Below, piece after piece: positions 1 through 44,135 of a stretch of 44,135 bases of DNA. The DNA lies in assembly GCA_021163645.1 (NCBI GenBank), contig JAGGTN010000029.1, forward strand, positions 1 to 44,135, in the 5' to 3' direction. Both the position numbers and the translations under genes were made by a program. The stretch is from Candidatus Micrarchaeota archaeon (GTDB lineage: Archaea; Micrarchaeota; Micrarchaeia; Anstonellales; JAGGTN01). A model generated the notes under the pieces. The model did not search any database, had not been told where the DNA came from, and saw only the letters and a list, made by a program, of their open reading frames with translations. Within the stretch, counting starts at the first letter, position 1, and each line of letters starts with the position of its first letter.

Positions 1-277
1 ACGCCTCATTGGCCAGGTTAAGTATTGGTATAAAAACAGCATCGGTCTCCACAGCAAGAGCTTGGGCAGTTATGGTCTTTCCTGTTCCTTTAGCCCCTTC
101 CAATAGAAGGCCTTTTATCTGCAATTCGCCCATCCTCTCTCTTTGTATAAGGGCGTGCTTGATTTTGTTATATTCCCTCCGGATATTTTTTGGAAGATAC
201 ACTCTGTCTGGAGGGCACAGCTGGTTTCTCGGCACTGGTTCTACCTTAATGTTTCCGTCACGGCGCAAATTGTTCAT
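1..277 (-). CDS. AAA+ family ATPase, N-terminal part (continues beyond window edge)
   Basis: Reverse-strand ATG at 277 is preceded by GGTGAGG. Own translation MNNLRRDGNIKVEPVP...QIKGLLLEGAKGTGKTITAQALAVETDAVF carries a Walker A P-loop (GAKGTGKT). The listed + ORF 9..353 is its antisense shadow. Confidence 0.6.
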   Translation of the reverse strand, partial: MNNLRRDGNIKVEPVPRNQLCPPDRVYLPKNIRREYNKIKHALIQRERMGELQIKGLLLEGAKGTGKTITAQALAVETDAVFIPILNLANEA

Positions 278-393
278 TAACATCCTCACCACCTTATGTT
301 ATTGCATATATATTATTATGTGTATTAATATTTATAAATGTAGCTCATACTAACTATTCTTGTGAACAGGAAAAAGAAATAAGGCGAAGTTGA

Positions 394-531
394 GAACACG
401 GTGGCGACCCTGCATCGATAGATTTTTGCCATCGCACAGGGTTGACCTATGTGTCCTGTTCTCCATATCGTGTACCGATTGCACGGTTGGCGGCAGCACA
501 AGCGGCATTGAAAAATAGAGATAAGGATTAA
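394..531 (+). pseudogene. C-terminal relic (about 45 codons) of pyruvate phosphate dikinase
   Basis: Translation [45 protein letters not shown] matches the conserved PPDK C-terminus as I remember it ([34 protein letters not shown]). An in-frame TGA sits immediately upstream (..RRS*EHGG). There is no upstream coding body or start codon. The segment is visibly more G+C-rich than its surroundings. Confidence 0.6.
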
Positions 532-547
532 AAAGTATATTTTAGCA

Positions 548-609
548 TTTTACTGTTATATTCATCTGATTTTTTTATTATTGGGTTTTGGTTGATGATT
601 GATTTGATT
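548..609 (-). repeat. Copy A of a ~58-nt CA-rich intergenic element, inverted relative to copies B and C
   Basis: The reverse complement aatcaaatcaatcatcaaccaaaacccaataataaaaaaatcagatgaatataacagtaaaa aligns with 9490-9547 and 14099-14156, differing by a few substitutions and small indels. Confidence 0.8.
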
Positions 610-784
610 AATTTAATTATTTGATTTGTTTAATTTGTCAAAAATTAACTAGGTTATTAAGTTAAGGGTCAAAATAATTAACAATTTTCAGATGATATTA
701 CTAAAATTTTATGATATCATCGAAATATATAAACACTTATAGATTTAGCACAATATTTATAAATATATAATCATTAGAATTAAC

Positions 785-1783
785 ATGGGAGGGATTAAAA
801 TGACTACTAATCGTAACAGTATCAAGATGATTGGGTTATCTGTTATTATAATAAGCGTATTATTTTTATCAGCTTGTATCTTTCATACTGGAAAACAGAA
901 AGACCAAAATGAAACCTTAAATAATATAATAAACAATTCTGAGCAGGGAAGAGAAAATATTAGTGTAAAGATTAATGCATCCAAATCAAAGATAACGAAT
1001 ACAACAATAGAAAAACAAAATAATACTGAACAGAATGTTACTACTGAAAAAGAACCATGTAAAGGATTATTCGGTGATGATTATGATTCGTGCATGGCAA
1101 TACAGAATAATGATATTAATTATTGTAGCAAAGATAATTGTTACCAAAAATATGCACTAGCTAAAAATGATCTTGATGCTTGTGAATACATGAGCACCGA
1201 CGCTATGAAATGCTATTGCAAATCATTAATATCGCCTGATAAATGTGTCACATGCCCATCTAAAAGTTCTAAAGAGTTATGTTATACTTTGCTAACGGAG
1301 AACACTGAAAATGACTACTGTCAATATATAGAAACACCGAGATATCAAAGAGATTGTTTCACGTATATGGCAGTGCAAGAGCATAATAAAAATCTCTGCA
1401 AACAGATAGATGATTCTTACATGAGAGATGAATGCTATAGAGAATATGCTAAGGAAACAGGTGATGTAAGTGCATGTAAAGAACAATTTGTTGAATCATG
1501 GATAGATGCATGTTATCGGGATGCTGCGTACGCAAATAATAAACCACAATTGTGTAATGATATAAGCAATTTCAGAAACCAAAGGGTATGTTATTCGGTT
1601 ATATTCGAATCTGATGATTATCTTTTGGATGACTGTTACGAAATAACCTATCCAGAATGGAAGAATAGATGTATTAAATTCCTTGCTATAAACGAAAGGA
1701 ATAAATCAATTTGTGATTTTATTGAAGACTATGATGACAAACAAAGATGCATGGTAAGAGTAGAAGAATTTAACAACGATTAA
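785..1783 (+). CDS. Secreted or lipid-anchored Cys-rich repeat protein (no family recognised)
   Basis: The N-terminal hydrophobic segment ends in LSAC (lipobox-like Cys). The rest contains many Cys in a recurring ~25-30 aa unit, e.g. DNCYQKYALAKNDLDAC, RDCFTYMAVQEHNKNLC, DECYREYAKETGDVSAC, DACYRDAAYANNKPQLC. The start could be 785 or the ATG at 800. Confidence 0.6.
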   Translation: MGGIKMTTNRNSIKMIGLSVIIISVLFLSACIFHTGKQKDQNETLNNIINNSEQGRENISVKINASKSKITNTTIEKQNNTEQNVTTEKEPCKGLFGDDYDSCMAIQNNDINYCSKDNCYQKYALAKNDLDACEYMSTDAMKCYCKSLISPDKCVTCPSKSSKELCYTLLTENTENDYCQYIETPRYQRDCFTYMAVQEHNKNLCKQIDDSYMRDECYREYAKETGDVSACKEQFVESWIDACYRDAAYANNKPQLCNDISNFRNQRVCYSVIFESDDYLLDDCYEITYPEWKNRCIKFLAINERNKSICDFIEDYDDKQRCMVRVEEFNND

Positions 1784-1793
1784 GAATAACCGT

Positions 1794-2957
1794 ATGATAG
1801 GTGAGAATATGAAAAAGATACCTGAAGAGGTTAAGAGAAAACTTAACGAAATGCAAAAACTTATTAGGTCAGGAAAGTTCAGCCAAGTTGAAAAAGAGAT
1901 TAATGAGATATTAAAAGAAAACAAATACCCAGATGTTTATAATGCTCTTGGGTTCGTTATGATGCAAAAAGGAAATATTAAGGAAGCGATCAAACAGTAT
2001 AAAAAAGGTCTTAAATTGAATGATAAATTGGGTTATATTTATTCCAACCTTTCATTTGCTTATTTTAAACTTAAAGAGTATGATAAAGCAAAAAGCGCGC
2101 TTGAAGAAGCGATAAAAAATGAAAGGAAGTTTGAATATTATGATCAGTTATCACGGGTTAATATTTTCCTGAATGATTTTGACAAGGCACTCGAAAATAT
2201 TGAAGAAGCAATCAAGCTCAATCCATCTGCAAAATTACTTTATGACCATAAAAAAGATATTTTTGAGCTTATCATCAAAAAAAATGAAACAGATAGATTC
2301 CATGAAAGATTATTTGATAAAGCGAGGGTTGAATTGAAAGACAAAGAATATTCAAATGCATTGGAATTGATAACAAAAGCAATAAATTTAATTAAAGATA
2401 AAAGAACAGGTAAGAAAAAGGTAGAGGAAGATCTAGAAAAATATTATAGGCTCAAAGGCGAATTAGAACTTCAATTAGAGGATATCAAAAAAGCAATAAA
2501 AGACCTTAACAAATCTCTTACATATAATAAGGAACCTGAAAACAAAAGTAAAACATTCAGATTATTATCCAAATGCTACATGATGAAAGGCGGAAGGAAG
2601 AACCATGAAAGAGCATTGGGATATATCAATGATGCTATAAGAGCAAGCGAAAAACCTCAATACCTATATGAGAGAGCTTCAATACTGATGCGATTAAACA
2701 AGATTAAGCCCGCGTATAAAGATATTCTTAAAGCAATAAAAATAGATCCTAACAATCCATACTTTCATATGAGGCTTGGGGATATTTATTCGCATATGGA
2801 TGACTTTGATAAGGCGATCAAAGAATATGATAAAGCAATCAATCTGGATCCATTACGTATAGATGCATATGAACGTAAAGAAGACATCCTATTAGCAAAA
2901 TCATTAAAATCAGGCATAAAAGAAGTGGAAAAAGGAGAAAAGGGTATGTATGCATAA
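1794..2957 (+). CDS. Tetratricopeptide (TPR) repeat protein
   Basis: Repeated 34-aa TPR-like units, e.g. ALGFVMMQKGNIKEAIKQYKKGLKLNDK, YFHMRLGDIYSHMDDFDKAIKEYDKAINLDP. The likely true start is the ATG at 1809, which follows GGTGA. Confidence 0.75.
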   Translation: MIGENMKKIPEEVKRKLNEMQKLIRSGKFSQVEKEINEILKENKYPDVYNALGFVMMQKGNIKEAIKQYKKGLKLNDKLGYIYSNLSFAYFKLKEYDKAKSALEEAIKNERKFEYYDQLSRVNIFLNDFDKALENIEEAIKLNPSAKLLYDHKKDIFELIIKKNETDRFHERLFDKARVELKDKEYSNALELITKAINLIKDKRTGKKKVEEDLEKYYRLKGELELQLEDIKKAIKDLNKSLTYNKEPENKSKTFRLLSKCYMMKGGRKNHERALGYINDAIRASEKPQYLYERASILMRLNKIKPAYKDILKAIKIDPNNPYFHMRLGDIYSHMDDFDKAIKEYDKAINLDPLRIDAYERKEDILLAKSLKSGIKEVEKGEKGMYA

Positions 2958-2974
2958 TGATTTATAATAATGAT

Positions 2975-4762
2975 TTATATCTTAGTGTTAAACATCATAC
3001 TTACTATAAGCACGAATTCTAACACAATGATTACTATGAGAATGGTAATATAAATTTTCATTTTATTTATTTCTTCCCTGCATGATCCAGAACTTGAGTT
3101 ATGATATTTAGGGTTAACATTTACAGTTTTATTTCCTCCATTTCCTTTCTCCATTAACTCATGCTCAGCGTCATCAAAATATTCTTCCATCTTATCAGCA
3201 ATACATTTTATTCTATATGAAGATTCGTAATCTTTGGTTTTATATAAATAAACAGCTTGAGAATGATAAATATTCGGCCATGTATGATTATATCTAACAT
3301 CTTCTATTCCATTCAACATTGCTTTAACTTGAATCGGGGATTTATCAAATGTATCTACATAACTTTTCTGAACACCATAAGCAAATGCATAATCATACAA
3401 AGCAACTAGATAATGTTTATTCTTTGCCGCTTCATCAGCCATTGTAATATAATTGACAGTATCAGTAGAAGCTTCTGGAAATCTAAGAATATACTGCTTT
3501 GTTTCCTGTGATTTTACAGAGACAAGATCGGATAATTTACTTTCATCTATCAATTGCCCTTTTCCTTTGAATGAGATTAATTTTGATACATAACACCATT
3601 CTTCAGCGTTTAATATATTATACAAAGGATCGAACTTTGCTTCTTCAACATTATTTTCATAAAGATTAACATCAATATCCTTAATCTTATTCTTTGCCCA
3701 ATCTATCCTTACCTCAGAACCAGTTATCCATTCCCAATTATCTGTTCTTTTCTCATATAGTTCAAAATTATTAAGACATTCTTTCGCTTCACTAATTTTC
3801 TGTGATAGATTTATCGGTCCAGCATCAATAGTTTCAATAAATTTCAGGTCAAGTAATCGATTAAATATATTATTAGCAGCAGTATATGAATAACCTCTGT
3901 TTATGAGCTTTTTCTGATTATCAACATCATCTAACATATCCTTGACGATCTCTTTCTCATGTGAATCATCACTCAACTGATTATAATAGTTCTCTGCTTC
4001 TGAATTAAACATATCAACTATTTCATATGACATATTATCAAAGCGAGGAATATGATATTCATAATCATCAACTATCTCAGTAGGTTCAATAATAGATTCT
4101 ATTTTTGAATACTTTGAAAGTGATTCATTACTAAGATTTGATGTTGCAATATAAAACGCATCACTCAATGTATCAACATTTATTATCTTAATATCATACT
4201 TATCCATAAGATTATTAGCGATGATATAATCCTTTGTACCAGATAATTTTGTTAATAATACCTTTTTTCCATTTCGAGATGAAGCCATTACCTTCTCTAT
4301 CAATCCACCTATCTTGCCCACTTTTCCTGACTGGCTTAATGTTCCTGTAACTATCACATTATCATTCAGTTTTTTACCAGAAAATAACGATGCAAATTCA
4401 AGACCCATAGCCAATCCCGCACTTGGACCGTCAATATATCTGCTTCCAGATGCTCCGATTATCCCGATACGATAATCACATTCAGAATAGTCAAATCCAG
4501 TAAAACTCGCTGCTGCGTCCAAACTATTTTCTATAGAATTCTGTGTACTGATCCCAACTGGAGGGGGTATCTGAATATATATATCCCCTTTACCAGGTTC
4601 TATATCGAATTCTAATGTTACAAGACCCCCATTTGATTCGCTCACAACAGCTGGAACTTCAATTTCGCCATGAGTGGGCTGGCATGATGAATAAATGATT
4701 CCTGAAAAGAATACACTAATGATTAGGATAACAAAATAAAATTTAAAGAATCTATTTTTCAT
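2975..4762 (-). CDS. Membrane-associated or secreted Lon-like S16 peptidase-domain protein without an AAA+ module
   Basis: Lon proteolytic-domain motifs IDGPSAGLAMGL (Ser) and GKIGGLIEKVMAS (Lys). N-terminal signal-like segment FVILIISVFFSGIIYSSC and C-terminal hydrophobic anchor IYITILIVIIVLEFVLIVSMMF. The long middle region has no recognised family. Confidence 0.75.
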   Translation of the reverse strand: MKNRFFKFYFVILIISVFFSGIIYSSCQPTHGEIEVPAVVSESNGGLVTLEFDIEPGKGDIYIQIPPPVGISTQNSIENSLDAAASFTGFDYSECDYRIGIIGASGSRYIDGPSAGLAMGLEFASLFSGKKLNDNVIVTGTLSQSGKVGKIGGLIEKVMASSRNGKKVLLTKLSGTKDYIIANNLMDKYDIKIINVDTLSDAFYIATSNLSNESLSKYSKIESIIEPTEIVDDYEYHIPRFDNMSYEIVDMFNSEAENYYNQLSDDSHEKEIVKDMLDDVDNQKKLINRGYSYTAANNIFNRLLDLKFIETIDAGPINLSQKISEAKECLNNFELYEKRTDNWEWITGSEVRIDWAKNKIKDIDVNLYENNVEEAKFDPLYNILNAEEWCYVSKLISFKGKGQLIDESKLSDLVSVKSQETKQYILRFPEASTDTVNYITMADEAAKNKHYLVALYDYAFAYGVQKSYVDTFDKSPIQVKAMLNGIEDVRYNHTWPNIYHSQAVYLYKTKDYESSYRIKCIADKMEEYFDDAEHELMEKGNGGNKTVNVNPKYHNSSSGSCREEINKMKIYITILIVIIVLEFVLIVSMMFNTKI

Positions 4763-4847
4763 ACAAAACCCTCATTTAGCTATATTTTTATATAATATTT
4801 ATTATCTAACGTCAATTATTATGTAAATAACATTTGATTCATTTAAA

Positions 4848-5052
4848 TGCGCCCGCCGGGATTTTCATGCTCTTTCTTTCATCTCTTCTCATCTTTCTAA
4901 TAAGTTTTAAAAGAAAAAAGCCATCGAACCCGGCTCCTAAGCTTTTTCCGACCTTTATTCCCATAAACCCTTTTTTTCCGCGCAGGCTTTTTCTTTTCCA
5001 GAAAGAAAAAGGGTGCTGGGAAGCTTATATCCTACCGATAGACTACGGGCGC
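4848..5052 (-). tRNA. tRNA-Gly (anticodon CCC) interrupted by two introns
   Basis: Hand-folded on the minus strand. Acceptor GCGCCCG/CGGGCGC, D-arm GTCT-ATCGGTA-GGAT, anticodon stem TAAGC/GCTTA with loop TT-CCC-A|A. T-arm CCGGG-TTCGA|AT-CCCGG, discriminator A. Exons 5052-5017, 4943-4924 and 4862-4848. Intron 1 is 5016-4944 (73 nt, canonical 37/38). Intron 2 is about 4923-4863 (61 nt, in the T-loop near 58/59; the boundary is ambiguous by 1-2 A residues). No encoded CCA. Confidence 0.7.
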
Positions 5053-5168
5053 ATATTGATTTATCATACATAGTATTTAAAAAACCGTTAGATATTAAGA
5101 TATATTTAAAATAATTTCCTGGAAGAAATCCTCAGGTTTCAACTGCGGATGAATTCCAGGCAATAATT

Positions 5169-5483
5169 TTGTTCACTGGAAATTTATTACCAATTATATG
5201 CGTACCTCAAAATATTTACTTATTATCTCTAAAATTCATTTCCATGGGAAATGCACTCTGTCTGCCTTTATTTATAAACATTCTTATCAAAATTTCGTCA
5301 TGCATGAAAATCACATTCAAATTCAAGATAAAGGAAAGAATTAAAACAACCATTGCAGATAAGCTTCCTTTGTTCTTAAACAAACTTCCTTTGGTTACTG
5401 TTGGATTTGGCGATGATACCGAAAGGTATATGAATAATCTTCATGCTATGTGCGATAAAATCGATTTTAATAAATCAGTATGA
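5169..5483 (+). CDS. Hypothetical ORF, doubtful
   Basis: Only an open frame with no motif and no obvious ribosome-binding site. If real, it more likely starts at the internal MKITFKF. Confidence 0.2.
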   Translation: MFTGNLLPIICVPQNIYLLSLKFISMGNALCLPLFINILIKISSCMKITFKFKIKERIKTTIADKLPLFLNKLPLVTVGFGDDTERYMNNLHAMCDKIDFNKSV

Positions 5484-5605
5484 ACTCTTATTAACCAAGT
5501 AAATACAAGCTATAAAAGCGAGGAGACAATAGAGAGTATTTAAAAAGATAATACTTGATTAAATTATGATACTTTGATTCAAATACAATATTTATAGGTG
5601 ATACT

Positions 5606-8512
5606 ATGATTGATTGGCAGGATATTGAATTGAAATGGCAGAGTGAATGGTCCAATAAAAAAGTTGCAGAATCAGATGTGAATCCAAATGAAAAAAAATT
5701 CTACATGGTATTCGCATACCCTTACCCAACAGGATTTTTACACACGGGGCATATGCGAGGTTATACATACGCTGACGATATATGTAGGTTCAAACGCCTA
5801 ACAGGTTATAATGTACTCTTACCAGTAGGAATACACGCAACTGGAAATGGAGCAATATCCAAATCGCAGAAGATTACAGAAAAGGATGAACAATATATTA
5901 GTTACTTAAGAGAGAACGGTGTTCCAGAACAGGATATAGATAAAATGAAAGATCCTGAACAATATATCAAATACTTTGGCCATCTCTATCTAAATGATTT
6001 TAAACGGTTTGGCCTATTGGTTGATGAAAGAACATTTATCACGACTATAGATGACATATACAAGAAATTCATCACATGGCAATTCAACAAACTCAATGAT
6101 AAAGGTCTGTTAATACAAAAAGAATATTATGCAACATTCTGCGAACATTGCGGTCCTGTATCGGTTGATGCATCAGAAAGCGATATATCAAAAGGTGGCG
6201 GGGCAGAAAAGAATGAATACACATTACTCAAATTCGAAACAAGATACAATGATCAAAAAGCATATATCATTGCTGCAACACTACGTCCTGAAACCGTGTT
6301 TGGCCAGACCAATCTATGGATTGATCCAGATATCGATTATGCTGTGATAAAAGTTGGCGGCGAAATATGGATTGGCAGTAAAGAATTCGCTCATAAATTG
6401 AAATACCAGAAAGATAACGTTAATGTGATAGGTACTATCAACGGAAAGGATATACTGGGCAAACATGTGAAAGCACCAGGCATAGATAGAGAAATAATTG
6501 TACTACCTTCGAAATTCTGTGAACCTGATGTAGGTTCAGGGATAGTTACTTCCGTTCCATCAGATGCACCGCATGATTGGATGGGATTATACGATTTACA
6601 GAACAACGAAACAGAATGTAAAAAATATGAAAAATACGGATTGAATTGTGATGAGATTAAAGCGATCAAACCAATTCCAATAATAAACACGCCGGGATGG
6701 GGTGAGATGCCAGCAGTTGAAATATGCAAAAAGATGCACATAAAGAATTCAATGGATCCCAAACTCGAATCTGCGAAAAAAGAGATCTATAAATCAGGAT
6801 TCTATACAGGAACGATGCGTGATGTTGCTGGCAAGTATGCAGGATTATCTGTTGAAAAAGCAAAAGAACAAGTTAAGAAAGAGCTCATAGAAAAAGGCCA
6901 GGCAGATATATTCTATGACCTATCAGAAGAGGTCATCTGTCGATGCGGTAGGAAGGTATTCATTAAAAAAGTAGATCATCAATGGTTCATTGATTATGGT
7001 AAGGAATGGCTCAACAATGATTCAATCTCATGGGCTAAGAATATGAATGTTAAACCAGATGATTATTATGAGAACCTACCAGAAGCACTCAGATGGTTTA
7101 AGGAAAGGCCATGCGCGCGTATGGGGAGATGGATGGGCACGACGTTCCCGTTCGATAAAAGATACATCATCGAAGCCATCTCAGATTCTACGCTCTATCC
7201 CATATTCTACTTAGTTAGTAAACATAAAGATAAATTCAACGCTGATCAATTGACATTAAAATTCTTTGATTATATATTCCTGGGAAAAGGCTCTGCTGAC
7301 GATGTAGCACAGGAAAATAATATGAAAAAAGAGGATATAGAAATAATCCGTAGAGAAATCCTTTACTGGTATCCACTCGATATCAATCTCGGCGGTAAAG
7401 AACATAAAACAGTTCATTTCCCACCTTTTATCAAGAATCACGTTGCGGTATTACCAAGGGAATTATGGCCGCGTGGAATCTTTGTCAACTATTGGATAAC
7501 AACACATGGAAAAGAAAAATTATCTAAAAGCAAAGGCGGAGCACAACCAATTCATGGTGCAATTAAAAAATTTGGTGTTGACCCTATGCGATTATTCTAT
7601 GCAAATTCCGCAAAACCATATGTTGACGTAGAGTTTAGCGAAGATCTTGTATTTGAATATAGAAACAGACTGGAATACATGTACAACGAGATAAAGAGAT
7701 TATGGGAATTATCAAATCGTTTATCTGATAAATTATCTGATGATTCGTCGGGTCCGCAAGGAAAAAATGGTAAAAATACAAGTATAGATAATTGGCTTAA
7801 CACGAGGATTAAGTGGTATCTATATCAATCTGAAAGGGACATCGATACATTCGAACTAAAACACGCGTCAGATATTGCGTATTATCACATGTTATCAGAT
7901 ATTCAATGGTATCTGAAAAGAAAAGGAAATAATAAACATGTTTTAAGAAATGCAATCGAGGTCATGGTAAAATTAATGTCTGTATTCACACCGCATATTG
8001 CTGAAGAGATCTGGCATGAAGTGCTAGGCAAGGATGAGCTCATCGCCAATTCTAAACTACCAGAAATCGAAAAGATAAACATGCAAGGTAAGGATTCAGA
8101 ATGGTATATCAAAAACATCATTGATGATATATCCAATATATTAAAAGTAATTAAGAAGAATAAACCGAATAAAATCACATTAGTAATTGCAGATGACTGG
8201 AAGTATAAGATGATTAAGAAAGCGATGAGTATTGAGAATAGAAAAGAGATAATGAATACATTGATGAATGATCCAGAATTTATAGATAAGAGAAAGGATA
8301 TCGCCATGCTGATTAAAAGGCTCATAAGGATGCTCCCAGAATATAAAGAAACACCCGGCCTTGACGAGATGAAAATCCTTAATGACGCTGTTGATTATCT
8401 CACAGATAAGTTTGGATGTCAGATAAAGATTATTAATGAATCAGACGCTGATATTTATGGACAGAAAGCAAAGAATGCATTACCACTTAAACCAGCTATC
8501 ATGATAGAATAA
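5606..8512 (+). CDS. leuS: Leucyl-tRNA synthetase, archaeal type
   Basis: Class I signatures: HIGH-region variant PTGFLHTGHMRGY and KMSKS variant KLSKSKG. CP1 editing-domain region (TLRPETVFGQTNLWI), 968 aa. GGTGA lies upstream of the ATG. Confidence 0.95.
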   Translation: MIDWQDIELKWQSEWSNKKVAESDVNPNEKKFYMVFAYPYPTGFLHTGHMRGYTYADDICRFKRLTGYNVLLPVGIHATGNGAISKSQKITEKDEQYISYLRENGVPEQDIDKMKDPEQYIKYFGHLYLNDFKRFGLLVDERTFITTIDDIYKKFITWQFNKLNDKGLLIQKEYYATFCEHCGPVSVDASESDISKGGGAEKNEYTLLKFETRYNDQKAYIIAATLRPETVFGQTNLWIDPDIDYAVIKVGGEIWIGSKEFAHKLKYQKDNVNVIGTINGKDILGKHVKAPGIDREIIVLPSKFCEPDVGSGIVTSVPSDAPHDWMGLYDLQNNETECKKYEKYGLNCDEIKAIKPIPIINTPGWGEMPAVEICKKMHIKNSMDPKLESAKKEIYKSGFYTGTMRDVAGKYAGLSVEKAKEQVKKELIEKGQADIFYDLSEEVICRCGRKVFIKKVDHQWFIDYGKEWLNNDSISWAKNMNVKPDDYYENLPEALRWFKERPCARMGRWMGTTFPFDKRYIIEAISDSTLYPIFYLVSKHKDKFNADQLTLKFFDYIFLGKGSADDVAQENNMKKEDIEIIRREILYWYPLDINLGGKEHKTVHFPPFIKNHVAVLPRELWPRGIFVNYWITTHGKEKLSKSKGGAQPIHGAIKKFGVDPMRLFYANSAKPYVDVEFSEDLVFEYRNRLEYMYNEIKRLWELSNRLSDKLSDDSSGPQGKNGKNTSIDNWLNTRIKWYLYQSERDIDTFELKHASDIAYYHMLSDIQWYLKRKGNNKHVLRNAIEVMVKLMSVFTPHIAEEIWHEVLGKDELIANSKLPEIEKINMQGKDSEWYIKNIIDDISNILKVIKKNKPNKITLVIADDWKYKMIKKAMSIENRKEIMNTLMNDPEFIDKRKDIAMLIKRLIRMLPEYKETPGLDEMKILNDAVDYLTDKFGCQIKIINESDADIYGQKAKNALPLKPAIMIE

Positions 8513-8542
8513 AGACTATACAATCATTCTGGAGGTTATGTC

Positions 8543-9382
8543 TTATTCTGGTGGATTAAGCTCATTTACAACATAGATTAATAAATCCTCAAAGTCATAA
8601 TAAAATCTAAACGCTAATTCCTTTACGTGTTCATAACTATCAACATACAATCTGTATTTTTTAGGAGGTGGATTCCACGAACTATCCATTAACTCTGCAG
8701 AAACCTGTGATATCCCCTCTCCATAAAATAAGAGTTTTGTCGCGTAATCTTGGTTCTCGATTTTAATATAAGGGTCATAAGAATTATAAGTATTCAATAA
8801 TTCTCGGTACGAACTCATAAGTTTCTTATGTCTCATCAAAAAGCGTTTTCCATACCGTTTCAATAGAGATATGAACAATAATTTGTGAGCATATTCATGA
8901 GCCATCGTTTCAATCCATATCGTATTTTTTATCTCGTTTTCACTCATCCCAAGCTCATCTTTTAAATCAAATATGAAACTAACAGCTTTGATTTCTGGTA
9001 TGTATTTGTCGTTGTCGATGGATTTATCATATGTGAGCTTGTTATTAATAAATTTTAGATGATATTCTTGAGAATGTAAATAGATTACATTGAACATAGA
9101 ACCTTTATTTCTACCTACAATCTGTATGTTATAAACAGGCACTTTAATATTATGTATGACTTTGATTTGTTTGATATCAGAAACTATATCAACATGATAG
9201 ATTCTTTCTACAGATTGCTTAACCTTAGTGAAAACCCTGAACAGATTCTCCTTTTCATCAACAGTGCCCCTCCCAGTAATCAACACCTTATTATTGCTAC
9301 CATCCTTGAACATGGCTATCGTATGTCTATCAGGCGTTATTTTAACTCCCTTTCCTTTAACTACTGTATCAATCATGACCAT
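8543..9382 (-). CDS. Hypothetical protein with an HExxH motif
   Basis: 279-aa ORF. The only recognisable element is MAHEYAH (HExxH, possibly a metallopeptidase-type zinc site). Otherwise an orphan. Confidence 0.55.
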   Translation of the reverse strand: MVMIDTVVKGKGVKITPDRHTIAMFKDGSNNKVLITGRGTVDEKENLFRVFTKVKQSVERIYHVDIVSDIKQIKVIHNIKVPVYNIQIVGRNKGSMFNVIYLHSQEYHLKFINNKLTYDKSIDNDKYIPEIKAVSFIFDLKDELGMSENEIKNTIWIETMAHEYAHKLLFISLLKRYGKRFLMRHKKLMSSYRELLNTYNSYDPYIKIENQDYATKLLFYGEGISQVSAELMDSSWNPPPKKYRLYVDSYEHVKELAFRFYYDFEDLLIYVVNELNPPE

Positions 9383-9489
9383 AATATAATTTGGTTAATT
9401 TCATTTTTAAATGTTTTTTACACGTTTTATATATAGGAGTTTACACGTCTTAACCAAATAATCAATATCAACATATTAATTTAAGCAAA

Positions 9490-9547
9490 TAATCAAATCA
9501 ATCATCAACCAAAAACCAATAAAAAATCAGATGAACATGATAGTAAA
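9490..9547 (+). repeat. Copy B of the ~58-nt CA-rich intergenic element
   Basis: aatcaaatcaatcatcaaccaaaaaccaataaaaaatcagatgaacatgatagtaaaa differs from copy C (14099-14156) at 3 positions. Confidence 0.85.
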
Positions 9548-9555
9548 AATAGAAA

Positions 9556-9861
9556 TCATGGCTTATCAAAATCAGGAATATTTTGAATCCTAACTGGGAT
9601 ATGAATATAATAAATCCCCTTTTCATCTTTTATGATTAGATTCTCTTTTTTGGTTAAGGCATCTAGGTTGATTAAAAATACACCTTTCCGCACTATCTTA
9701 ATATTTTCTATTGTCTTTGTTTTTTTATGATTTATTTTTCTATTTCCATTCTCACTTCTCTTTTTTAGCTTCTTATCATATCTTACAAAAACAGTTGACC
9801 CGCATTTACATCTGTCTTCACCAGGTTTTTTTGGAGTACCGCATTTGATACAAACATACAT
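9556..9861 (-). CDS. Small Zn-ribbon protein
   Basis: N-terminal CIKCGTPKKPGEDRCKCGS (CxxC..CxC) followed by a basic linker. It sits 18 nt downstream of the GTPase gene on the same strand. I recall a similar Zn-ribbon/GTPase pairing in archaea (DUF2072-like) but cannot verify it here. Confidence 0.6.
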   Translation of the reverse strand: MYVCIKCGTPKKPGEDRCKCGSTVFVRYDKKLKKRSENGNRKINHKKTKTIENIKIVRKGVFLINLDALTKKENLIIKDEKGIYYIHIPVRIQNIPDFDKP

Positions 9862-9879
9862 ATACTCACCTTTTATTTC

Positions 9880-10518
9880 TTACTTTCTTCTTTTACTGAA
9901 TCTACTGATAGCATTATAGAGCAATTCCATGTTTTCCCCTGTTAAAGCTGATATCTCAACAACCGGATAATCTGCGAATATCTCTTTGATTCTCTTTGAA
10001 TTTGAATCTTCCCTATCTATCTTATTTGCTACTATGATAACTGGTATATTCCGTGCTTCTATGTTTCCTAATAGTATAAAATTAGTCTGTGAATAAGGGT
10101 CTGATGTGGAATCGATTACCAATAATGCAGCATCAACCTTATCTAGAAATTTTATTGCTTCGATTATTCCTTTTGTTGCTTCCTTGGCTCTAACCTGCGC
10201 TTGCTCATATGACATACCATAATCAAGAAAATCTCTGTAATCTACCTTAACAGACATTCCTGGCATATCTAATAAGTTCATTATGAGCTTAAAGTTGTTT
10301 ATATTGATCTGAACTTTTTCTTTCTTTAATACTGTCCTGGTTTCATGCGGAATGATGGATACAGAACCCACAGGTTCACCGGTAAAGTCAATACTTATCC
10401 TATTCGCCAACGAGGTTTTTCCTACATTTGGCTCGCCGTAAAATCCTATTGTAATTTCTTTTTCTTTCTTGAATATTGAGATTAGCCAGTTAATATATCT
10501 CTTTATACTTAGAATCAT
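9880..10518 (-). CDS. Small GTP-binding protein (TRAFAC-class GTPase)
   Basis: G1 GEPNVGKTS, G3 DMPG, G4 NKID, 212 aa. Confidence 0.8.
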   Translation of the reverse strand: MILSIKRYINWLISIFKKEKEITIGFYGEPNVGKTSLANRISIDFTGEPVGSVSIIPHETRTVLKKEKVQININNFKLIMNLLDMPGMSVKVDYRDFLDYGMSYEQAQVRAKEATKGIIEAIKFLDKVDAALLVIDSTSDPYSQTNFILLGNIEARNIPVIIVANKIDREDSNSKRIKEIFADYPVVEISALTGENMELLYNAISRFSKRRK

Positions 10519-10608
10519 TTATCTATCACCAACATAAAATGAAATAATCAAATGAAGATATTATTGGGATAGTAATAATTTTAAACCCTTATTAAGAAAG
10601 ATAAGAAC

Positions 10609-11115
10609 ATGCAAATAATATATGCACCACCAAAAAAGATTATTTATATCTCAGAAATCAGACCTATACTTGAAGAAAAATTAGGGATAAAGCTAATCTT
10701 ACATGAGGATTACATAGAAATTAAAAGCCAAGATGCGAGTAATGAATATCTTTGTGTGGATGTTATTAAGGCAATTACTTATGGTTATGACTATAAAAAG
10801 GCGGTTAAACTAATAAGTCCTGAATATGATATGAAAGTTATAAACTTAAAGGATTTCATTAGCAATGAAAAGACGTTACATCGTCAGATTGGCAGATTGA
10901 TAGGGCTTAAAGGAGCTGTAAAAAGAAATATTGAAAGAGATGCTGATGTGAGCATAATAATAAAAGATTATAAGATAATAATATTAGGTCTCAGACCAGA
11001 TGTAGATGTTGCTGTTCAGGGTTTGTTGAAACTCATCTCTGGTGCGAAGCATTCTACAGTTTATAGATATATCATAGAACGCAAGCGTTCTGAATATTCT
11101 AGGGATTATGGTTAG
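10609..11115 (+). CDS. KH-domain RNA-binding protein (Dim2/Pno1-like)
   Basis: GxxG KH signature in IGRLIGLKGAVKRNIE. Two KH-like halves and the C-terminal GAKHSTVYRYI match my memory of archaeal Dim2-type proteins. Confidence 0.7.
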   Translation: MQIIYAPPKKIIYISEIRPILEEKLGIKLILHEDYIEIKSQDASNEYLCVDVIKAITYGYDYKKAVKLISPEYDMKVINLKDFISNEKTLHRQIGRLIGLKGAVKRNIERDADVSIIIKDYKIIILGLRPDVDVAVQGLLKLISGAKHSTVYRYIIERKRSEYSRDYG

Positions 11116-11194
11116 GATTTTTATTGTTTTTTTATTTGAAGATCAATTTACAGATGTTTGTAAATTCAATATTCTATTGTTGATAGGTGAGTGA

Positions 11195-12787
11195 ATGGCT
11201 AAAGATGTATTTACACAATTCAAAGAGCATTCAGTTGCAGAATTCTTTAAGAAGAATAAACAGATGCTAGGTTTTTCAGGTAAAATTAGATCACTTACTA
11301 CCATTGTTCATGAACTTGTTACCAATTCTTTAGATGCTGCAGAGGAAGGAAGGATATTGCCAGATATTGTTGTTGAAGTTAGTGAGATAAATAAAGATGA
11401 AGGGAGGTACTTAGTACATATTGAAGATAATGGAACAGGTATCCCTGAAAAGCTTATTGGTAAGGCATTGGGTATGATGCTGGCTGGTACAAAATTTCAT
11501 AGATATGTCCAACAGAGAGGTCAACAAGGAATCGGTGCTGCTGGGGTTACGATGTATTCACAATTGACAACTGGTAAATCGGTTAAAGTTATATCTGGAT
11601 ACAAAGGGAAAAAGGTTACATGTGAAGTTCTTATTGATATCAGAACAAATAAACCAAAAGTTAATATTCTTAATAGAGAACCTAGCGAATGGCATGGGTT
11701 AATATACGAAGCTGAAGTTAAAGATGTGAAATATGATAAGAGTTCTTACGGCGTGTATGAATATCTTAAGAGGACTGCGCTTGCAAATCCACATGCATCA
11801 ATAACATTCTTGGATCCTCTTGGTGAAAGGCACATTTTTCCCAGATCTGTTGATGTGATCCCTCCCAAACCCAAACCAGTAAAACCGCATCCGTTAGGGA
11901 TTTCTACAAGTGATTTAATTGATTTTGCACATTATTCAAAAGAACCCACATTGAGTTCATTCTTTAGGAATACCTTTTCTAGGATATCTCAGTTAAAACT
12001 TGATGAGCTTAGAAATTATTTACCAGATATTAATTTTCGTATGAAACCGAGAATGCTTTCATGGGAACAGGCTGATAGGATAGTTAGTGTTTTTAAGAAA
12101 ATAAAATGGATATCTCCATCTTCTGATGGTATATATCCTATTGGCGAAAAACAGATTAAGAAGTCAATTTATAATATACTGAATCCAGAATTCTGCGAGG
12201 TTGTTGAGCGTAAACCGAAAATATACCGCGGTGGTATTCCATTCATCGTTGAAGTTGGGCTTGCGTATGGTGGAGATGCAGGTAGAAAGATTGGTTCTTC
12301 AAGGAATGGTGATGTGATAAGGTTCGCTAATCGCGCGCCATTGTTGTTTGATGCTGGCGGTTGTGGGATCACCGATGCTGTTAAAAGCATAGATTGGAAA
12401 CGTTACGGCATAAAAAATTTTGATGACGCACCGATAACTTTGATTATAAATGTCTCGTCTGTACATATTCCTTACACTGGTGCAGGTAAACAAGCCTTGT
12501 CTAGTGAACAGGATCTTGTTGATGAAATTCGTAATGCTATAATGGACGTTGCTAGAAAAATGCAGATTCATATTCGTGGTAAGGTGAGAGAGCGAGAGCG
12601 TGCTACGAAAATAAAATCAATATTAAAATATGTTGAACAGCTTTCGATGGATTTAGCGGAGCTTGCAGATTATTCTGAGAGGGATAAAATAAACAAAAAA
12701 TTAATTAAACTTGTTGAGATAAAATATAGTAAGACCAAGAAACATAATGATAATGAAAGTGAATCAGATAACAGATCTGTGGACTGA
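11195..12787 (+). CDS. top6B: DNA topoisomerase VI subunit B
   Basis: GHKL/Bergerat ATPase motifs ELVTNSLDA, IEDNGTGIP, GQQGIGAAG. 530 aa, immediately upstream of top6A. Confidence 0.95.
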   Translation: MAKDVFTQFKEHSVAEFFKKNKQMLGFSGKIRSLTTIVHELVTNSLDAAEEGRILPDIVVEVSEINKDEGRYLVHIEDNGTGIPEKLIGKALGMMLAGTKFHRYVQQRGQQGIGAAGVTMYSQLTTGKSVKVISGYKGKKVTCEVLIDIRTNKPKVNILNREPSEWHGLIYEAEVKDVKYDKSSYGVYEYLKRTALANPHASITFLDPLGERHIFPRSVDVIPPKPKPVKPHPLGISTSDLIDFAHYSKEPTLSSFFRNTFSRISQLKLDELRNYLPDINFRMKPRMLSWEQADRIVSVFKKIKWISPSSDGIYPIGEKQIKKSIYNILNPEFCEVVERKPKIYRGGIPFIVEVGLAYGGDAGRKIGSSRNGDVIRFANRAPLLFDAGGCGITDAVKSIDWKRYGIKNFDDAPITLIINVSSVHIPYTGAGKQALSSEQDLVDEIRNAIMDVARKMQIHIRGKVRERERATKIKSILKYVEQLSMDLAELADYSERDKINKKLIKLVEIKYSKTKKHNDNESESDNRSVD

Positions 12788-12940
12788 TGGGCTTGGATGG
12801 GTTGAGTTGTTTTTTGGTTTTGATTGAGTTGATTTGTTCTTTTGGTTGGGGTTGGATGGGTTTTTGTTTTTTGTTTGGCTTGGATTGCTTTCTGGGGTTG
12901 GATTGTGTGATTGGTTGAGTTGGTTGGGTTTGGGTTAGAT
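12788..12940 (+). repeat. Almost pure G+T low-complexity intergenic tract
   Basis: About 150 nt with only 5 C and roughly a dozen A, made of TTGG/GGTT runs such as ggttggggttggatggg and gggcttggatggg. It shares short motifs with the reverse complement of 35097-35200. Confidence 0.85.
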
Positions 12941-12998
12941 TTCATTGTGATGGAATATGATTTGATTTAATGATTTGTATAATTCGGAGGTTGATGAT

Positions 12999-14090
12999 AT
13001 GTCTGATGTTGTAAAAAAATTAACTAATTTAGGGAAAAGTATGGTCAAAGAGATAAATAATAACTCTTCACCAACGTTCACAACTAAATTGAGGAGTAGA
13101 AGTAATATTAATTATGATGAATCCATAGGTGTCCTTAGGTTAGGCGATAAGAGGGAGGAAAGGACTTTTATAAATGTATCACAGGCAAGGCGGTTTATGC
13201 AGACCATTGCGGTGGCGAATAAGTGTAAGAAATTCCTTAATGAGAATTCGCATACAAGTATTAGAGGGCTTTATTATCAGTTAAAGTTTTCTTTAGGTGC
13301 TAATCTGGATGAGGAGTTATTCTCTGAGCAGGGGGAAAGTAATCCTTTAATTGAAGATTTAGAACTGGCGTTAGATGTTAAAAGGGAAGACCTCAATCTT
13401 AGTACTGCGCGTAAGGGAGTAGTGGCAGGACCAATGGTGTTGAAGGATAAGTTTGCAGGAGAGAAAGTTGAAATTGATTTGACCAAACAAGGAAGGTCTG
13501 GGTGGATGATACCTTCTGATGTAGATAATGGTATGGAGATCGATTCTATCAATGCTGAATGGGTATTGGTAGTTGAGAAAGATGCTATTTGGCAAAGGCT
13601 TAATGAAGATAAATTCTGGAAAAAAGAAGATTGTATCCTTATCTCACCGCAAGGTCAAGCGTCGCGTGGAGCGCGACGCTTGCTTCGCAAACTCGCAGAT
13701 AAAGGATTACCTATTATTGTATTTACGGATTGTGATGCATGGGGATGGTATATATATTGGACTATTAAAACAGGTTCTATGAACTTAGCCTATTTAGGAT
13801 TGGATATCGCTGTGCCAGAATCAAAATTCATCGGTGTGACAATGCAGGATATAAAGGATTATGATTTTCTTGATAAACTCACGATAACTGCAAAACCCAT
13901 TGATATCAAAAAAGCTCAAGATATGTTATCTTATCCTTGGATAAATATGCATAAGGAATGGGTTAAAGAACTCAAGACAGTAATAAAAACAAAGAAGAAG
14001 ATTGAACAGGATGCTTTGCAAGGGCCTAGATTATCATTCATAAGTGATTATCTTAGAGATAAAAAGGAAAATGAACGTTTCTTACCATAG
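12999..14090 (+). CDS. top6A: DNA topoisomerase VI subunit A (Spo11 family)
   Basis: Catalytic Tyr context IRGLYYQ. Toprim motifs VVEKDAIWQRL and FTDCDAWGWYI. The ATG at 12999 follows GGAGGT; the track start at 12975 is a TTG. Confidence 0.95.
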   Translation: MSDVVKKLTNLGKSMVKEINNNSSPTFTTKLRSRSNINYDESIGVLRLGDKREERTFINVSQARRFMQTIAVANKCKKFLNENSHTSIRGLYYQLKFSLGANLDEELFSEQGESNPLIEDLELALDVKREDLNLSTARKGVVAGPMVLKDKFAGEKVEIDLTKQGRSGWMIPSDVDNGMEIDSINAEWVLVVEKDAIWQRLNEDKFWKKEDCILISPQGQASRGARRLLRKLADKGLPIIVFTDCDAWGWYIYWTIKTGSMNLAYLGLDIAVPESKFIGVTMQDIKDYDFLDKLTITAKPIDIKKAQDMLSYPWINMHKEWVKELKTVIKTKKKIEQDALQGPRLSFISDYLRDKKENERFLP

Positions 14091-14098
14091 CTTATTTT

Positions 14099-14156
14099 AA
14101 TCAAATCAATCATCAACTAAAAACCAATAAAAAATCAGATGAACATAACAGTAAAA
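14099..14156 (+). repeat. Copy C of the ~58-nt CA-rich intergenic element
   Basis: aatcaaatcaatcatcaactaaaaaccaataaaaaatcagatgaacataacagtaaaa, located 9 nt after the top6A stop. Confidence 0.85.
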
Positions 14157-14223
14157 GTTCACATGTTTACAAATATCCAATACCTTTTTATTTATTAAAT
14201 GGCTAATGATATCAGGAGATCAT

Positions 14224-15585
14224 ATGGAATCGCTTAAACTGATAAATGAAGTAAATTCCTACTTAGATGAGTTGTCTAATTATAAAAAGGTAATTAGTAA
14301 TATGGACGAAATAATCGATATGGTTAAGAAATATAAAGAAGAAATGAGTAGTTTTGTGAACCCTTTTGGAAATATTAAAATTAACTTAGATGGTCTATCC
14401 GCCAATGAACTTAGTGAAGTTAGAAAACAAATAAAGATGATAAAGTATATTGCTTATCTTAAGAAGATCACACTTTTAAGGGCAAAACTGTCATTCTCAT
14501 CACTTGCAGTTGGTCAAAGGCTTATAAATGTCATGAAAGTTCCTGAAGAATCAGATTACCTGTCTTTTATTCCATATAATGGGAACCTTTTGGGTTATAT
14601 AAGCAGGTATGGGGTAATATCATCCATTTTATATTCACGTATGAAAGTGCTTCTATCATTAACTCATTTACCAGAACAACATAAGATAAAAATAAGGTAT
14701 AAGGATGAAAAGAATGATGAAAAGCAGGAGATTCTCATATTAACTAATATAAATGGTTTAAATAAGAAAATAAAGGAGAAGTATGGAGAAGATAGCGAAA
14801 TTCTCTCAATTGATCCTCTCAAAAAGCCTATTATTCGTAGTGGTCATGTGCGATCGGTGGTTTCATGTTATTATTCGTTGAAAGCTTGCGAAGAAAGATT
14901 TGAATCCTTAAGAAGAAAACATATAACTAATAAAATCAAGATGTATAAAAAGATAGTTTCAGGGGATGGTTTTGATGAATGGACTAGTTTGAATATTATA
15001 AGGGAACATCCAAAATTAATGGATAAGCTTATAGCTGGAGGTTTTGTTGATAAACGAATCTCTCAGTCGATAGATGAGAAAGAGTATGCCAGTGAGAATA
15101 TTGAATATGTCTATAATCAAGAATTTGAACCAGAAATTTTAATATATCGTAGAAGAATAATTGACAGTTTATCTTCATATGCGAAGAAAGATTTTCTCAA
15201 TCATTTATATATCTATTATATGACTACATCCAAAACATATCGAGAGAAAAATAATCTCTTTCCTACACTTGCCACAGAACCAAACGAAACTCAGTTATCT
15301 GTATTTGATGGTATCAGTTGGACTAATAAGGATGTATTATCAGAAAAGTTTAGGATAGAAAAGTTGGTTAAAGAAGATCATAAATATATCGGCCCTGCTC
15401 TTTATAAAATAAGACTTAATGAGGATGTAGAAAAGGTTGCTGAACGATTTAATGTTGATCCAGAAGGCCTTAAAAGGAATATAAAGATAATTTCATCATT
15501 GATTACTGGGAGAGGTAAAGAATTTTTAGAAAAGGTTAATTTTAGAAAGGGTCGATTTGCAATGGATAATGAGTGCAAGTTTTAA
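14224..15585 (+). CDS. Hypothetical protein (orphan, ~453 aa)
   Basis: Long uninterrupted ORF. The ATG at 14224 follows AGGAG; the track start is 14206. No motif recognised. Confidence 0.6.
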   Translation: MESLKLINEVNSYLDELSNYKKVISNMDEIIDMVKKYKEEMSSFVNPFGNIKINLDGLSANELSEVRKQIKMIKYIAYLKKITLLRAKLSFSSLAVGQRLINVMKVPEESDYLSFIPYNGNLLGYISRYGVISSILYSRMKVLLSLTHLPEQHKIKIRYKDEKNDEKQEILILTNINGLNKKIKEKYGEDSEILSIDPLKKPIIRSGHVRSVVSCYYSLKACEERFESLRRKHITNKIKMYKKIVSGDGFDEWTSLNIIREHPKLMDKLIAGGFVDKRISQSIDEKEYASENIEYVYNQEFEPEILIYRRRIIDSLSSYAKKDFLNHLYIYYMTTSKTYREKNNLFPTLATEPNETQLSVFDGISWTNKDVLSEKFRIEKLVKEDHKYIGPALYKIRLNEDVEKVAERFNVDPEGLKRNIKIISSLITGRGKEFLEKVNFRKGRFAMDNECKF

Positions 15586-15620
15586 AATGTTTAAAGTAAA
15601 GGAAAAAACATGGTGTGTTT

Positions 15621-16016
15621 ATGATAATATTAGCTGGTAAACGCGAAGATATTATCAAGATGATAGATCATCATCCTGAGATTACAGAAGTTTTTATTAA
15701 GGTTAAACCAAGTACTAAAATGTTAGCGTATCTATTAAATAATACGAACTTAAAAAAAATATATATTAGTAAAAATATATATCGAACAATTCCTTCCAAG
15801 GTAATTAGAGCGTTGGATGATATGAAAATTCGTGTTGAGATTGTTAAGCTCAAGCAGGGAAGACCTTTTGAGATAAATGATTTTATAATCAAAAGGGCTT
15901 TTAAACTTAAGGAGAGAGGTATGTCTGTAATTGACATCTCCCGAAAGCTTGGGATAAGCAGAAGGACATTGTATTATAGGTTTAATAAGATTGCTGGGCA
16001 TTCAAAAAATATATAA
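15621..16016 (+). CDS. Small DNA-binding protein with a resolvase-type C-terminal helix-turn-helix
   Basis: The C-terminal segment ERGMSVIDISRKLGISRRTLYYRFNK resembles the HTH of serine-recombinase/invertase-type proteins. No catalytic recombinase domain is present. Confidence 0.6.
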   Translation: MIILAGKREDIIKMIDHHPEITEVFIKVKPSTKMLAYLLNNTNLKKIYISKNIYRTIPSKVIRALDDMKIRVEIVKLKQGRPFEINDFIIKRAFKLKERGMSVIDISRKLGISRRTLYYRFNKIAGHSKNI

Positions 16017-16067
16017 ATGTTCCTGAGTAAATATTGTTCTTGGTATTCTCAGCTTGTACTGAGAATA

Positions 16068-16175
16068 TTACCTTCATGCCCCGGTCAGACAACCTTTTTT
16101 GGTTGTAACCCGTGGCATTCGTTACCTTCATGCCCCGGTCAGACAACCTTTTTTGGTTGTAACCCGTGGCATTCG
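16068..16175 (+). repeat. Two identical 54-nt tandem units, plus a 17-nt third partial copy running into tRNA-Asn
   Basis: Unit ttaccttcatgccccggtcagacaaccttttttggttgtaacccgtggcattcg occurs at 16068-16121 and 16122-16175, 100% identical. Each unit contains the tRNA leader and 5-prime end (tcatGCCCCGGT) and folds as a hairpin. Confidence 0.9.
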
Positions 16176-16185
16176 TTCCACTCAT

Positions 16186-16356
16186 GCCCCGGTAGCTTAG
16201 TGGTAGAGCGTTCGGCTGTTATGCACATTCTTTCATAAGGAAAGAACCTGCGCTAAGAAATAGAAGTTTTTTATGGAAATAGAAGTACTGGGAGAAAACT
16301 AGGGTCCTTTCAGTCCCGAAACCGAAAGGTCGGCGGTTCGAATCCGCCCCGGGGCG
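16186..16356 (+). tRNA. tRNA-Asn (anticodon GTT) with a 99-nt intron at the canonical 37/38 position
   Basis: Hand-folded. Acceptor GCCCCGG/CCGGGGC, D-arm GCTT-AGTGGTA-GAGC, anticodon stem TTCGG/CCGAA with loop CT-GTT-A|A. Variable AGGTC, T-arm GGCGG-TTCGAAT-CCGCC, discriminator G. Exons 16186-16221 and 16321-16356; intron 16222-16320. No encoded CCA. Confidence 0.8.
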
Positions 16357-16380
16357 TGAGATATTGCTTGTATTTTAACA

Positions 16381-17172
16381 GTGGTGATTTATGTGGCAGA
16401 ATTTATTTTATCAAAGAAGTGGAAAAAACAAGGATGGAATTTTGATAAGAAATTCATTGTGGCGGATGATGCATCTTTTTTTATTGTGCTAAATGAGTTC
16501 ATACCAGAAATTCAGGAAGGTATATATTCTTTATTTGATACTAAGGGAATTGAAAAGCTTCTGAAAGATTATAATTATCAAATATGTAAATTACCAAATA
16601 GTCGTAAAATGGCCGGGTATGTTAACATGCCTCGCCATTTCATAGAATTGATGAAACCGATGATTGTATATGCAATATTGAAAAAAGAAGGATTATTACC
16701 TTGGTTCAACCAACAATACCTGGCTAAAAAGTTAGGGATTGTTATACCAAAACATACATCGAGTGGTATTGATTATGAGAACATCAGTTTAATAAGCAAC
16801 TATGATAAATTTGTTAGTATTAAAAAATTGGCAATTGAAGATGACACAACTGTACATGATACTCTATCTATGTTTGTGAGTATCATGTATTCTTTATTGA
16901 ATATGCGTAGTGAACTGATAAGCAAGCTTGGTATGGATGAATCCATACCGGATGAGTGTAGAGAACTTAATCTATCCAAGAATTTCAAAGGTCTCTCCAA
17001 GCTGATAGATTATGCGAAGAAGAATAAATATTCTCCTATCATTCTTAATAAGCTTCTTAATAATATTGGTATGTCTCCATTTATAGATCCTAATAAGTTT
17101 AATTCGGTATATAAGGATCCAGAACTCAAATATCTGAAGATAAAAGTCAAAAGGAAGAAGAGGAAGAAATGA
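16381..17172 (+). CDS. Hypothetical protein with a Lys-rich C-terminal tail
   Basis: 263-aa ORF with a GTG start in the track, ending KIKVKRKKRKK. No recognised motif. Confidence 0.55.
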   Translation: MVIYVAEFILSKKWKKQGWNFDKKFIVADDASFFIVLNEFIPEIQEGIYSLFDTKGIEKLLKDYNYQICKLPNSRKMAGYVNMPRHFIELMKPMIVYAILKKEGLLPWFNQQYLAKKLGIVIPKHTSSGIDYENISLISNYDKFVSIKKLAIEDDTTVHDTLSMFVSIMYSLLNMRSELISKLGMDESIPDECRELNLSKNFKGLSKLIDYAKKNKYSPIILNKLLNNIGMSPFIDPNKFNSVYKDPELKYLKIKVKRKKRKK

Positions 17173-17263
17173 TGTTTTGAATTATTGATTCTTAAGATTT
17201 ATGGTTTGAAAGAAGTAAATAATAGAATAACAAAATAATTAAGACAGATAAAAAGGTGTAGAG

Positions 17264-18835
17264 ATGAATGTCAAGGGTGCTTCAGATGGCAAGAGAGAGT
17301 TTTATATAACTACTCCAATTTATTACCCAAATGCCCTACCGCATGTTGGTACGGCCTATACGACGATAATTGCTGATTTTGTTGCAAGATTTAAACGTTC
17401 TCAGGGTTATGATGTTTTTTTCCTTACTGGTAATGATGAACACGGAATGAAAATTGCTAGGGTTGCTGAGAAAAATGGGATGACTCCACAAGAATTTGTT
17501 GATGGGTTGGCAGAGAAATTCAAAGATGTATGGAAGCAATTGGGAATAACCTATAATCGTTTTATAAGAACAACTGATAAAGATCATGAGAAGACAGTGA
17601 AGGAAATCATTATAAAATCAAACAAAAACGGGGACATATACAAAGGATATTACGAAGGATATTATTGTGTTGATTGTGAACAATATTATACTGAAAAAGA
17701 TTTAGTTGATGGTAAATGTCCAATTCATAACAAGCCATTGGAGATATTGAGTATGGAATCTTATTTCTTTAAATTAAGTGCATATCAAGACAGGTTATTA
17801 AAATTTTATAAAGATAATAAAGAATTTTTACCTTCCAAGTATAAGCAAGAGGTTATTAATAGGGTAAAGAAAGGATTGAGGGATATAAGTATATCCAGGC
17901 CTAAGAGGTATCTTACATGGGGGATTGAATTTCCACTTGATCAGAATCATGTGACTTATGTTTGGTTTGATGCTCTCACCAATTACTTAACAGGAATAGG
18001 TTATTCATGTAGCGAGAATGAAAAGAATAAAGAAATGTTTAACAGATATTGGCCCGCTGATATTCATTTCATTGGTAAAGATATTACCTGGTTTCATTGC
18101 GTGATTTGGCCTGCGATACTGATGTCAGTAGGTTTGCCATTACCAAAACGAGTAGGGATAAATGGTTTTCTTAGCGTTGATGGCCAGAAGATAAGCAAAT
18201 CTTTAGGCAATGCTATTGATCCTGTATCTATTTGTGATTATTATGAAACAATTGATGTTCTGAGATATTATCTACTTCGTGAGATCCCTTTTGGTAGTGA
18301 TGGAGATTTTTCACGTTCCTCATTAAAAGAAAGGTATAATAATGAGCTTGTAAACGAATACAGTAATCTTGTAAATAGGGTGTTTGTCATGTTCTCAAAA
18401 TATTGTTCTAAATCTCATAATGGCAATATTGATTATGATGACAGTTTATGGCAAGGTACTGATGAGATAATCAAATCTTACATCAAACATATTGATCGAC
18501 TTGAATTTAAACAAGCCATAGATACGATCTGGCAATTAATATCTAAAGCTAATTCTTACATAAATGAAAAAGAACCTTGGAAGCTTGCGAAAGGAGATGA
18601 TGGATCAGGAAATGGATTAGAAAAAGCAGCTAAGGTCATTTATTCATTAATAGAATATCTCGGGATAATAAATAGTCTATTTGCTCCAATCCTTCCATCA
18701 TCTTCTGAAAAACTTGCTAAACATCTTGGTTTAAAAGAGCCTATTCGTATATCAGAATTGAAACAGTTTGGTAAGAATATTGATATTGATAGGGTGAATC
18801 ATAAGGGTCTTATTTTATATAGAAGAAAAGAATAG
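17264..18835 (+). CDS. metG: Methionyl-tRNA synthetase
   Basis: HIGH-region variant YPNALPHVGTAYT, KMSKS variant KISKSLGN, zinc knuckle CVDCEQ..CPIH. 523 aa with no C-terminal Trbp111-like extension. Confidence 0.95.
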   Translation: MNVKGASDGKREFYITTPIYYPNALPHVGTAYTTIIADFVARFKRSQGYDVFFLTGNDEHGMKIARVAEKNGMTPQEFVDGLAEKFKDVWKQLGITYNRFIRTTDKDHEKTVKEIIIKSNKNGDIYKGYYEGYYCVDCEQYYTEKDLVDGKCPIHNKPLEILSMESYFFKLSAYQDRLLKFYKDNKEFLPSKYKQEVINRVKKGLRDISISRPKRYLTWGIEFPLDQNHVTYVWFDALTNYLTGIGYSCSENEKNKEMFNRYWPADIHFIGKDITWFHCVIWPAILMSVGLPLPKRVGINGFLSVDGQKISKSLGNAIDPVSICDYYETIDVLRYYLLREIPFGSDGDFSRSSLKERYNNELVNEYSNLVNRVFVMFSKYCSKSHNGNIDYDDSLWQGTDEIIKSYIKHIDRLEFKQAIDTIWQLISKANSYINEKEPWKLAKGDDGSGNGLEKAAKVIYSLIEYLGIINSLFAPILPSSSEKLAKHLGLKEPIRISELKQFGKNIDIDRVNHKGLILYRRKE

Positions 18836-18871
18836 ACAAAGAGAAGATGAGCAATAAGCTGAGATAGGGGT

Positions 18872-18957
18872 AGGATATTCATTTTATATCTATTGAACGG
18901 TTGGCAAATATTCAATTTGCCAAGTTGCAATCTTTGATTGCCATAATGAATAATCCT
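18872..18957. other. Candidate structured element, copy 1 (outer helix enclosing two perfect hairpins)
   Basis: Outer helix AGGATATTCATT (18872-18883) pairs with AATGAAT(A)ATCCT (18945-18957). Hairpin 1 is TTGGCAAAT-ATTCA-ATTTGCCAA (18901-18923). Hairpin 2 is GCAATC-TTT-GATTGC (18927-18941). A T5 run follows at 18967-18971. The core is ~80% identical to 42187-42238. Confidence 0.35.
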
Positions 18958-19081
18958 TGCTCTACCTTTTTAGTGTAGGTTTTGCCTGATGGGCAAAAAG
19001 TGCGCTTATCCGTTTCGATATTTTGTTGTGTTTCTCTTTTTAAGCAAGGTGCTTATTATTTTGATTTATCGTTAATAAAAT

Positions 19082-19363
19082 TCACACTTTCTTGGGTTCC
19101 CATCTATTCATCAAGATGTTTTCTGTTATTCTGATTGAATCTAATAATCCATGAGCATATATGATACATCCAAACGAAGTGTAATAATCTTTTTTATTAA
19201 GAAAATATTCTGAATCTTTGCGATATTGTTTAGCGAGTTCGATAGTTTTTTTGTATCTATTGGTTATACTGAGGTCTTTTGATTGTCTCGTTAGTTTTTC
19301 TAACTCTTCAAACAATTCATCAAATTTTCTAATATCTATCTCTATCCGCTCTGTTATGTTCAT
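19082..19363 (-). CDS. DUF357-like small protein
   Basis: The ATG at 19363 is preceded by AAGGAGGT. The motif SFGCIIYAHGLLDS resembles the conserved Y-A-x-G-x-L-D core I recall for DUF357. The track start at 19441 would overlap the end of trpS. Confidence 0.55.
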   Translation of the reverse strand: MNITERIEIDIRKFDELFEELEKLTRQSKDLSITNRYKKTIELAKQYRKDSEYFLNKKDYYTSFGCIIYAHGLLDSIRITENILMNRWEPKKV

Positions 19364-19376
19364 TTGATGACCTCCT

Positions 19377-20540
19377 TTATGGCTTATAAATATAATCATT
19401 GATTCTGTTTTTTGCTTTCTCTCTTTTCTTCTGATGTTCATCTAAGAAATTGTTTAGTTTATCAATAAGTATTTGTTTGAGTTCACCACTCAGTAATCTT
19501 CCATCTTTATAATCATCATGTATTTTTTTGAGTTTATCATCATCTTCTTCGAAGAATGTGAGCCATTGATATGAAACATCTATCTCAGGAATCCCTCCCA
19601 ACTTTCGATGTTTTTCAACTGTTTCACGACCTCCAGAAAATGCATACTTATTAATTTTTCTTTTAACCGTTTCCTTATCATCAATTGTGTATATAGTTGA
19701 TTTCTCGTTAGATGATGACATCTTTCCCTGTTCTGTGATGCCGCCAAGCCCGGGAAGGAAAATACATTCTATTGATGCTGGTTTGTAATAGCCTAATCTT
19801 GGAATAACATCACGGGATATCCTAAAATGCGGATCTTGATCTACTGCATGAGGGATAAGACATGGCCGATGGGTTCCTTCTAAAACATTGGGTAGGAATG
19901 CTGGCACTGCTTGCATGGCAGTATAGAATATCGCTCCTATATTCTGTTCGTTTCCAAAGCCAAAAGTTGCTTTTATTGTTGAGAAGGTTATCCGTTTAGC
20001 TACCTTTATTGCTTCTGGATACATGATCCCAGCATGTTTAGTATCTATTAGAAAATGTGTTTTTTTAGGATCAAATCCTAATGCGATAACATCAAGCATA
20101 TTCTCGTATACCATGTTTTGCACTTGTTCCAGATTTAAGTTTCTTTTCATGAGAAATTTTTCTTCGTCTGGAAACTGAAACCATAGTTCAGTATTGAATT
20201 TATCTTGTAGCCATTTGGTAAACAACCAAGGAATTAAGTGACCGATATGTGTATATCCTGATGGTGCACGTCCAGTATATAGAAAGAATTTATTACCTTT
20301 TTCATATTCATCTAATATAATATTCATATCCCTATGTGCAAAAAAAATCCCTCGCCTTAGGAAATAATGAAGTTTTCCAGTATGCTTCTTAATTCTATTC
20401 AGTAATTCATCATCTATCTTTGATAATCCAAAGTCTTCGATTAGTTTATCGTAATTAATGTCTCCCTTAACCTGCCAAGGTGTTACTATTGTTTCCTTTT
20501 TATCATTTTTCTCGTTTTCAAGATTCATCTTATCCACCAT
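19377..20540 (-). CDS. trpS: Tryptophanyl-tRNA synthetase (archaeal/eukaryotic type)
   Basis: Class I motifs GRAPSGYTHIGHLIPW (HIGH) and KMSSS (KMSKS). 387 aa. Confidence 0.95.
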   Translation of the reverse strand: MVDKMNLENEKNDKKETIVTPWQVKGDINYDKLIEDFGLSKIDDELLNRIKKHTGKLHYFLRRGIFFAHRDMNIILDEYEKGNKFFLYTGRAPSGYTHIGHLIPWLFTKWLQDKFNTELWFQFPDEEKFLMKRNLNLEQVQNMVYENMLDVIALGFDPKKTHFLIDTKHAGIMYPEAIKVAKRITFSTIKATFGFGNEQNIGAIFYTAMQAVPAFLPNVLEGTHRPCLIPHAVDQDPHFRISRDVIPRLGYYKPASIECIFLPGLGGITEQGKMSSSNEKSTIYTIDDKETVKRKINKYAFSGGRETVEKHRKLGGIPEIDVSYQWLTFFEEDDDKLKKIHDDYKDGRLLSGELKQILIDKLNNFLDEHQKKREKAKNRINDYIYKP

Positions 20541-20550
20541 TTATTTTTGT

Positions 20551-20602
20551 GTATAAATCCTATATATCCAGACAGTAAAATGCTCATAAAAATCTGCATT
20601 TT
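20551..20602 (-). promoter_or_regulatory. 52-nt conserved terminator/promoter-like cassette, copy 1 (between the KaiC-like stop and the trpS start)
   Basis: gtataaatcctatatatccagacagtaaaatgctcataaaaatctgcatttt. The first 43 nt are identical to 30942-30984. The minus-strand reading has T-runs (ATTTTTATGAGCATTTTAC) followed by the TATA-like GGATATATAGGATTTATAC. Confidence 0.6.
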
Positions 20603-20603
20603 A

Positions 20604-21491
20604 TTATCTTCTATTCTTTTTTGTTATCCCCTTCATTTTAATTCCTTCATTGCCTATCGTGAATGATTGAATAGTGTTATCATAATTGATGCCTCTCATC
20701 TTAATGATTTCAATATAATGTTCTCTTTTACGTTTATCATTTGCGCGTTCGTAACCTAGATAGATATAACCATCAGTAAGGGATTCAATTCCAGATATAC
20801 TTCTTGGAACTCTATAGTCTTGCCATTTACCGTTGTCTTCGGCTATGAATAATGTTGTCGTATTCCAACCTCTTGCTCTTTCTATGAATTTAATTAATGA
20901 CCTTCTTCTATCTAATTCGTTATCATAAAGTAATCCAAGTATTGTTATTGGGTCTATCAATACTCTTGTTATATTTGATTGTAATATCATTTTATGTACA
21001 ACATCATTCTTTATTATGAGCTGTTCTATTTCATCTACAGGAAATTCTACAAACAATAATCTTCCTTGCTTTTCAAGTTCGGATATATCCCATCCCAATC
21101 CTTTCATGTGTTTCAACGATGCTGTTTTATGCTCTTCAAAAGAAATATACATAACATTCTCATCATTCTTTATCCCTTCCATCAGAAACTGCATTCCCAA
21201 CGTTGACTTTCCCGAACCAACGTCTCCATTTATTGTTATCACACTACCCAATGGATATCCCCCTTTGAGTATTTTATCAAGCTGTTTAACGCCAGTTGAT
21301 ACGAATTCTGTTATTCTCCTCTTTCTTTTATTACTCCCTTTTTTCTTATGTTTTCTCATATTTTTCTCATTTCTTAATCTTTTAAGCTCTTCTTCAACTG
21401 TTTTTAATACCTCCTCTTCATCACCTTCTTTTACTTTTTCTTCATCATCATCTTCAGGATAAATACCAAATGATACTTCCATATTCATCAC
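20604..21491 (-). CDS. KaiC/RadA-like RecA-superfamily ATPase with a charged N-terminal extension
   Basis: Walker A GDVGSGKST in GGYPLGSVITINGDVGSGKSTLGMQF. Walker B-like RVLIDPI. The N-terminal ~60 aa are acidic then basic (KHKKKGSNKRKRR). Confidence 0.8.
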   Translation of the reverse strand: MMNMEVSFGIYPEDDDEEKVKEGDEEEVLKTVEEELKRLRNEKNMRKHKKKGSNKRKRRITEFVSTGVKQLDKILKGGYPLGSVITINGDVGSGKSTLGMQFLMEGIKNDENVMYISFEEHKTASLKHMKGLGWDISELEKQGRLLFVEFPVDEIEQLIIKNDVVHKMILQSNITRVLIDPITILGLLYDNELDRRRSLIKFIERARGWNTTTLFIAEDNGKWQDYRVPRSISGIESLTDGYIYLGYERANDKRKREHYIEIIKMRGINYDNTIQSFTIGNEGIKMKGITKKNRR

Positions 21492-21496
21492 CTATT

Positions 21497-22045
21497 TCAT
21501 TTCTTATCTTTTTTATTTTTCTCAATCATCTTTCGCCCAATCTCCTCCCTAATTTTCATATTCCTAGCATATTCCTTTTTCTTTTCATCTGTTAAACCCT
21601 TTTTAAGATACATTGCGGTGAAGTTGCTTGAGAAAGTTGATAAATCCATTAATATTGTTTGTATCTCGCCTGTTGATAATTTTTTAGTATTGGGTTTTAA
21701 TATCTCTATGCCGAGCGGAGCGTATTTCAACACGAGATTGACCAAATCCATAATGTTCCTTACAAGAACTTTGACTTCAGCATAAGTTGAATACATATTT
21801 TCAAAAAGTTCTGGTTTTTCTATCTCGCCATATGTCCATACTGTCAATGGATCATTTGCAATTCTTGAAAGGAATTCTACGAGGAGATGTTTTATTTCAT
21901 CTGGCGAATTACCATGCATATCAAAATACATTATAACAAGAAATCCACCATCTCTTATTGTTTCATCGGTTAATTCCTGTATTGATTTTTTTGGTTTCTT
22001 TTCTTTCTTTTCTTCATTTTTTTCCTTTTTTTTTCCAAATATCAT
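21497..22045 (-). CDS. Hypothetical protein with Lys-rich termini
   Basis: 182-aa ORF whose stop lies 5 nt upstream of the KaiC-like start. The N-terminus (KKKEKNEEKKEKKPKK) and C-terminus (EKNKKDKK) are low-complexity; the core is an orphan. Confidence 0.55.
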   Translation of the reverse strand: MIFGKKKEKNEEKKEKKPKKSIQELTDETIRDGGFLVIMYFDMHGNSPDEIKHLLVEFLSRIANDPLTVWTYGEIEKPELFENMYSTYAEVKVLVRNIMDLVNLVLKYAPLGIEILKPNTKKLSTGEIQTILMDLSTFSSNFTAMYLKKGLTDEKKKEYARNMKIREEIGRKMIEKNKKDKK

Positions 22046-22097
22046 AGTTCAACACCTTGATTTCATTAATTTATTATTCTCCAAGTCAGAGGTCAAA

Positions 22098-22553
22098 TTA
22101 TTGCCCAAAGTATTCCTTGAATTTTTTAGATAAATATAATCTTTTCGACCGTCCAGCGTGTTTGGCAATTATGAAATTCTTTTCAATTAATTCCTTTACC
22201 GCTGGATATACCCAGACACCAAGCTTTTTAACCATATCTGATTTTAGAATGGCATTATGTTTTGAAATATATCCCAATGCTCTTAGGGCAGGACGCGACA
22301 ATTCTGCTTCTTTTGCAAAATCCTTGACATAAGGAACATATTCTTTCCTCACAGTCATATAGAAATGATTGTCTTCCTCAACTATTTCAATTGCATTATT
22401 ATTTTTATCATACTCTTTCTTCAATTCTTTTACCTTTTCTTTTACATAACCAAGTGCGCTTACTCCTATTAGTTTTGCTAGTTTGCTTAGAGGTACTGGT
22501 GTTGGTGACATGAAAAGTGCAGCTTCGATAAGTTTTTTTTCATCAGGTGTCAT
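22098..22553 (-). CDS. scpB: Segregation and condensation protein B
   Basis: N-terminal LIEAALFMSPTPVPLSKLAKL and second winged-helix segment LSRPALRALGYISKHNAILKSDM are typical ScpB. The start abuts the scpA stop. Confidence 0.8.
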   Translation of the reverse strand: MTPDEKKLIEAALFMSPTPVPLSKLAKLIGVSALGYVKEKVKELKKEYDKNNNAIEIVEEDNHFYMTVRKEYVPYVKDFAKEAELSRPALRALGYISKHNAILKSDMVKKLGVWVYPAVKELIEKNFIIAKHAGRSKRLYLSKKFKEYFGQ

Positions 22554-23261
22554 TTAAATCAGCTCATTATCATCTTTACCAAACAGTTTATCAGTTTTAA
22601 CGATAATTATATCTCCGAACAAAATCTCTTGTATTAATACCAATTTACCTTTATTAGCGAGGAATATTAAAGGAAGAAATAATTTAACCTTTTCTGTTAT
22701 GTCGTTTTTATTATTGAGTAATGAGCTGAAGGCAAGCATACCTTTGTCATCAAATTTCCCTTTCATTTTATTCATTAACTCTTCTGTGAGTACGTCAATG
22801 TCATAGAATCTTTCAGTGATGATCTTTTGCTTGTTTCTCATCACGGGATGGGTGAGTCGTATTGAATGTTCTGTTTCTTTTTGGAATGCTTCATCCAATG
22901 CTTCTACCAATTCATCTAAGGTTACTCTCCTCTTAGGTGGGATTCTTGTTTTTAATTCTAATATAGGAATCTCTTCTATTGTATCATTATCTTCAACATA
23001 CATCTCATCTTCAACATCATGAGAATCATCATCAATTTCCAGAACATCACTTTTCATCCTTAAAAGAATAGATGCGGCAAGAATAATATTGGCAGGAATA
23101 TTAAGTTCAAGGTTTTTCATTCTTCTTACGTATTCAATGTACTTACTAGTTAATTTTACAATATCTATATCCCAAGGGTCAATATTTTCTTTTTCTATGA
23201 CCTTTATCAGCATTTCCCGCCATGTAGGATATGTGACTATCTTCTCAAGGTTAAATTGCAT
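22554..23261 (-). CDS. scpA: Segregation and condensation protein A (kleisin)
   Basis: N-terminal DPWDIDIVKLTSKYIEYV motif, an acidic middle linker, a C-terminal winged-helix-like end, and contiguity with scpB. Confidence 0.8.
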   Translation of the reverse strand: MQFNLEKIVTYPTWREMLIKVIEKENIDPWDIDIVKLTSKYIEYVRRMKNLELNIPANIILAASILLRMKSDVLEIDDDSHDVEDEMYVEDNDTIEEIPILELKTRIPPKRRVTLDELVEALDEAFQKETEHSIRLTHPVMRNKQKIITERFYDIDVLTEELMNKMKGKFDDKGMLAFSSLLNNKNDITEKVKLFLPLIFLANKGKLVLIQEILFGDIIIVKTDKLFGKDDNELI

Positions 23262-23303
23262 ATTTTAAAATACGAGTAAGAAGCTTAAAAATGTTTCTAT
23301 CCC

Positions 23304-23906
23304 TTATAGGAAAGGGATATTTATATTTAGTTTTTCTAGTAGAAAAAAGTATAAAATAAAGTTTATGATTAAAAATAATGCAATAAACAATAGGTATTTG
23401 GTTTTATGTTTAAAATATTTTTTTCTTTCCTTATGCCGTGCGACGTCCAATAGTTCATCACCAAAATATACAGATAGATATGTTCCCATTGCTGATAAGA
23501 TGATGATTATCCAGAATGGGACTGGGTTCATCAAGATATTGTTGAATATCTTCAAGAATATGGTTGAATCGTATATAACCGGAAAGAATATATGGGCGGA
23601 TATGTTGATGATGAATGCAAACATCCATACTATAAGTTCTGAATAAACCATTCTAATACCTGTTACTAAGCGCATAGGTAAATCAAATATTATCCCTGCA
23701 TCTGCGATAGGAGTACAGAATACAAAAAACGACCATGATAATAATGTGACTAAAAAACCGTTTCTCATTCCATATCTTAATGAGACAAAACAGAAATATA
23801 CAACCAAGATGCCCAAAACTAAAATGAATTTGATTAATAATTCCTTTTTTGTTTCATGTTTCACCATATCTAATTTTGGATCATTTTTCATGTATATCGC
23901 CTGCAA
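23304..23906 (-). CDS. Integral membrane protein (about 5-6 hydrophobic segments), unknown function
   Basis: Hydrophobic stretches such as LIKFILVLGILVVYFCFV, LVTLLSWSFFVFCTPIA, VWMFAFIINISAHIFFPVI, FWIIIILSAMGTYLSVYF, LLFIALFLIINFILYFFLL. Confidence 0.6.
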   Translation of the reverse strand: MQAIYMKNDPKLDMVKHETKKELLIKFILVLGILVVYFCFVSLRYGMRNGFLVTLLSWSFFVFCTPIADAGIIFDLPMRLVTGIRMVYSELIVWMFAFIINISAHIFFPVIYDSTIFLKIFNNILMNPVPFWIIIILSAMGTYLSVYFGDELLDVARHKERKKYFKHKTKYLLFIALFLIINFILYFFLLEKLNINIPFL

Positions 23907-23915
23907 ATTATATAT

Positions 23916-24398
23916 TTATAATTCTATTACTCTTAATCTATTTTTAATATAATCAATGAATGTCTTTTTTTCATATATAACTAAGAGTTTACCCAAGAAC
24001 CTGCACCAGAAACCCAGTCTTAAGATTACCATTTCATCATTCTCGTCAGCATTTGAGATATAAGGATAACCCTCATCAGTGAATCCTCCTTTTGAGTCGA
24101 AAAGTCCTGCGAGATAGGCTTTTGAAAATTCATTTTTATATTTAAACCGTTCTGGCAACTCAGACTCAATATCCTGGAAAAACTTCCTATACGCTGAATG
24201 GTAAAAATAAGCAGTATTCTTTTCAGTCAATATCTTATTAGGCGGCATGAGTCCTGCGTCTATAACACTGCTGATGAATGCTGACAATAACTTTTCATTG
24301 CCTTTGATACCTATCCCTTTATTTATCTTTCTATGTCTCCATAATCCAATAATATATGCTATTTCAGGAGTCAATTTTATCTTCATCTTAATCACCAA
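23916..24398 (-). CDS. Free-standing LAGLIDADG-like protein
   Basis: Two motif-like segments about 100 aa apart: EIAYIIGLWRHRK (degenerate) and KAYLAGLFDSKGGF (close to LAGLIDADG). 160 aa. It is not embedded in an intron or intein. Confidence 0.5.
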   Translation of the reverse strand: MVIKMKIKLTPEIAYIIGLWRHRKINKGIGIKGNEKLLSAFISSVIDAGLMPPNKILTEKNTAYFYHSAYRKFFQDIESELPERFKYKNEFSKAYLAGLFDSKGGFTDEGYPYISNADENDEMVILRLGFWCRFLGKLLVIYEKKTFIDYIKNRLRVIEL

Positions 24399-24405
24399 TT
24401 CTCTT

Positions 24406-25002
24406 TTATTTTTTTGGAATAATCATTAATCCTTCTTCGGGATTTCCGATTACTTCCGCTTTTCCTCTAAGATATATTAATCCTGTATATGCGCACGCGA
24501 ATGCATCCAATTCGTCCTGAGTCATCATTTTCAATCGCTTTTTTCCTGTCAGTTGTTTTATCCAGTTTCTAATCATATCCTTATTTTTTCGCTCTATATC
24601 TAGAATATCATACGATGCACCAGGAAAAACTTCTATTGTATTAAAACCTTTTAATCTTAATATTGATTTTAATCTGATCCCTCTTTTTGTCAGCATTCTC
24701 ATAGGCCCCAAAGTTATTGGAAAGAATTTTATTTTTCGTTTACGCAGTTCAATATCACAAGTTCTGAAATGTGGTCCTTTCTTATCGTCGATATCTCTTC
24801 TTCCCAATGGTATTGATAATGGAGCATCGATGGCTATGATATTTGGTTCGTACTTATCAGCGAGTTTGATGATTTCTTTGTCATCATGAAGAATACCTAT
24901 ACTTATTAATTGAATACTTTTCTTATCTTTCTTCAAACCCAACACGCAATATCCAGAATCCCTCACCTTACTTCCAGCTAAATCTATTCCCAAGGATAAC
25001 AT
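24406..25002 (-). CDS. Predicted RNase H-fold nuclease (DUF429/COG2410-like)
   Basis: N-terminal LGIDLAGS and the downstream IIAIDAPLSIPLG pattern match my recollection of this family. The assignment is unverified. Confidence 0.5.
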   Translation of the reverse strand: MLSLGIDLAGSKVRDSGYCVLGLKKDKKSIQLISIGILHDDKEIIKLADKYEPNIIAIDAPLSIPLGRRDIDDKKGPHFRTCDIELRKRKIKFFPITLGPMRMLTKRGIRLKSILRLKGFNTIEVFPGASYDILDIERKNKDMIRNWIKQLTGKKRLKMMTQDELDAFACAYTGLIYLRGKAEVIGNPEEGLMIIPKK

Positions 25003-25011
25003 GTATACCCC

Positions 25012-25641
25012 TTATTTATGTACTGATTTAAGTCTTTCTTTAATATCATCAAGCATTCTCTTTATCTCTGGTTCTATACTTCTATTGTATATCTGATATG
25101 CGGGATGATAAAAGGGTACGATAATTATATCTTGCCTTCCAAATAGGGAGTTTCGTTTTATCTCTATCATCTTACCTACTATTTTTCTCATGCTGCTATT
25201 ATCTATCTTGATATTATATTTGTCTTTGAGATAAGCGATAGCAAACTTTCCAAGGGCGATAATAAACTTGGGCTTTATAATATCTATCTGTTTGTCCATA
25301 TACGGCTTACAGGCGTTTATCTCTTCTGGGCGAGGGTTACGATTATTTGGAGGTCTACATTTAAGCACGCTTGTTATGAATACATCCTTGCGTGTTAATC
25401 CAAGATAGTTTATCCAGTCCGTAAGTATCTTTCCTGACGGCCCGCAAAATGGATGGCCTGTCATATCCTCCATTCTGCCAGGAGCTTCGCCAATGAATAA
25501 TATATCAGCATTATAATTAAATTCTCCAGGCACTGTTCTATGCCTTGTCTTATATAATGGACATTTTGTACATTTATTTATCTGTTCTATCAGTAATTCC
25601 ATTTCTTGTTTTTGATGGTTATCATAATCTTCGGGATCCAT
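25012..25641 (-). CDS. udg: Uracil-DNA glycosylase, family 4
   Basis: N-terminal Cys cluster CTKCPL, motif A FIGEAPGRMED, PFCGPSGKIL, motif B FYHPAY. Confidence 0.9.
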   Translation of the reverse strand: MDPEDYDNHQKQEMELLIEQINKCTKCPLYKTRHRTVPGEFNYNADILFIGEAPGRMEDMTGHPFCGPSGKILTDWINYLGLTRKDVFITSVLKCRPPNNRNPRPEEINACKPYMDKQIDIIKPKFIIALGKFAIAYLKDKYNIKIDNSSMRKIVGKMIEIKRNSLFGRQDIIIVPFYHPAYQIYNRSIEPEIKRMLDDIKERLKSVHK

Positions 25642-25728
25642 GTTTAATTAGAAACATTCTATATTTAAATGGTTTTCTTATGATTTCGTTCTTAGAAAAA
25701 ATTGGAGGGCTGTTCATATGAGTGAAAA

Positions 25729-27165
25729 TTATCCTATTGAGAAATGTTCTGTAATCATTCGGTAAGTCTGCATTCCATCCTTATCGATCAAATGGTTAAG
25801 TAAATCTTTGTTTTCCTTTTCGAATTTGAAAATCTTTCTAATACCTGATGGTTCAGTGTAGCCGAATTTATCCAATGCTAATTTAAGATCCTTGTTTTTC
25901 TTAGCGGCTTTTAATAAGGGAATGCCTTTATTGACCGAATCAACAGCATATCTCAACGCCCTAGCCCCTGCGGCTGTTCCTTTTGGGTGGCCATGCACGC
26001 CTCCCCCTGCTTGAATGATGATATCCTTGCCATGTAATGCGACAAGATTATCCACCATACCAGGGTTTACTCCACCCGATGTAACAGGGAATATTGGCTT
26101 GATATGTTTTGCGAATTTAAAGTCCAAAGAGCCTAAATATAATTTTTCTTTTCCATTATGTTTAACTGCAACATCGTGGAATCTTTTTATCAGCATAGGA
26201 GAGCCTTCCATCTTTCCAACACCTGTTCCAATATGTAATTGGTCTACTCCAATCATTCTATAAAATTTTTCATAAACCTGAAAGTTAACACCAAAATTAC
26301 CACGTTGATGTGCAGAGTATCCTGCTCTGTGTGCATGGATGATTAGTCCTAAATTATGTACATAATTTACCATAGAGCATAATGCCGGCATGCCCATAAC
26401 ATAAACATCCATCATCACCATTTTCCCACCGTTTTCATATACATAATCTACTCTGTCTTTCATCCTATCGATATCAGAATCAGTAATATTCGTCGCATAT
26501 AATTTCTTCTCACCTGTAATCTTTTCAGCGCGATTTAATGCTTTCATTACTTCATCGAACCTATCCTTCCACCTGCAAAATTTCTGGTCGACAAGATTTT
26601 CATCATCCTTAACAAGATCTAATCCATTACTCCACGCTTTATATGCCACATTTGCGAATTCTTTAGGTGTGAGGCCTACCTTTGGTTTTACGATAGTTCC
26701 TGTATGCGGTCTTCTGGATTTGGTTGTACCCAGATATTTTCTTATTCCGTTTATACCGAATTTTGGGCCCTTGAATTGTTTTTGATATTTAATAGGAAAA
26801 GAAATATCCATTATATAAAGATCATACAGTTCTTTCAATCCGAATAGATTGCCCATAACGCTTGCCTGAAACTGAAGGATATTTTTCGCATCAAAATGTT
26901 CATATGGATATGCGATGAAAATAAATCCAGAATTGTCTGTTACCTTAATTAGTTTATAAACACGTGCTTTGTATTCAGTGAATACTTTCTTGTTCATTGT
27001 TGATATCTTAGTCCAAGTGCCTACGGAACTTTCAGATGCTATCGCTTCTGCCAATTTCTCAAGCTTAAATTCACCTGAGGCATAGATAAGTACTTTAAAA
27101 TCAGTTTCTTTAGTTTTATATTTTAAATCAAGATAGTTATACCCGCCATAAGTCATAAGAATCAC
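25729..27165 (-). CDS. rbcL: Ribulose-1,5-bisphosphate carboxylase large subunit, form III or II/III-like
   Basis: Active-site motifs GTIVKPKVGL, GLDLVKDDENL (carbamylated Lys), IHAHRAG, GGGVHGHP. There is no small-subunit gene nearby. 478 aa; the start may be the internal MTYGG. Confidence 0.93.
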   Translation of the reverse strand: MILMTYGGYNYLDLKYKTKETDFKVLIYASGEFKLEKLAEAIASESSVGTWTKISTMNKKVFTEYKARVYKLIKVTDNSGFIFIAYPYEHFDAKNILQFQASVMGNLFGLKELYDLYIMDISFPIKYQKQFKGPKFGINGIRKYLGTTKSRRPHTGTIVKPKVGLTPKEFANVAYKAWSNGLDLVKDDENLVDQKFCRWKDRFDEVMKALNRAEKITGEKKLYATNITDSDIDRMKDRVDYVYENGGKMVMMDVYVMGMPALCSMVNYVHNLGLIIHAHRAGYSAHQRGNFGVNFQVYEKFYRMIGVDQLHIGTGVGKMEGSPMLIKRFHDVAVKHNGKEKLYLGSLDFKFAKHIKPIFPVTSGGVNPGMVDNLVALHGKDIIIQAGGGVHGHPKGTAAGARALRYAVDSVNKGIPLLKAAKKNKDLKLALDKFGYTEPSGIRKIFKFEKENKDLLNHLIDKDGMQTYRMITEHFSIG

Positions 27166-27225
27166 CTAAGTAAGGTGCATGTTAATGTTTATATTATTTT
27201 TGCTGCCGGGTCTATTCAGAATAAG

Positions 27226-27570
27226 TCATAACTTCTCAATTTCTTTTTCAACACCTTTGTACCATAAATAGATTATTTTTTTCATTCTATTTTTTATCTC
27301 GTTCTTATCGGTAATCATGTATAGGAATACATAGCCTCCTTTTGGTAGGTTTTTCTGTGTTCTCTTCACAAGGTTTTTATCTACTAGATTTTTCATTGCT
27401 TTTTGTACTGTTGTTCTATCTAACCCCATTTTCTTAACGACTTGAGAAATAGTTTGTTTTTGCTTCTTATCCATCATGAATATCAATAAATTATATTCTG
27501 TTTTATTAAGATTGAAAGAGCATCGTATCAATTCATCATGTTTAATTACTTTGCATGCAAATGTCATCAT
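27226..27570 (-). CDS. Winged-helix transcriptional regulator (MarR/TrmB-like)
   Basis: HTH segment ISQVVKKMGLDRTTVQKAMKNLVDKNLVKR. The start overlaps the stop of the CoA-binding gene by 4 nt (ATGA). Confidence 0.7.
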   Translation of the reverse strand: MMTFACKVIKHDELIRCSFNLNKTEYNLLIFMMDKKQKQTISQVVKKMGLDRTTVQKAMKNLVDKNLVKRTQKNLPKGGYVFLYMITDKNEIKNRMKKIIYLWYKGVEKEIEKL

Positions 27571-27974
27571 TTGAAATCACCATGCAATCCATCAACAACA
27601 AAACAGGTATCATGAACTACCTGAATATCATTATTCTTGCAGAAATCAATAGCTATCCTTGATTCTGAGCCAGGCTGCATCCATACTTTTTTAATATGTA
27701 ATTTCTTGCACTGTCTAACTATCTGTTCTGTGACTGCTGGAGGGACGACTGTTATTACAACATCAGGAGGTTTCGATAATTTCTTAGATAAGGATATCAA
27801 ATCATGATAACAAACATCATTATCTATTTCTTCATATTTAGGATTTATGGGATAAACCTTATAACCTAATGATTTTAATGTTCTATATATTTTTGAACTC
27901 CATTTATCTCTATTGGCCGAAACTCCTACAATTGCAAAGGTGTTCTCTTTATATAGAAAATCATCTATGTTCAT
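27567..27974 (-). CDS. CoA-binding domain protein (YccU/YneT-like)
   Basis: FAIVGVSANRDKWSSKIYRTLKSLGYKVYPINP and VWMQPG match the CoA_binding_2 pattern. Confidence 0.85.
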   Translation of the reverse strand: MNIDDFLYKENTFAIVGVSANRDKWSSKIYRTLKSLGYKVYPINPKYEEIDNDVCYHDLISLSKKLSKPPDVVITVVPPAVTEQIVRQCKKLHIKKVWMQPGSESRIAIDFCKNNDIQVVHDTCFVVDGLHGDFK

Positions 27975-27980
27975 GGTATA

Positions 27981-28187
27981 TCACTTTGAGTCGTCTTTTT
28001 TGTTATCTTTATCATCTATAATTTCAATTATTAATCTAGCTTTTTTTCTCATACCTACCTTTGGAACAAAAGACGCCATTATTTCACCAAACTTATTTCC
28101 TTTATCCCTGAATCCGATATGTTCATATTTTTTCCCGCCAAATTCTTCGATCTCATGGAATAGTTCTCCTTCAATAATTTTTCTCAT
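27981..28187 (-). CDS. Small hypothetical protein
   Basis: 68-aa ORF in tight co-directional spacing with its neighbours. No motif recognised. Confidence 0.35.
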   Translation of the reverse strand: MRKIIEGELFHEIEEFGGKKYEHIGFRDKGNKFGEIMASFVPKVGMRKKARLIIEIIDDKDNKKDDSK

Positions 28188-28196
28188 CTCATCACC

Positions 28197-28525
28197 TTAT
28201 TCAATATAAATTATCTTTTTTTCTTTATCTTCGGATGTTTTAATATCCTTTTGAATCTCATCTATCTTGCTAATAAGCTTCTTTAATGCGTTCTTTATAT
28301 TTATATCTCTTGATATGATTGGGATGAATTGTTTTCTTATGCGTGTAATATTAGGTCCAAATGCAAACCCGATTAAGGCTTGGATATCTCTTAACATATG
28401 CGATACTGATTTGGCTTTCTTAGGATATCCATGAATCTTAAGTATAATTTAGCAGAACCAAAATGTTCTCTTGTAAAATTTATACCATCATCAGTTGCGC
28501 ATGCAATATCTATCACTTTATCCAT
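28197..28525 (-). pseudogene. NifX/NifB-like (Nitro_FeMo-Co family) domain gene split by a frameshift
   Basis: The ATG at 28525 gives MDKVIDIACATDDGINFTREHFGSAKLYLRF..., the family-typical N-terminus, and stops at 28391. A second frame is open from about 28448 and reads ..HGYPKKAKSVSHMLRDIQALIGFAFGPNITRIRKQFIPII.., the family-typical GP-containing C-terminal half. The track shows only the latter, as ORF 28197..28397. Confidence 0.5.
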
Positions 28526-28609
28526 GTATTCACCATTATTTACCAAATAAATCATTATATAAGCGACGTATCAACATAATGTTGGAATCAAAAATGTGTC
28601 AAAAACGAG

Positions 28610-28912
28610 TTAGAATTTCCAACCTTTCTGAGCCATCCGCATAAAAGTTTCCTTTTCTTCATTGTTCATCTCAACAACCTCAACATCGACTCTATTTTCT
28701 ATTTCATTTTTAGCTATTGATTCTTTTATGATATTGATCAAATCTTCTCTAATTGGAATGTATAGATAAGGAACGGCTAATGTAATCTGTACATCAGAAT
28801 TATTCAATCTAATATCCCTTATCATACCTAACTCTAATAGATTATAATTTATTTCAGGATGATTTGCTTTTGATAACGCTTCTTTGATATCCTCTATGGT
28901 TAATTCTTTCAT
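28610..28912 (-). CDS. DUF59/MIP18-family Fe-S assembly protein
   Basis: IKEALSKANHPEINYNLLELGMIRDI and the 100-aa size are typical of DUF59 proteins. It lies directly downstream of the Mrp-like ATPase. Confidence 0.8.
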   Translation of the reverse strand: MKELTIEDIKEALSKANHPEINYNLLELGMIRDIRLNNSDVQITLAVPYLYIPIREDLINIIKESIAKNEIENRVDVEVVEMNNEEKETFMRMAQKGWKF

Positions 28913-28921
28913 TTATCCACC

Positions 28922-29656
28922 TCATGATTTTTTTGTATTTTTAGTAGATATTTTATTGAATATATTTTCTGCGATATGATTAAATTCATCAATTAATTCT
29001 TTATCATCGTAATCGTAGATTGACCTTCCTTCTTCACCAGATATCACAATATTCTTGTTCAATCTTATTGTTCCAAGAAACTTAAGGCCTTCATCCTTAC
29101 ATATCTTTTTGACTGTCCCCTCTCCAAACATCCCACCGGACATGTTTTCTATCAGACCGATGATTTTGATGTTCATCTTCTTACAGAAATCAACTGCTCT
29201 TCTCATGTCCAATAAAGATACTTGTTGTGGTGTTGATACAATGACCGCTCCTGTAATCTCTTTTAGCAGTTGAGCAACACTTATAAGTTCATCACCTGTC
29301 CCTGCTGGGAAATCCACGACCAAATAATCTAGATCGCCCCATTCTGTATCGTTGATCAACTGATTTAATGCTTTATGTTTTAAAGGGCCTCGCCATATGA
29401 TCGCAGAATGAGTGTCGATTAATCCACCAATAGAACTAACTTTAAGCGAAGGTGTTATTTGAATGGGAACTATTTTATTATCATGAACTTTCATTTTCTG
29501 CTTGTCAGATCCTATTATCTTTAGTACGTTAGGGCCATGAATATCTGCATCTAATAGCCCTACAGTACCTTTTTTTGATAAGAAATAAGATAGATTAACC
29601 GCAACAGTAGTCTTACCAACACCACCTTTCCCACTCATTACTAATATTATCTTCAT
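28922..29656 (-). CDS. Mrp/NBP35/ApbC-family P-loop ATPase lacking the usual CxxC
   Basis: Deviant Walker A SGKGGVGKTTVAVNLS, then LLDADIHGPN and VVDFPAGTGD. After ENMS the sequence reads GGMFGEG where ApbC/Nbp35 proteins normally carry C-P-x-C. Confidence 0.85.
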   Translation of the reverse strand: MKIILVMSGKGGVGKTTVAVNLSYFLSKKGTVGLLDADIHGPNVLKIIGSDKQKMKVHDNKIVPIQITPSLKVSSIGGLIDTHSAIIWRGPLKHKALNQLINDTEWGDLDYLVVDFPAGTGDELISVAQLLKEITGAVIVSTPQQVSLLDMRRAVDFCKKMNIKIIGLIENMSGGMFGEGTVKKICKDEGLKFLGTIRLNKNIVISGEEGRSIYDYDDKELIDEFNHIAENIFNKISTKNTKKS

Positions 29657-29691
29657 GTATCAACCACTTTCCTTATAAGATATGTAATCCT

Positions 29692-30915
29692 CTAATCTAA
29701 ATTGCCCCGCGATTTCTCAGCTTTTAATATTCTTTCCATAGCGATCATATACGCAGCCATTCTTAAAGAAACATTCCTTTCTTTATAAAGGTTATAGGTT
29801 TTATTAAATGATCGTTCCAATTTTTCTTTAAGTATATTCTCCATGTATTCTTTAGAGAAAATCTGGCCTGTCCTGTTCTGTACCCATTCACAATAACTAA
29901 CGATTACACCTCCTGAATTGGCTAAGATATCTGGGATAACTTTGATATTTTTGTTGTTCAATATTTCATCAGCTTCGTAAGTTATTGGGCCATTAGCCAA
30001 TTCAAGGATATATTTCGCCTTTATATTATCAGCGTTTTCTTTTGTTATCTGATTTTCAAGAGCTGCAAGAACTAAAACATCAGTATCCAATTCCAACAGT
30101 TCTTTATTGGTGACTCTCTTACCTTTACTATACTGTGTTACTGATTTCTTTTCCTCTTTTATTTTTATAACTTCTTTGATATCTAGACCATCTAGGTTCA
30201 TTATACCGCCTTTACTATCACTGACAGCGATTATCTTATATCCATCTTCGAACAACATTTTTGCAATATTCATTCCTGCATTACCGAAACCTTGGATAAC
30301 CACTCTCGTTCCCTCTCTTTTTTCATCTATCTTATCCAAGAAGAAGTTTAATATGATTTTTCCACCTTTTGAGGTAGCATATCCACGGATTTCACATCCT
30401 CCAAGTTCAACCGGTTTTCCAGTAATCATGCCTGGCTCGTGTCTTCCCTTTATCCTTTCATACTCATCTAGCATCCAAGCCATGACTTGTGGATTAGTAT
30501 ATACATCTGGTGCTGGGATGTCTTTATCCTGCCCGATATATCTATGAAATGCTCTTACATAAGCTCTACTGACTTCTTCAATTTCTTCTTTGCTTAAATC
30601 CTTCGGATTTACTTTTACTCCTCCTTTTGCTCCACCATAAGGTATGCCTGCAAGAGAATTTTTGAGGCTCATCCAGAAGGATAATGATTTGACTTCATCT
30701 TCAGATACATTAGGATGAAAACGTATCCCTCCTTTACCTGGACCTAGAGCATCGTTATGAATGATCCTCCATGCATCATAACCTTTTCCATTAACATTTA
30801 GTCTCGCTTTATGGATTATTTTATGATTCAATAGTAATTCTTTCTCTCCATCACTTAGATTCATATATTTAGATGCTTTTTCCAGATTCTGTTTTGCATT
30901 TTCAAATACTGACAT
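29692..30915 (-). CDS. gdhA: Glutamate dehydrogenase
   Basis: GPGKGGIRFHP (catalytic Lys region), GGAKGG, dinucleotide fold VIQGFGNAG. AGGAGGTGA lies upstream of the ATG. Confidence 0.95.
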   Translation of the reverse strand: MSVFENAKQNLEKASKYMNLSDGEKELLLNHKIIHKARLNVNGKGYDAWRIIHNDALGPGKGGIRFHPNVSEDEVKSLSFWMSLKNSLAGIPYGGAKGGVKVNPKDLSKEEIEEVSRAYVRAFHRYIGQDKDIPAPDVYTNPQVMAWMLDEYERIKGRHEPGMITGKPVELGGCEIRGYATSKGGKIILNFFLDKIDEKREGTRVVIQGFGNAGMNIAKMLFEDGYKIIAVSDSKGGIMNLDGLDIKEVIKIKEEKKSVTQYSKGKRVTNKELLELDTDVLVLAALENQITKENADNIKAKYILELANGPITYEADEILNNKNIKVIPDILANSGGVIVSYCEWVQNRTGQIFSKEYMENILKEKLERSFNKTYNLYKERNVSLRMAAYMIAMERILKAEKSRGNLD

Positions 30916-30941
30916 CTTATCACCTCCTTTTTTTTAATTAA

Positions 30942-30993
30942 GTATAAATCCTATATATCCAGACAGTAAAATGCTCATAAAAATTCGCATTTT
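30942..30993 (-). promoter_or_regulatory. 52-nt conserved terminator/promoter-like cassette, copy 2 (between the trxB stop and the gdhA start)
   Basis: gtataaatcctatatatccagacagtaaaatgctcataaaaattcgcatttt has 2 mismatches to 20551-20602. Confidence 0.6.
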
Positions 30994-31038
30994 CCTGTCA
31001 TTTACGATTTCTCCTCTAACAACCATTAAATATTTAAA

Positions 31039-31965
31039 TCATGGATTATCTGATTTTATTTCATGATATGCAGATGCTGCTGCGATTGCTCCTTCCGCTG
31101 CTGCGGTTATTGCCTGTTTCAATGGATTATTTGTAATATCTCCTGCAGCAAAAACACCTCGTACTGATGTTTTCTGTGACTTATCAACCACTATATAATC
31201 ATTATCTAGATTTATGTTGATCTGGTTAGCGAGTTTATTATCCGGTACTGATCCAATCTCAATAAAAACCCCATCAACTTTAATCGTTCTACCTGTATCC
31301 AGGACGATTTCTTCTACACTATTCTTGCCTTTAATCTCAGTGATGTTTGAGCTGAAAACTCTCTCTATTTTATCATTACTTTCAACCTGCTTAACCCATG
31401 CCGGTTCTGCTTTGGAGAATTTAATACCTCTGTATATTATATATACCTTTTTGGCATATTCTGATAATAATAATGCAGCTGTTAATGCGGAGTTGCTCCC
31501 CCCTACTACTGCAACGATACTATCCTTAAAGAACGAAGCATCGCATGTTGCGCAGTAACTAACCCCTTTACCTACCAGTTCCTTTTCACCTGGCACGTTA
31601 AGTTTTTTCTTCTTTCTTCCTATAGCTAATATGATTTTCTTTGCCTTATAAATATCGTTATTTGTTATTACTGAAAAATTATTGTCTGTACCTTTTATCT
31701 CTTCAACAGTTTCGTGTGTAATATCAACTCCCAGATTTCTTACCTGTTCAATTAATCGTTTTGCTAATTCTATACCAGTAATTGATTTATACGTAGGGAA
31801 ATTGTGAATTTCATGTGCTTCTGAAATCATTCCGCCATCAAGTTCGCCTATTACCAATGTTTTTAAGAGGTATCTGCCTGCATATACTGCTGCTGTTAAC
31901 CCTGCTGGACCTGCCCCAACTATAATTAAATCATAATTTTTCTCCCCTATCTTTTCTTTGTTCAT
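31039..31965 (-). CDS. trxB: Thioredoxin reductase
   Basis: FAD fold DLIIVGAGPAGLTAA, redox-active CATC, second dinucleotide fold VVGGSNSALTAA, C-terminal GVFAAGD. Confidence 0.9.
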   Translation of the reverse strand: MNKEKIGEKNYDLIIVGAGPAGLTAAVYAGRYLLKTLVIGELDGGMISEAHEIHNFPTYKSITGIELAKRLIEQVRNLGVDITHETVEEIKGTDNNFSVITNNDIYKAKKIILAIGRKKKKLNVPGEKELVGKGVSYCATCDASFFKDSIVAVVGGSNSALTAALLLSEYAKKVYIIYRGIKFSKAEPAWVKQVESNDKIERVFSSNITEIKGKNSVEEIVLDTGRTIKVDGVFIEIGSVPDNKLANQININLDNDYIVVDKSQKTSVRGVFAAGDITNNPLKQAITAAAEGAIAAASAYHEIKSDNP

Positions 31966-31989
31966 GTCATCACCCTTTATATTTGAATA

Positions 31990-32403
31990 TTAATCAATAT
32001 TTTTCGTGATCCATGCCCTGACCTGTGGTTCAGGAATAGCTCCTATGAAAGCATCAGCAAGTTTTCCATCTTTGAACAGCTTAACGCTCGGTATGCTTCT
32101 GATTTGATACTTTTGACTCACAAAAGGATTTTCATCAACATTTAATTTTGCCAATATGAATTTACCTTTATACTCTTCAGCAAGTTTCTCCAATATTGGT
32201 CCCAGCATAAGACATGGAGTGCACCAAGGTGCCCATAGGTCTACAACAACTGGAACCTGTTTTGATTTTTCTATTACTTCTTTTTCAAAATTACTATCAT
32301 TTACATCGATTTTCGTTTCCATTTTATCACCTTCTTTTGTTTTTCTAATCCTATTGAGAAATTCCTTTCTCTTTTTCTCTCTTATTTTTTCAAGCTCATC
32401 CAT
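31990..32403 (-). CDS. trxA: Thioredoxin with a charged N-terminal extension and a WCTPC active site
   Basis: DLWAPWCTPC (the canonical motif is WCGPC), then VDENP and IRSIPSVKLF. It lies 24 nt upstream of trxB on the same strand. Confidence 0.85.
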   Translation of the reverse strand: MDELEKIREKKRKEFLNRIRKTKEGDKMETKIDVNDSNFEKEVIEKSKQVPVVVDLWAPWCTPCLMLGPILEKLAEEYKGKFILAKLNVDENPFVSQKYQIRSIPSVKLFKDGKLADAFIGAIPEPQVRAWITKNID

Positions 32404-32566
32404 ATAACCGCCTATTATATTAGTTATCTAATCAGATATCAAAGCCATCAAAACACAAAGAGATGGTTATTTATTGGTAGTGATTATTTTAATCACAAAC
32501 ATTTAAATAGTTAATTAAGGAGTGAATAAATCCGCATGTAAAAATCACATTTAGCATAAATATTTT

Positions 32567-34342
32567 TCAAGCTGTCCTCTTAAACTTCTTTTCCATCTCG
32601 CCCCAACCTATTCTTATTATAGTTGGTCTTCCATGCGGACATGTAAATGGGTTATCACATTTTGAAAGGTCATTTAACAAATCTCTCATTTCAGTTATGG
32701 TCATTTCATGACCTGCCTTGATAGAAGCTCTACAAGATTTGGTGGCTATGCGATTATCCAATATCTCTTCAATTAATTTGATACTATTATCCCTTTTCTC
32801 ATCATAAAAAGAGATGATTTCATCAAGAACATCTTTAAAGAGCTTGATAGGAAGAGCATTATTGAATATGACGGGTATTGTATTGATTCTGTATGCATTA
32901 GGACCGTATTCTTCAATATCATACCCATACCGTTTCAATAATCTGATATGTTTTATTATTGCTAGTTGTTCTGTTTTGTTTGCCTCGAATATGACTGGTG
33001 ATAATAATTTTTGAGTTGATAAGGCATTATTCTTCAACTGTTTCATGAACCTCTCGTAATTAACCCTTTCCTGACTGGCATGCTGGTCTATGATGAAAAG
33101 TCCGTCAATATTCTCAGCTAGGATGTATGTTTTATTAACCTGTCCGATTATTTTTAACTCTGGGATTTGATGTTTGATATGGCTAAAAGGACCAGGTGAA
33201 TGAGAATGATTAGAATAAGATGGTTTTATCATCTGTTTTTCCGAATGAGTAATTGGAGTCAATGGTAATATTTTCTGGTTTGTTTTATCTGGCTTGTATG
33301 CTTTTTGCGGTTTTGATAGACTGTCTTCAGCATCGACGGTCACTGTCAGGTCATTCTTGCTCAATGAACTGTTTACTGATTGTTCTATCATACCTATTAG
33401 TTCGTTTTCATTCTTGAATTTAATCTTTCTCTTGGATGGATGGATGTTTACATCAATATCCTCTGGTGGTAAGTATAGTTTTAATATGATCACTGGATGC
33501 CTATTGAGGAATAATTTATTCTTATACCCTTTATAGACAGCATCGATAACTTCTTTTGATATTACGTATCTATCATTAACGAAAATAACTTGATAATTTT
33601 TTGTTTTCTTTGTATAACCAATTTTGGATATATATCCATTAATTTTCACATTACCAAAATGTGCATCAATAGGAATAAGATTCTCTGTAATCTCCCTACC
33701 AAATACATAGTATATCTTATCAAGTAAGTTGTTTGATTTAGGTGAATTAAAAACCTCTTTTCCATCTCTGTATAGATGAAATGATATGTTAGGGTTTGCC
33801 AATGAATAATTCCTTATCAAATGGATGATATGAGAAAATTCAACTTCCTCAGATTTCATAAATTTCAATCTAGCCGGGAACCTGGAGAATATATTCCTGA
33901 CAGTGATAACTGTTCCATCATTTATAGATACATTAACATCATTTTTGGGATTACCATTTTCATCATACTCCACTCTAACTCCAGTACTATTCCCAGATGT
34001 TTTTGATGCAACCGTAATATCTGCAATAGCCGATATACTAGCCAATGCCTCACCTCTAAATCCTAGTGATGTTATGTTAAAAAGGTCATCAATTGATTTT
34101 ATCTTGCTTGTTGAGTGTCGTTTCACGCATACCATTAAGTCATCATGGTTCATTCCTTTACCATTATCGATAACTTTTATCAATCGTTTACCACCATGCT
34201 CAACAAAAACCTTAATATCATCGGCGTTTGCATCAATTGAATTTTCAATGAGTTCTTTGACCACAGAAACTGGTCGTTCTATTACTTCTCCAGCAGCTAT
34301 CTTTTCAACCAGTTCTTTTGGAAGATGAATGATATTTCCCAA
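32567..34342 (-). CDS. mutL: DNA mismatch repair protein MutL (endonuclease-type)
   Basis: GHKL N-terminus IAAGEVIERPVSVVKELIENSIDA and DNGKGM. C-terminal endonuclease motif DQHASQERVNYE (DQHAxxExxxxE) and FTCPHGRP. TTG start 5 nt after GGTGA. Confidence 0.93.
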   Translation of the reverse strand: MGNIIHLPKELVEKIAAGEVIERPVSVVKELIENSIDANADDIKVFVEHGGKRLIKVIDNGKGMNHDDLMVCVKRHSTSKIKSIDDLFNITSLGFRGEALASISAIADITVASKTSGNSTGVRVEYDENGNPKNDVNVSINDGTVITVRNIFSRFPARLKFMKSEEVEFSHIIHLIRNYSLANPNISFHLYRDGKEVFNSPKSNNLLDKIYYVFGREITENLIPIDAHFGNVKINGYISKIGYTKKTKNYQVIFVNDRYVISKEVIDAVYKGYKNKLFLNRHPVIILKLYLPPEDIDVNIHPSKRKIKFKNENELIGMIEQSVNSSLSKNDLTVTVDAEDSLSKPQKAYKPDKTNQKILPLTPITHSEKQMIKPSYSNHSHSPGPFSHIKHQIPELKIIGQVNKTYILAENIDGLFIIDQHASQERVNYERFMKQLKNNALSTQKLLSPVIFEANKTEQLAIIKHIRLLKRYGYDIEEYGPNAYRINTIPVIFNNALPIKLFKDVLDEIISFYDEKRDNSIKLIEEILDNRIATKSCRASIKAGHEMTITEMRDLLNDLSKCDNPFTCPHGRPTIIRIGWGEMEKKFKRTA

Positions 34343-34388
34343 ATAATCACCCTTAACTTATATCTATTTCTCTCAATTACTCGATTTA

Positions 34389-35036
34389 TTACTTTCCAGT
34401 TAATGATTCTACTAAACCATCTACGAGTTTGAGCTGGTTCTGCATTAATTTCTCTTCGAGAATATCGCAATTGACTCCTATACTTTCTAATTTTTCTTTC
34501 ATTCTTTTTCTTATCCCACACATAAGCAATACACTCTTCATACCGGATGTGGAACCGATGAATAATAGATAGAATTTAGATAATTGATTGTAATCAAGTT
34601 CCCCTAAATCACGAATGATGGATTGGGTTGATTGTAGAAGTTTATCAGGTATATAATTATCCGATGGATTGTTTGGTAATCTATGTATTAGATATTCCAT
34701 TTCTTTCTGGGTGGCTAGTTTTAGTTTAAGCATTAATCCTGCGAAATACTTAATATGATTATCTTTTATGAAGTTTAGGTTTATTTCTTTACATTGTTTC
34801 ATAATATTGTTTGCATCTTGTTCTATTCGGTTTAATTCACTGTTTGATAAATGAGCATTGTATGATGATATGCTTGATTCATCAGAGAATATGAACACAG
34901 AATTCAAATCAATGTTAGTATCCATCGATTCGCTACGAATAAATACATCAATCTTTTCGATCAACGGAGAAATGTTTGTGAAAGATACCAATTCTGTTAC
35001 AGTTTTATGCAATTGTTCTTTTTTTTGTAATACCAT
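34389..35036 (-). CDS. Hypothetical protein (orphan), last gene of the giant-protein cluster
   Basis: The ATG at 35036 is preceded by GAGGTGA; the track start is 35054. 215 aa with no recognised motif. Confidence 0.55.
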   Translation of the reverse strand: MVLQKKEQLHKTVTELVSFTNISPLIEKIDVFIRSESMDTNIDLNSVFIFSDESSISSYNAHLSNSELNRIEQDANNIMKQCKEINLNFIKDNHIKYFAGLMLKLKLATQKEMEYLIHRLPNNPSDNYIPDKLLQSTQSIIRDLGELDYNQLSKFYLLFIGSTSGMKSVLLMCGIRKRMKEKLESIGVNCDILEEKLMQNQLKLVDGLVESLTGK

Positions 35037-35096
35037 AATTATCACCTCAACCATCTAGTTATTATCCAACTATAACCAAATCCATTTATAATATAA

Positions 35097-35200
35097 TCCA
35101 TCCCAGCCAAACCAACCCCAAACCAAATAATCCCAACCAACCAAAAAACAGCCCCAAGCCAATCAAGTCCAAGCCAATCCAAGACAAACAAATCAAACCC
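35097..35200 (-). repeat. G+T low-complexity intergenic tract (G+T on the minus, gene-sense strand)
   Basis: The plus strand is nearly pure C+A (ccaaaccaaccccaaaccaaataatcccaaccaaccaaaaaac...). The reverse complement shares ggcttgga, ttttttggtt and tttggggttgg motifs with 12788-12940. Confidence 0.85.
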
Positions 35201-35225
35201 TATTTGATTATTCTAATTATCTTTA

Positions 35226-38200
35226 TTATTTAAATGATTGTTTTCCTTCATTATATAATCTCTCCATTTCTTCTGAGCCAAGCATTGATGATATGTCCTT
35301 AAATAATTTTTTTTCATTACTCCTTTTTGCTTTGCCCGTGAATAAATCATTTAAATTTTTAGGTTCGCCCTTCTTTTCGATATCAATACGGTTTATTCCT
35401 ATCTTATAGTATTCTTTATTATATTTAAAGAATATTCCGTTTTTGGATACGCATGCAAAACCCTTACTTGAATTTATGTTGCCGAATATTTTTGTATTAG
35501 GGTCATTAATGATGGTTTCAAATGTTTTATCATTAATATGCTCTGCATATATCCGGAAGTTCCTAAGATGATCGTCATCTATACTTAACTGTTTCTGTGC
35601 TTCTGTATTATAACCTGATTTGTATATTATTGCGCGTAATATATTCTTTTCCAGTATTGAATAGTTTCCTGATAATTTAAGTTGTATAGATTCGTCAACG
35701 CCGTTTATTACTGGAATACTATGTACTAAGCCATCTATTAAATCGACCCCCGGCGCTTCCTTAATAATATCATACCTATAAATATTACCTTCCTTTGTCA
35801 ATATACTAATAGTTATCGAGAATATAGCATCGGAATTGGCACCAGATTCTTCCAATTGTTGGTATTTCTTAGATGGATCATGGAATATCTCAGGATAATC
35901 ACTTAATGATTTTCGTAAATAGAAAGCACTTTTATTCCCATCAGTATCTATTATTGTTATCTTATAAACATTGGTCTTAGTGTCCAATTTTGACATTTCA
36001 CCAGATTCGCTTACTTTACTTATTGAGATTTTAGATAGTTTTTTGAAATTTACTGGTAATTTAAACTTATCAATGACAGATGATATTAGAGTGTTAAAAT
36101 TGTTACCCATTTCTGATGGTATGGCAATATCACTAGGGAGGTATGCTGATTCAATCGTTGATACAAAATATGATTCATTAAAAGGTATTAATGTTATCTT
36201 ATCATAATCATTAAAATCAAATCCGTAAGTTATTTCGATTTTTTTACTTTGCAATATCGTATCAATACGGTTAGATATTACTGGGTCCTCTAATAGATTG
36301 TTCATTTTGAGTTTGTAATTGTCAATATCTATCACTCCATCTGTCTTGGAATACCAATATTTACCATTATACGTAATATCTTTTGGTAGCCCCAACAAGT
36401 TTAATGTTTCGATTAGTTCTCTGGGACGTTCTTCTGGTGGGATATGCTTACATGAGAATAGAATTCGTTGAATCATTTTGTTTTTATGGATCAGGTCAGA
36501 GCTTAATTTTCTGTATTGTGGAGACCAATCAATAACTGATACACTGCTTCCCATATTATAATAATTTGTCAAGACAGTAAGTCCATCAGAGATATTCTGT
36601 TTGAGAGATCTATCACTATCCAATCCTGACTTAACAATCATCTTTATGTCACCGGTTATACCATTAACCAATGAATTATTAAGAGCGTTATTGATGCGTA
36701 TGTTAAATTCTCTAACATTTGCGTTAGCGGGTAACAATACGATGAAGTTCTTTTTCTTCGTGCGATATACACCTGCGAATTCGCCAAGTTCATCTTTTGG
36801 CGTTCCCTTTTCTATATTCCTGAATTCATTAAATAATATCCTACCAATATTTCCTATGAACACATCTGTTTGTGCCATGCTGGTGTTATCGTTCATTATC
36901 TTAACAGTACGCCTGCCAGTGAATGGCCCGCCGTTAAGTTGATAATCTACGATTAACATTTTGTATTTGCCTGAATTTATCTCTTGTGTAATCTCATCAC
37001 TGTTCTGGATAAGCCAATCTTCTGATAACACACCTTCGATATCTGCGTTTGATTGTTTGATCCCTGATGATGTTGATGTTTTTTTCATTATTTTTGAATT
37101 TACATCTTCATAGATTTCACTCTTCAATATGTTGCCATTTACTGATGACAGCGTGGTACCATTTGATAGGTCAGTGCTTCGCCTAGCCATTGTTTGCGCC
37201 ATGACATTCCCCTCAATGCGTGAGTATGTTAATTCCAATATCGATAATTCTCTCTTATCTAAGTTAGCTTCAACAATACGGTTCTTTTTAGTCGCTGAAA
37301 CAATATCTTGCGCGCGGTTTCTATCCATTCCATTATTAACCAGTTCAGTAACAAGTAGTTTATCACCATTTTCCACCATACGTATATCTTTATCATATAA
37401 TTTTTCAAACCTGAGTAGTATTTCGGTGTTCCTTTCCATTGTTTCTCCAATATCATTATCTATCTTCATGTTTTCATATACGCTAAATGTAAGTACGCCC
37501 GATCTTTTTTCCGGTGATGGGTAATCTAATTTATTGAATAAGAGACCTTCTCCTTCTATGCTTTTTATATACTCCTTTACTTTCTCATTAGCCGTAACAA
37601 TAGCTTTTTCATATAGTTTAGGATCATATTTACCAAAAACCATGACAAGGAATTCTTCTGTTCCGCCTTCAACTACAACATTACGTCCTAGTTTTTCTTT
37701 TAGAGTATTGTTGTATATCTCCATAACATTGTCCATGACATCTGGTGTGTAGAAATCATTAAGTTTGCCGAAATTAACTCCATCCGTTAATATCACACTC
37801 GCATCAAAATGGTCAAGTTTGATTCCAAACTGTTCCCATTTCATATTGAATTCATGCATGTTGTCTATAAGATCATTAAGCTTCTGGGCAATTGATACCC
37901 TACCAGTTGTTTTGTCATCAAAGTGTATGTATCCTGGCGTCGTGATTGCTTTGAAATAATCATCTATTAATTCGTTCCAATACGCTGGAGGTATGTGATT
38001 TTCCGTAATCATTTCGCCTATGTTATCAATGGCTTGTTTAGGTGGTATTATTATTGCATGCTCAGGTTGATTTTTAAACCATTGTTTTGCTTGGTTAGTA
38101 ATATTGATATTCACATTCGGTTGTGTGCTAAGTAATGGTTTTGTGTCCTTACCCATGGCTTCGCCTATAGTTTTCCCTGCGGGTAATGATTGTTTTAAAT

Positions 38201-40142
38201 TCGGGTTGGATAATTTTAAATCAGGTAATCTTATTGAGCGATAATTGCCAGATATCTTGACCGAATAATCTTTTGGGATAGGAATAAATTTACTGTGTTT
38301 ATCCCCGATTGAGAACCTTATTGTGTCAAATGAAGAGCCGTTTTCAAGTACTACCTTACGTAACTCCACTGTCATTTTCTTGCCTTTATATTTTGGGTTG
38401 GTGATATTGATTCCAAGTTTTGTTCTCTCTCCTGTTTTTATCTTTTTTACCTCTATGTTAACATCTGTTTTATTTGAAGGATTATGAATAAAATTAGCTA
38501 TCCCCAATCCGATAAATATTGATGACATGACGATGTTGGATATATCTTCGGGTGTGAATGTAGTTAATGAGCCATTTGCAAATTCAGTCATAAGATTATA
38601 ACTCATCCCACTGACTAGGACGCCTGCAGAAATGTCTTTTAATCTGCCTAAGGCATTGGCTAAAGCTCCCTGCGCTACAAGTTCTTCTCCTATTCCTGTT
38701 ACCATCATTATTGGGAGCGAAGCATTAGCCACAGCTCCCAACCAGTTTTTCTGTTTAATATTTTCAATGGTTCCTATTACTCCTTCTGCTCCGAAATATG
38801 CTTTTACTACCCCTGATCCTAACCTGTTTAACATTGTAGCTGCTTTAATTGATGAGGCAGAGCCAGAAATAGGTAATGATAGTAAGAATAATATCGTTGG
38901 TCCAGCTGTAAATCCTAACCCTGGAACCTTCTGGCAGTACAATGTGTTTGATATTGCATGAAAATCCAATCGTGTATATTCACTTGATCGTTCGCCGAGT
39001 TTATTTGTTATGTCAGAATAATATAATTTGTTTTGGGTCTTGAATATTGGTTTGTAGTCAAATACATTGAATCGTTTAATTAGTTCTGGGAATGTCTGGG
39101 GTGCTAATGGTGAATGGTAAATATCACCAGGCATTTTGGAATAATTATTGGTTTTATATTTCATTTCTTTATTAAATGTCTTGAAATCGTTTGTTTTTTT
39201 GAGAATGCTGACTGTTTGCTTGAGATTATATAAGACCTGTTGAACTGTTAAGTCTGCTTTATGTATCTTATCATTGATTTTTTTAATAGAATTCTCTGTG
39301 AAAGGTGATTCTGTTTCATCTTTGGATAAAACAACTACATAATCATCAGTCATACTGCCCCATACTTTTCTGAATGGTGAAAATTTCTGTATCTCTCCTG
39401 TTTTTGGGTCTTTGTATGTTTTTGCTTGATAGCTGTTTAATGGTACTATCGTGTAACGCTCATTATTAAGATACTTCTTGTTCAATGTTTCTTCATCTTT
39501 CTCGTTCTCAACATATAATACATTTTCTATTCTATTTATTTTTATATTCTCGGTGACGATTTCCATTCTATTTATTATTTCTGCTGAGGTGTATGCCCAT
39601 GTTTTGCTTAGGACATAGAATGACATGAAGTCAGTTATATTATTTATTTTATCTTTGTTTAATAACTCATTTTCTAATTTTTCTTTGAGTTGTTCTAGTG
39701 TATTCAAGTCCATGTTTGTGAGTATGTTTTTAAATTTATCTAAGTTTTTATCTGCTTCTAAAGTTAAATTCTCTATGTCTATATTTGTCTTAGATACTTC
39801 TTGATTTTGAATTATCGGAACTTCGATTTCCTGTCCATGTGTGCTTGTGATATCTGTATCTGCAGTAACAAAATTTGGTTTGATGAGTATCGGTGTTGAT
39901 AAGGATAATATCTTATTAACCTCTATGTACATATCAGTAGTTTTCATATTGGCCAAATTTTTTATCTGAGACCTGGAACCGTATTTTTTGATGAATGAAG
40001 ATAACTGTTTTCTGATTTCTGGTTCATGTTTCTTCTCAATGGTTATTTTATTTCCTTCTTTTGTCATGTATCTCTGTGCATTGTCTATGAGAAGTAATCC
40101 TTCTATAAAGTTTGCGTCTCTGGTTTTAGTCTTTACTGACAT
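35226..40142 (-). CDS. Giant multidomain protein, 1638 aa
   Basis: Uninterrupted 4.9-kb ORF. Residues ~406-552 are a hydrophobic Gly/Ala-rich block. Residues ~775-895 are GGDEF-like with GGTEEF (nt 37650-37667, verified by hand translation). Residues ~1060-1175 are a second, degenerate GGDEF-like region. Residues ~1390-1600 carry a kinase-like motif series. Confidence 0.85.
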   Translation of the reverse strand: MSVKTKTRDANFIEGLLLIDNAQRYMTKEGNKITIEKKHEPEIRKQLSSFIKKYGSRSQIKNLANMKTTDMYIEVNKILSLSTPILIKPNFVTADTDITSTHGQEIEVPIIQNQEVSKTNIDIENLTLEADKNLDKFKNILTNMDLNTLEQLKEKLENELLNKDKINNITDFMSFYVLSKTWAYTSAEIINRMEIVTENIKINRIENVLYVENEKDEETLNKKYLNNERYTIVPLNSYQAKTYKDPKTGEIQKFSPFRKVWGSMTDDYVVVLSKDETESPFTENSIKKINDKIHKADLTVQQVLYNLKQTVSILKKTNDFKTFNKEMKYKTNNYSKMPGDIYHSPLAPQTFPELIKRFNVFDYKPIFKTQNKLYYSDITNKLGERSSEYTRLDFHAISNTLYCQKVPGLGFTAGPTILFLLSLPISGSASSIKAATMLNRLGSGVVKAYFGAEGVIGTIENIKQKNWLGAVANASLPIMMVTGIGEELVAQGALANALGRLKDISAGVLVSGMSYNLMTEFANGSLTTFTPEDISNIVMSSIFIGLGIANFIHNPSNKTDVNIEVKKIKTGERTKLGINITNPKYKGKKMTVELRKVVLENGSSFDTIRFSIGDKHSKFIPIPKDYSVKISGNYRSIRLPDLKLSNPNLKQSLPAGKTIGEAMGKDTKPLLSTQPNVNINITNQAKQWFKNQPEHAIIIPPKQAIDNIGEMITENHIPPAYWNELIDDYFKAITTPGYIHFDDKTTGRVSIAQKLNDLIDNMHEFNMKWEQFGIKLDHFDASVILTDGVNFGKLNDFYTPDVMDNVMEIYNNTLKEKLGRNVVVEGGTEEFLVMVFGKYDPKLYEKAIVTANEKVKEYIKSIEGEGLLFNKLDYPSPEKRSGVLTFSVYENMKIDNDIGETMERNTEILLRFEKLYDKDIRMVENGDKLLVTELVNNGMDRNRAQDIVSATKKNRIVEANLDKRELSILELTYSRIEGNVMAQTMARRSTDLSNGTTLSSVNGNILKSEIYEDVNSKIMKKTSTSSGIKQSNADIEGVLSEDWLIQNSDEITQEINSGKYKMLIVDYQLNGGPFTGRRTVKIMNDNTSMAQTDVFIGNIGRILFNEFRNIEKGTPKDELGEFAGVYRTKKKNFIVLLPANANVREFNIRINNALNNSLVNGITGDIKMIVKSGLDSDRSLKQNISDGLTVLTNYYNMGSSVSVIDWSPQYRKLSSDLIHKNKMIQRILFSCKHIPPEERPRELIETLNLLGLPKDITYNGKYWYSKTDGVIDIDNYKLKMNNLLEDPVISNRIDTILQSKKIEITYGFDFNDYDKITLIPFNESYFVSTIESAYLPSDIAIPSEMGNNFNTLISSVIDKFKLPVNFKKLSKISISKVSESGEMSKLDTKTNVYKITIIDTDGNKSAFYLRKSLSDYPEIFHDPSKKYQQLEESGANSDAIFSITISILTKEGNIYRYDIIKEAPGVDLIDGLVHSIPVINGVDESIQLKLSGNYSILEKNILRAIIYKSGYNTEAQKQLSIDDDHLRNFRIYAEHINDKTFETIINDPNTKIFGNINSSKGFACVSKNGIFFKYNKEYYKIGINRIDIEKKGEPKNLNDLFTGKAKRSNEKKLFKDISSMLGSEEMERLYNEGKQSFK

Positions 40143-40202
40143 GTTTCAACCCCAAATTTTTATATTATGCGGATTCAAGTTTTTGGATCCGGATAGGTTT
40201 GT

Positions 40203-41072
40203 TTATAATGGAATGTAGATGTCATCAGCATCAGGGTAGAGTTTTTGGTTGCTTATTCTTGTAATGGGTTTTCCTTCTGATGTCATTACTGTTTCTAACG
40301 CATGCTTACTATTTAGCAACCTCTCCATTAATTCTAGGTTTTCTTTCATTCGTTTCCAATCAATGGCTTCTTTTAATGAATTCCATTTCTCTTTTTTATC
40401 ATTCATTATTTTATCCTTAATATCAGTTAGATATTTCAAGGCAATAGCTCTATCAAATCGTCCGAGTATTCTTACCAGATCTAGCCGTAATGGATCATCG
40501 TTAATTATCATATTATAAAATCTACGTGCCAGTCGTTCATCATCAGCGTTTTCATCTACACATTTTTTAAACATGAAAAATCTCAGCACATAACCTACCT
40601 TGATTTTTCTATTATTCATCTGACTGAAAAAATCTAATAATTCTTTCTTGCCCTTGTTTGTTGTTGCACCTCTAACCATTACCATACCTAATATCACAGT
40701 AATCGTATTATAGGTTAGATTCGCTACTTCTATTTTATCGATTTGCTTAGCAGCCAATTCGTCTCCTTTTGTGATATATTCATGCCTAAGCTTATCCTTA
40801 GCAGATGAGATTAACTTCTCCATCTCAATACTATATTTTTCGAGAGCTGCTCGTGCCTCTTTGGTTAAATCTGTGCAATTTATCTTATCCAATTCTTTCA
40901 ATAACCAATTAGTATTTGGAGAAGCATAGAATAATAGACTTGATTTGCCTAATTCCAATATCTTTTTAAGTTCTTTATCTTTTATGGTAGCTATTACTTT
41001 AGAATATATCATAAGCCGGTTTTCTTTTGTATCAATCATATTTATTAATCGTTTCTCTATCTCAGTTAACAT
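40203..41072 (-). CDS. Hypothetical protein (orphan, helix-rich composition)
   Basis: 289-aa ORF ending 60 nt upstream of the giant gene start. No recognised motif. Confidence 0.6.
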   Translation of the reverse strand: MLTEIEKRLINMIDTKENRLMIYSKVIATIKDKELKKILELGKSSLLFYASPNTNWLLKELDKINCTDLTKEARAALEKYSIEMEKLISSAKDKLRHEYITKGDELAAKQIDKIEVANLTYNTITVILGMVMVRGATTNKGKKELLDFFSQMNNRKIKVGYVLRFFMFKKCVDENADDERLARRFYNMIINDDPLRLDLVRILGRFDRAIALKYLTDIKDKIMNDKKEKWNSLKEAIDWKRMKENLELMERLLNSKHALETVMTSEGKPITRISNQKLYPDADDIYIPL

Positions 41073-41148
41073 ACAATCACCTAATATAATTAAATTATGA
41101 TGATTGATTATTTTAAAGTTATTGTTTGCTGATTATAATAAAAGGGTA

Positions 41149-42105
41149 TTATACTTTCACAGCTTCCTTTTCATCTTTCCTGTGAGTAATATAATCAAAA
41201 TATGTTGATGGATAAGTTATATTTGTATATGTCTCAGGTGGGTTTTCTGAAATTGTGTTAAACATCTCTTTTGTATCACCAACGAATAATCCAAACATCT
41301 GATACATGAAACTGGATGATAGAGTGAGTAGGTAATCCTGAACGCGTTGCATTTGTATGTCTTCAGTAAAAGGGCCAAATGTTGCATACAGTAATAAGGG
41401 AGATAAGACATTATCATATTCTTCAAATCCAGGCATATCATATTCGTTTTTTCTATTTATCACCCATCTCCTTGCTTTGTTCATGTTAATGATATACATC
41501 TCATCTGGTTGTGGGATATAAGGGATGTTTGATAAGGCCAAACTGGTTAATGATAAACATGCAAAACTCTCTACAGATGCAGGTTTTACATGTAATATTA
41601 AACCCTTATCTGTAAATATGGTGATATCATCTTTGTGTTTGAACAGTAAAGAAATCATAATATCATTGGCGATGTCCTCGTTCTTTAAATTTATTATTAT
41701 GTTATCAAAATTCTGGCCGTATTCATCATTCTTTAATAATTCTCTCCTTTTTATTTCATATTCAATACCTAATTTTGTTCTGCGTAAAATATTGTATATG
41801 AAAACCTTGCTAAAAGGAAGATGGATATTTATGTTCTTTGACATAATGATCCAGTTGATATAAATATCCTTATCTTCAACATGCATTAATCGTGTATCAT
41901 CTTGGGTAAAAACGTCATTTAAGGCGATAATAATTTTCTTAATATCAGGTCGTCTTCCAGTGAGCTTATTCACTAATTTCAGACTTTTAATGCTCATATC
42001 CTCTATTCTATTCTTTACGCGAATGAAATCCTCTCTTAATCTATAATCTTTGATATCCCTAGGATTCATTATCTCCTTATTATTAATAAGTCCTATTATT
42101 TTCAT
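41149..42105 (-). CDS. Hypothetical protein (orphan), first gene of the cluster
   Basis: ORF with a probable start at the ATG at 42105 (MKIIGLINNKEIM...). The track start at 42261 would extend the protein through the conserved non-coding hairpin element. No recognised motif. Confidence 0.55.
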   Translation of the reverse strand: MKIIGLINNKEIMNPRDIKDYRLREDFIRVKNRIEDMSIKSLKLVNKLTGRRPDIKKIIIALNDVFTQDDTRLMHVEDKDIYINWIIMSKNINIHLPFSKVFIYNILRRTKLGIEYEIKRRELLKNDEYGQNFDNIIINLKNEDIANDIMISLLFKHKDDITIFTDKGLILHVKPASVESFACLSLTSLALSNIPYIPQPDEMYIINMNKARRWVINRKNEYDMPGFEEYDNVLSPLLLYATFGPFTEDIQMQRVQDYLLTLSSSFMYQMFGLFVGDTKEMFNTISENPPETYTNITYPSTYFDYITHRKDEKEAVKV

Positions 42106-42186
42106 GTTATTATTATGGGAGCCATAGTTTATAAAGTTATTGTTTGAGCATAGATGTGTTTGTATTGTGTGTATCCATAAACCGTT

Positions 42187-42238
42187 ATGTATTGATAGTT
42201 GGCAAATCTTCAGTATGCCAAGTTTCAATTTCGATTGC
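42187..42238. other. Candidate structured element, copy 2 core
   Basis: tatgtattgatagttggcaaatcttcagtatgccaagtttcaatttcgattgc is ~80% identical to 18887-18942. It keeps the TTGGCA/TGCCAA hairpin and is flanked by a perfect 9-bp complementary pair, TTTGAGCAT (42143-42151) and ATGCTCAAA (42254-42262). Confidence 0.35.
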
Positions 42239-42541
42239 AAGATTGAGGTATACATGCTCAAAGAGGAGAGGAGTCTTTGTAGATAAATTACTGAGGATAA
42301 GAATAACTGAGGGATAAGAATAAGAATGATAAGGAATAATCAGTAAAAACATTCTTCTCTAATTTCTCTCTTTCGTATTTTTTACTTTGTGTTTTATCTC
42401 ATATAAGAAAAGATAAACACAGATAATTGTCTAATATCCAAATAATCATCCCAAACCAGAAAAATAAGAAGATTTTCGGTTTATTTACAATCACAGAGAA
42501 ATCACAGGATAGTGGTATGAAATAAATAGGTTTTTAAATTT

Positions 42542-43411
42542 GTGATGAGAAAACCTATTATGTCAAATCTTTTGTTTGGATATGAAGGGTATGATTCAAA
42601 GGATGAGCATAATGAGAATGAGTATGATTCAGGTGATTCAAATATTTCAAAAGAGTTTTCTAAAAATGAGTGCTCTGTTGATATGAATCAATCTATAAGA
42701 GAGAAGAAAGCAGAACTGGTTCATGAACTTCGATACGGAGATGGTAAGGAGAGGGTGGATGCAGCATCCCGATTAATTGAGATGTTGGACACTGATGTCA
42801 AGAATGAGACTACCTGGCAGTTAATCAAAGAATTAACCGCTCTGCTTGTAGAAGATTGGGCGATTGATGAGCTTAAGAGGGTTACGAAAAATATTGAGAA
42901 AAATAATAGGCATAAGAAGAATTGGGGTGAGATGCAGGCTTATCTCGTAGGAAAAATGTCTTATGAGATATTTAAGCGATTGGAAAAAGAGCAATCCGAC
43001 AGAGAGATTTTGATTATCGGTGAGTTATTAAAACGTTCTGGTTTACTGCTTATCAAACTTGTGACCAAGCCTGTTAATTGGATTTATGAACAGATATCTT
43101 CGCTTTTTAATAAAAATAAGGAAAATAAACCTGATGCTAAAGAGATCATTAACCAGATAAAAGAGGATCCTAAACAGGCATGGGCTAGAATAATGAAAAT
43201 GAATTTGGATGATACACTTACCTTATTTGAACAGGTGGATAGTATCTTTTCTGAGGAAGGGATTAACATCCCAGAGCCGGTTCAAGATAGAGATGAAGTT
43301 ATAGCAGAGCTCAGCAGTAAGATTAGCGAATTGTGTGCATCAGCACCTCAACACGTGAAAGAAAAAATAGATGTTGCATCATTAACAGAAAAGCTGGATA
43401 CAATAGCATGA
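42542..43411 (+). CDS. Hypothetical protein, divergent from the cluster
   Basis: 289-aa ORF with GTG at 42542 and ATG at 42545. Acidic N-terminus, then a helical body with a possible HEAT-like segment (ELRYGDGKERVDAASRLIEM). An orphan. Confidence 0.55.
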   Translation: MMRKPIMSNLLFGYEGYDSKDEHNENEYDSGDSNISKEFSKNECSVDMNQSIREKKAELVHELRYGDGKERVDAASRLIEMLDTDVKNETTWQLIKELTALLVEDWAIDELKRVTKNIEKNNRHKKNWGEMQAYLVGKMSYEIFKRLEKEQSDREILIIGELLKRSGLLLIKLVTKPVNWIYEQISSLFNKNKENKPDAKEIINQIKEDPKQAWARIMKMNLDDTLTLFEQVDSIFSEEGINIPEPVQDRDEVIAELSSKISELCASAPQHVKEKIDVASLTEKLDTIA

Positions 43412-43650
43412 CTTGATGTATAGATTTATAGGCATGACTCGATATATATAGATTTATAGCAATAGTTTTCATTTATTATAACGTTTCCTTTTATTCTGAC
43501 CGTTAATCTTGATAAGCCTAAGATAATTCGTTTATGTTAAATTCGTTTATCATTTAGTTTATCGTTTATATTTAATTCGTTTATATTTGGGTGAAATATT
43601 GTTAGGTATAAAGTATTAAGAATAAAATTTTAGTATTAAACTTTATACTG

Positions 43651-43710
43651 CCAGTAAAATGCTCATAAAAATTATGCTTATAAAAATTATGCTCATAAAA
43701 ATCCTATTTT
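43651..43710 (-). terminator. Cassette copy 3: T-run half only, with a 15-nt unit triplicated
   Basis: Shares cagtaaaatgctcataaaaat with copies 1 and 2. atgctcataaaaatt, atgcttataaaaatt and atgctcataaaaatc are tandem at 43659-43703. On the minus strand this gives three ATTTTTAT runs starting 5 nt after the Sec61-beta stop. No minus-strand gene follows. Confidence 0.5.
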
Positions 43711-43714
43711 CTTG

Positions 43715-43876
43715 TTATATTAACTTACCGATAATCAGAATAAGTAGAATGAATATGACTGAACCTATCATTACAGATTTAGGACTGACTTTAATACCAC
43801 CGATGTTTGTCTTACCGGCAGACATCATACCAGCAGAGCCCATCGGCATCTGATAACCTACTCTTCTTAATGCCAT
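43715..43876 (-). CDS. secG: Preprotein translocase Sec61-beta subunit (archaeal SecG), 53 aa
   Basis: Hand translation MALRRVGYQMPMGSAGMMSAGKTNIGGIKVSPKSVMIGSVIFILLILIIGKLI*. The SAG-hydrophobic motif, the IKVSP..V segment and the single C-terminal TM helix fit archaeal Sec61-beta. It is below the ORF-track size cutoff. Confidence 0.7.
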   Translation of the reverse strand: MALRRVGYQMPMGSAGMMSAGKTNIGGIKVSPKSVMIGSVIFILLILIIGKLI

Positions 43877-44014
43877 GATAGATTAATACATGCTAATATA
43901 TTTAAATCTTTCTCTCCCATTTCTATCTATAACTATCCTCAATTGCTATTCTATTCATTTCATTCTGTGAAAATAGTGAAAGAGGATGCTGATGATAGAT
44001 GGGATGGTGAGAAC

Positions 44015-44135
44015 ATGACAACTATAATGGAAATCCAAACAAACCAAATGAATTTTGTATTTATCATGGGTATGATTAGCCTGTTTATCTTAATTACAGG
44101 ATTTATCAGTACTTGTTCTGCAACAGATACGATCG
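44015..44135 (+). CDS. Partial ORF for a signal-peptide protein (runs off window edge)
   Basis: The ATG at 44015 follows GGTGAGAAC. MTTIMEIQTNQMNFVFIMGMISLFILITGFISTCSATDTI... has a hydrophobic signal-like segment ending in a Cys. Confidence 0.4.
   Translation, partial: MTTIMEIQTNQMNFVFIMGMISLFILITGFISTCSATDTI

Follow-up and report, generated by a model that had tools for sequence, protein, structure and literature searches.

Tandem 54-bp units at the 5' boundary of an intron-bearing tRNA-Asn gene in a Micrarchaeota archaeon: a probable slippage-type duplication

Introduction

Hairpin-forming DNA is a classical substrate for slippage. Partial tRNA sequences have been described around archaeal integrative elements, where 44-bp repeats flank PYG1 in Pyrococcus yayanosii and integrase-bearing elements measure 9-23 kb (PMC9897764), and a 5' fragment of tRNA-Thr is found in Caldiarchaeum (PMC3293823). 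Further systems with which a short tRNA-like sequence may be compared are the acceptor/T-arm minihelices, the t-elements of plant mitochondria, mascRNA and the disrupted tRNAs of archaea. Here we analysed a window of 44,135 nucleotides (contig JAGGTN010000029.1 of assembly GCA_021163645.1), in which a tandem array of short units merges into the start of a tRNA-Asn gene, and compared this locus with the systems above.

Results

The locus is chromosomal DNA of an uncultured DPANN (Micrarchaeota) archaeon. Proteins of Candidatus Micrarchaeota MAGs share 81-85% identity with its TopoVI-A, and the runs that contain the locus are hydrothermal-vent and marine-sediment metagenomes. Genes in the window include those for TopoVI B and A, LeuRS-like, MetRS and Trp/TyrRS synthetases, a KaiC/RadB-type ATPase, ScpA/B, UDG, the large subunit of RuBisCO and MutL. 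A Pfam search of the 30 larger ORFs, which cover most of the 44-kb window, found no integrase, transposase or other mobile-element gene. The array is preceded by the gene of a small HTH protein (DUF1699_N-like plus HTH; 15615-16016, forward strand), which is syntenic with TopoVI in the closest relative but is not followed by a tRNA there. Downstream of the tRNA gene lie a lineage-specific ORF of 263 aa without Pfam match (16381-17172, forward strand) and then the gene for a bacterial-type MetRS.

The tRNA-Asn gene (anticodon GTT; 16186-16356, forward strand) has exons at 16186-16221 and 16321-16356, separated at the canonical 37/38 position by an intron of 99 nt (16222-16320). Rfam model RF00005 matched 16186-16356 with 57.5 bits, the anticodon loop containing an insertion of 100 nt. 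The anticodon loop CU-GUU-AA gives the tRNA its Asn identity, and the cloverleaf of tRNA-Asn(GUU) reads GCCCCGG-UA-GCUU...GAGC-G-UUCGG-CUGUUAA-CCGAA-AGGUC-GGCGG-UUCGAAU-CCGCC-CCGGGGC-G, with no CCA encoded in the gene. The exon borders were confirmed by an intron-less homologue in metagenome run X5, which joins 16221 to 16320. ARAGORN with default settings missed the gene, and with introns allowed (-i) it reported the same span with the intron placed inside the anticodon, so that the gene was called Tyr. This matters for annotation, as this intron-bearing tRNA-Asn is missed or mistyped by default tools.

Using Tandem Repeats Finder we located a tandem array with a period of 54 and 2.3 copies at 16068-16193. 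Unit 1 (16068-16121) and unit 2 (16122-16175), both read on the forward strand, are 100% identical, and each is composed of 6 nt, a 12-nt copy of the tRNA 5' boundary (16074-16085 in unit 1) and a 36-nt hairpin-forming part. The partial third copy (16176-16193, forward strand), which merges into the tRNA-Asn(GTT) gene, consists of the real tRNA leader (TTCCACTCAT) and tRNA positions 1-8 and matches the unit start at 15 of 18 positions, the final 12 nt being exact. A repeat search found these 12 nt, TCATGCCCCGGT, three times, at 16074, 16128 and 16182; they comprise four leader bases (TCAT) and tRNA positions 1-8. The 36-nt non-tRNA part is present at only two sites in the 44-kb window, and none of 100 shuffles gave a match. 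These searches confirmed the initial annotation in its description of two 100% identical 54-nt units plus a partial third before tRNA-Asn, and also in the anatomy that it gave for the unit, namely the leader and exact 5' acceptor strand, a CCGTGGC one substitution away from CCGGGGC, and an ACAACC-T6-GGTTGT hairpin.

A further inverted repeat (16041-16071, forward strand) was seen in the RNA fold of 16040-16185, in the interval from the HTH stop codon to unit 1. It has a 12-bp stem with the core ATTCTCAG-cttgta-CTGAGAAT, its 3' arm shares the first bases of unit 1, and as DNA it reaches -7.0 kcal/mol (z = -5.3). The 169-nt spacer upstream of the tRNA is in this way occupied by three consecutive stable hairpins. 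A peptide reading of the unit was rejected, with ATG-CCC-CGG... giving only an unsupported 10-codon ORF per unit. C/D-box snoRNA-like matches on the minus strand (15995-16083) stayed at 15-20 bits (E about 1), where the gathering thresholds are 42-60, and were considered chance matches.

The array is real and not an artefact of assembly. An independent ENA scaffold is identical across the region, and a contig from a different sample contains the same two units and the partial third copy, with one SNP in unit 1 (16073 T>C) among six SNPs in 1018 nt. We also estimated the number of units from Logan contigs, where n units are expected to give a 31-mer multiplicity of n inside the unit, n-1 at the unit-unit junction and 1 in the flank. 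The internal, junction and flank depths were 41.5, 22.8 and about 20 in run X1 (about 2.1 copies), 10.3, 4.4 and 5.5 in run X5 (about 1.9 copies), and 17.7, 11.2 and 6.1 in run X3 (about 2.9 copies). Run X4 had internal depths of 20-23.5 and a junction depth of 12.9, and its estimate of about 2.7-3.1 copies is based on the left flank only (7.5; the right-flank contig had 22.4). Run X2 (internal 56.5, junction 32.5, flank 15-26) gave an intermediate estimate with two flanks that disagree. The internal depth minus the junction depth was close to the flank depth in X1, X3 and X5, and in X5 a minor variant of unit 2 with T5 in place of T6 was seen. About two copies in X1 and X5 versus about three in X3 and X4 are a hint, not a result, that unit number varies between natural populations, the figures coming from low k-mer depths (6-20x) and short contigs of 56-58 nt.

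The part of the unit that demonstrably comes from the tRNA is limited to the 12 nt of TCATGCCCCGGT; the other 42 nt resemble neither the tRNA body nor its intron or trailer to a significant degree. The six bases before TCATGCCCCGGT agree with the real leader at three of six positions, which is chance level. For the remaining 36 nt, local alignment was no better than with shuffles against either the tRNA 3' exon plus trailer (p = 0.17) or the whole tRNA gene plus flank (p = 0.48), and an origin of this part from the tRNA 3' half, the intron, the trailer or the rest of the window was rejected for lack of any significant alignment. The heptamer CCGTGGC does match CCGGGGC at six of seven positions (p = 0.004-0.018). 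When the two leader bases are included, the 3' segment of the unit matches the reverse complement of ATGCCCCGG at eight of nine positions (p about 0.0004-0.002), versus seven of nine for the true tRNA 3' end plus trailer (CCGGGGCGT). The apparent 3' acceptor heptamer is, with an equal or slightly better fit, rather to be read as an inverted complement of the leader and 5' strand. The initial proposal that the units are internally deleted copies of the tRNA has support for the 12-nt 5' piece only (12 of 12 identical), the remaining 36 nt aligning no better than shuffles (p = 0.17-0.48). On the basis of these comparisons the most fitting description of the unit is a copy of the tRNA 5' boundary and an inverted copy of the same piece, flanking an unrelated perfect hairpin, and not a tRNA with its middle deleted.

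We used folding predictions to compare the unit with a tRNA minihelix. The full hairpin of unit 1 (16076-16118, forward strand) has an outer stem ATGCC.CGG / CCG.GGCAT, an inner stem ACAACC (16089-16094) / GGTTGT (16101-16106) and a T6 loop (16095-16100), and that of unit 2 (16130-16172, forward strand) is the same. The 39-nt acceptor-stem-plus-hairpin fold put forward in the initial annotation is indeed the MFE structure, with -16.6 kcal/mol (z = -3.1) as RNA; the full 54-nt unit reaches -19.9 kcal/mol (z = -5.0) as RNA, and the unit hairpin -9.5 kcal/mol (z = -3.7) as DNA. In this MFE structure a 7-bp stem with a C-U mismatch is separated by a 4x3 internal loop from a 6-bp stem, which a U6 loop closes. 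The outer stem continues past the tRNA part by two pairs (A-U and U-A at -2/-1), and the 5' end of the acceptor-like strand is therefore not free.

The real acceptor/T-arm minihelix of tRNA-Asn is an unbroken 12-bp helix with a 7-nt T-loop and -32 kcal/mol. Substrates of RNase P, tRNase Z and the CCA-adding enzyme have an intact stem, a coaxial junction, a T-loop and unpaired positions -1/-2, and the unit differs in each of these. Of a coaxial 7+5-bp acceptor/T stem, a 7-nt T-loop of the form UUCRANY, a free 5' leader and an unpaired discriminator, which together characterise a minihelix, the unit does not have the combination. Using Rfam cmscan at E <= 10 we found no tRNA, tmRNA or tRNA-like match in 15990-16200, and the sole tRNA-model score at the locus was that of the real gene (16186-16356). 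The unit hairpin is, as far as the predictions go, a stable fold but a poor minihelix. The view that it has the shape recognised by tRNA-processing enzymes is weakened by the C-U mismatch, the 4x3 internal loop, the U6 loop, the paired -1/-2 positions and the absence of an Rfam match.

The array is specific to one species. No match to the unit or to the tRNA start was found in IMG/VR, phage and plasmid collections, and no second context for the unit in seven metagenome runs. The search for the unit in relatives that had been suggested at the outset found it only in strains of the same species (about 99% identical), so that no homologue from diverged relatives with stem-supporting covariation, as a conserved structured ncRNA would have, came to light. 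The closest relative with a long contig (TopoVI-A 85% identical) has kept TopoVI-B and TopoVI-A together with a 465-aa gene and the HTH gene, directly beyond which lies a convergent helicase gene; tRNA and repeat are absent there, and synteny stops exactly at the HTH-tRNA intergenic region. More generally, relatives reached through TopoVI-A and MetRS homologues showed synteny up to the HTH gene, or the ORF-MetRS pair, with tRNA-Asn absent from those loci; one of them has the ORF-MetRS pair without a tRNA. The sole detected homologue of the 263-aa ORF (64% identical) is on a 774-bp contig that has a tRNA-Asn 3' exon and intron directly upstream of the ORF and ends inside the intron. Searching GTDB genomes through MetRS led to Bacillota loci, the enzyme being of bacterial type, and gave nothing useful.

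Three other tRNA-Asn genes from the same metagenomes, seen as loose ends in contigs of the runs, have a single-base difference in exon 1, and in two of them position 37 is followed by intron sequence. The 30-mers upstream of all three are unrelated and contain neither TCAT nor the unit. Because TCAT was copied too, while near-identical tRNA-Asn genes have unrelated upstream sequence, the 12-nt copy was made from this tRNA-Asn gene and within this lineage. A scan of JGI metagenomes with the 25-nt tRNA 3' exon returned only two unrelated tRNAs, one bacterial and one an archaeal tRNA-Asn.

Presumed promoters in the window read TTTAWATA or TATAAA and lie about 25-33 nt before start codons. We found no canonical TATA box 25-35 nt upstream of tRNA-Asn and nothing promoter-like within about 110 nt, the best TATA-like candidates being TATATAAA (16010-16017), which lies where the HTH ORF ends, about 170 nt before the tRNA, and TAAATATT (16029-16036). 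Since no promoter-like element lies within about 110 nt, the units are probably located in a long pre-tRNA leader. With no TATA box at 25-35 nt, the units are either part of the transcript or bear the promoter, and are therefore not entirely irrelevant to expression. When the folding of such a long precursor is predicted, the true 5' strand has the extra GCCCCGG strands as competitors for the single perfect 3' acceptor strand. A local complement in the unit that sequesters the extra strands is a plausible reason, suggested by this predicted fold, for the persistence of the inverted copy.

Discussion

Taken together, these observations point to a lineage-specific tandem duplication of the slippage type that arose in situ at the 5' boundary of tRNA-Asn and has no dedicated function, an explanation that we consider probable, with only moderate confidence. 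The cause would be replication slippage or template switching promoted by the hairpin. The two full units differ at 0 of 54 positions and the tRNA-proximal partial copy at three of its first six. Because the units are 100% identical while the tRNA-proximal copy matches at 15 of 18 positions and exactly over 12 nt only, two events of very different age are suggested. In the older one the 12-bp TCATGCCCCGGT would have been placed 54 bp upstream of the gene, beside a spacer with the inverted copy and the inner perfect hairpin, by template switching with an inverted copy, by a short insertion with a 12-bp target duplication, or as a recombination scar. In the recent one the whole 54-bp block 16068-16121 was duplicated head to tail, with microhomology of TT at the junction only. 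This two-step history is drawn from one species, the single-unit ancestral state not having been recovered in any relative.

The extent of the recent duplication follows from the middle copy, which has the distal hexamer TTACCT and not the tRNA-proximal TTCCAC. A crossover between the 12-bp cores would have given the middle copy TTCCAC, so that exactly 16068-16121 was duplicated. A junction with TT only is what slippage or illegitimate recombination at a hairpin typically leaves. The number of units probably still differs between natural populations (two to about three). If the block lies in the leader, each extra GCCCCGG strand would be held in its own local hairpin during transcription and would not compete for the 3' acceptor strand, and the whole leader would be lost by the normal RNase P cut at 16185/16186. 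A neutral history alone does not account for the inverted complement (8/9, p about 0.0004-0.002), for which template switching or selection is needed, and the predicted stability of the hairpin beyond that of shuffles (z = -5) leaves room for function.

Among the three explanations offered in the initial annotation, it is the type of a duplication or recombination scar that fits best. A scar of insertion or site-specific recombination at the tRNA 5' end, in which TCATGCCCCGGT would be the att core or a pair of target-site duplications with the remnant of a deleted element between them, later amplified by slippage, is nevertheless unlikely. The exact 12-bp direct repeats around a non-tRNA segment and the synteny break exactly at the HTH-tRNA intergenic region are what such an event would leave, and the inverted repeat of the unit could be a pair of recombinase binding sites. 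Archaeal tRNA genes are also often targets of integration, with partial tRNA copies left behind (PMC9897764; PMC3293823). The known archaeal fragments, however, are about 44 bp long and surround integrase-bearing elements of 9-23 kb, while those described here measure 12 bp and are 54 bp apart. Moreover, Pfam found no integrase or transposase in the 30 larger ORFs, the 42-nt filler matched no entry of IMG/VR or of the phage and plasmid collections and turned up in no other context in the source metagenomes, and the junction of the recent duplication is unlike that of a crossover between 12-bp cores. Neither repeats of tens of base pairs around an integrase-bearing element nor the adjacent sequence on a mobile element elsewhere was found.

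Similarly low is the probability we give to a cis-regulatory module, in which the hairpin and T6 would separate the HTH gene from the tRNA as a terminator or insulator, or would supply or space the tRNA promoter, the duplication tuning tRNA-Asn output. Oligo-T tracts are an established termination signal in archaea, and the T6 of unit 1 is the first T run of at least five after the HTH stop codon, at +79. The T6 of unit 2 lies at -37 to -32 from the mature tRNA 5' end, about the position of a TATA box, and between GAATATTA (16064-16071) and the tRNA, a distance of about 110 nt, no better TATA is present. The three consecutive stable hairpins in the spacer would also suit such a module. Yet the tRNA intron has a T6 of its own (16267-16272), so that T6 runs cannot be efficient terminators here, and the presumed promoters of the window do not read CTTTTTTGG. 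The other tRNA-Asn genes in the samples have a normal TATA at about -30 without the module, as does an unrelated archaeal tRNA-Asn, where a standard TTTAAATA box is found without the repeat. The motif TTTTTTGGTT occurs at 6 sites versus 0.44 expected; it was rejected as a recurrent terminator, as this enrichment comes from the antisense of Lys-rich coding sequence and from G/T-rich spacers.

That the units work as tRNA mimics, sharing a transcript with the tRNA from which RNase P and tRNase Z would release minihelices of ~39 nt, or as decoys, is conceivable by analogy with t-elements or processing signals of the mascRNA type and in our judgement very improbable. An exact 5' acceptor strand, a near-complementary 3' strand and a stable fold would be expected of such RNAs, as would the position directly upstream of a tRNA with a probably long leader, and a close relative has an RNase P protein (Rpr2). 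Against this, there is no coaxial 12-bp helix and no T-loop motif, the stem has a C-U mismatch, -1/-2 are paired with +73/+74, and Rfam gave no tRNA or tRNA-like match at E <= 10. The unit is also missing from related tRNA-Asn loci, and its 100% identity reflects youth and not conservation. Just as improbable are acceptor mimics embedded in the leader that would have a job there, either as excised RNAs of ~39 nt resembling t-elements or as co-transcriptional acceptor-strand decoys whose number would set the productive folding of pre-tRNA-Asn. Such decoys, if true, would amount to an attenuator, variable in copy number, of a single-copy tRNA in a DPANN archaeon with a reduced genome. The locus would bear on the biology of tRNA mimics only if discrete processed transcript ends or conserved copies in relatives exist.

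Finally, collapse or expansion of the repeat by the assembler can practically be dismissed: tandem arrays longer than the k-mer are beyond what short-read assemblies can size and the depth ratios differ from run to run, but the same two-unit structure recurs across independent assemblies from different samples and assemblers, one with a unit-specific SNP, and the unit-to-unit junction k-mers had the expected depth in at least six runs.

If the slippage-type duplication is indeed the right reading, the case is mainly a matter of annotation, in that a duplication which is prone to form hairpins and lies at the boundary of a tRNA can pass for a minihelix derived from that tRNA. It would also offer a modest case from nature in which tandem duplication is still under way where an essential single-copy gene of a DPANN archaeon begins. 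The locus raises the question where the tRNA-Asn promoter is located and how a leader with two extra acceptor strands avoids misfolding.

The disrupted tRNAs of archaea (split, permuted and multi-intron, in Nanoarchaeota, Thermoproteales and ARMAN/Micrarchaeota) share with this locus a DPANN host and a long intron in the tRNA, but here the gene is contiguous except for one intron at a canonical position. The upstream units hold only 8 tRNA bases and have no BHB-forming partner, and are therefore not exons or tRNA halves. A reading of the repeated GCCCCGGT as an alternative 5' exon was accordingly rejected, inspection having found no pairing partner for a bulge-helix-bulge at the putative junctions. 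With acceptor/T-arm minihelices, plant mitochondrial t-elements and mascRNA the unit has in common a hairpin-closed stem of acceptor sequence between an mRNA gene and a tRNA gene; it differs in having no continuous 12-bp stack, T-loop or conservation and in its stem mismatch and paired -1. The tRNA fragments of archaeal integrative elements likewise form a partial-tRNA direct repeat beside an intact gene in an archaeon, at a synteny breakpoint, whereas here the repeat is 12 bp instead of about 44 bp, the copies are 54 bp and not kilobases apart, there is no element or integrase, and the unit is amplified in tandem. Slippage duplications of the minisatellite/VNTR kind resemble the array in their identical head-to-tail copies, the 2-nt microhomology at the junction, the stable hairpin, a seemingly variable copy number and the restriction to one species. 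The difference is that the unit described here overlaps the functional start of an essential tRNA gene and also contains this start as an inverted copy, from which its acceptor-like look comes. Among the known systems, an ordinary short tandem duplication straddling the start of a tRNA is the best fit to this locus.

Synteny with the closest relative and origin of the MetRS gene

Comparison of the window with L028, the contig of the closest relative, showed that the two share TopoVI-B, TopoVI-A, a gene of 459/465 aa and the HTH gene, and that the stop codon of the HTH gene marks the exact point where this synteny is lost (16017 in the window, 12929-12930 in L028). Past the breakpoint L028 carries a convergent DEAD/ResIII helicase in place of tRNA-Asn, the repeats, the lineage-specific 263-aa ORF and MetRS. 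The MetRS (17264-18835) is of bacterial type and its best matches in GTDB genomes are from Bacillota, with 42-47% identity. Its closest homologues (64-65% identity) come from short contigs of uncultured origin; among these, L036 retains the lineage-specific ORF upstream. We consider it likely that this MetRS was acquired horizontally.

Immediately 3' of the HTH gene, and overlapping the start of the first 54-nt tandem unit, lies an inverted repeat with a 12-bp stem (16041-16071; core ATTCTCAG-cttgta-CTGAGAAT). Possible roles for it are a palindromic site for protein binding or a hairpin at a transcript end.

The intron of tRNA-Asn

The tRNA-Asn gene (16186-16356) has an unusually long intron of 99 nt (16222-16320) at position 37/38. 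ARAGORN missed the gene with default settings and mistyped it as Tyr with the -i option. Inspection by eye showed no obvious bulge-helix-bulge motif of clean canonical form. Inside the intron a T6 run (16267-16272) has the direct repeat GAAATAGAAGT on both sides (16257-16267 and 16276-16286).

Dispersed repeats, G/T-rich spacers and other encoded proteins

An intergenic repeat family of approximately 59-90 nt (TAATCAAATCAATCATCAAC.AAAAACCAATAAAAAATCAGATGAACAT...) is dispersed in the window, with two direct copies that are 95% identical (9463-9548 and 14092-14156) and a third, inverted copy (548-637). Another repeat, of 74 nt and 84% identity with the common core TATCCAGACAGTAAAATGCTCATAAAAAT, occurs at 20540-20613 and 30931-31004 and partially at 43644-43673. 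It is located in the promoter regions of a Trp/TyrRS-like gene and a glutamate dehydrogenase gene, and could be a regulatory element common to both.

The window also encodes homologues of the RuBisCO large subunit (25729-27165) and MutL (32567-34342), their host being a small-genome DPANN archaeon. Additionally, two spacers of approximately 170-190 nt between co-oriented genes (12788-12975 on the + strand, 35055-35225 on the - strand) are G/T-rich on the sense strand, with TTGG/GGGTT-type sequence and G-runs. Insertions specific to the lineage, or sequence prone to form G-quadruplexes, are possible readings of these spacers; in the closest relative TopoVI-B and TopoVI-A are spaced by only 33 nt.

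Follow-up and report, generated by a model that had tools for sequence, protein, structure and literature searches.

Four co-directional ORFs lie in series on the minus strand of the window (the whole stretch of 44,135 nt analysed here), at 41149-42261, 40203-41072, 35226-40142 and 34389-35054. We refer to them as gene A, gene B, the giant gene and gene D. A first-pass annotation had described four minus-strand genes separated by 76, 60 and 189 nt, and we reproduced both the coordinates and the gaps. Archaeal housekeeping genes, probably of DPANN type, surround the cluster in DNA of about 32% GC, with mutL (32567-34342) lying 46 nt from gene D.

All four ORFs are real genes. For the giant ORF this follows from its length, since 1638 codons are beyond chance at 32% GC. 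The gene is intact in nine independent assemblies of the same population, one of which (L005) carries an in-frame 45-nt deletion that removes 15 residues (codons 189-203). Of eight coding SNPs among strains, six are at the third position of the codon (binomial p≈0.02), as are both of those in gene B. Gene A is best read as a 318-aa protein from the first in-frame ATG at 42105 (41149-42105), which is also its form in the protein collection; SNPs of mixed codon phase cluster upstream of that ATG, at 42186-42249, and a TTG-extended gene is therefore unlikely. Gene B (40203-41072) encodes 289 aa, lysine-rich and, by eye, helix-rich, with a GGTGA Shine-Dalgarno-like site ahead of its ATG. Gene D is taken from the ATG at 35036 within its ORF (34389-35036, 215 aa), which is preceded by GAGGTGAT. 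The short gaps and Shine-Dalgarno-like sites suggest an operon.

The leader of the cluster (42106-42541, read on the minus strand) is shared with a divergent gene at 42542-43411. It contains the 17-nt tandem repeat noted at first pass (42286-42323, 2.3 copies) and a hairpin at 42388-42421. At first pass the latter was counted among the copies of the hairpin element that recurs in the window. This does not hold: the leader hairpin is unique, and the element has three copies, at 20574, 30965 and 43653, the nearest of them beyond the divergent gene. Strains differ within the leader at 42354-42378 by a 14-nt indel and SNPs. Between the giant gene and gene D, the minus strand is at least 85% G+T over positions 35087-35202, a spacer that is invariant among strains and in which we found no ATG-started ORF. 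The G+T tract reported before the last gene is thus present but not peculiar to the cluster, as a second, similar tract lies within the Topo VI B-A gene pair; a spacer of one kind in both places is a further sign of an operon.

Modular architecture of the giant protein

Scanned exhaustively with HMMER, 1.84 billion representative proteins yielded only three relatives of the giant. The long relative, P0029 (contig L014), has the whole architecture minus the C-terminal module and is 27% identical over about 1300 aa (giant residues 86-1306, E=1.7e-108). P0030 is a 381-aa protein consisting of the C-terminal module alone, and P0031 joins the membrane module to the C-terminal module without the rest. 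Since the modules occur separately in these relatives, the giant is a fusion of two units. The family has four members in all, so arguments from conservation are thin. Beyond them, Pfam (at threshold), PADLOC and PHROGs gave no match to the giant or its cluster, and neither did phages, viral contigs, plasmids or the genomes of GTDB; the locus is real, archaeal and extremely lineage-restricted.

The protein begins with a 400-residue N-terminal domain (residues 1-400, 38943-40142), which is 32% identical to P0029 and matched nothing in Pfam or the PDB. It is followed by a Gly/Ala-rich membrane module (residues 401-556, 38475-38942) without a Pfam family. Hydropathy marks two strongly hydrophobic helices there, at about 406-428 and 534-552, and the module is among the best-conserved parts of the giant (35% identity to P0029) and recognisable by eye in P0031. 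The membrane signature originally assigned to the giant therefore stands.

For residues 776-900 (37443-37817), the best and almost only match is to GGDEF diguanylate cyclases (PF00990/TIGR00254; PleD, WspR and the T. maritima enzyme 4URG). Like these enzymes, the giant keeps the metal-binding beta1 Asp (TDG), the Asn and Asp of the FxKxND motif (FGKLND), with which diguanylate cyclases read guanine, a second Asp and an acidic EEF hairpin; GTEEF takes the place of GGDEF, and the corresponding signature in P0029 is MGEEF. Matches to Pfam GGDEF (E=0.018) and NCBIfam TIGR00254 (E=1.5e-4) both fall short of the curated thresholds (15.2 bits for GGDEF against a cut-off of 23.8, and 21.5 against 37.4). 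In a PDB profile search, seven of eight hits were diguanylate cyclases, and the D, ND, D and G-x-E-E-F of this palm domain (palm 1) align with the D, ND, GD and GGDEF of the T. maritima enzyme. An AF2 model of low confidence (pLDDT 52, from an alignment of two to three sequences, as for all our models) shows a b-a-a-b-b-a-b topology twice, once in palm 1 and once further along the chain. GGDEF domains dominate the Foldseek matches to this model (probability 1.0, target-normalised TM 0.5-0.62), with Cas10/Csm1 and GTP cyclohydrolase III also among them. The early description of the protein as nucleotide-cyclase-like is thus borne out by four independent sub-threshold lines that converge on GGDEF: Pfam, TIGR00254, the PDB profile search and Foldseek. 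Overall, palm 1 ranks with the least conserved parts of the giant (22% identity to P0029), and TDG, ND, D and EEF, at the positions that serve catalysis and base reading in GGDEF domains, are among the few residues it keeps.

The second occurrence of this topology, at residues 1056-1175 (36618-36977), is a probable degenerate palm. KKNF replaces DEF and the acidic residues are lost, and the region is the best conserved of the giant (38% identity to P0029), including a strongly conserved QLxGGxFxGRRTVK loop. The second palm of P0029 matches Pfam GGDEF with E=0.0066; in the giant, no significant PDB sequence match to GGDEF was found for palm 2, and a profile comparison of palm 2 with palm 1 detected no similarity.

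The C-terminal module of about 290 aa occupies residues 1349-1634 (35241-36098). Its start is signalled by a conserved motif at the junction (GFPxDI / GLPKDI), and KTNVY, YxR, EAPG, IPVIN, DDDHLRNF and RIDIE are conserved within it; the acidic motifs DDDHLxNF and RIDxE are invariant across homologues of 28-37% identity. An AF2 model (pLDDT 54) has an N-lobe-like b-b-b-a-b-b order followed by the EAPG hinge, and its Foldseek matches are mostly protein kinases, with E≥0.02, probability of at most 0.75 and TM of about 0.2. In canonical kinases, the D-x4-N and metal-binding Asp motifs are about 13 residues apart. Their putative counterparts here (DDDHLRNF and I-D-x-E) are separated by 59, an invariant Arg stands where the beta3 Lys is expected, and neither the PDB nor Pfam gave a sequence match. 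The kinase-like label given at first pass is therefore weakly supported: the weak structural matches and the motifs themselves point that way, but sequence searches and motif spacing do not, and the module is possibly protein-kinase-like.

Conservation of the neighbouring genes

The three small genes had been described as lacking a recognisable family, and searches of Pfam, NCBIfam, PADLOC, PHROGs and PDB sequences indeed returned nothing for any of them. Their relation to the giant differs from gene to gene. In two metagenome contigs, L011 and L012, the gene for the stand-alone C-terminal module is directly followed by a homologue of gene D, an ORF of 202-204 aa that overlaps its end (BLASTP E=5e-10; a score reached by 0 of 1000 shuffles). 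From this sequence comparison, gene D is the conserved partner of the giant's C-terminal module. Directly upstream of P0029 in L014 lies a 277-aa gene that aligns collinearly with gene B (122-219 against 119-214, BLASTP E=0.011), with a score reached by 7 of 1000 shuffles (p≈0.007). The linkage is weak, and gene B probably belongs with the stretch of the giant that runs from the N-terminal domain through the membrane module to the palms. No homologue of gene A was found in contigs L011-L014 or in anything else searched; this species-specific orphan appears to be a neighbour outside the conserved system.

The proposal of a four-gene system thus survives for gene D, and weakly for gene B, but not for gene A. 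Synteny is likewise partial: relatives have D-like or B-like neighbours. None of the partners matched a housekeeping family, and the giant has enzyme-like domains. A better description of the cluster is two conserved gene pairs that have been fused, plus one orphan. The second-messenger, defence or host-interaction role proposed at first pass stays a hypothesis, and PADLOC returned nothing.

Discussion

By its sequence, the protein at the centre of the cluster appears to be membrane-tethered, multi-domain and enzyme-like. Membrane anchoring is common among the diguanylate cyclases of bacteria. The giant nevertheless departs from these enzymes in several ways: it scores below the curated cut-offs, its signature is GTEEF (MGEEF in P0029) rather than GG[DE]EF, and we identified no RxxD I-site. 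Two palms share one chain, the second devoid of acidic residues, and the modules joined to them (N-terminal, membrane and C-terminal) are unrelated to those of the cyclases. Its host is archaeal, and in archaea GGDEF proteins are very rare and signalling through them is almost unknown. GTP cyclohydrolase III (MJ0145, PDB 2QV6; Foldseek E≈2e-3) is an archaeal protein with two tandem cyclase/GGDEF-like palms per chain, but it is much smaller and soluble, its structural match (TMt about 0.33) is weaker than that of GGDEF domains, and it gave no sequence match. In Cas10, a single chain contains one active palm and one that is degenerate, a pairing that the giant also seems to have. Together with mCpol (Panoptes OptS), Cas10 belongs to the same palm superfamily, and Cas10/Csm1 chains are among the structural matches; however, neither HMM nor PADLOC searches matched the giant to Cas10 or mCpol, and we saw no cas genes among the window's annotated ORFs. 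The base-reading residue of the giant is Asn, which is of the guanine type, and not the Ser typical for adenine (PMC12657218). As for the C-terminal module, its predicted N-lobe order, EAPG hinge, D-x4-N and I-D-x-E are shared with kinase-like phosphotransferases (ePK, APH/choline-kinase and RIO-type), from which its 59-residue spacing and beta3 Arg set it apart.

The architecture also invites comparison with polymorphic toxins of the CdiA, Rhs and MafB type: a large protein with an exchangeable C-terminal domain, a junction motif and a small linked gene downstream. The N-terminal and membrane modules would then deliver the giant to, or insert it into, the membrane of a host or competitor, the C-terminal module would be the toxic or effector domain with D as its cognate immunity protein or antidote, and the stand-alone pairs of L011 and L012 would be orphan toxin-immunity or toxin-antitoxin cassettes. 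The C-termini of the four family members do vary (none, palms only, palms plus C-module, C-module only), a D-like gene always lies downstream of the C-module, and the organism is probably a host-dependent archaeon with a small genome. Yet this variation is sampled in four members only, and the locus sits amid housekeeping genes and is essentially invariant within the population. We found neither a signal peptide nor a known secretion or trafficking domain in the giant, none of the recognised families of toxins or immunity proteins was matched, and there is no array of alternative or orphan C-terminal cassettes. Polymorphic toxins are established in bacteria, internal enzymatic-looking palms are atypical of them, and the intact catalytic residues of the palms would go unexplained. 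Overall, we consider a toxin role unlikely.

The departure of palm 1 from the GGDEF signature and its poor overall conservation, the clear degeneration of palm 2, and the Arg and motif spacing of the kinase-like module would instead fit pseudo-enzymes that bind or support, for example in a cell-envelope or cell-cell contact apparatus. Degenerate GGDEF domains commonly serve as receptors. Against such a non-catalytic scaffold, which we regard as quite improbable, stand the catalytic and base-reading residues retained in so divergent a palm 1 and the persistence of both acidic motifs in the C-module homologues. Most doubtful of all is an antiviral, abortive-infection-type defence modelled on mCpol-2TM (Panoptes), CBASS-Cap15 or Pycsar systems, in which a palm nucleotide synthase fused to a membrane-perforating module would gate that module with its own product. 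The GGDEF/Cas10-superfamily palm, the two-helix membrane module, after which a strand-rich segment can be made out by eye, and the rare, patchy distribution of the family would suit it, and a precedent is reported in mCpol genes, which may be coupled to 2TM membrane-perforating domains or fused with them (PMC12657218). However, PADLOC models gave no match at E≤1, and Pfam gave no S-2TM-beta, mCpol, CARF or SAVED match in the giant or its fragments, nor is there a CARF, SAVED or S-2TM-beta partner. HMM matches favour GGDEF over mCpol or Cas10, the flanks are housekeeping genes and not a defence island, and the large N-terminal domain, the kinase-like module, B and D would have no role.

We favour a fusion of two units. 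One comprises the N-terminal domain, the Gly/Ala-rich membrane hairpin and two tandem palms, with a B-like protein encoded upstream; the other is the C-terminal module with its kinase-like motifs, with a D-like protein encoded downstream. Our analysis shows how the domains are arranged, that two units are fused and that D is tied to the second of them; the tie to B is weak. We are confident that the anatomical part is correct. The whole reading, mechanism included, is offered tentatively and may well prove wrong; for topology, substrate, product and coupling, it is what we infer. We could identify neither a receptor nor an effector that would respond to a nucleotide signal. Paired palm or cyclase domains have precedents in Cas10, the heterodimeric class III cyclases and GTP cyclohydrolase III, and palms 1 and 2 may likewise pair within the single chain. 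They would sit at the cytoplasmic face of the membrane and produce a GTP-derived nucleotide, which would be a dinucleotide like c-di-GMP or some other oligonucleotide, cyclic or linear. A coupling in cis would link this output to the (phospho)transferase-like module at the C-terminus; protein D may set the activity of that module or be its target, while protein B would act as an accessory subunit to the giant's N-terminal part.

Gene cluster and its variation across strains

The cluster comprises four consecutive minus-strand genes, denoted here A, B, the giant and D, with mutL next in series. ORF calling bore out the arrangement described in the first-pass annotation, including the spacings of 76, 60 and 189 nt. 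Gene A occupies 41149-42261, with its first in-frame ATG at 42105 (318 aa from that ATG); gene B occupies 40203-41072 (289 aa), the giant 35226-40142 (1638 aa), and D 34389-35054 (215 aa from the ATG at 35036). The mutL gene (32567-34342, minus strand, 591 aa) is separated from D by 46 nt. A Shine-Dalgarno-like GGTGA or GAGGTGAT lies upstream of B, D (35036) and mutL.

An exact look-up of the giant matched no contig; with gene B, the look-up retrieved 10 loci carrying the cluster among the JGI, ENA and Logan assemblies, all more than 99.7% identical at the nucleotide level. Since this level of identity precluded a dN/dS analysis, we counted the codon positions of the coding SNPs instead: the 8 kb of coding sequence holds only eight, six of them at third positions. 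The giant of one strain carries a 45-nt deletion, which is in-frame. Variation centers on the leader of the cluster, where a 14-nt indel and linked SNPs were detected (42354-42378), and one strain shows a cluster of eight SNPs immediately upstream of the gene A ATG (42186-42249). Because SNPs of mixed codon phase are bunched immediately 5' of the ATG at 42105, we favor the 318-aa form of gene A. In locus L001, from the same population (JGI Ga0187538_156017), the cluster appears as a large inverted duplication in which copies of mutL and gene B are truncated; an assembly artifact, chimeric or palindromic, is the most likely cause.

The gene content of the window is archaeal, including Topo VI B and A, a form III-type RuBisCO, a RadB/KaiC-like ATPase, a KH protein and ScpA/B. 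GC content is about 32% throughout, the cluster being no different, and the cluster is flanked by housekeeping genes with no obvious island. We take the source to be a small-genome archaeon, probably of DPANN type. No paralogue of the cluster proteins was found in the window or the extended contigs. We rejected the divergent 289-aa gene (42542-43411) as a member of the system, as it has no counterpart in L014, a locus carrying a distant relative of the giant. Beyond the window end at 44135, two loci of the same population (L004 1-5887 and L005 1-3400) reveal the neighbors of this divergent gene, among them a KaiC-like ATPase and an FG-GAP repeat protein longer than 1207 aa; one gene there measures 176 aa in one strain and 736 aa in another. 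Elsewhere in the window (16068-16356), a tRNA gene whose anticodon loop reads GUU is interrupted after the anticodon by a 100-nt insertion; it scored 57.5 bits in Rfam and was missed by ARAGORN. Directly before it comes a 54-nt tandem repeat of 2.3 copies (95-100% identical), and the repeat unit has GCCCCGGT in common with the 5' end of the tRNA.

The giant is a fusion of two separately occurring units

The giant is modular, consisting of an N-terminal domain, a membrane module, a palm domain (palm 1), a probable second palm domain (palm 2) and a C-terminal module. An exhaustive HMMER scan of 1.84 billion representative proteins, with residues 600-1638 of the giant as query, recovered three relatives, giving a family of four known members. 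P0029 (1272 aa), encoded in L014, matches residues 86-1306 of the giant and is without the C-terminal module; the two proteins are 27% identical across approximately 1300 residues (E=1.7e-108). P0030 (381 aa) consists of the C-terminal module only, and P0031 (801 aa) combines the membrane module with the C-terminal module. The giant thus combines, by fusion, two units found apart in other proteins: one formed by the N-terminal domain, the membrane module and the palms, and the other by the C-terminal module.

A word-indexed homology search with the giant returned only the giant itself, and the same kind of search with the four-member profile returned only the giant's own cluster, without recovering P0029-P0031. 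Two scans of 185,579 GTDB species genomes revealed no relatives, and none were found in viral contigs, phages or plasmids. Sequence and profile searches against the PDB with the whole giant, its C-terminal module, N-terminal domain and beta-rich linker, and with A, B and D, produced only noise, and PADLOC and PHROGs gave no credible match for the cluster proteins. The N-terminal 400 residues and the beta-rich linker could not be assigned to a family in Pfam or the PDB. None of the libraries searched holds a curated family model that matches the architecture as a whole, and the literature consulted does not describe it; a literature search on the sample accessions turned up nothing relevant.

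The membrane module (residues 401-556) is Gly/Ala-rich and contains two strongly hydrophobic helices according to its hydropathy. It is among the best-conserved parts of the protein (35% identical to P0029) and is recognizable by eye in P0031. The hydropathy profile revealed no N-terminal hydrophobic segment in the giant.

Palm 1 carries GGDEF-type residues in the alignment

Palm 1 (residues 776-900) matched the Pfam GGDEF family PF00990 at 15.2 bits (E=0.018; cut-off 23.8 bits) and TIGR00254 at 21.5 bits (E=1.5e-4; cut-off 37.4 bits), covering only positions 28-98, approximately, of the GGDEF profile. Because no curated cut-off was reached, we refer to the domain as GGDEF-type and not as a member of the family. 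When a two-sequence profile of palm 1 was searched against the PDB, seven of the eight matches were diguanylate cyclases. In the alignment with the T. maritima enzyme, TDG, KLND, D and G-T-E-E-F of the giant correspond to D, ND, GD and G-G-D-E-F, respectively. The GG[D/E]EF hairpin reads G-T-E-E-F in the giant and M-G-E-E-F in P0029, so that EEF is invariant and one glycine is replaced in each. Both proteins keep, at the aligned positions, the metal-binding Asp of beta1 and the guanine-recognizing Asn/Asp; a role for this Asn in reading the guanine base has been described (PMC12657218). Judged by these aligned positions, the residues of palm 1 are those of a GGDEF-type domain.

The second palm of P0029 also matches the Pfam GGDEF family (E=0.0066). 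In the giant, palm 2 (residues 1056-1175) has KKNF in place of the acidic motif, together with a strongly conserved loop, QLxGGxFxGRRTVK. It is the best-conserved region (38% identity) and had no significant sequence match in the PDB. An hhalign comparison of the two palms was negative, and we rejected the idea that they are detectable internal repeats.

An AlphaFold2 (AF2) model of residues 700-1300 displays the b-a-a-b-b-a-b topology twice. Nearly all of its Foldseek matches were GGDEF domains (E 1e-4 to 1e-2, probability 1.0, target-normalized TM 0.5-0.62), with Cas10/Csm1 and GTP cyclohydrolase III also among them. We provisionally assign a palm fold to the giant from this model, which is of low confidence (pLDDT 52). 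The presence of one active-looking and one degenerate palm per chain recalls Cas10 and the heterodimeric cyclases.

The C-terminal module

The C-terminal module (residues 1349-1634) carries the invariant motifs KTNV, YxR, EAxG, IPVIN, DDDHLxNF and RIDxE, and has an invariant Arg at the beta3 position, where kinases have Lys. Its AF2 model (pLDDT 54) shows an order of elements resembling a kinase N-lobe, and its Foldseek matches were mostly protein kinases, all weak (E of at least 0.02, TM about 0.2). No kinase match was obtained in Pfam, NCBIfam or a PDB profile search, and the putative catalytic motifs, DDDHLxNF for the catalytic-loop D-x4-N and RIDxE for the metal-binding Asp, are 59 residues apart. 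Given the weak structural matches, the negative sequence searches and this spacing, a kinase-like identity is offered only as a hypothesis, for which we consider the odds roughly even.

Two conserved gene pairs joined by fusion

In two metagenome contigs (L011 and L012), an ORF of 202-204 aa overlaps the end of a stand-alone C-terminal module gene. This ORF is homologous to D (BLASTP E=5e-10, with none of 1000 shuffles reaching the score), and on the grounds of homology and gene order D is linked to the C-terminal module. In L014, a 277-aa gene directly precedes P0029 and is a weak homologue of gene B, with a collinear alignment (BLASTP E=0.011; 7 of 1000 shuffles reached the score). This locus holds no A-like or D-like gene; the lack of the latter beside a relative without the C-terminal module fits the notion that D belongs with that module. 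No homologue of gene A was detected anywhere we searched. The synteny is thus split, and the proposed four-gene system resolves into two conserved pairs (B with the palm-containing unit, and the C-terminal module with D) joined by gene fusion, leaving gene A as an orphan.

Divergently upstream of the P0029 neighborhood, L014 (1-5915) carries five consecutive genes without a Pfam family, with products of 329-453 aa and one truncated where the locus ends. Beside the stand-alone C-terminal module gene of L011, a 157-aa ORF (815-1288, minus strand) shows an archaeal class III (pilin-like) signal peptide pattern, a weak Pfam match (E=0.028), which supports an archaeal origin of this contig.

Leader, repeats and G+T tracts

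The 17-nt tandem repeat reported in the cluster leader was recovered at 42286-42323. The leader hairpin (42388-42421) had been taken for a copy of a repeated hairpin element; it is unique, and we rejected this identification, as copies of the element occur only at 20574, 30965 and 43653. Two families of repeated intergenic elements are present in the window. The first combines a TATA-like stretch with the hairpin AAAATGC...GCATTTT (20540-20613, 30931-31004 and 43644-43673), and has three exact 20-nt cores where chance would predict 0.02. Members of the second lie in both orientations (548-637, 9463-9548 and 14092-14156).

The G+T tract noted before the last gene was likewise confirmed. G+T averages 52% in the window (sd 7%), and only two tracts of 80 nt or more reach 85% or higher: one between the Topo VI B and A genes (12774-12953, plus strand) and the other between the giant and D (35087-35202, minus strand). 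Both lie on the coding strand between co-directional, functionally linked genes, and each contains several runs of G3-G4. The tract between the giant and D shows no variation across strains. Some gene callers place a small hydrophobic peptide gene (49 aa) here, which we rejected because there is no ATG-started ORF.

Proposed function and alternatives

The even-looking number of hydrophobic helices, together with the lack of a signal peptide, would place both large soluble parts of the giant in the cytoplasm, with access to NTPs, and the Asn/Asp pair of palm 1 suggests that the substrate may be a guanine nucleotide. Based on this predicted placement, the pairing of an active-looking with a degenerate palm, and the hint of guanine recognition, we favor a model in which the giant would be tethered to the membrane and synthesize a nucleotide signal, this activity being coupled to the C-terminal module and D.

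The exchangeable C-terminus, which differs across the giant and P0029-P0031, and the D-like gene tightly linked after the C-terminal module in L011 and L012 are also what a polymorphic-toxin-like effector would display, with D as its immunity protein. Against this stand the housekeeping, clonal context of the cluster and the lack of any secretion or trafficking domain, or any known toxin or immunity family, in Pfam, NCBIfam and the PDB. A palm joined to a membrane module could alternatively represent a defense fusion similar to mCpol-2TM, of the mCpol/Panoptes or CBASS type; however, PADLOC provided no match, and Pfam detected neither an mCpol or CD-NTase synthase nor an S-2TM-beta, CARF-TM or SAVED effector in the giant or in its TM and beta-rich fragments. 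The giant could also serve as a non-catalytic scaffold.

On a more far-reaching view, the locus would be the founding member of an undescribed archaeal nucleotide-signaling system, in which a membrane-tethered tandem-palm (GGDEF/Cas10-like) synthase would produce a guanine-nucleotide messenger controlling the fused, atypical kinase-like effector and D, for host interaction or antiviral defense in a host-dependent, small-genome archaeon. We consider this complete scenario unlikely, at perhaps one chance in a handful or slightly better. Among known enzymes, the GGDEF diguanylate cyclases come closest and the Cas10/mCpol palm enzymes next, and we rate the giant as a palm-domain nucleotide enzyme with a new architecture and new partners, its mechanism being putative.

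As the family is tiny and comes from organisms not in cultivation, the general impact will be limited unless further members come to light or an activity is demonstrated. GGDEF-type enzymes and c-di-GMP signaling are very rare, almost unknown, in archaea. With its catalytically plausible GGDEF-type palm, the membrane-anchored giant would extend palm-domain nucleotide signaling to small-genome archaea, and the fusion of this palm unit to an otherwise unannotatable C-terminal module, accompanied by D, offers a functional hypothesis that can be tested for four orphan protein families.

Follow-up and report, generated by a model that had tools for sequence, protein, structure and literature searches.

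Two tandem divergent GGDEF-like domains in a giant, presumably membrane-associated protein of a DPANN-like archaeon

Palm domains in tandem characterise both Cas10 and GTP cyclohydrolase III, and the GGDD palm of Cas10 is its C-terminal one. The GGDEF domain is regarded as an essentially bacterial signalling domain: reviews find it to be all but missing from Archaea (PMC5847659, PMC10249747), and in no archaeon has c-di-GMP been detected (PMC10249747). In PleD, D327 binds metal while N335 and D344 bind guanine, and these residues are reported to be essential (PMC7288161); degenerate GGDEF domains serving as GTP sensors have also been documented (PMC7288161). Here we describe a gene on the chromosome of a DPANN-like archaeon; its single giant product contains two GGDEF-derived domains, referred to below as A and B.

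The preliminary description of this DNA had called GGDEF domains rare in Archaea and a tandem pair unusual, a view with which the literature agrees (PMC5847659, PMC10249747), and the host is archaeal by its marker genes: the contig, which constitutes the window analysed here (the whole stretch of 44,135 nucleotides), carries leuS_arch, Topo VI, type III RuBisCO and an archaeal-type TrpRS. Placement by MetRS was rejected, its best matches being Bacillota at 43–47% identity together with one Woesearchaeota. In the 44-kb window we saw no EAL, HD-GYP or PilZ genes, and neither cas genes nor a CRISPR array, the neighbours of the giant gene being housekeeping or orphan genes. Scanned with PADLOC, the giant protein and the products of the adjacent genes returned nothing meaningful, which leaves a defence-system reading unsupported. 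At least 8 contigs of the host species, which come from several samples, carry the giant gene intact and in an unchanged gene neighbourhood, and the 90% cluster of the protein comprises 9 near-identical sequences; since the strain DNA differs by 1–2 codons, no dN/dS could be computed.

The open reading frame list and its translation place the giant protein (1638 aa) at positions 35226–40142 of the minus strand, to which all features below also belong. Both peptides on which the preliminary description was built are present in this protein as translated, and their coordinates agree with ours (KLDHFD, residues 775–780, nucleotides 37803–37820; VKSGLD, residues 1170–1175, nucleotides 36618–36635). 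The interval it had given for the two domains, 36618–37820, reaches from within the one region to within the other, and their real limits are slightly wider: profile matches, hhalign and AF2 secondary structure put domain A at residues ~741–925 (37368–37922), and AF2, Foldseek and hhalign put the catalytically degenerate domain B at residues ~1034–1206 (36525–37043). Between them lies a predicted helical linker of ~110 residues (~926–1033; 37044–37367; AF2 secondary structure of low confidence), in which sliding hhalign windows gave no GGDEF signal. No recognisable sensor domain (REC, PAS or GAF) was seen in the giant protein.

Upstream of domain A, the N-terminal region (residues ~87–400; 38943–39884) was delimited by its collinear alignment with the homologue P0010, described below, and has no Pfam or NCBIfam match. 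It is followed by a Gly/Ala-rich hydrophobic region (residues ~405–555; 38478–38930), where a Kyte-Doolittle scan revealed 3–4 putative membrane segments (408–426, 467–485, 534–552 and possibly 504–518). The same scan of P0010 gave hydrophobic segments at matching positions, and the block TPEDxSNIxMSxxFIGxG within this region is among the best-conserved stretches of the protein. Read from hydropathy alone, the giant protein is presumably membrane-associated, and its GGDEF-like middle part presumably cytoplasmic. At the other end, an exhaustive phmmer search with alignment defined a C-terminal domain (residues ~1349–1634; 35241–36098) that is common to the proteins P0011 and P0012, is missing from P0010, and has no match in Pfam, in NCBIfam or, searched with a profile, in the PDB. 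The gene surroundings of P0011 and P0012 gave no further clue.

Relatives of the two-domain architecture are extremely few. Among ~15 billion proteins a single homologue carrying both domains, P0010, was found, which aligns to the giant protein at 27–29% identity over residues 87–1259; conservation is accordingly judged throughout from these two sequences. Word-indexed homologue searches, with the whole protein or with the alignment of the giant protein and P0010, retrieved the giant protein alone, and no further relatives were present in GTDB genomes, JGI metagenome contigs or viral contigs. The 20 metagenome matches to a degenerate DNA pattern for GG.F.GRRTVK were all discarded as chance (DnaJ G/F regions and non-coding frames), and a single-sequence search of the PDB with the two-domain region found nothing. 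The gene neighbourhood of the giant gene is not shared with the P0010 locus, save for a marginal likeness of the upstream ORFs.

With every HMM score under its curated threshold (neither domain reaches the cut-offs of TIGR00254 or PF00990) and hhalign probabilities of 36–72% for the domain matches, one could suppose that the motifs resemble GGDEF by chance in an AT-rich, low-complexity giant ORF. Several results speak against this. We compared two-sequence profiles (giant protein plus P0010) with an independent alignment of 8 E. coli GGDEF domains, and the region profiles gave P values of 4.9e-5 for domain A and 3.8e-4 for domain B. When windows of 170 columns were slid over the entire giant/P0010 alignment, P fell below 1e-3 solely in windows covering residues 710–935 and 1004–1244, with two separate peaks exactly on the two domains (P 3–5e-5 for both); windows partly overlapping either domain gave P 0.0024–0.046, whereas all 21 windows clear of both gave P >= 0.07. 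Column shuffling (200 shuffles per region) produced a null of ~13 ± 2.7 with a maximum of 23.5, as against real scores of 35.6 (domain A, z = 8.9) and 35.1 (domain B, z = 7.9), which 0 of the 200 shuffles equalled. Furthermore, the weak Pfam GGDEF matches land on different domains in the two proteins, on A in the giant protein and on the B equivalent in P0010, and the template-free model of domain B retrieves GGDEF structures. Chance resemblance is effectively refuted.

These comparisons show that both domains are homologous to GGDEF domains, and in both the metal Asp and the guanine Asn/Asp (PleD D327, N335 and D344) are present. For domain A the assignment is based on matches in three separate profile libraries together with profile–profile comparison, and for domain B on its predicted fold (AF2 and Foldseek). 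In line with the palm-domain reading of the preliminary description, significant profile matches exist and the beta-alpha-alpha-beta-beta-alpha-beta core is predicted in both domains. No direct similarity between A and B was detected by BLASTP or hhalign, and a recent internal duplication is therefore rejected.

Domain A matched NCBIfam TIGR00254 over residues 776–841 (E 1.5e-4, 21.5 bits against a cut-off of 37.4) and, in the Pfam check proposed at the outset, PF00990 below threshold (E 0.015, 15.4–15.5 bits against 23.8); the region of P0010 equivalent to domain B also matched PF00990 below this cut-off (E 0.0066, 16.7 bits). The top three matches of a PDB profile search with domain A were the T. 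maritima diguanylate cyclases 4urq, 4urg and 4urs, and its global hhalign alignment with the E. coli profile was collinear across the entire domain. The secondary structure of domain A, a0-b1-a1-a2-b2-b3-a3-b4-a4, was taken from an AF2 model of the two domains together, whose pLDDT of 42 was too low for the A–B interface, which we discarded. Submitted to Foldseek, this model retrieved GGDEF domains at probability 0.9–0.99 (E 1e-3 to 3e-2, TM 0.35–0.52, 12–18% identity), the aligned domain, A or B, not being distinguished.

The residue register given by hhalign places D787, N795 and D804, in the block DGVNFGKLNDFYTPDVMD (residues 787–804; 37731–37784), at PleD D327, N335 and D344, and all three are invariant in P0010. 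Translation, alignment and hhalign likewise locate the signature GGTEEF (residues 826–831; 37650–37667), with G827-T828-E829-E830-F831 aligned to G-G-[DE]-E-F; its counterpart in P0010 is GMGEEF. Canonical GG[DE]EF is thus matched in neither protein (G-T-E-E-F and M-G-E-E-F), the acidic pair and the Phe being retained. By alignment, domain A retains PleD-type ligands, namely those predicted for Mg2+ (D787, E829) and guanine (N795, D804), plus E830 and F831, and K914 is probably a phosphate ligand; all seven of these residues are conserved between the giant protein and P0010 despite ~24% identity in the domain. Two other positions, each invariant in 8 of 8 E. coli domains, are lost: the Arg two residues before GG (equivalent to PleD R366) is E825, and Ala in P0010, and the Lys equivalent to K332 is G792, again Ala in P0010. 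The domain had at first been called active-looking; this stands for the acidic pair and the metal and guanine ligands, but not for the GG, the Arg and the Lys, and with the equivalents of GG, R366 and K332 missing domain A may be inactive.

Domain B had been read as a repeat of the same scaffold in which TKKKNF replaces the signature, and structure prediction bears this out. Its template-free AF2 model (pLDDT 72.6, pTM 0.77) matched GGDEF domains at every one of ranks 1–44 in the Foldseek search of the PDB (probability 1.00, E 7e-5 to 4e-3, TM 0.5–0.64, 169–186 aligned columns, 8–16% identity). By sequence, the two-sequence profile of this domain retrieved no GGDEF structure from the PDB; the fold search alone did so. 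The sequence TKKKNF stands in place of Y-G-G-E-E-F at residues 1128–1133 (36744–36761; translation, alignment and hhalign) and corresponds to IHNKNF in P0010, so that neither K-K-K-N-F nor H-N-K-N-F meets the GG[DE]EF signature and Lys/Asn occupy the positions of the two catalytic acids. Domain B keeps D1066, K1081, N1084, D1093 and R1127, all of them invariant in P0010; R1127, immediately preceding TKKKNF, is the invariant Arg of GGDEF domains.

A feature of its own distinguishes domain B. Within the segment QLNGGPFTGRRTVK (residues 1068–1081; 36900–36941), identified from an hhalign gap and the P0010 alignment, residues 1069–1078 (LNGGPFTGRR) form an insert of 10 residues, read from a gap of this length that hhalign opens in the GGDEF profile; it lies after the metal Asp D1066 and before the FK..ND helix, where the phosphate-binding loop is located. 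The Q, L, GG, F, G, RR, T, V and K of QLNGGPFTGRRTVK are invariant in P0010, and residues 1071–1100 make up the most conserved 30-mer of the entire protein (53% identity between the giant protein and P0010). To judge by the Lys/Asn in its signature domain B is catalytically dead, yet strongly conserved, and its possession of the most conserved 30-mer speaks for a role in ligand binding and against decay.

We also considered whether the two domains come from another palm nucleotidyl transferase family (Cas10/mCpol, class III cyclase, GTP cyclohydrolase III or Thg1) instead of GGDEF proper, as their tandem arrangement might suggest. Besides GGDEF domains, the low-confidence two-domain Foldseek search lists Cas10 (9g9g_A and 4doz, at probability 0.16–0.60 with an rmsd >23 A), Thg1 (probability 0.54–0.60) and GTP cyclohydrolase III (2qv6). 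GGDEF is, however, the sole palm family matched in Pfam and NCBIfam (maximum E 10 for the giant protein and its fragments, maximum E 1 for P0010): class III nucleotidyl cyclases, GTP cyclohydrolase III and Thg1 have no Pfam or NCBIfam match in the giant protein, and Cas10 has no profile match in Pfam or PADLOC at maximum E 1–10, PADLOC reporting no palm family at maximum E 1. With domain B alone, GTP cyclohydrolase III first appears at rank 45 of the Foldseek search (TM 0.42/0.32), behind 44 GGDEF domains, and hhalign pairs the GGDEF-specific N-terminal element D.LTGL.NRR with D..G.LSED.L, which is conserved in domain B. An origin in another palm family thus seems to us very improbable. The Cas10-like arrangement put forward in the preliminary description holds as an analogy for the pairing of an active-looking with a degenerate domain; beyond that it finds no Cas10 profile match, cas gene or CRISPR array, and the two domains stand in the opposite order.

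Our reading, held with moderate confidence, is that the gene encodes a membrane-associated archaeal protein with two tandem divergent GGDEF domains, in which A would be a GTP-binding half-site for nucleotidyl transfer and B its nucleotide-binding partner, which would be unable to activate a bound triphosphate because it lacks the metal-binding Glu. Two versions of this mechanism can be envisaged. Domain B could be an allosteric sensor, as in PdeA, FimX and LapD, while the A domains of a protein dimer would make a cyclic dinucleotide; alternatively, B could pair with A in cis and hold the acceptor nucleotide, forming a composite site like those of Cas10 and of adenylyl cyclase C1/C2, whose expected product would be a linear dinucleotide such as pppGpG and not c-di-GMP. 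We slightly favour the first version, although the data do not separate the two. The losses in the two domains are complementary: A has E-E without the invariant Arg/Lys, and B has Arg/Lys without E-E, plus a Gly/Arg-rich phosphate loop. That A and B form an intramolecular pseudo-heterodimer, with a single composite site making a messenger other than c-di-GMP (for example linear pppGpG or a mixed dinucleotide), is a proposal we consider improbable.

The principal competing explanation is that A and B are both GGDEF-derived pseudoenzymes, serving as non-catalytic ligand-binding or as structural or protein-interaction modules of a lineage-specific giant membrane protein. It would account for the missing canonical GG and invariant Arg and Lys of domain A, for HMM scores that are all sub-threshold and for the KKKNF of domain B, and it fits with archaeal c-di-GMP signalling not being known and with the absence of partner genes from the window. 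The conservation of the seven domain A residues (ligands of metal, base and phosphate, together with F831) is hard to explain on these terms without nucleotide–Mg binding. Active variants with a changed first position of GG(D/E)EF are moreover known, AGDEF and SGDEF among them. On balance we regard this explanation as unlikely, though still one to be reckoned with.

A domain A that keeps the catalytic acids beside a conserved, apparently dead domain B with a new phosphate-loop insert offers a testable construct (residues ~735–1210) bearing on GGDEF-type nucleotide messengers in Archaea and on cis pseudo-heterodimers of GGDEF domains. Were the composite-site version with its non-c-di-GMP messenger true, the protein would be a hitherto unknown enzyme of nucleotide signalling, in a lineage (DPANN) that is thought to be without GGDEF signalling; were the domains non-catalytic, this lineage-specific giant protein would exemplify ordinary domain exaptation. 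Since A and B are too divergent for the curated models, counts of archaeal GGDEF domains that apply Pfam/TIGRFAM thresholds may be too low.

Set against the systems introduced above, the giant protein resembles Cas10 (Csm1/Cmr2) and mammalian adenylyl cyclase C1/C2 in combining one intact with one degenerate palm/cyclase domain, for which a composite site is conceivable; it differs from Cas10 in having no HD or Zn-finger domain and in that the more intact domain is N-terminal. GTP cyclohydrolase III (M. jannaschii MJ0145, PDB 2qv6) is likewise archaeal, with GTP- and metal-binding GGDEF/cyclase-like domains in tandem, but it is a small soluble enzyme, unlike the giant membrane protein. The canonical GGDEF diguanylate cyclases (PleD, WspR, T. 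maritima TM1788 and E. coli DgcZ) share with domain B, in Foldseek at TM 0.55–0.64, the fold and the order of its elements, and hhalign gives the same register of metal Asp, FK..ND helix, guanine Asn/Asp, beta2-beta3 hairpin signature and C-terminal AD.ALY.AK helix. Domain A has the E-E-F of GG[DE]EF in common with them, whereas the canonical GG, the invariant Arg and the Lys are absent from it; inspection in the hhalign register found no RxxD I-site in either domain, and the giant protein departs from these cyclases further in its sub-threshold scores, its tandem domains in one chain, its archaeal host and its want of REC, PAS or GAF. Domain B finds its counterparts in the degenerate GGDEF sensors (C. 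crescentus PdeA, FimX, LapD and E. coli CdgI), in which the fold is also kept and the signature destroyed, and the FimX GGDEF domain (3hva) is among its best structural matches. Those sensors are bacterial and are EAL-paired or act as c-di-GMP receptors, whereas domain B is partnered by a GGDEF-like domain and, uniquely in comparison with them, carries a conserved 10-residue Gly/Arg insert in its phosphate loop.

The largest ORF of the window (35226-40142, minus strand) encodes a giant protein of 1638 aa in which two GGDEF-like regions had been proposed, and both peptides quoted for them lie where they were placed, with residue 775 starting at nt 37820 and residue 1175 ending at nt 36618. In translation, GGTEEF occupies residues 826-831 (nt 37650-37667, minus strand) of the first region, domain A (residues ~741-925), and TKKKNF residues 1128-1133 (nt 36744-36761, minus strand) of the second, domain B (residues ~1034-1206), the two being joined by a predicted helical linker (residues ~926-1033). 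Both are highly divergent GGDEF-family domains and not annotated diguanylate cyclases: they are homologues of the family, yet score below curated thresholds and fail the signature test.

The giant protein is nearly an orphan: word-indexed homologue searches returned only the protein itself, whose 90% cluster comprises nine near-identical sequences from several samples with unchanged gene order. Residues 439-1638, used as query in an exhaustive phmmer search against 1.84 billion representatives, yielded three proteins. P0010 (1272 aa, E 2.7e-64) is collinear with the giant protein over residues 87-1259 at 27-29% identity and thus spans both candidate regions; its contig looks archaeal, encoding a geranylgeranyl reductase and an archaeal-type phosphoglycerate mutase. 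P0011 (381 aa) and P0012 (801 aa) overlap only the C-terminal ~290 residues and are otherwise unlike the giant protein, and no more relatives were found in GTDB genomes or in metagenome and viral contigs.

Residues ~87-400 are conserved with P0010 and match no known family, and residues ~405-555 (38478-38930, minus strand) form a hydrophobic, Gly/Ala-rich block, also conserved with P0010, with three to four putative membrane segments. Within this block TPEDxSNIxMSxxFIGxG is similar by eye to APEDVERLVSNGILIGICF in P0012, which suggests that this small set of proteins has a membrane module in common. The C-terminal domain (residues ~1349-1634, 35241-36098, minus strand; ~290 residues), common to P0011 and P0012 and absent from P0010, is matched by nothing in Pfam, NCBIfam or the PDB sequences. 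It carries KTNVY, EAPGxDL, IPVING, IDDDHLRNF and INRIDIE in the giant protein, with KTNVY, EAxG..L, IPVIN, DDDHLxNF and RIDxExxGxP invariant across the three proteins; by eye, its D-x4-N and later I-D-x-E may recall kinase-like catalytic loops.

For domain A, the NCBIfam model TIGR00254 aligned residues 776-841 to profile positions 32-98 (E 1.5e-4; 21.5 bits, under the 37.4-bit cut-off), and the Pfam model PF00990 gave E 0.015 (15.5 bits vs a 23.8-bit cut-off). When a two-sequence profile of the domain (giant protein and P0010) was searched against all PDB sequences, the top three matches were T. maritima diguanylate cyclase entries (E 0.014-0.025), with additional GGDEF entries ranked below them. 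An independent GGDEF alignment, in which eight E. coli K-12 proteins (DgcZ, F, J, P, C, T, N and CdgI) are each represented by their last 180 residues, matched by hhalign with P 4.9e-5. The two-domain AlphaFold2 model was poor (pLDDT 42); in it the element order of domain A, a0-b1-a1-a2-b2-b3-a3-b4-a4, fits GGDEF, and Foldseek with the two-domain model returned many GGDEF domains (probability 0.9-0.99); the GGDEF fold of domain A is tentative.

Domain B of the giant protein itself was reported by none of the profile libraries searched; in P0010, a sub-threshold PF00990 match lies exactly here, aligning residues 1050-1131 to profile positions 45-128 (E 0.0066). Against the E. coli alignment hhalign gave P 3.8e-4 over 76 columns, and aligned the GGDEF-specific N-terminal D.LTGL.NRR with a conserved D..G.LSED.L at the start of the domain. 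Modelled without templates by AlphaFold2 from the two-sequence alignment (pLDDT 72.6, pTM 0.77), residues 1033-1206 have the order a0-b1-(hairpin insert)-a1-a2-b2-b3-a3-b4-a4, and in Foldseek with this model against the PDB ranks 1-44 were all solved GGDEF domains (probability 1.00, E 7e-5 to 4e-3, TM <=0.64, 169-186 aligned columns), among them PleD, WspR, SiaD, DgcZ, DosC, FimX and TM1788, with GTP cyclohydrolase III first appearing at rank 45.

Chance is excluded as the source of this resemblance, since the real scores lie far above those of 200 column shuffles in domain A (35.6 vs 12.8 +/- 2.6, maximum 21.3; z 8.9) and in domain B (35.1 vs 13.3 +/- 2.8, maximum 23.5; z 7.9). When the whole giant/P0010 alignment was scanned against the E. 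coli profile in sliding windows of 170 columns, P <1e-3 was confined to windows over two stretches, residues 710-935 (P 3-5e-5) and residues 1004-1244 (P 3.5e-5 to 3.5e-4); those overlapping either region in part gave P 0.0024-0.046, and the 21 clear of both gave P >= 0.07. The preliminary description read both regions correctly, the second as a GGDEF scaffold whose signature is replaced (K-K-K-N-F in the giant protein). Direct comparison detected no likeness between A and B, which rules out a recent duplication; they are old copies that diverged independently.

The residue register was taken from hhalign and set against the columns that do not vary among the eight E. coli sequences and against PleD, in which D327 binds Mg2+, N335 and D344 guanine, E370 Mg2+ and the alpha-phosphate, and K442 phosphates (PMC7288161). 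D327, N335 and D344 correspond to D787, N795 and D804 in domain A and to D1066, N1084 and D1093 in domain B. The 'active-looking' label given to domain A holds for its metal and guanine ligands, with E829 (E370), E830 (E371) and the signature Phe (F831) kept, but not for the GG pair, which is G-T (M-G in P0010), nor for the invariant Lys (K332) and Arg (R366), lost to G792 and E825 (both Ala in P0010); K914 aligns with K442 at low confidence, and the Gly of the S-x-G strand is not seen. Domain B has K1081, R1127, F1133 and the strand Gly (G1173), with K-K for GG (H-N in P0010), K1131 for E370, N1132 for E371 and no residue assigned to K442. All these retained residues are identical in P0010, and neither domain has an RxxD I-site. 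In this register the 'degenerate' domain B holds more family-invariant positions than domain A, catalytic acids apart. It also carries a 10-residue insert, LNGGPFTGRR (inside QLNGGPFTGRRTVK), which follows the metal Asp and precedes the FK..ND helix, and which with its flanks is nearly invariant between the giant protein and P0010; no other 30-mer of the giant protein is as well conserved as residues 1071-1100 (53% vs ~28% overall identity). At the site of this insert, backbone amides of PleD bind the beta/gamma phosphates.

Because the Mg2+, guanine and phosphate ligands of domain A are kept at ~24% identity in the domain between the giant protein and P0010, they point to a domain that binds GTP-Mg and may catalyse nucleotidyl transfer. 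Its activity is uncertain, since the GG pair and the invariant Arg and Lys are gone, and domain B, without the metal-binding Glu, would be unable to activate its own triphosphate; the main rival reading, that both domains are non-catalytic, draws on these losses and has the retained ligands of domain A to account for. The strong constraint on its sequence makes domain B most likely a nucleotide binder. If domain A is active, it could pair with its counterpart across a protein dimer to yield a cyclic dinucleotide, domain B acting as an allosteric nucleotide sensor, a role with a precedent in C. crescentus PdeA, whose degenerate GGDEF senses GTP (PMC7288161). Alternatively, A and B could pair in cis as one composite site, with a linear dinucleotide as the expected product. 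The complementary loss, with acids but no Arg/Lys in A and Arg/Lys but no acids in B, would favour this cis pairing, and is suggestive, not proof.

The giant gene lies in ordinary chromosome, on an archaeal contig. This contig encodes Topo VI A and B, an archaeal/eukaryotic-type TrpRS, a type III-like RuBisCO and an archaeal-type LeuRS (TIGR00395, 823 bits, over the cut-off), together with a KaiC/RadB-like ATPase, ScpA/ScpB, UDG, MutL, thioredoxin and its reductase and glutamate dehydrogenase, at ~33% GC; this archaeal gene content makes 'DPANN-like archaeon' a reasonable description of the host. No CRISPR array was found, and the surroundings of the giant ORF hold neither cas nor defence genes. 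The orphan ORF of 289 aa that immediately precedes the giant gene (40203-41072, minus strand) is marginally similar to the ORF of 277 aa in the corresponding position next to P0010 (L001:8958-9791, immediately upstream; pairwise E 0.011, ~100 collinear residues); neither has a family match, and the two may represent a conserved partner gene. Just downstream lies a complete MutL homologue (32567-34342, minus strand), with no MutS seen within the window, and between them a 221-aa orphan ORF (34389-35054, minus strand) weakly matches a PADLOC type II restriction enzyme model (E 5.9e-4). Another 289-aa ORF (42542-43411, plus strand) weakly matches, below threshold throughout, the XPA C-terminal domain (E 0.0013) and three candidate-defence models of PADLOC, PDC-M07B (E 3.6e-4 to 1.5e-3). 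A 595-aa protein (2975-4762, minus strand) is recognisable only near its N-terminus, where residues 98-201 match the C-terminal proteolytic domain of Lon protease; no AAA+ module was detected in it.

The MetRS (17264-18835, plus strand) is bacterial-like and closest to those of Bacillota (43-47% identity in 20+ genomes), with a single match from Woesearchaeota, and is probably a bacterial-type synthetase gained horizontally. A tRNA (16186-16356, plus strand) was found by Rfam alone (57.5 bits) and missed by ARAGORN; as the match is spread over 171 nt, it has a ~100-nt intron. Directly upstream stand 2.3 copies of a 54-bp unit (16068-16193, 95% match), every copy holding CATGCCCCGGT, which matches the leader and first tRNA bases exactly, as if the 5' end of the tRNA had been duplicated together with the stretch upstream of it.

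That GGDEF domains are rare in Archaea, as the preliminary description noted, agrees with the literature: archaeal response regulators are without GGDEF outputs, and the only archaeal cases reported are one domain in Methanocella and, in 'Ca. Micrarchaeum', inactivated domains whose provenance is uncertain (PMC5847659). Moreover, c-di-GMP has gone undetected in Archaea (PMC10249747). Given this near-absence, we regard a sub-threshold tandem pair in a chromosomal DPANN-like gene as surprising and worth experiment, in a family of two members whose function is predicted from sequence and models.

Among known systems, the composite site of a cis pair would be likened to that of Cas10 or of adenylyl cyclase C1/C2. 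Membership of Cas10 itself is ruled out by the absence of profile matches and of cas context, by poor structural matches and by the order of the intact and degenerate domains, which is reversed in the giant protein; domains A and B stand farther from class III cyclases, Thg1 and GTP cyclohydrolase III than from GGDEF.
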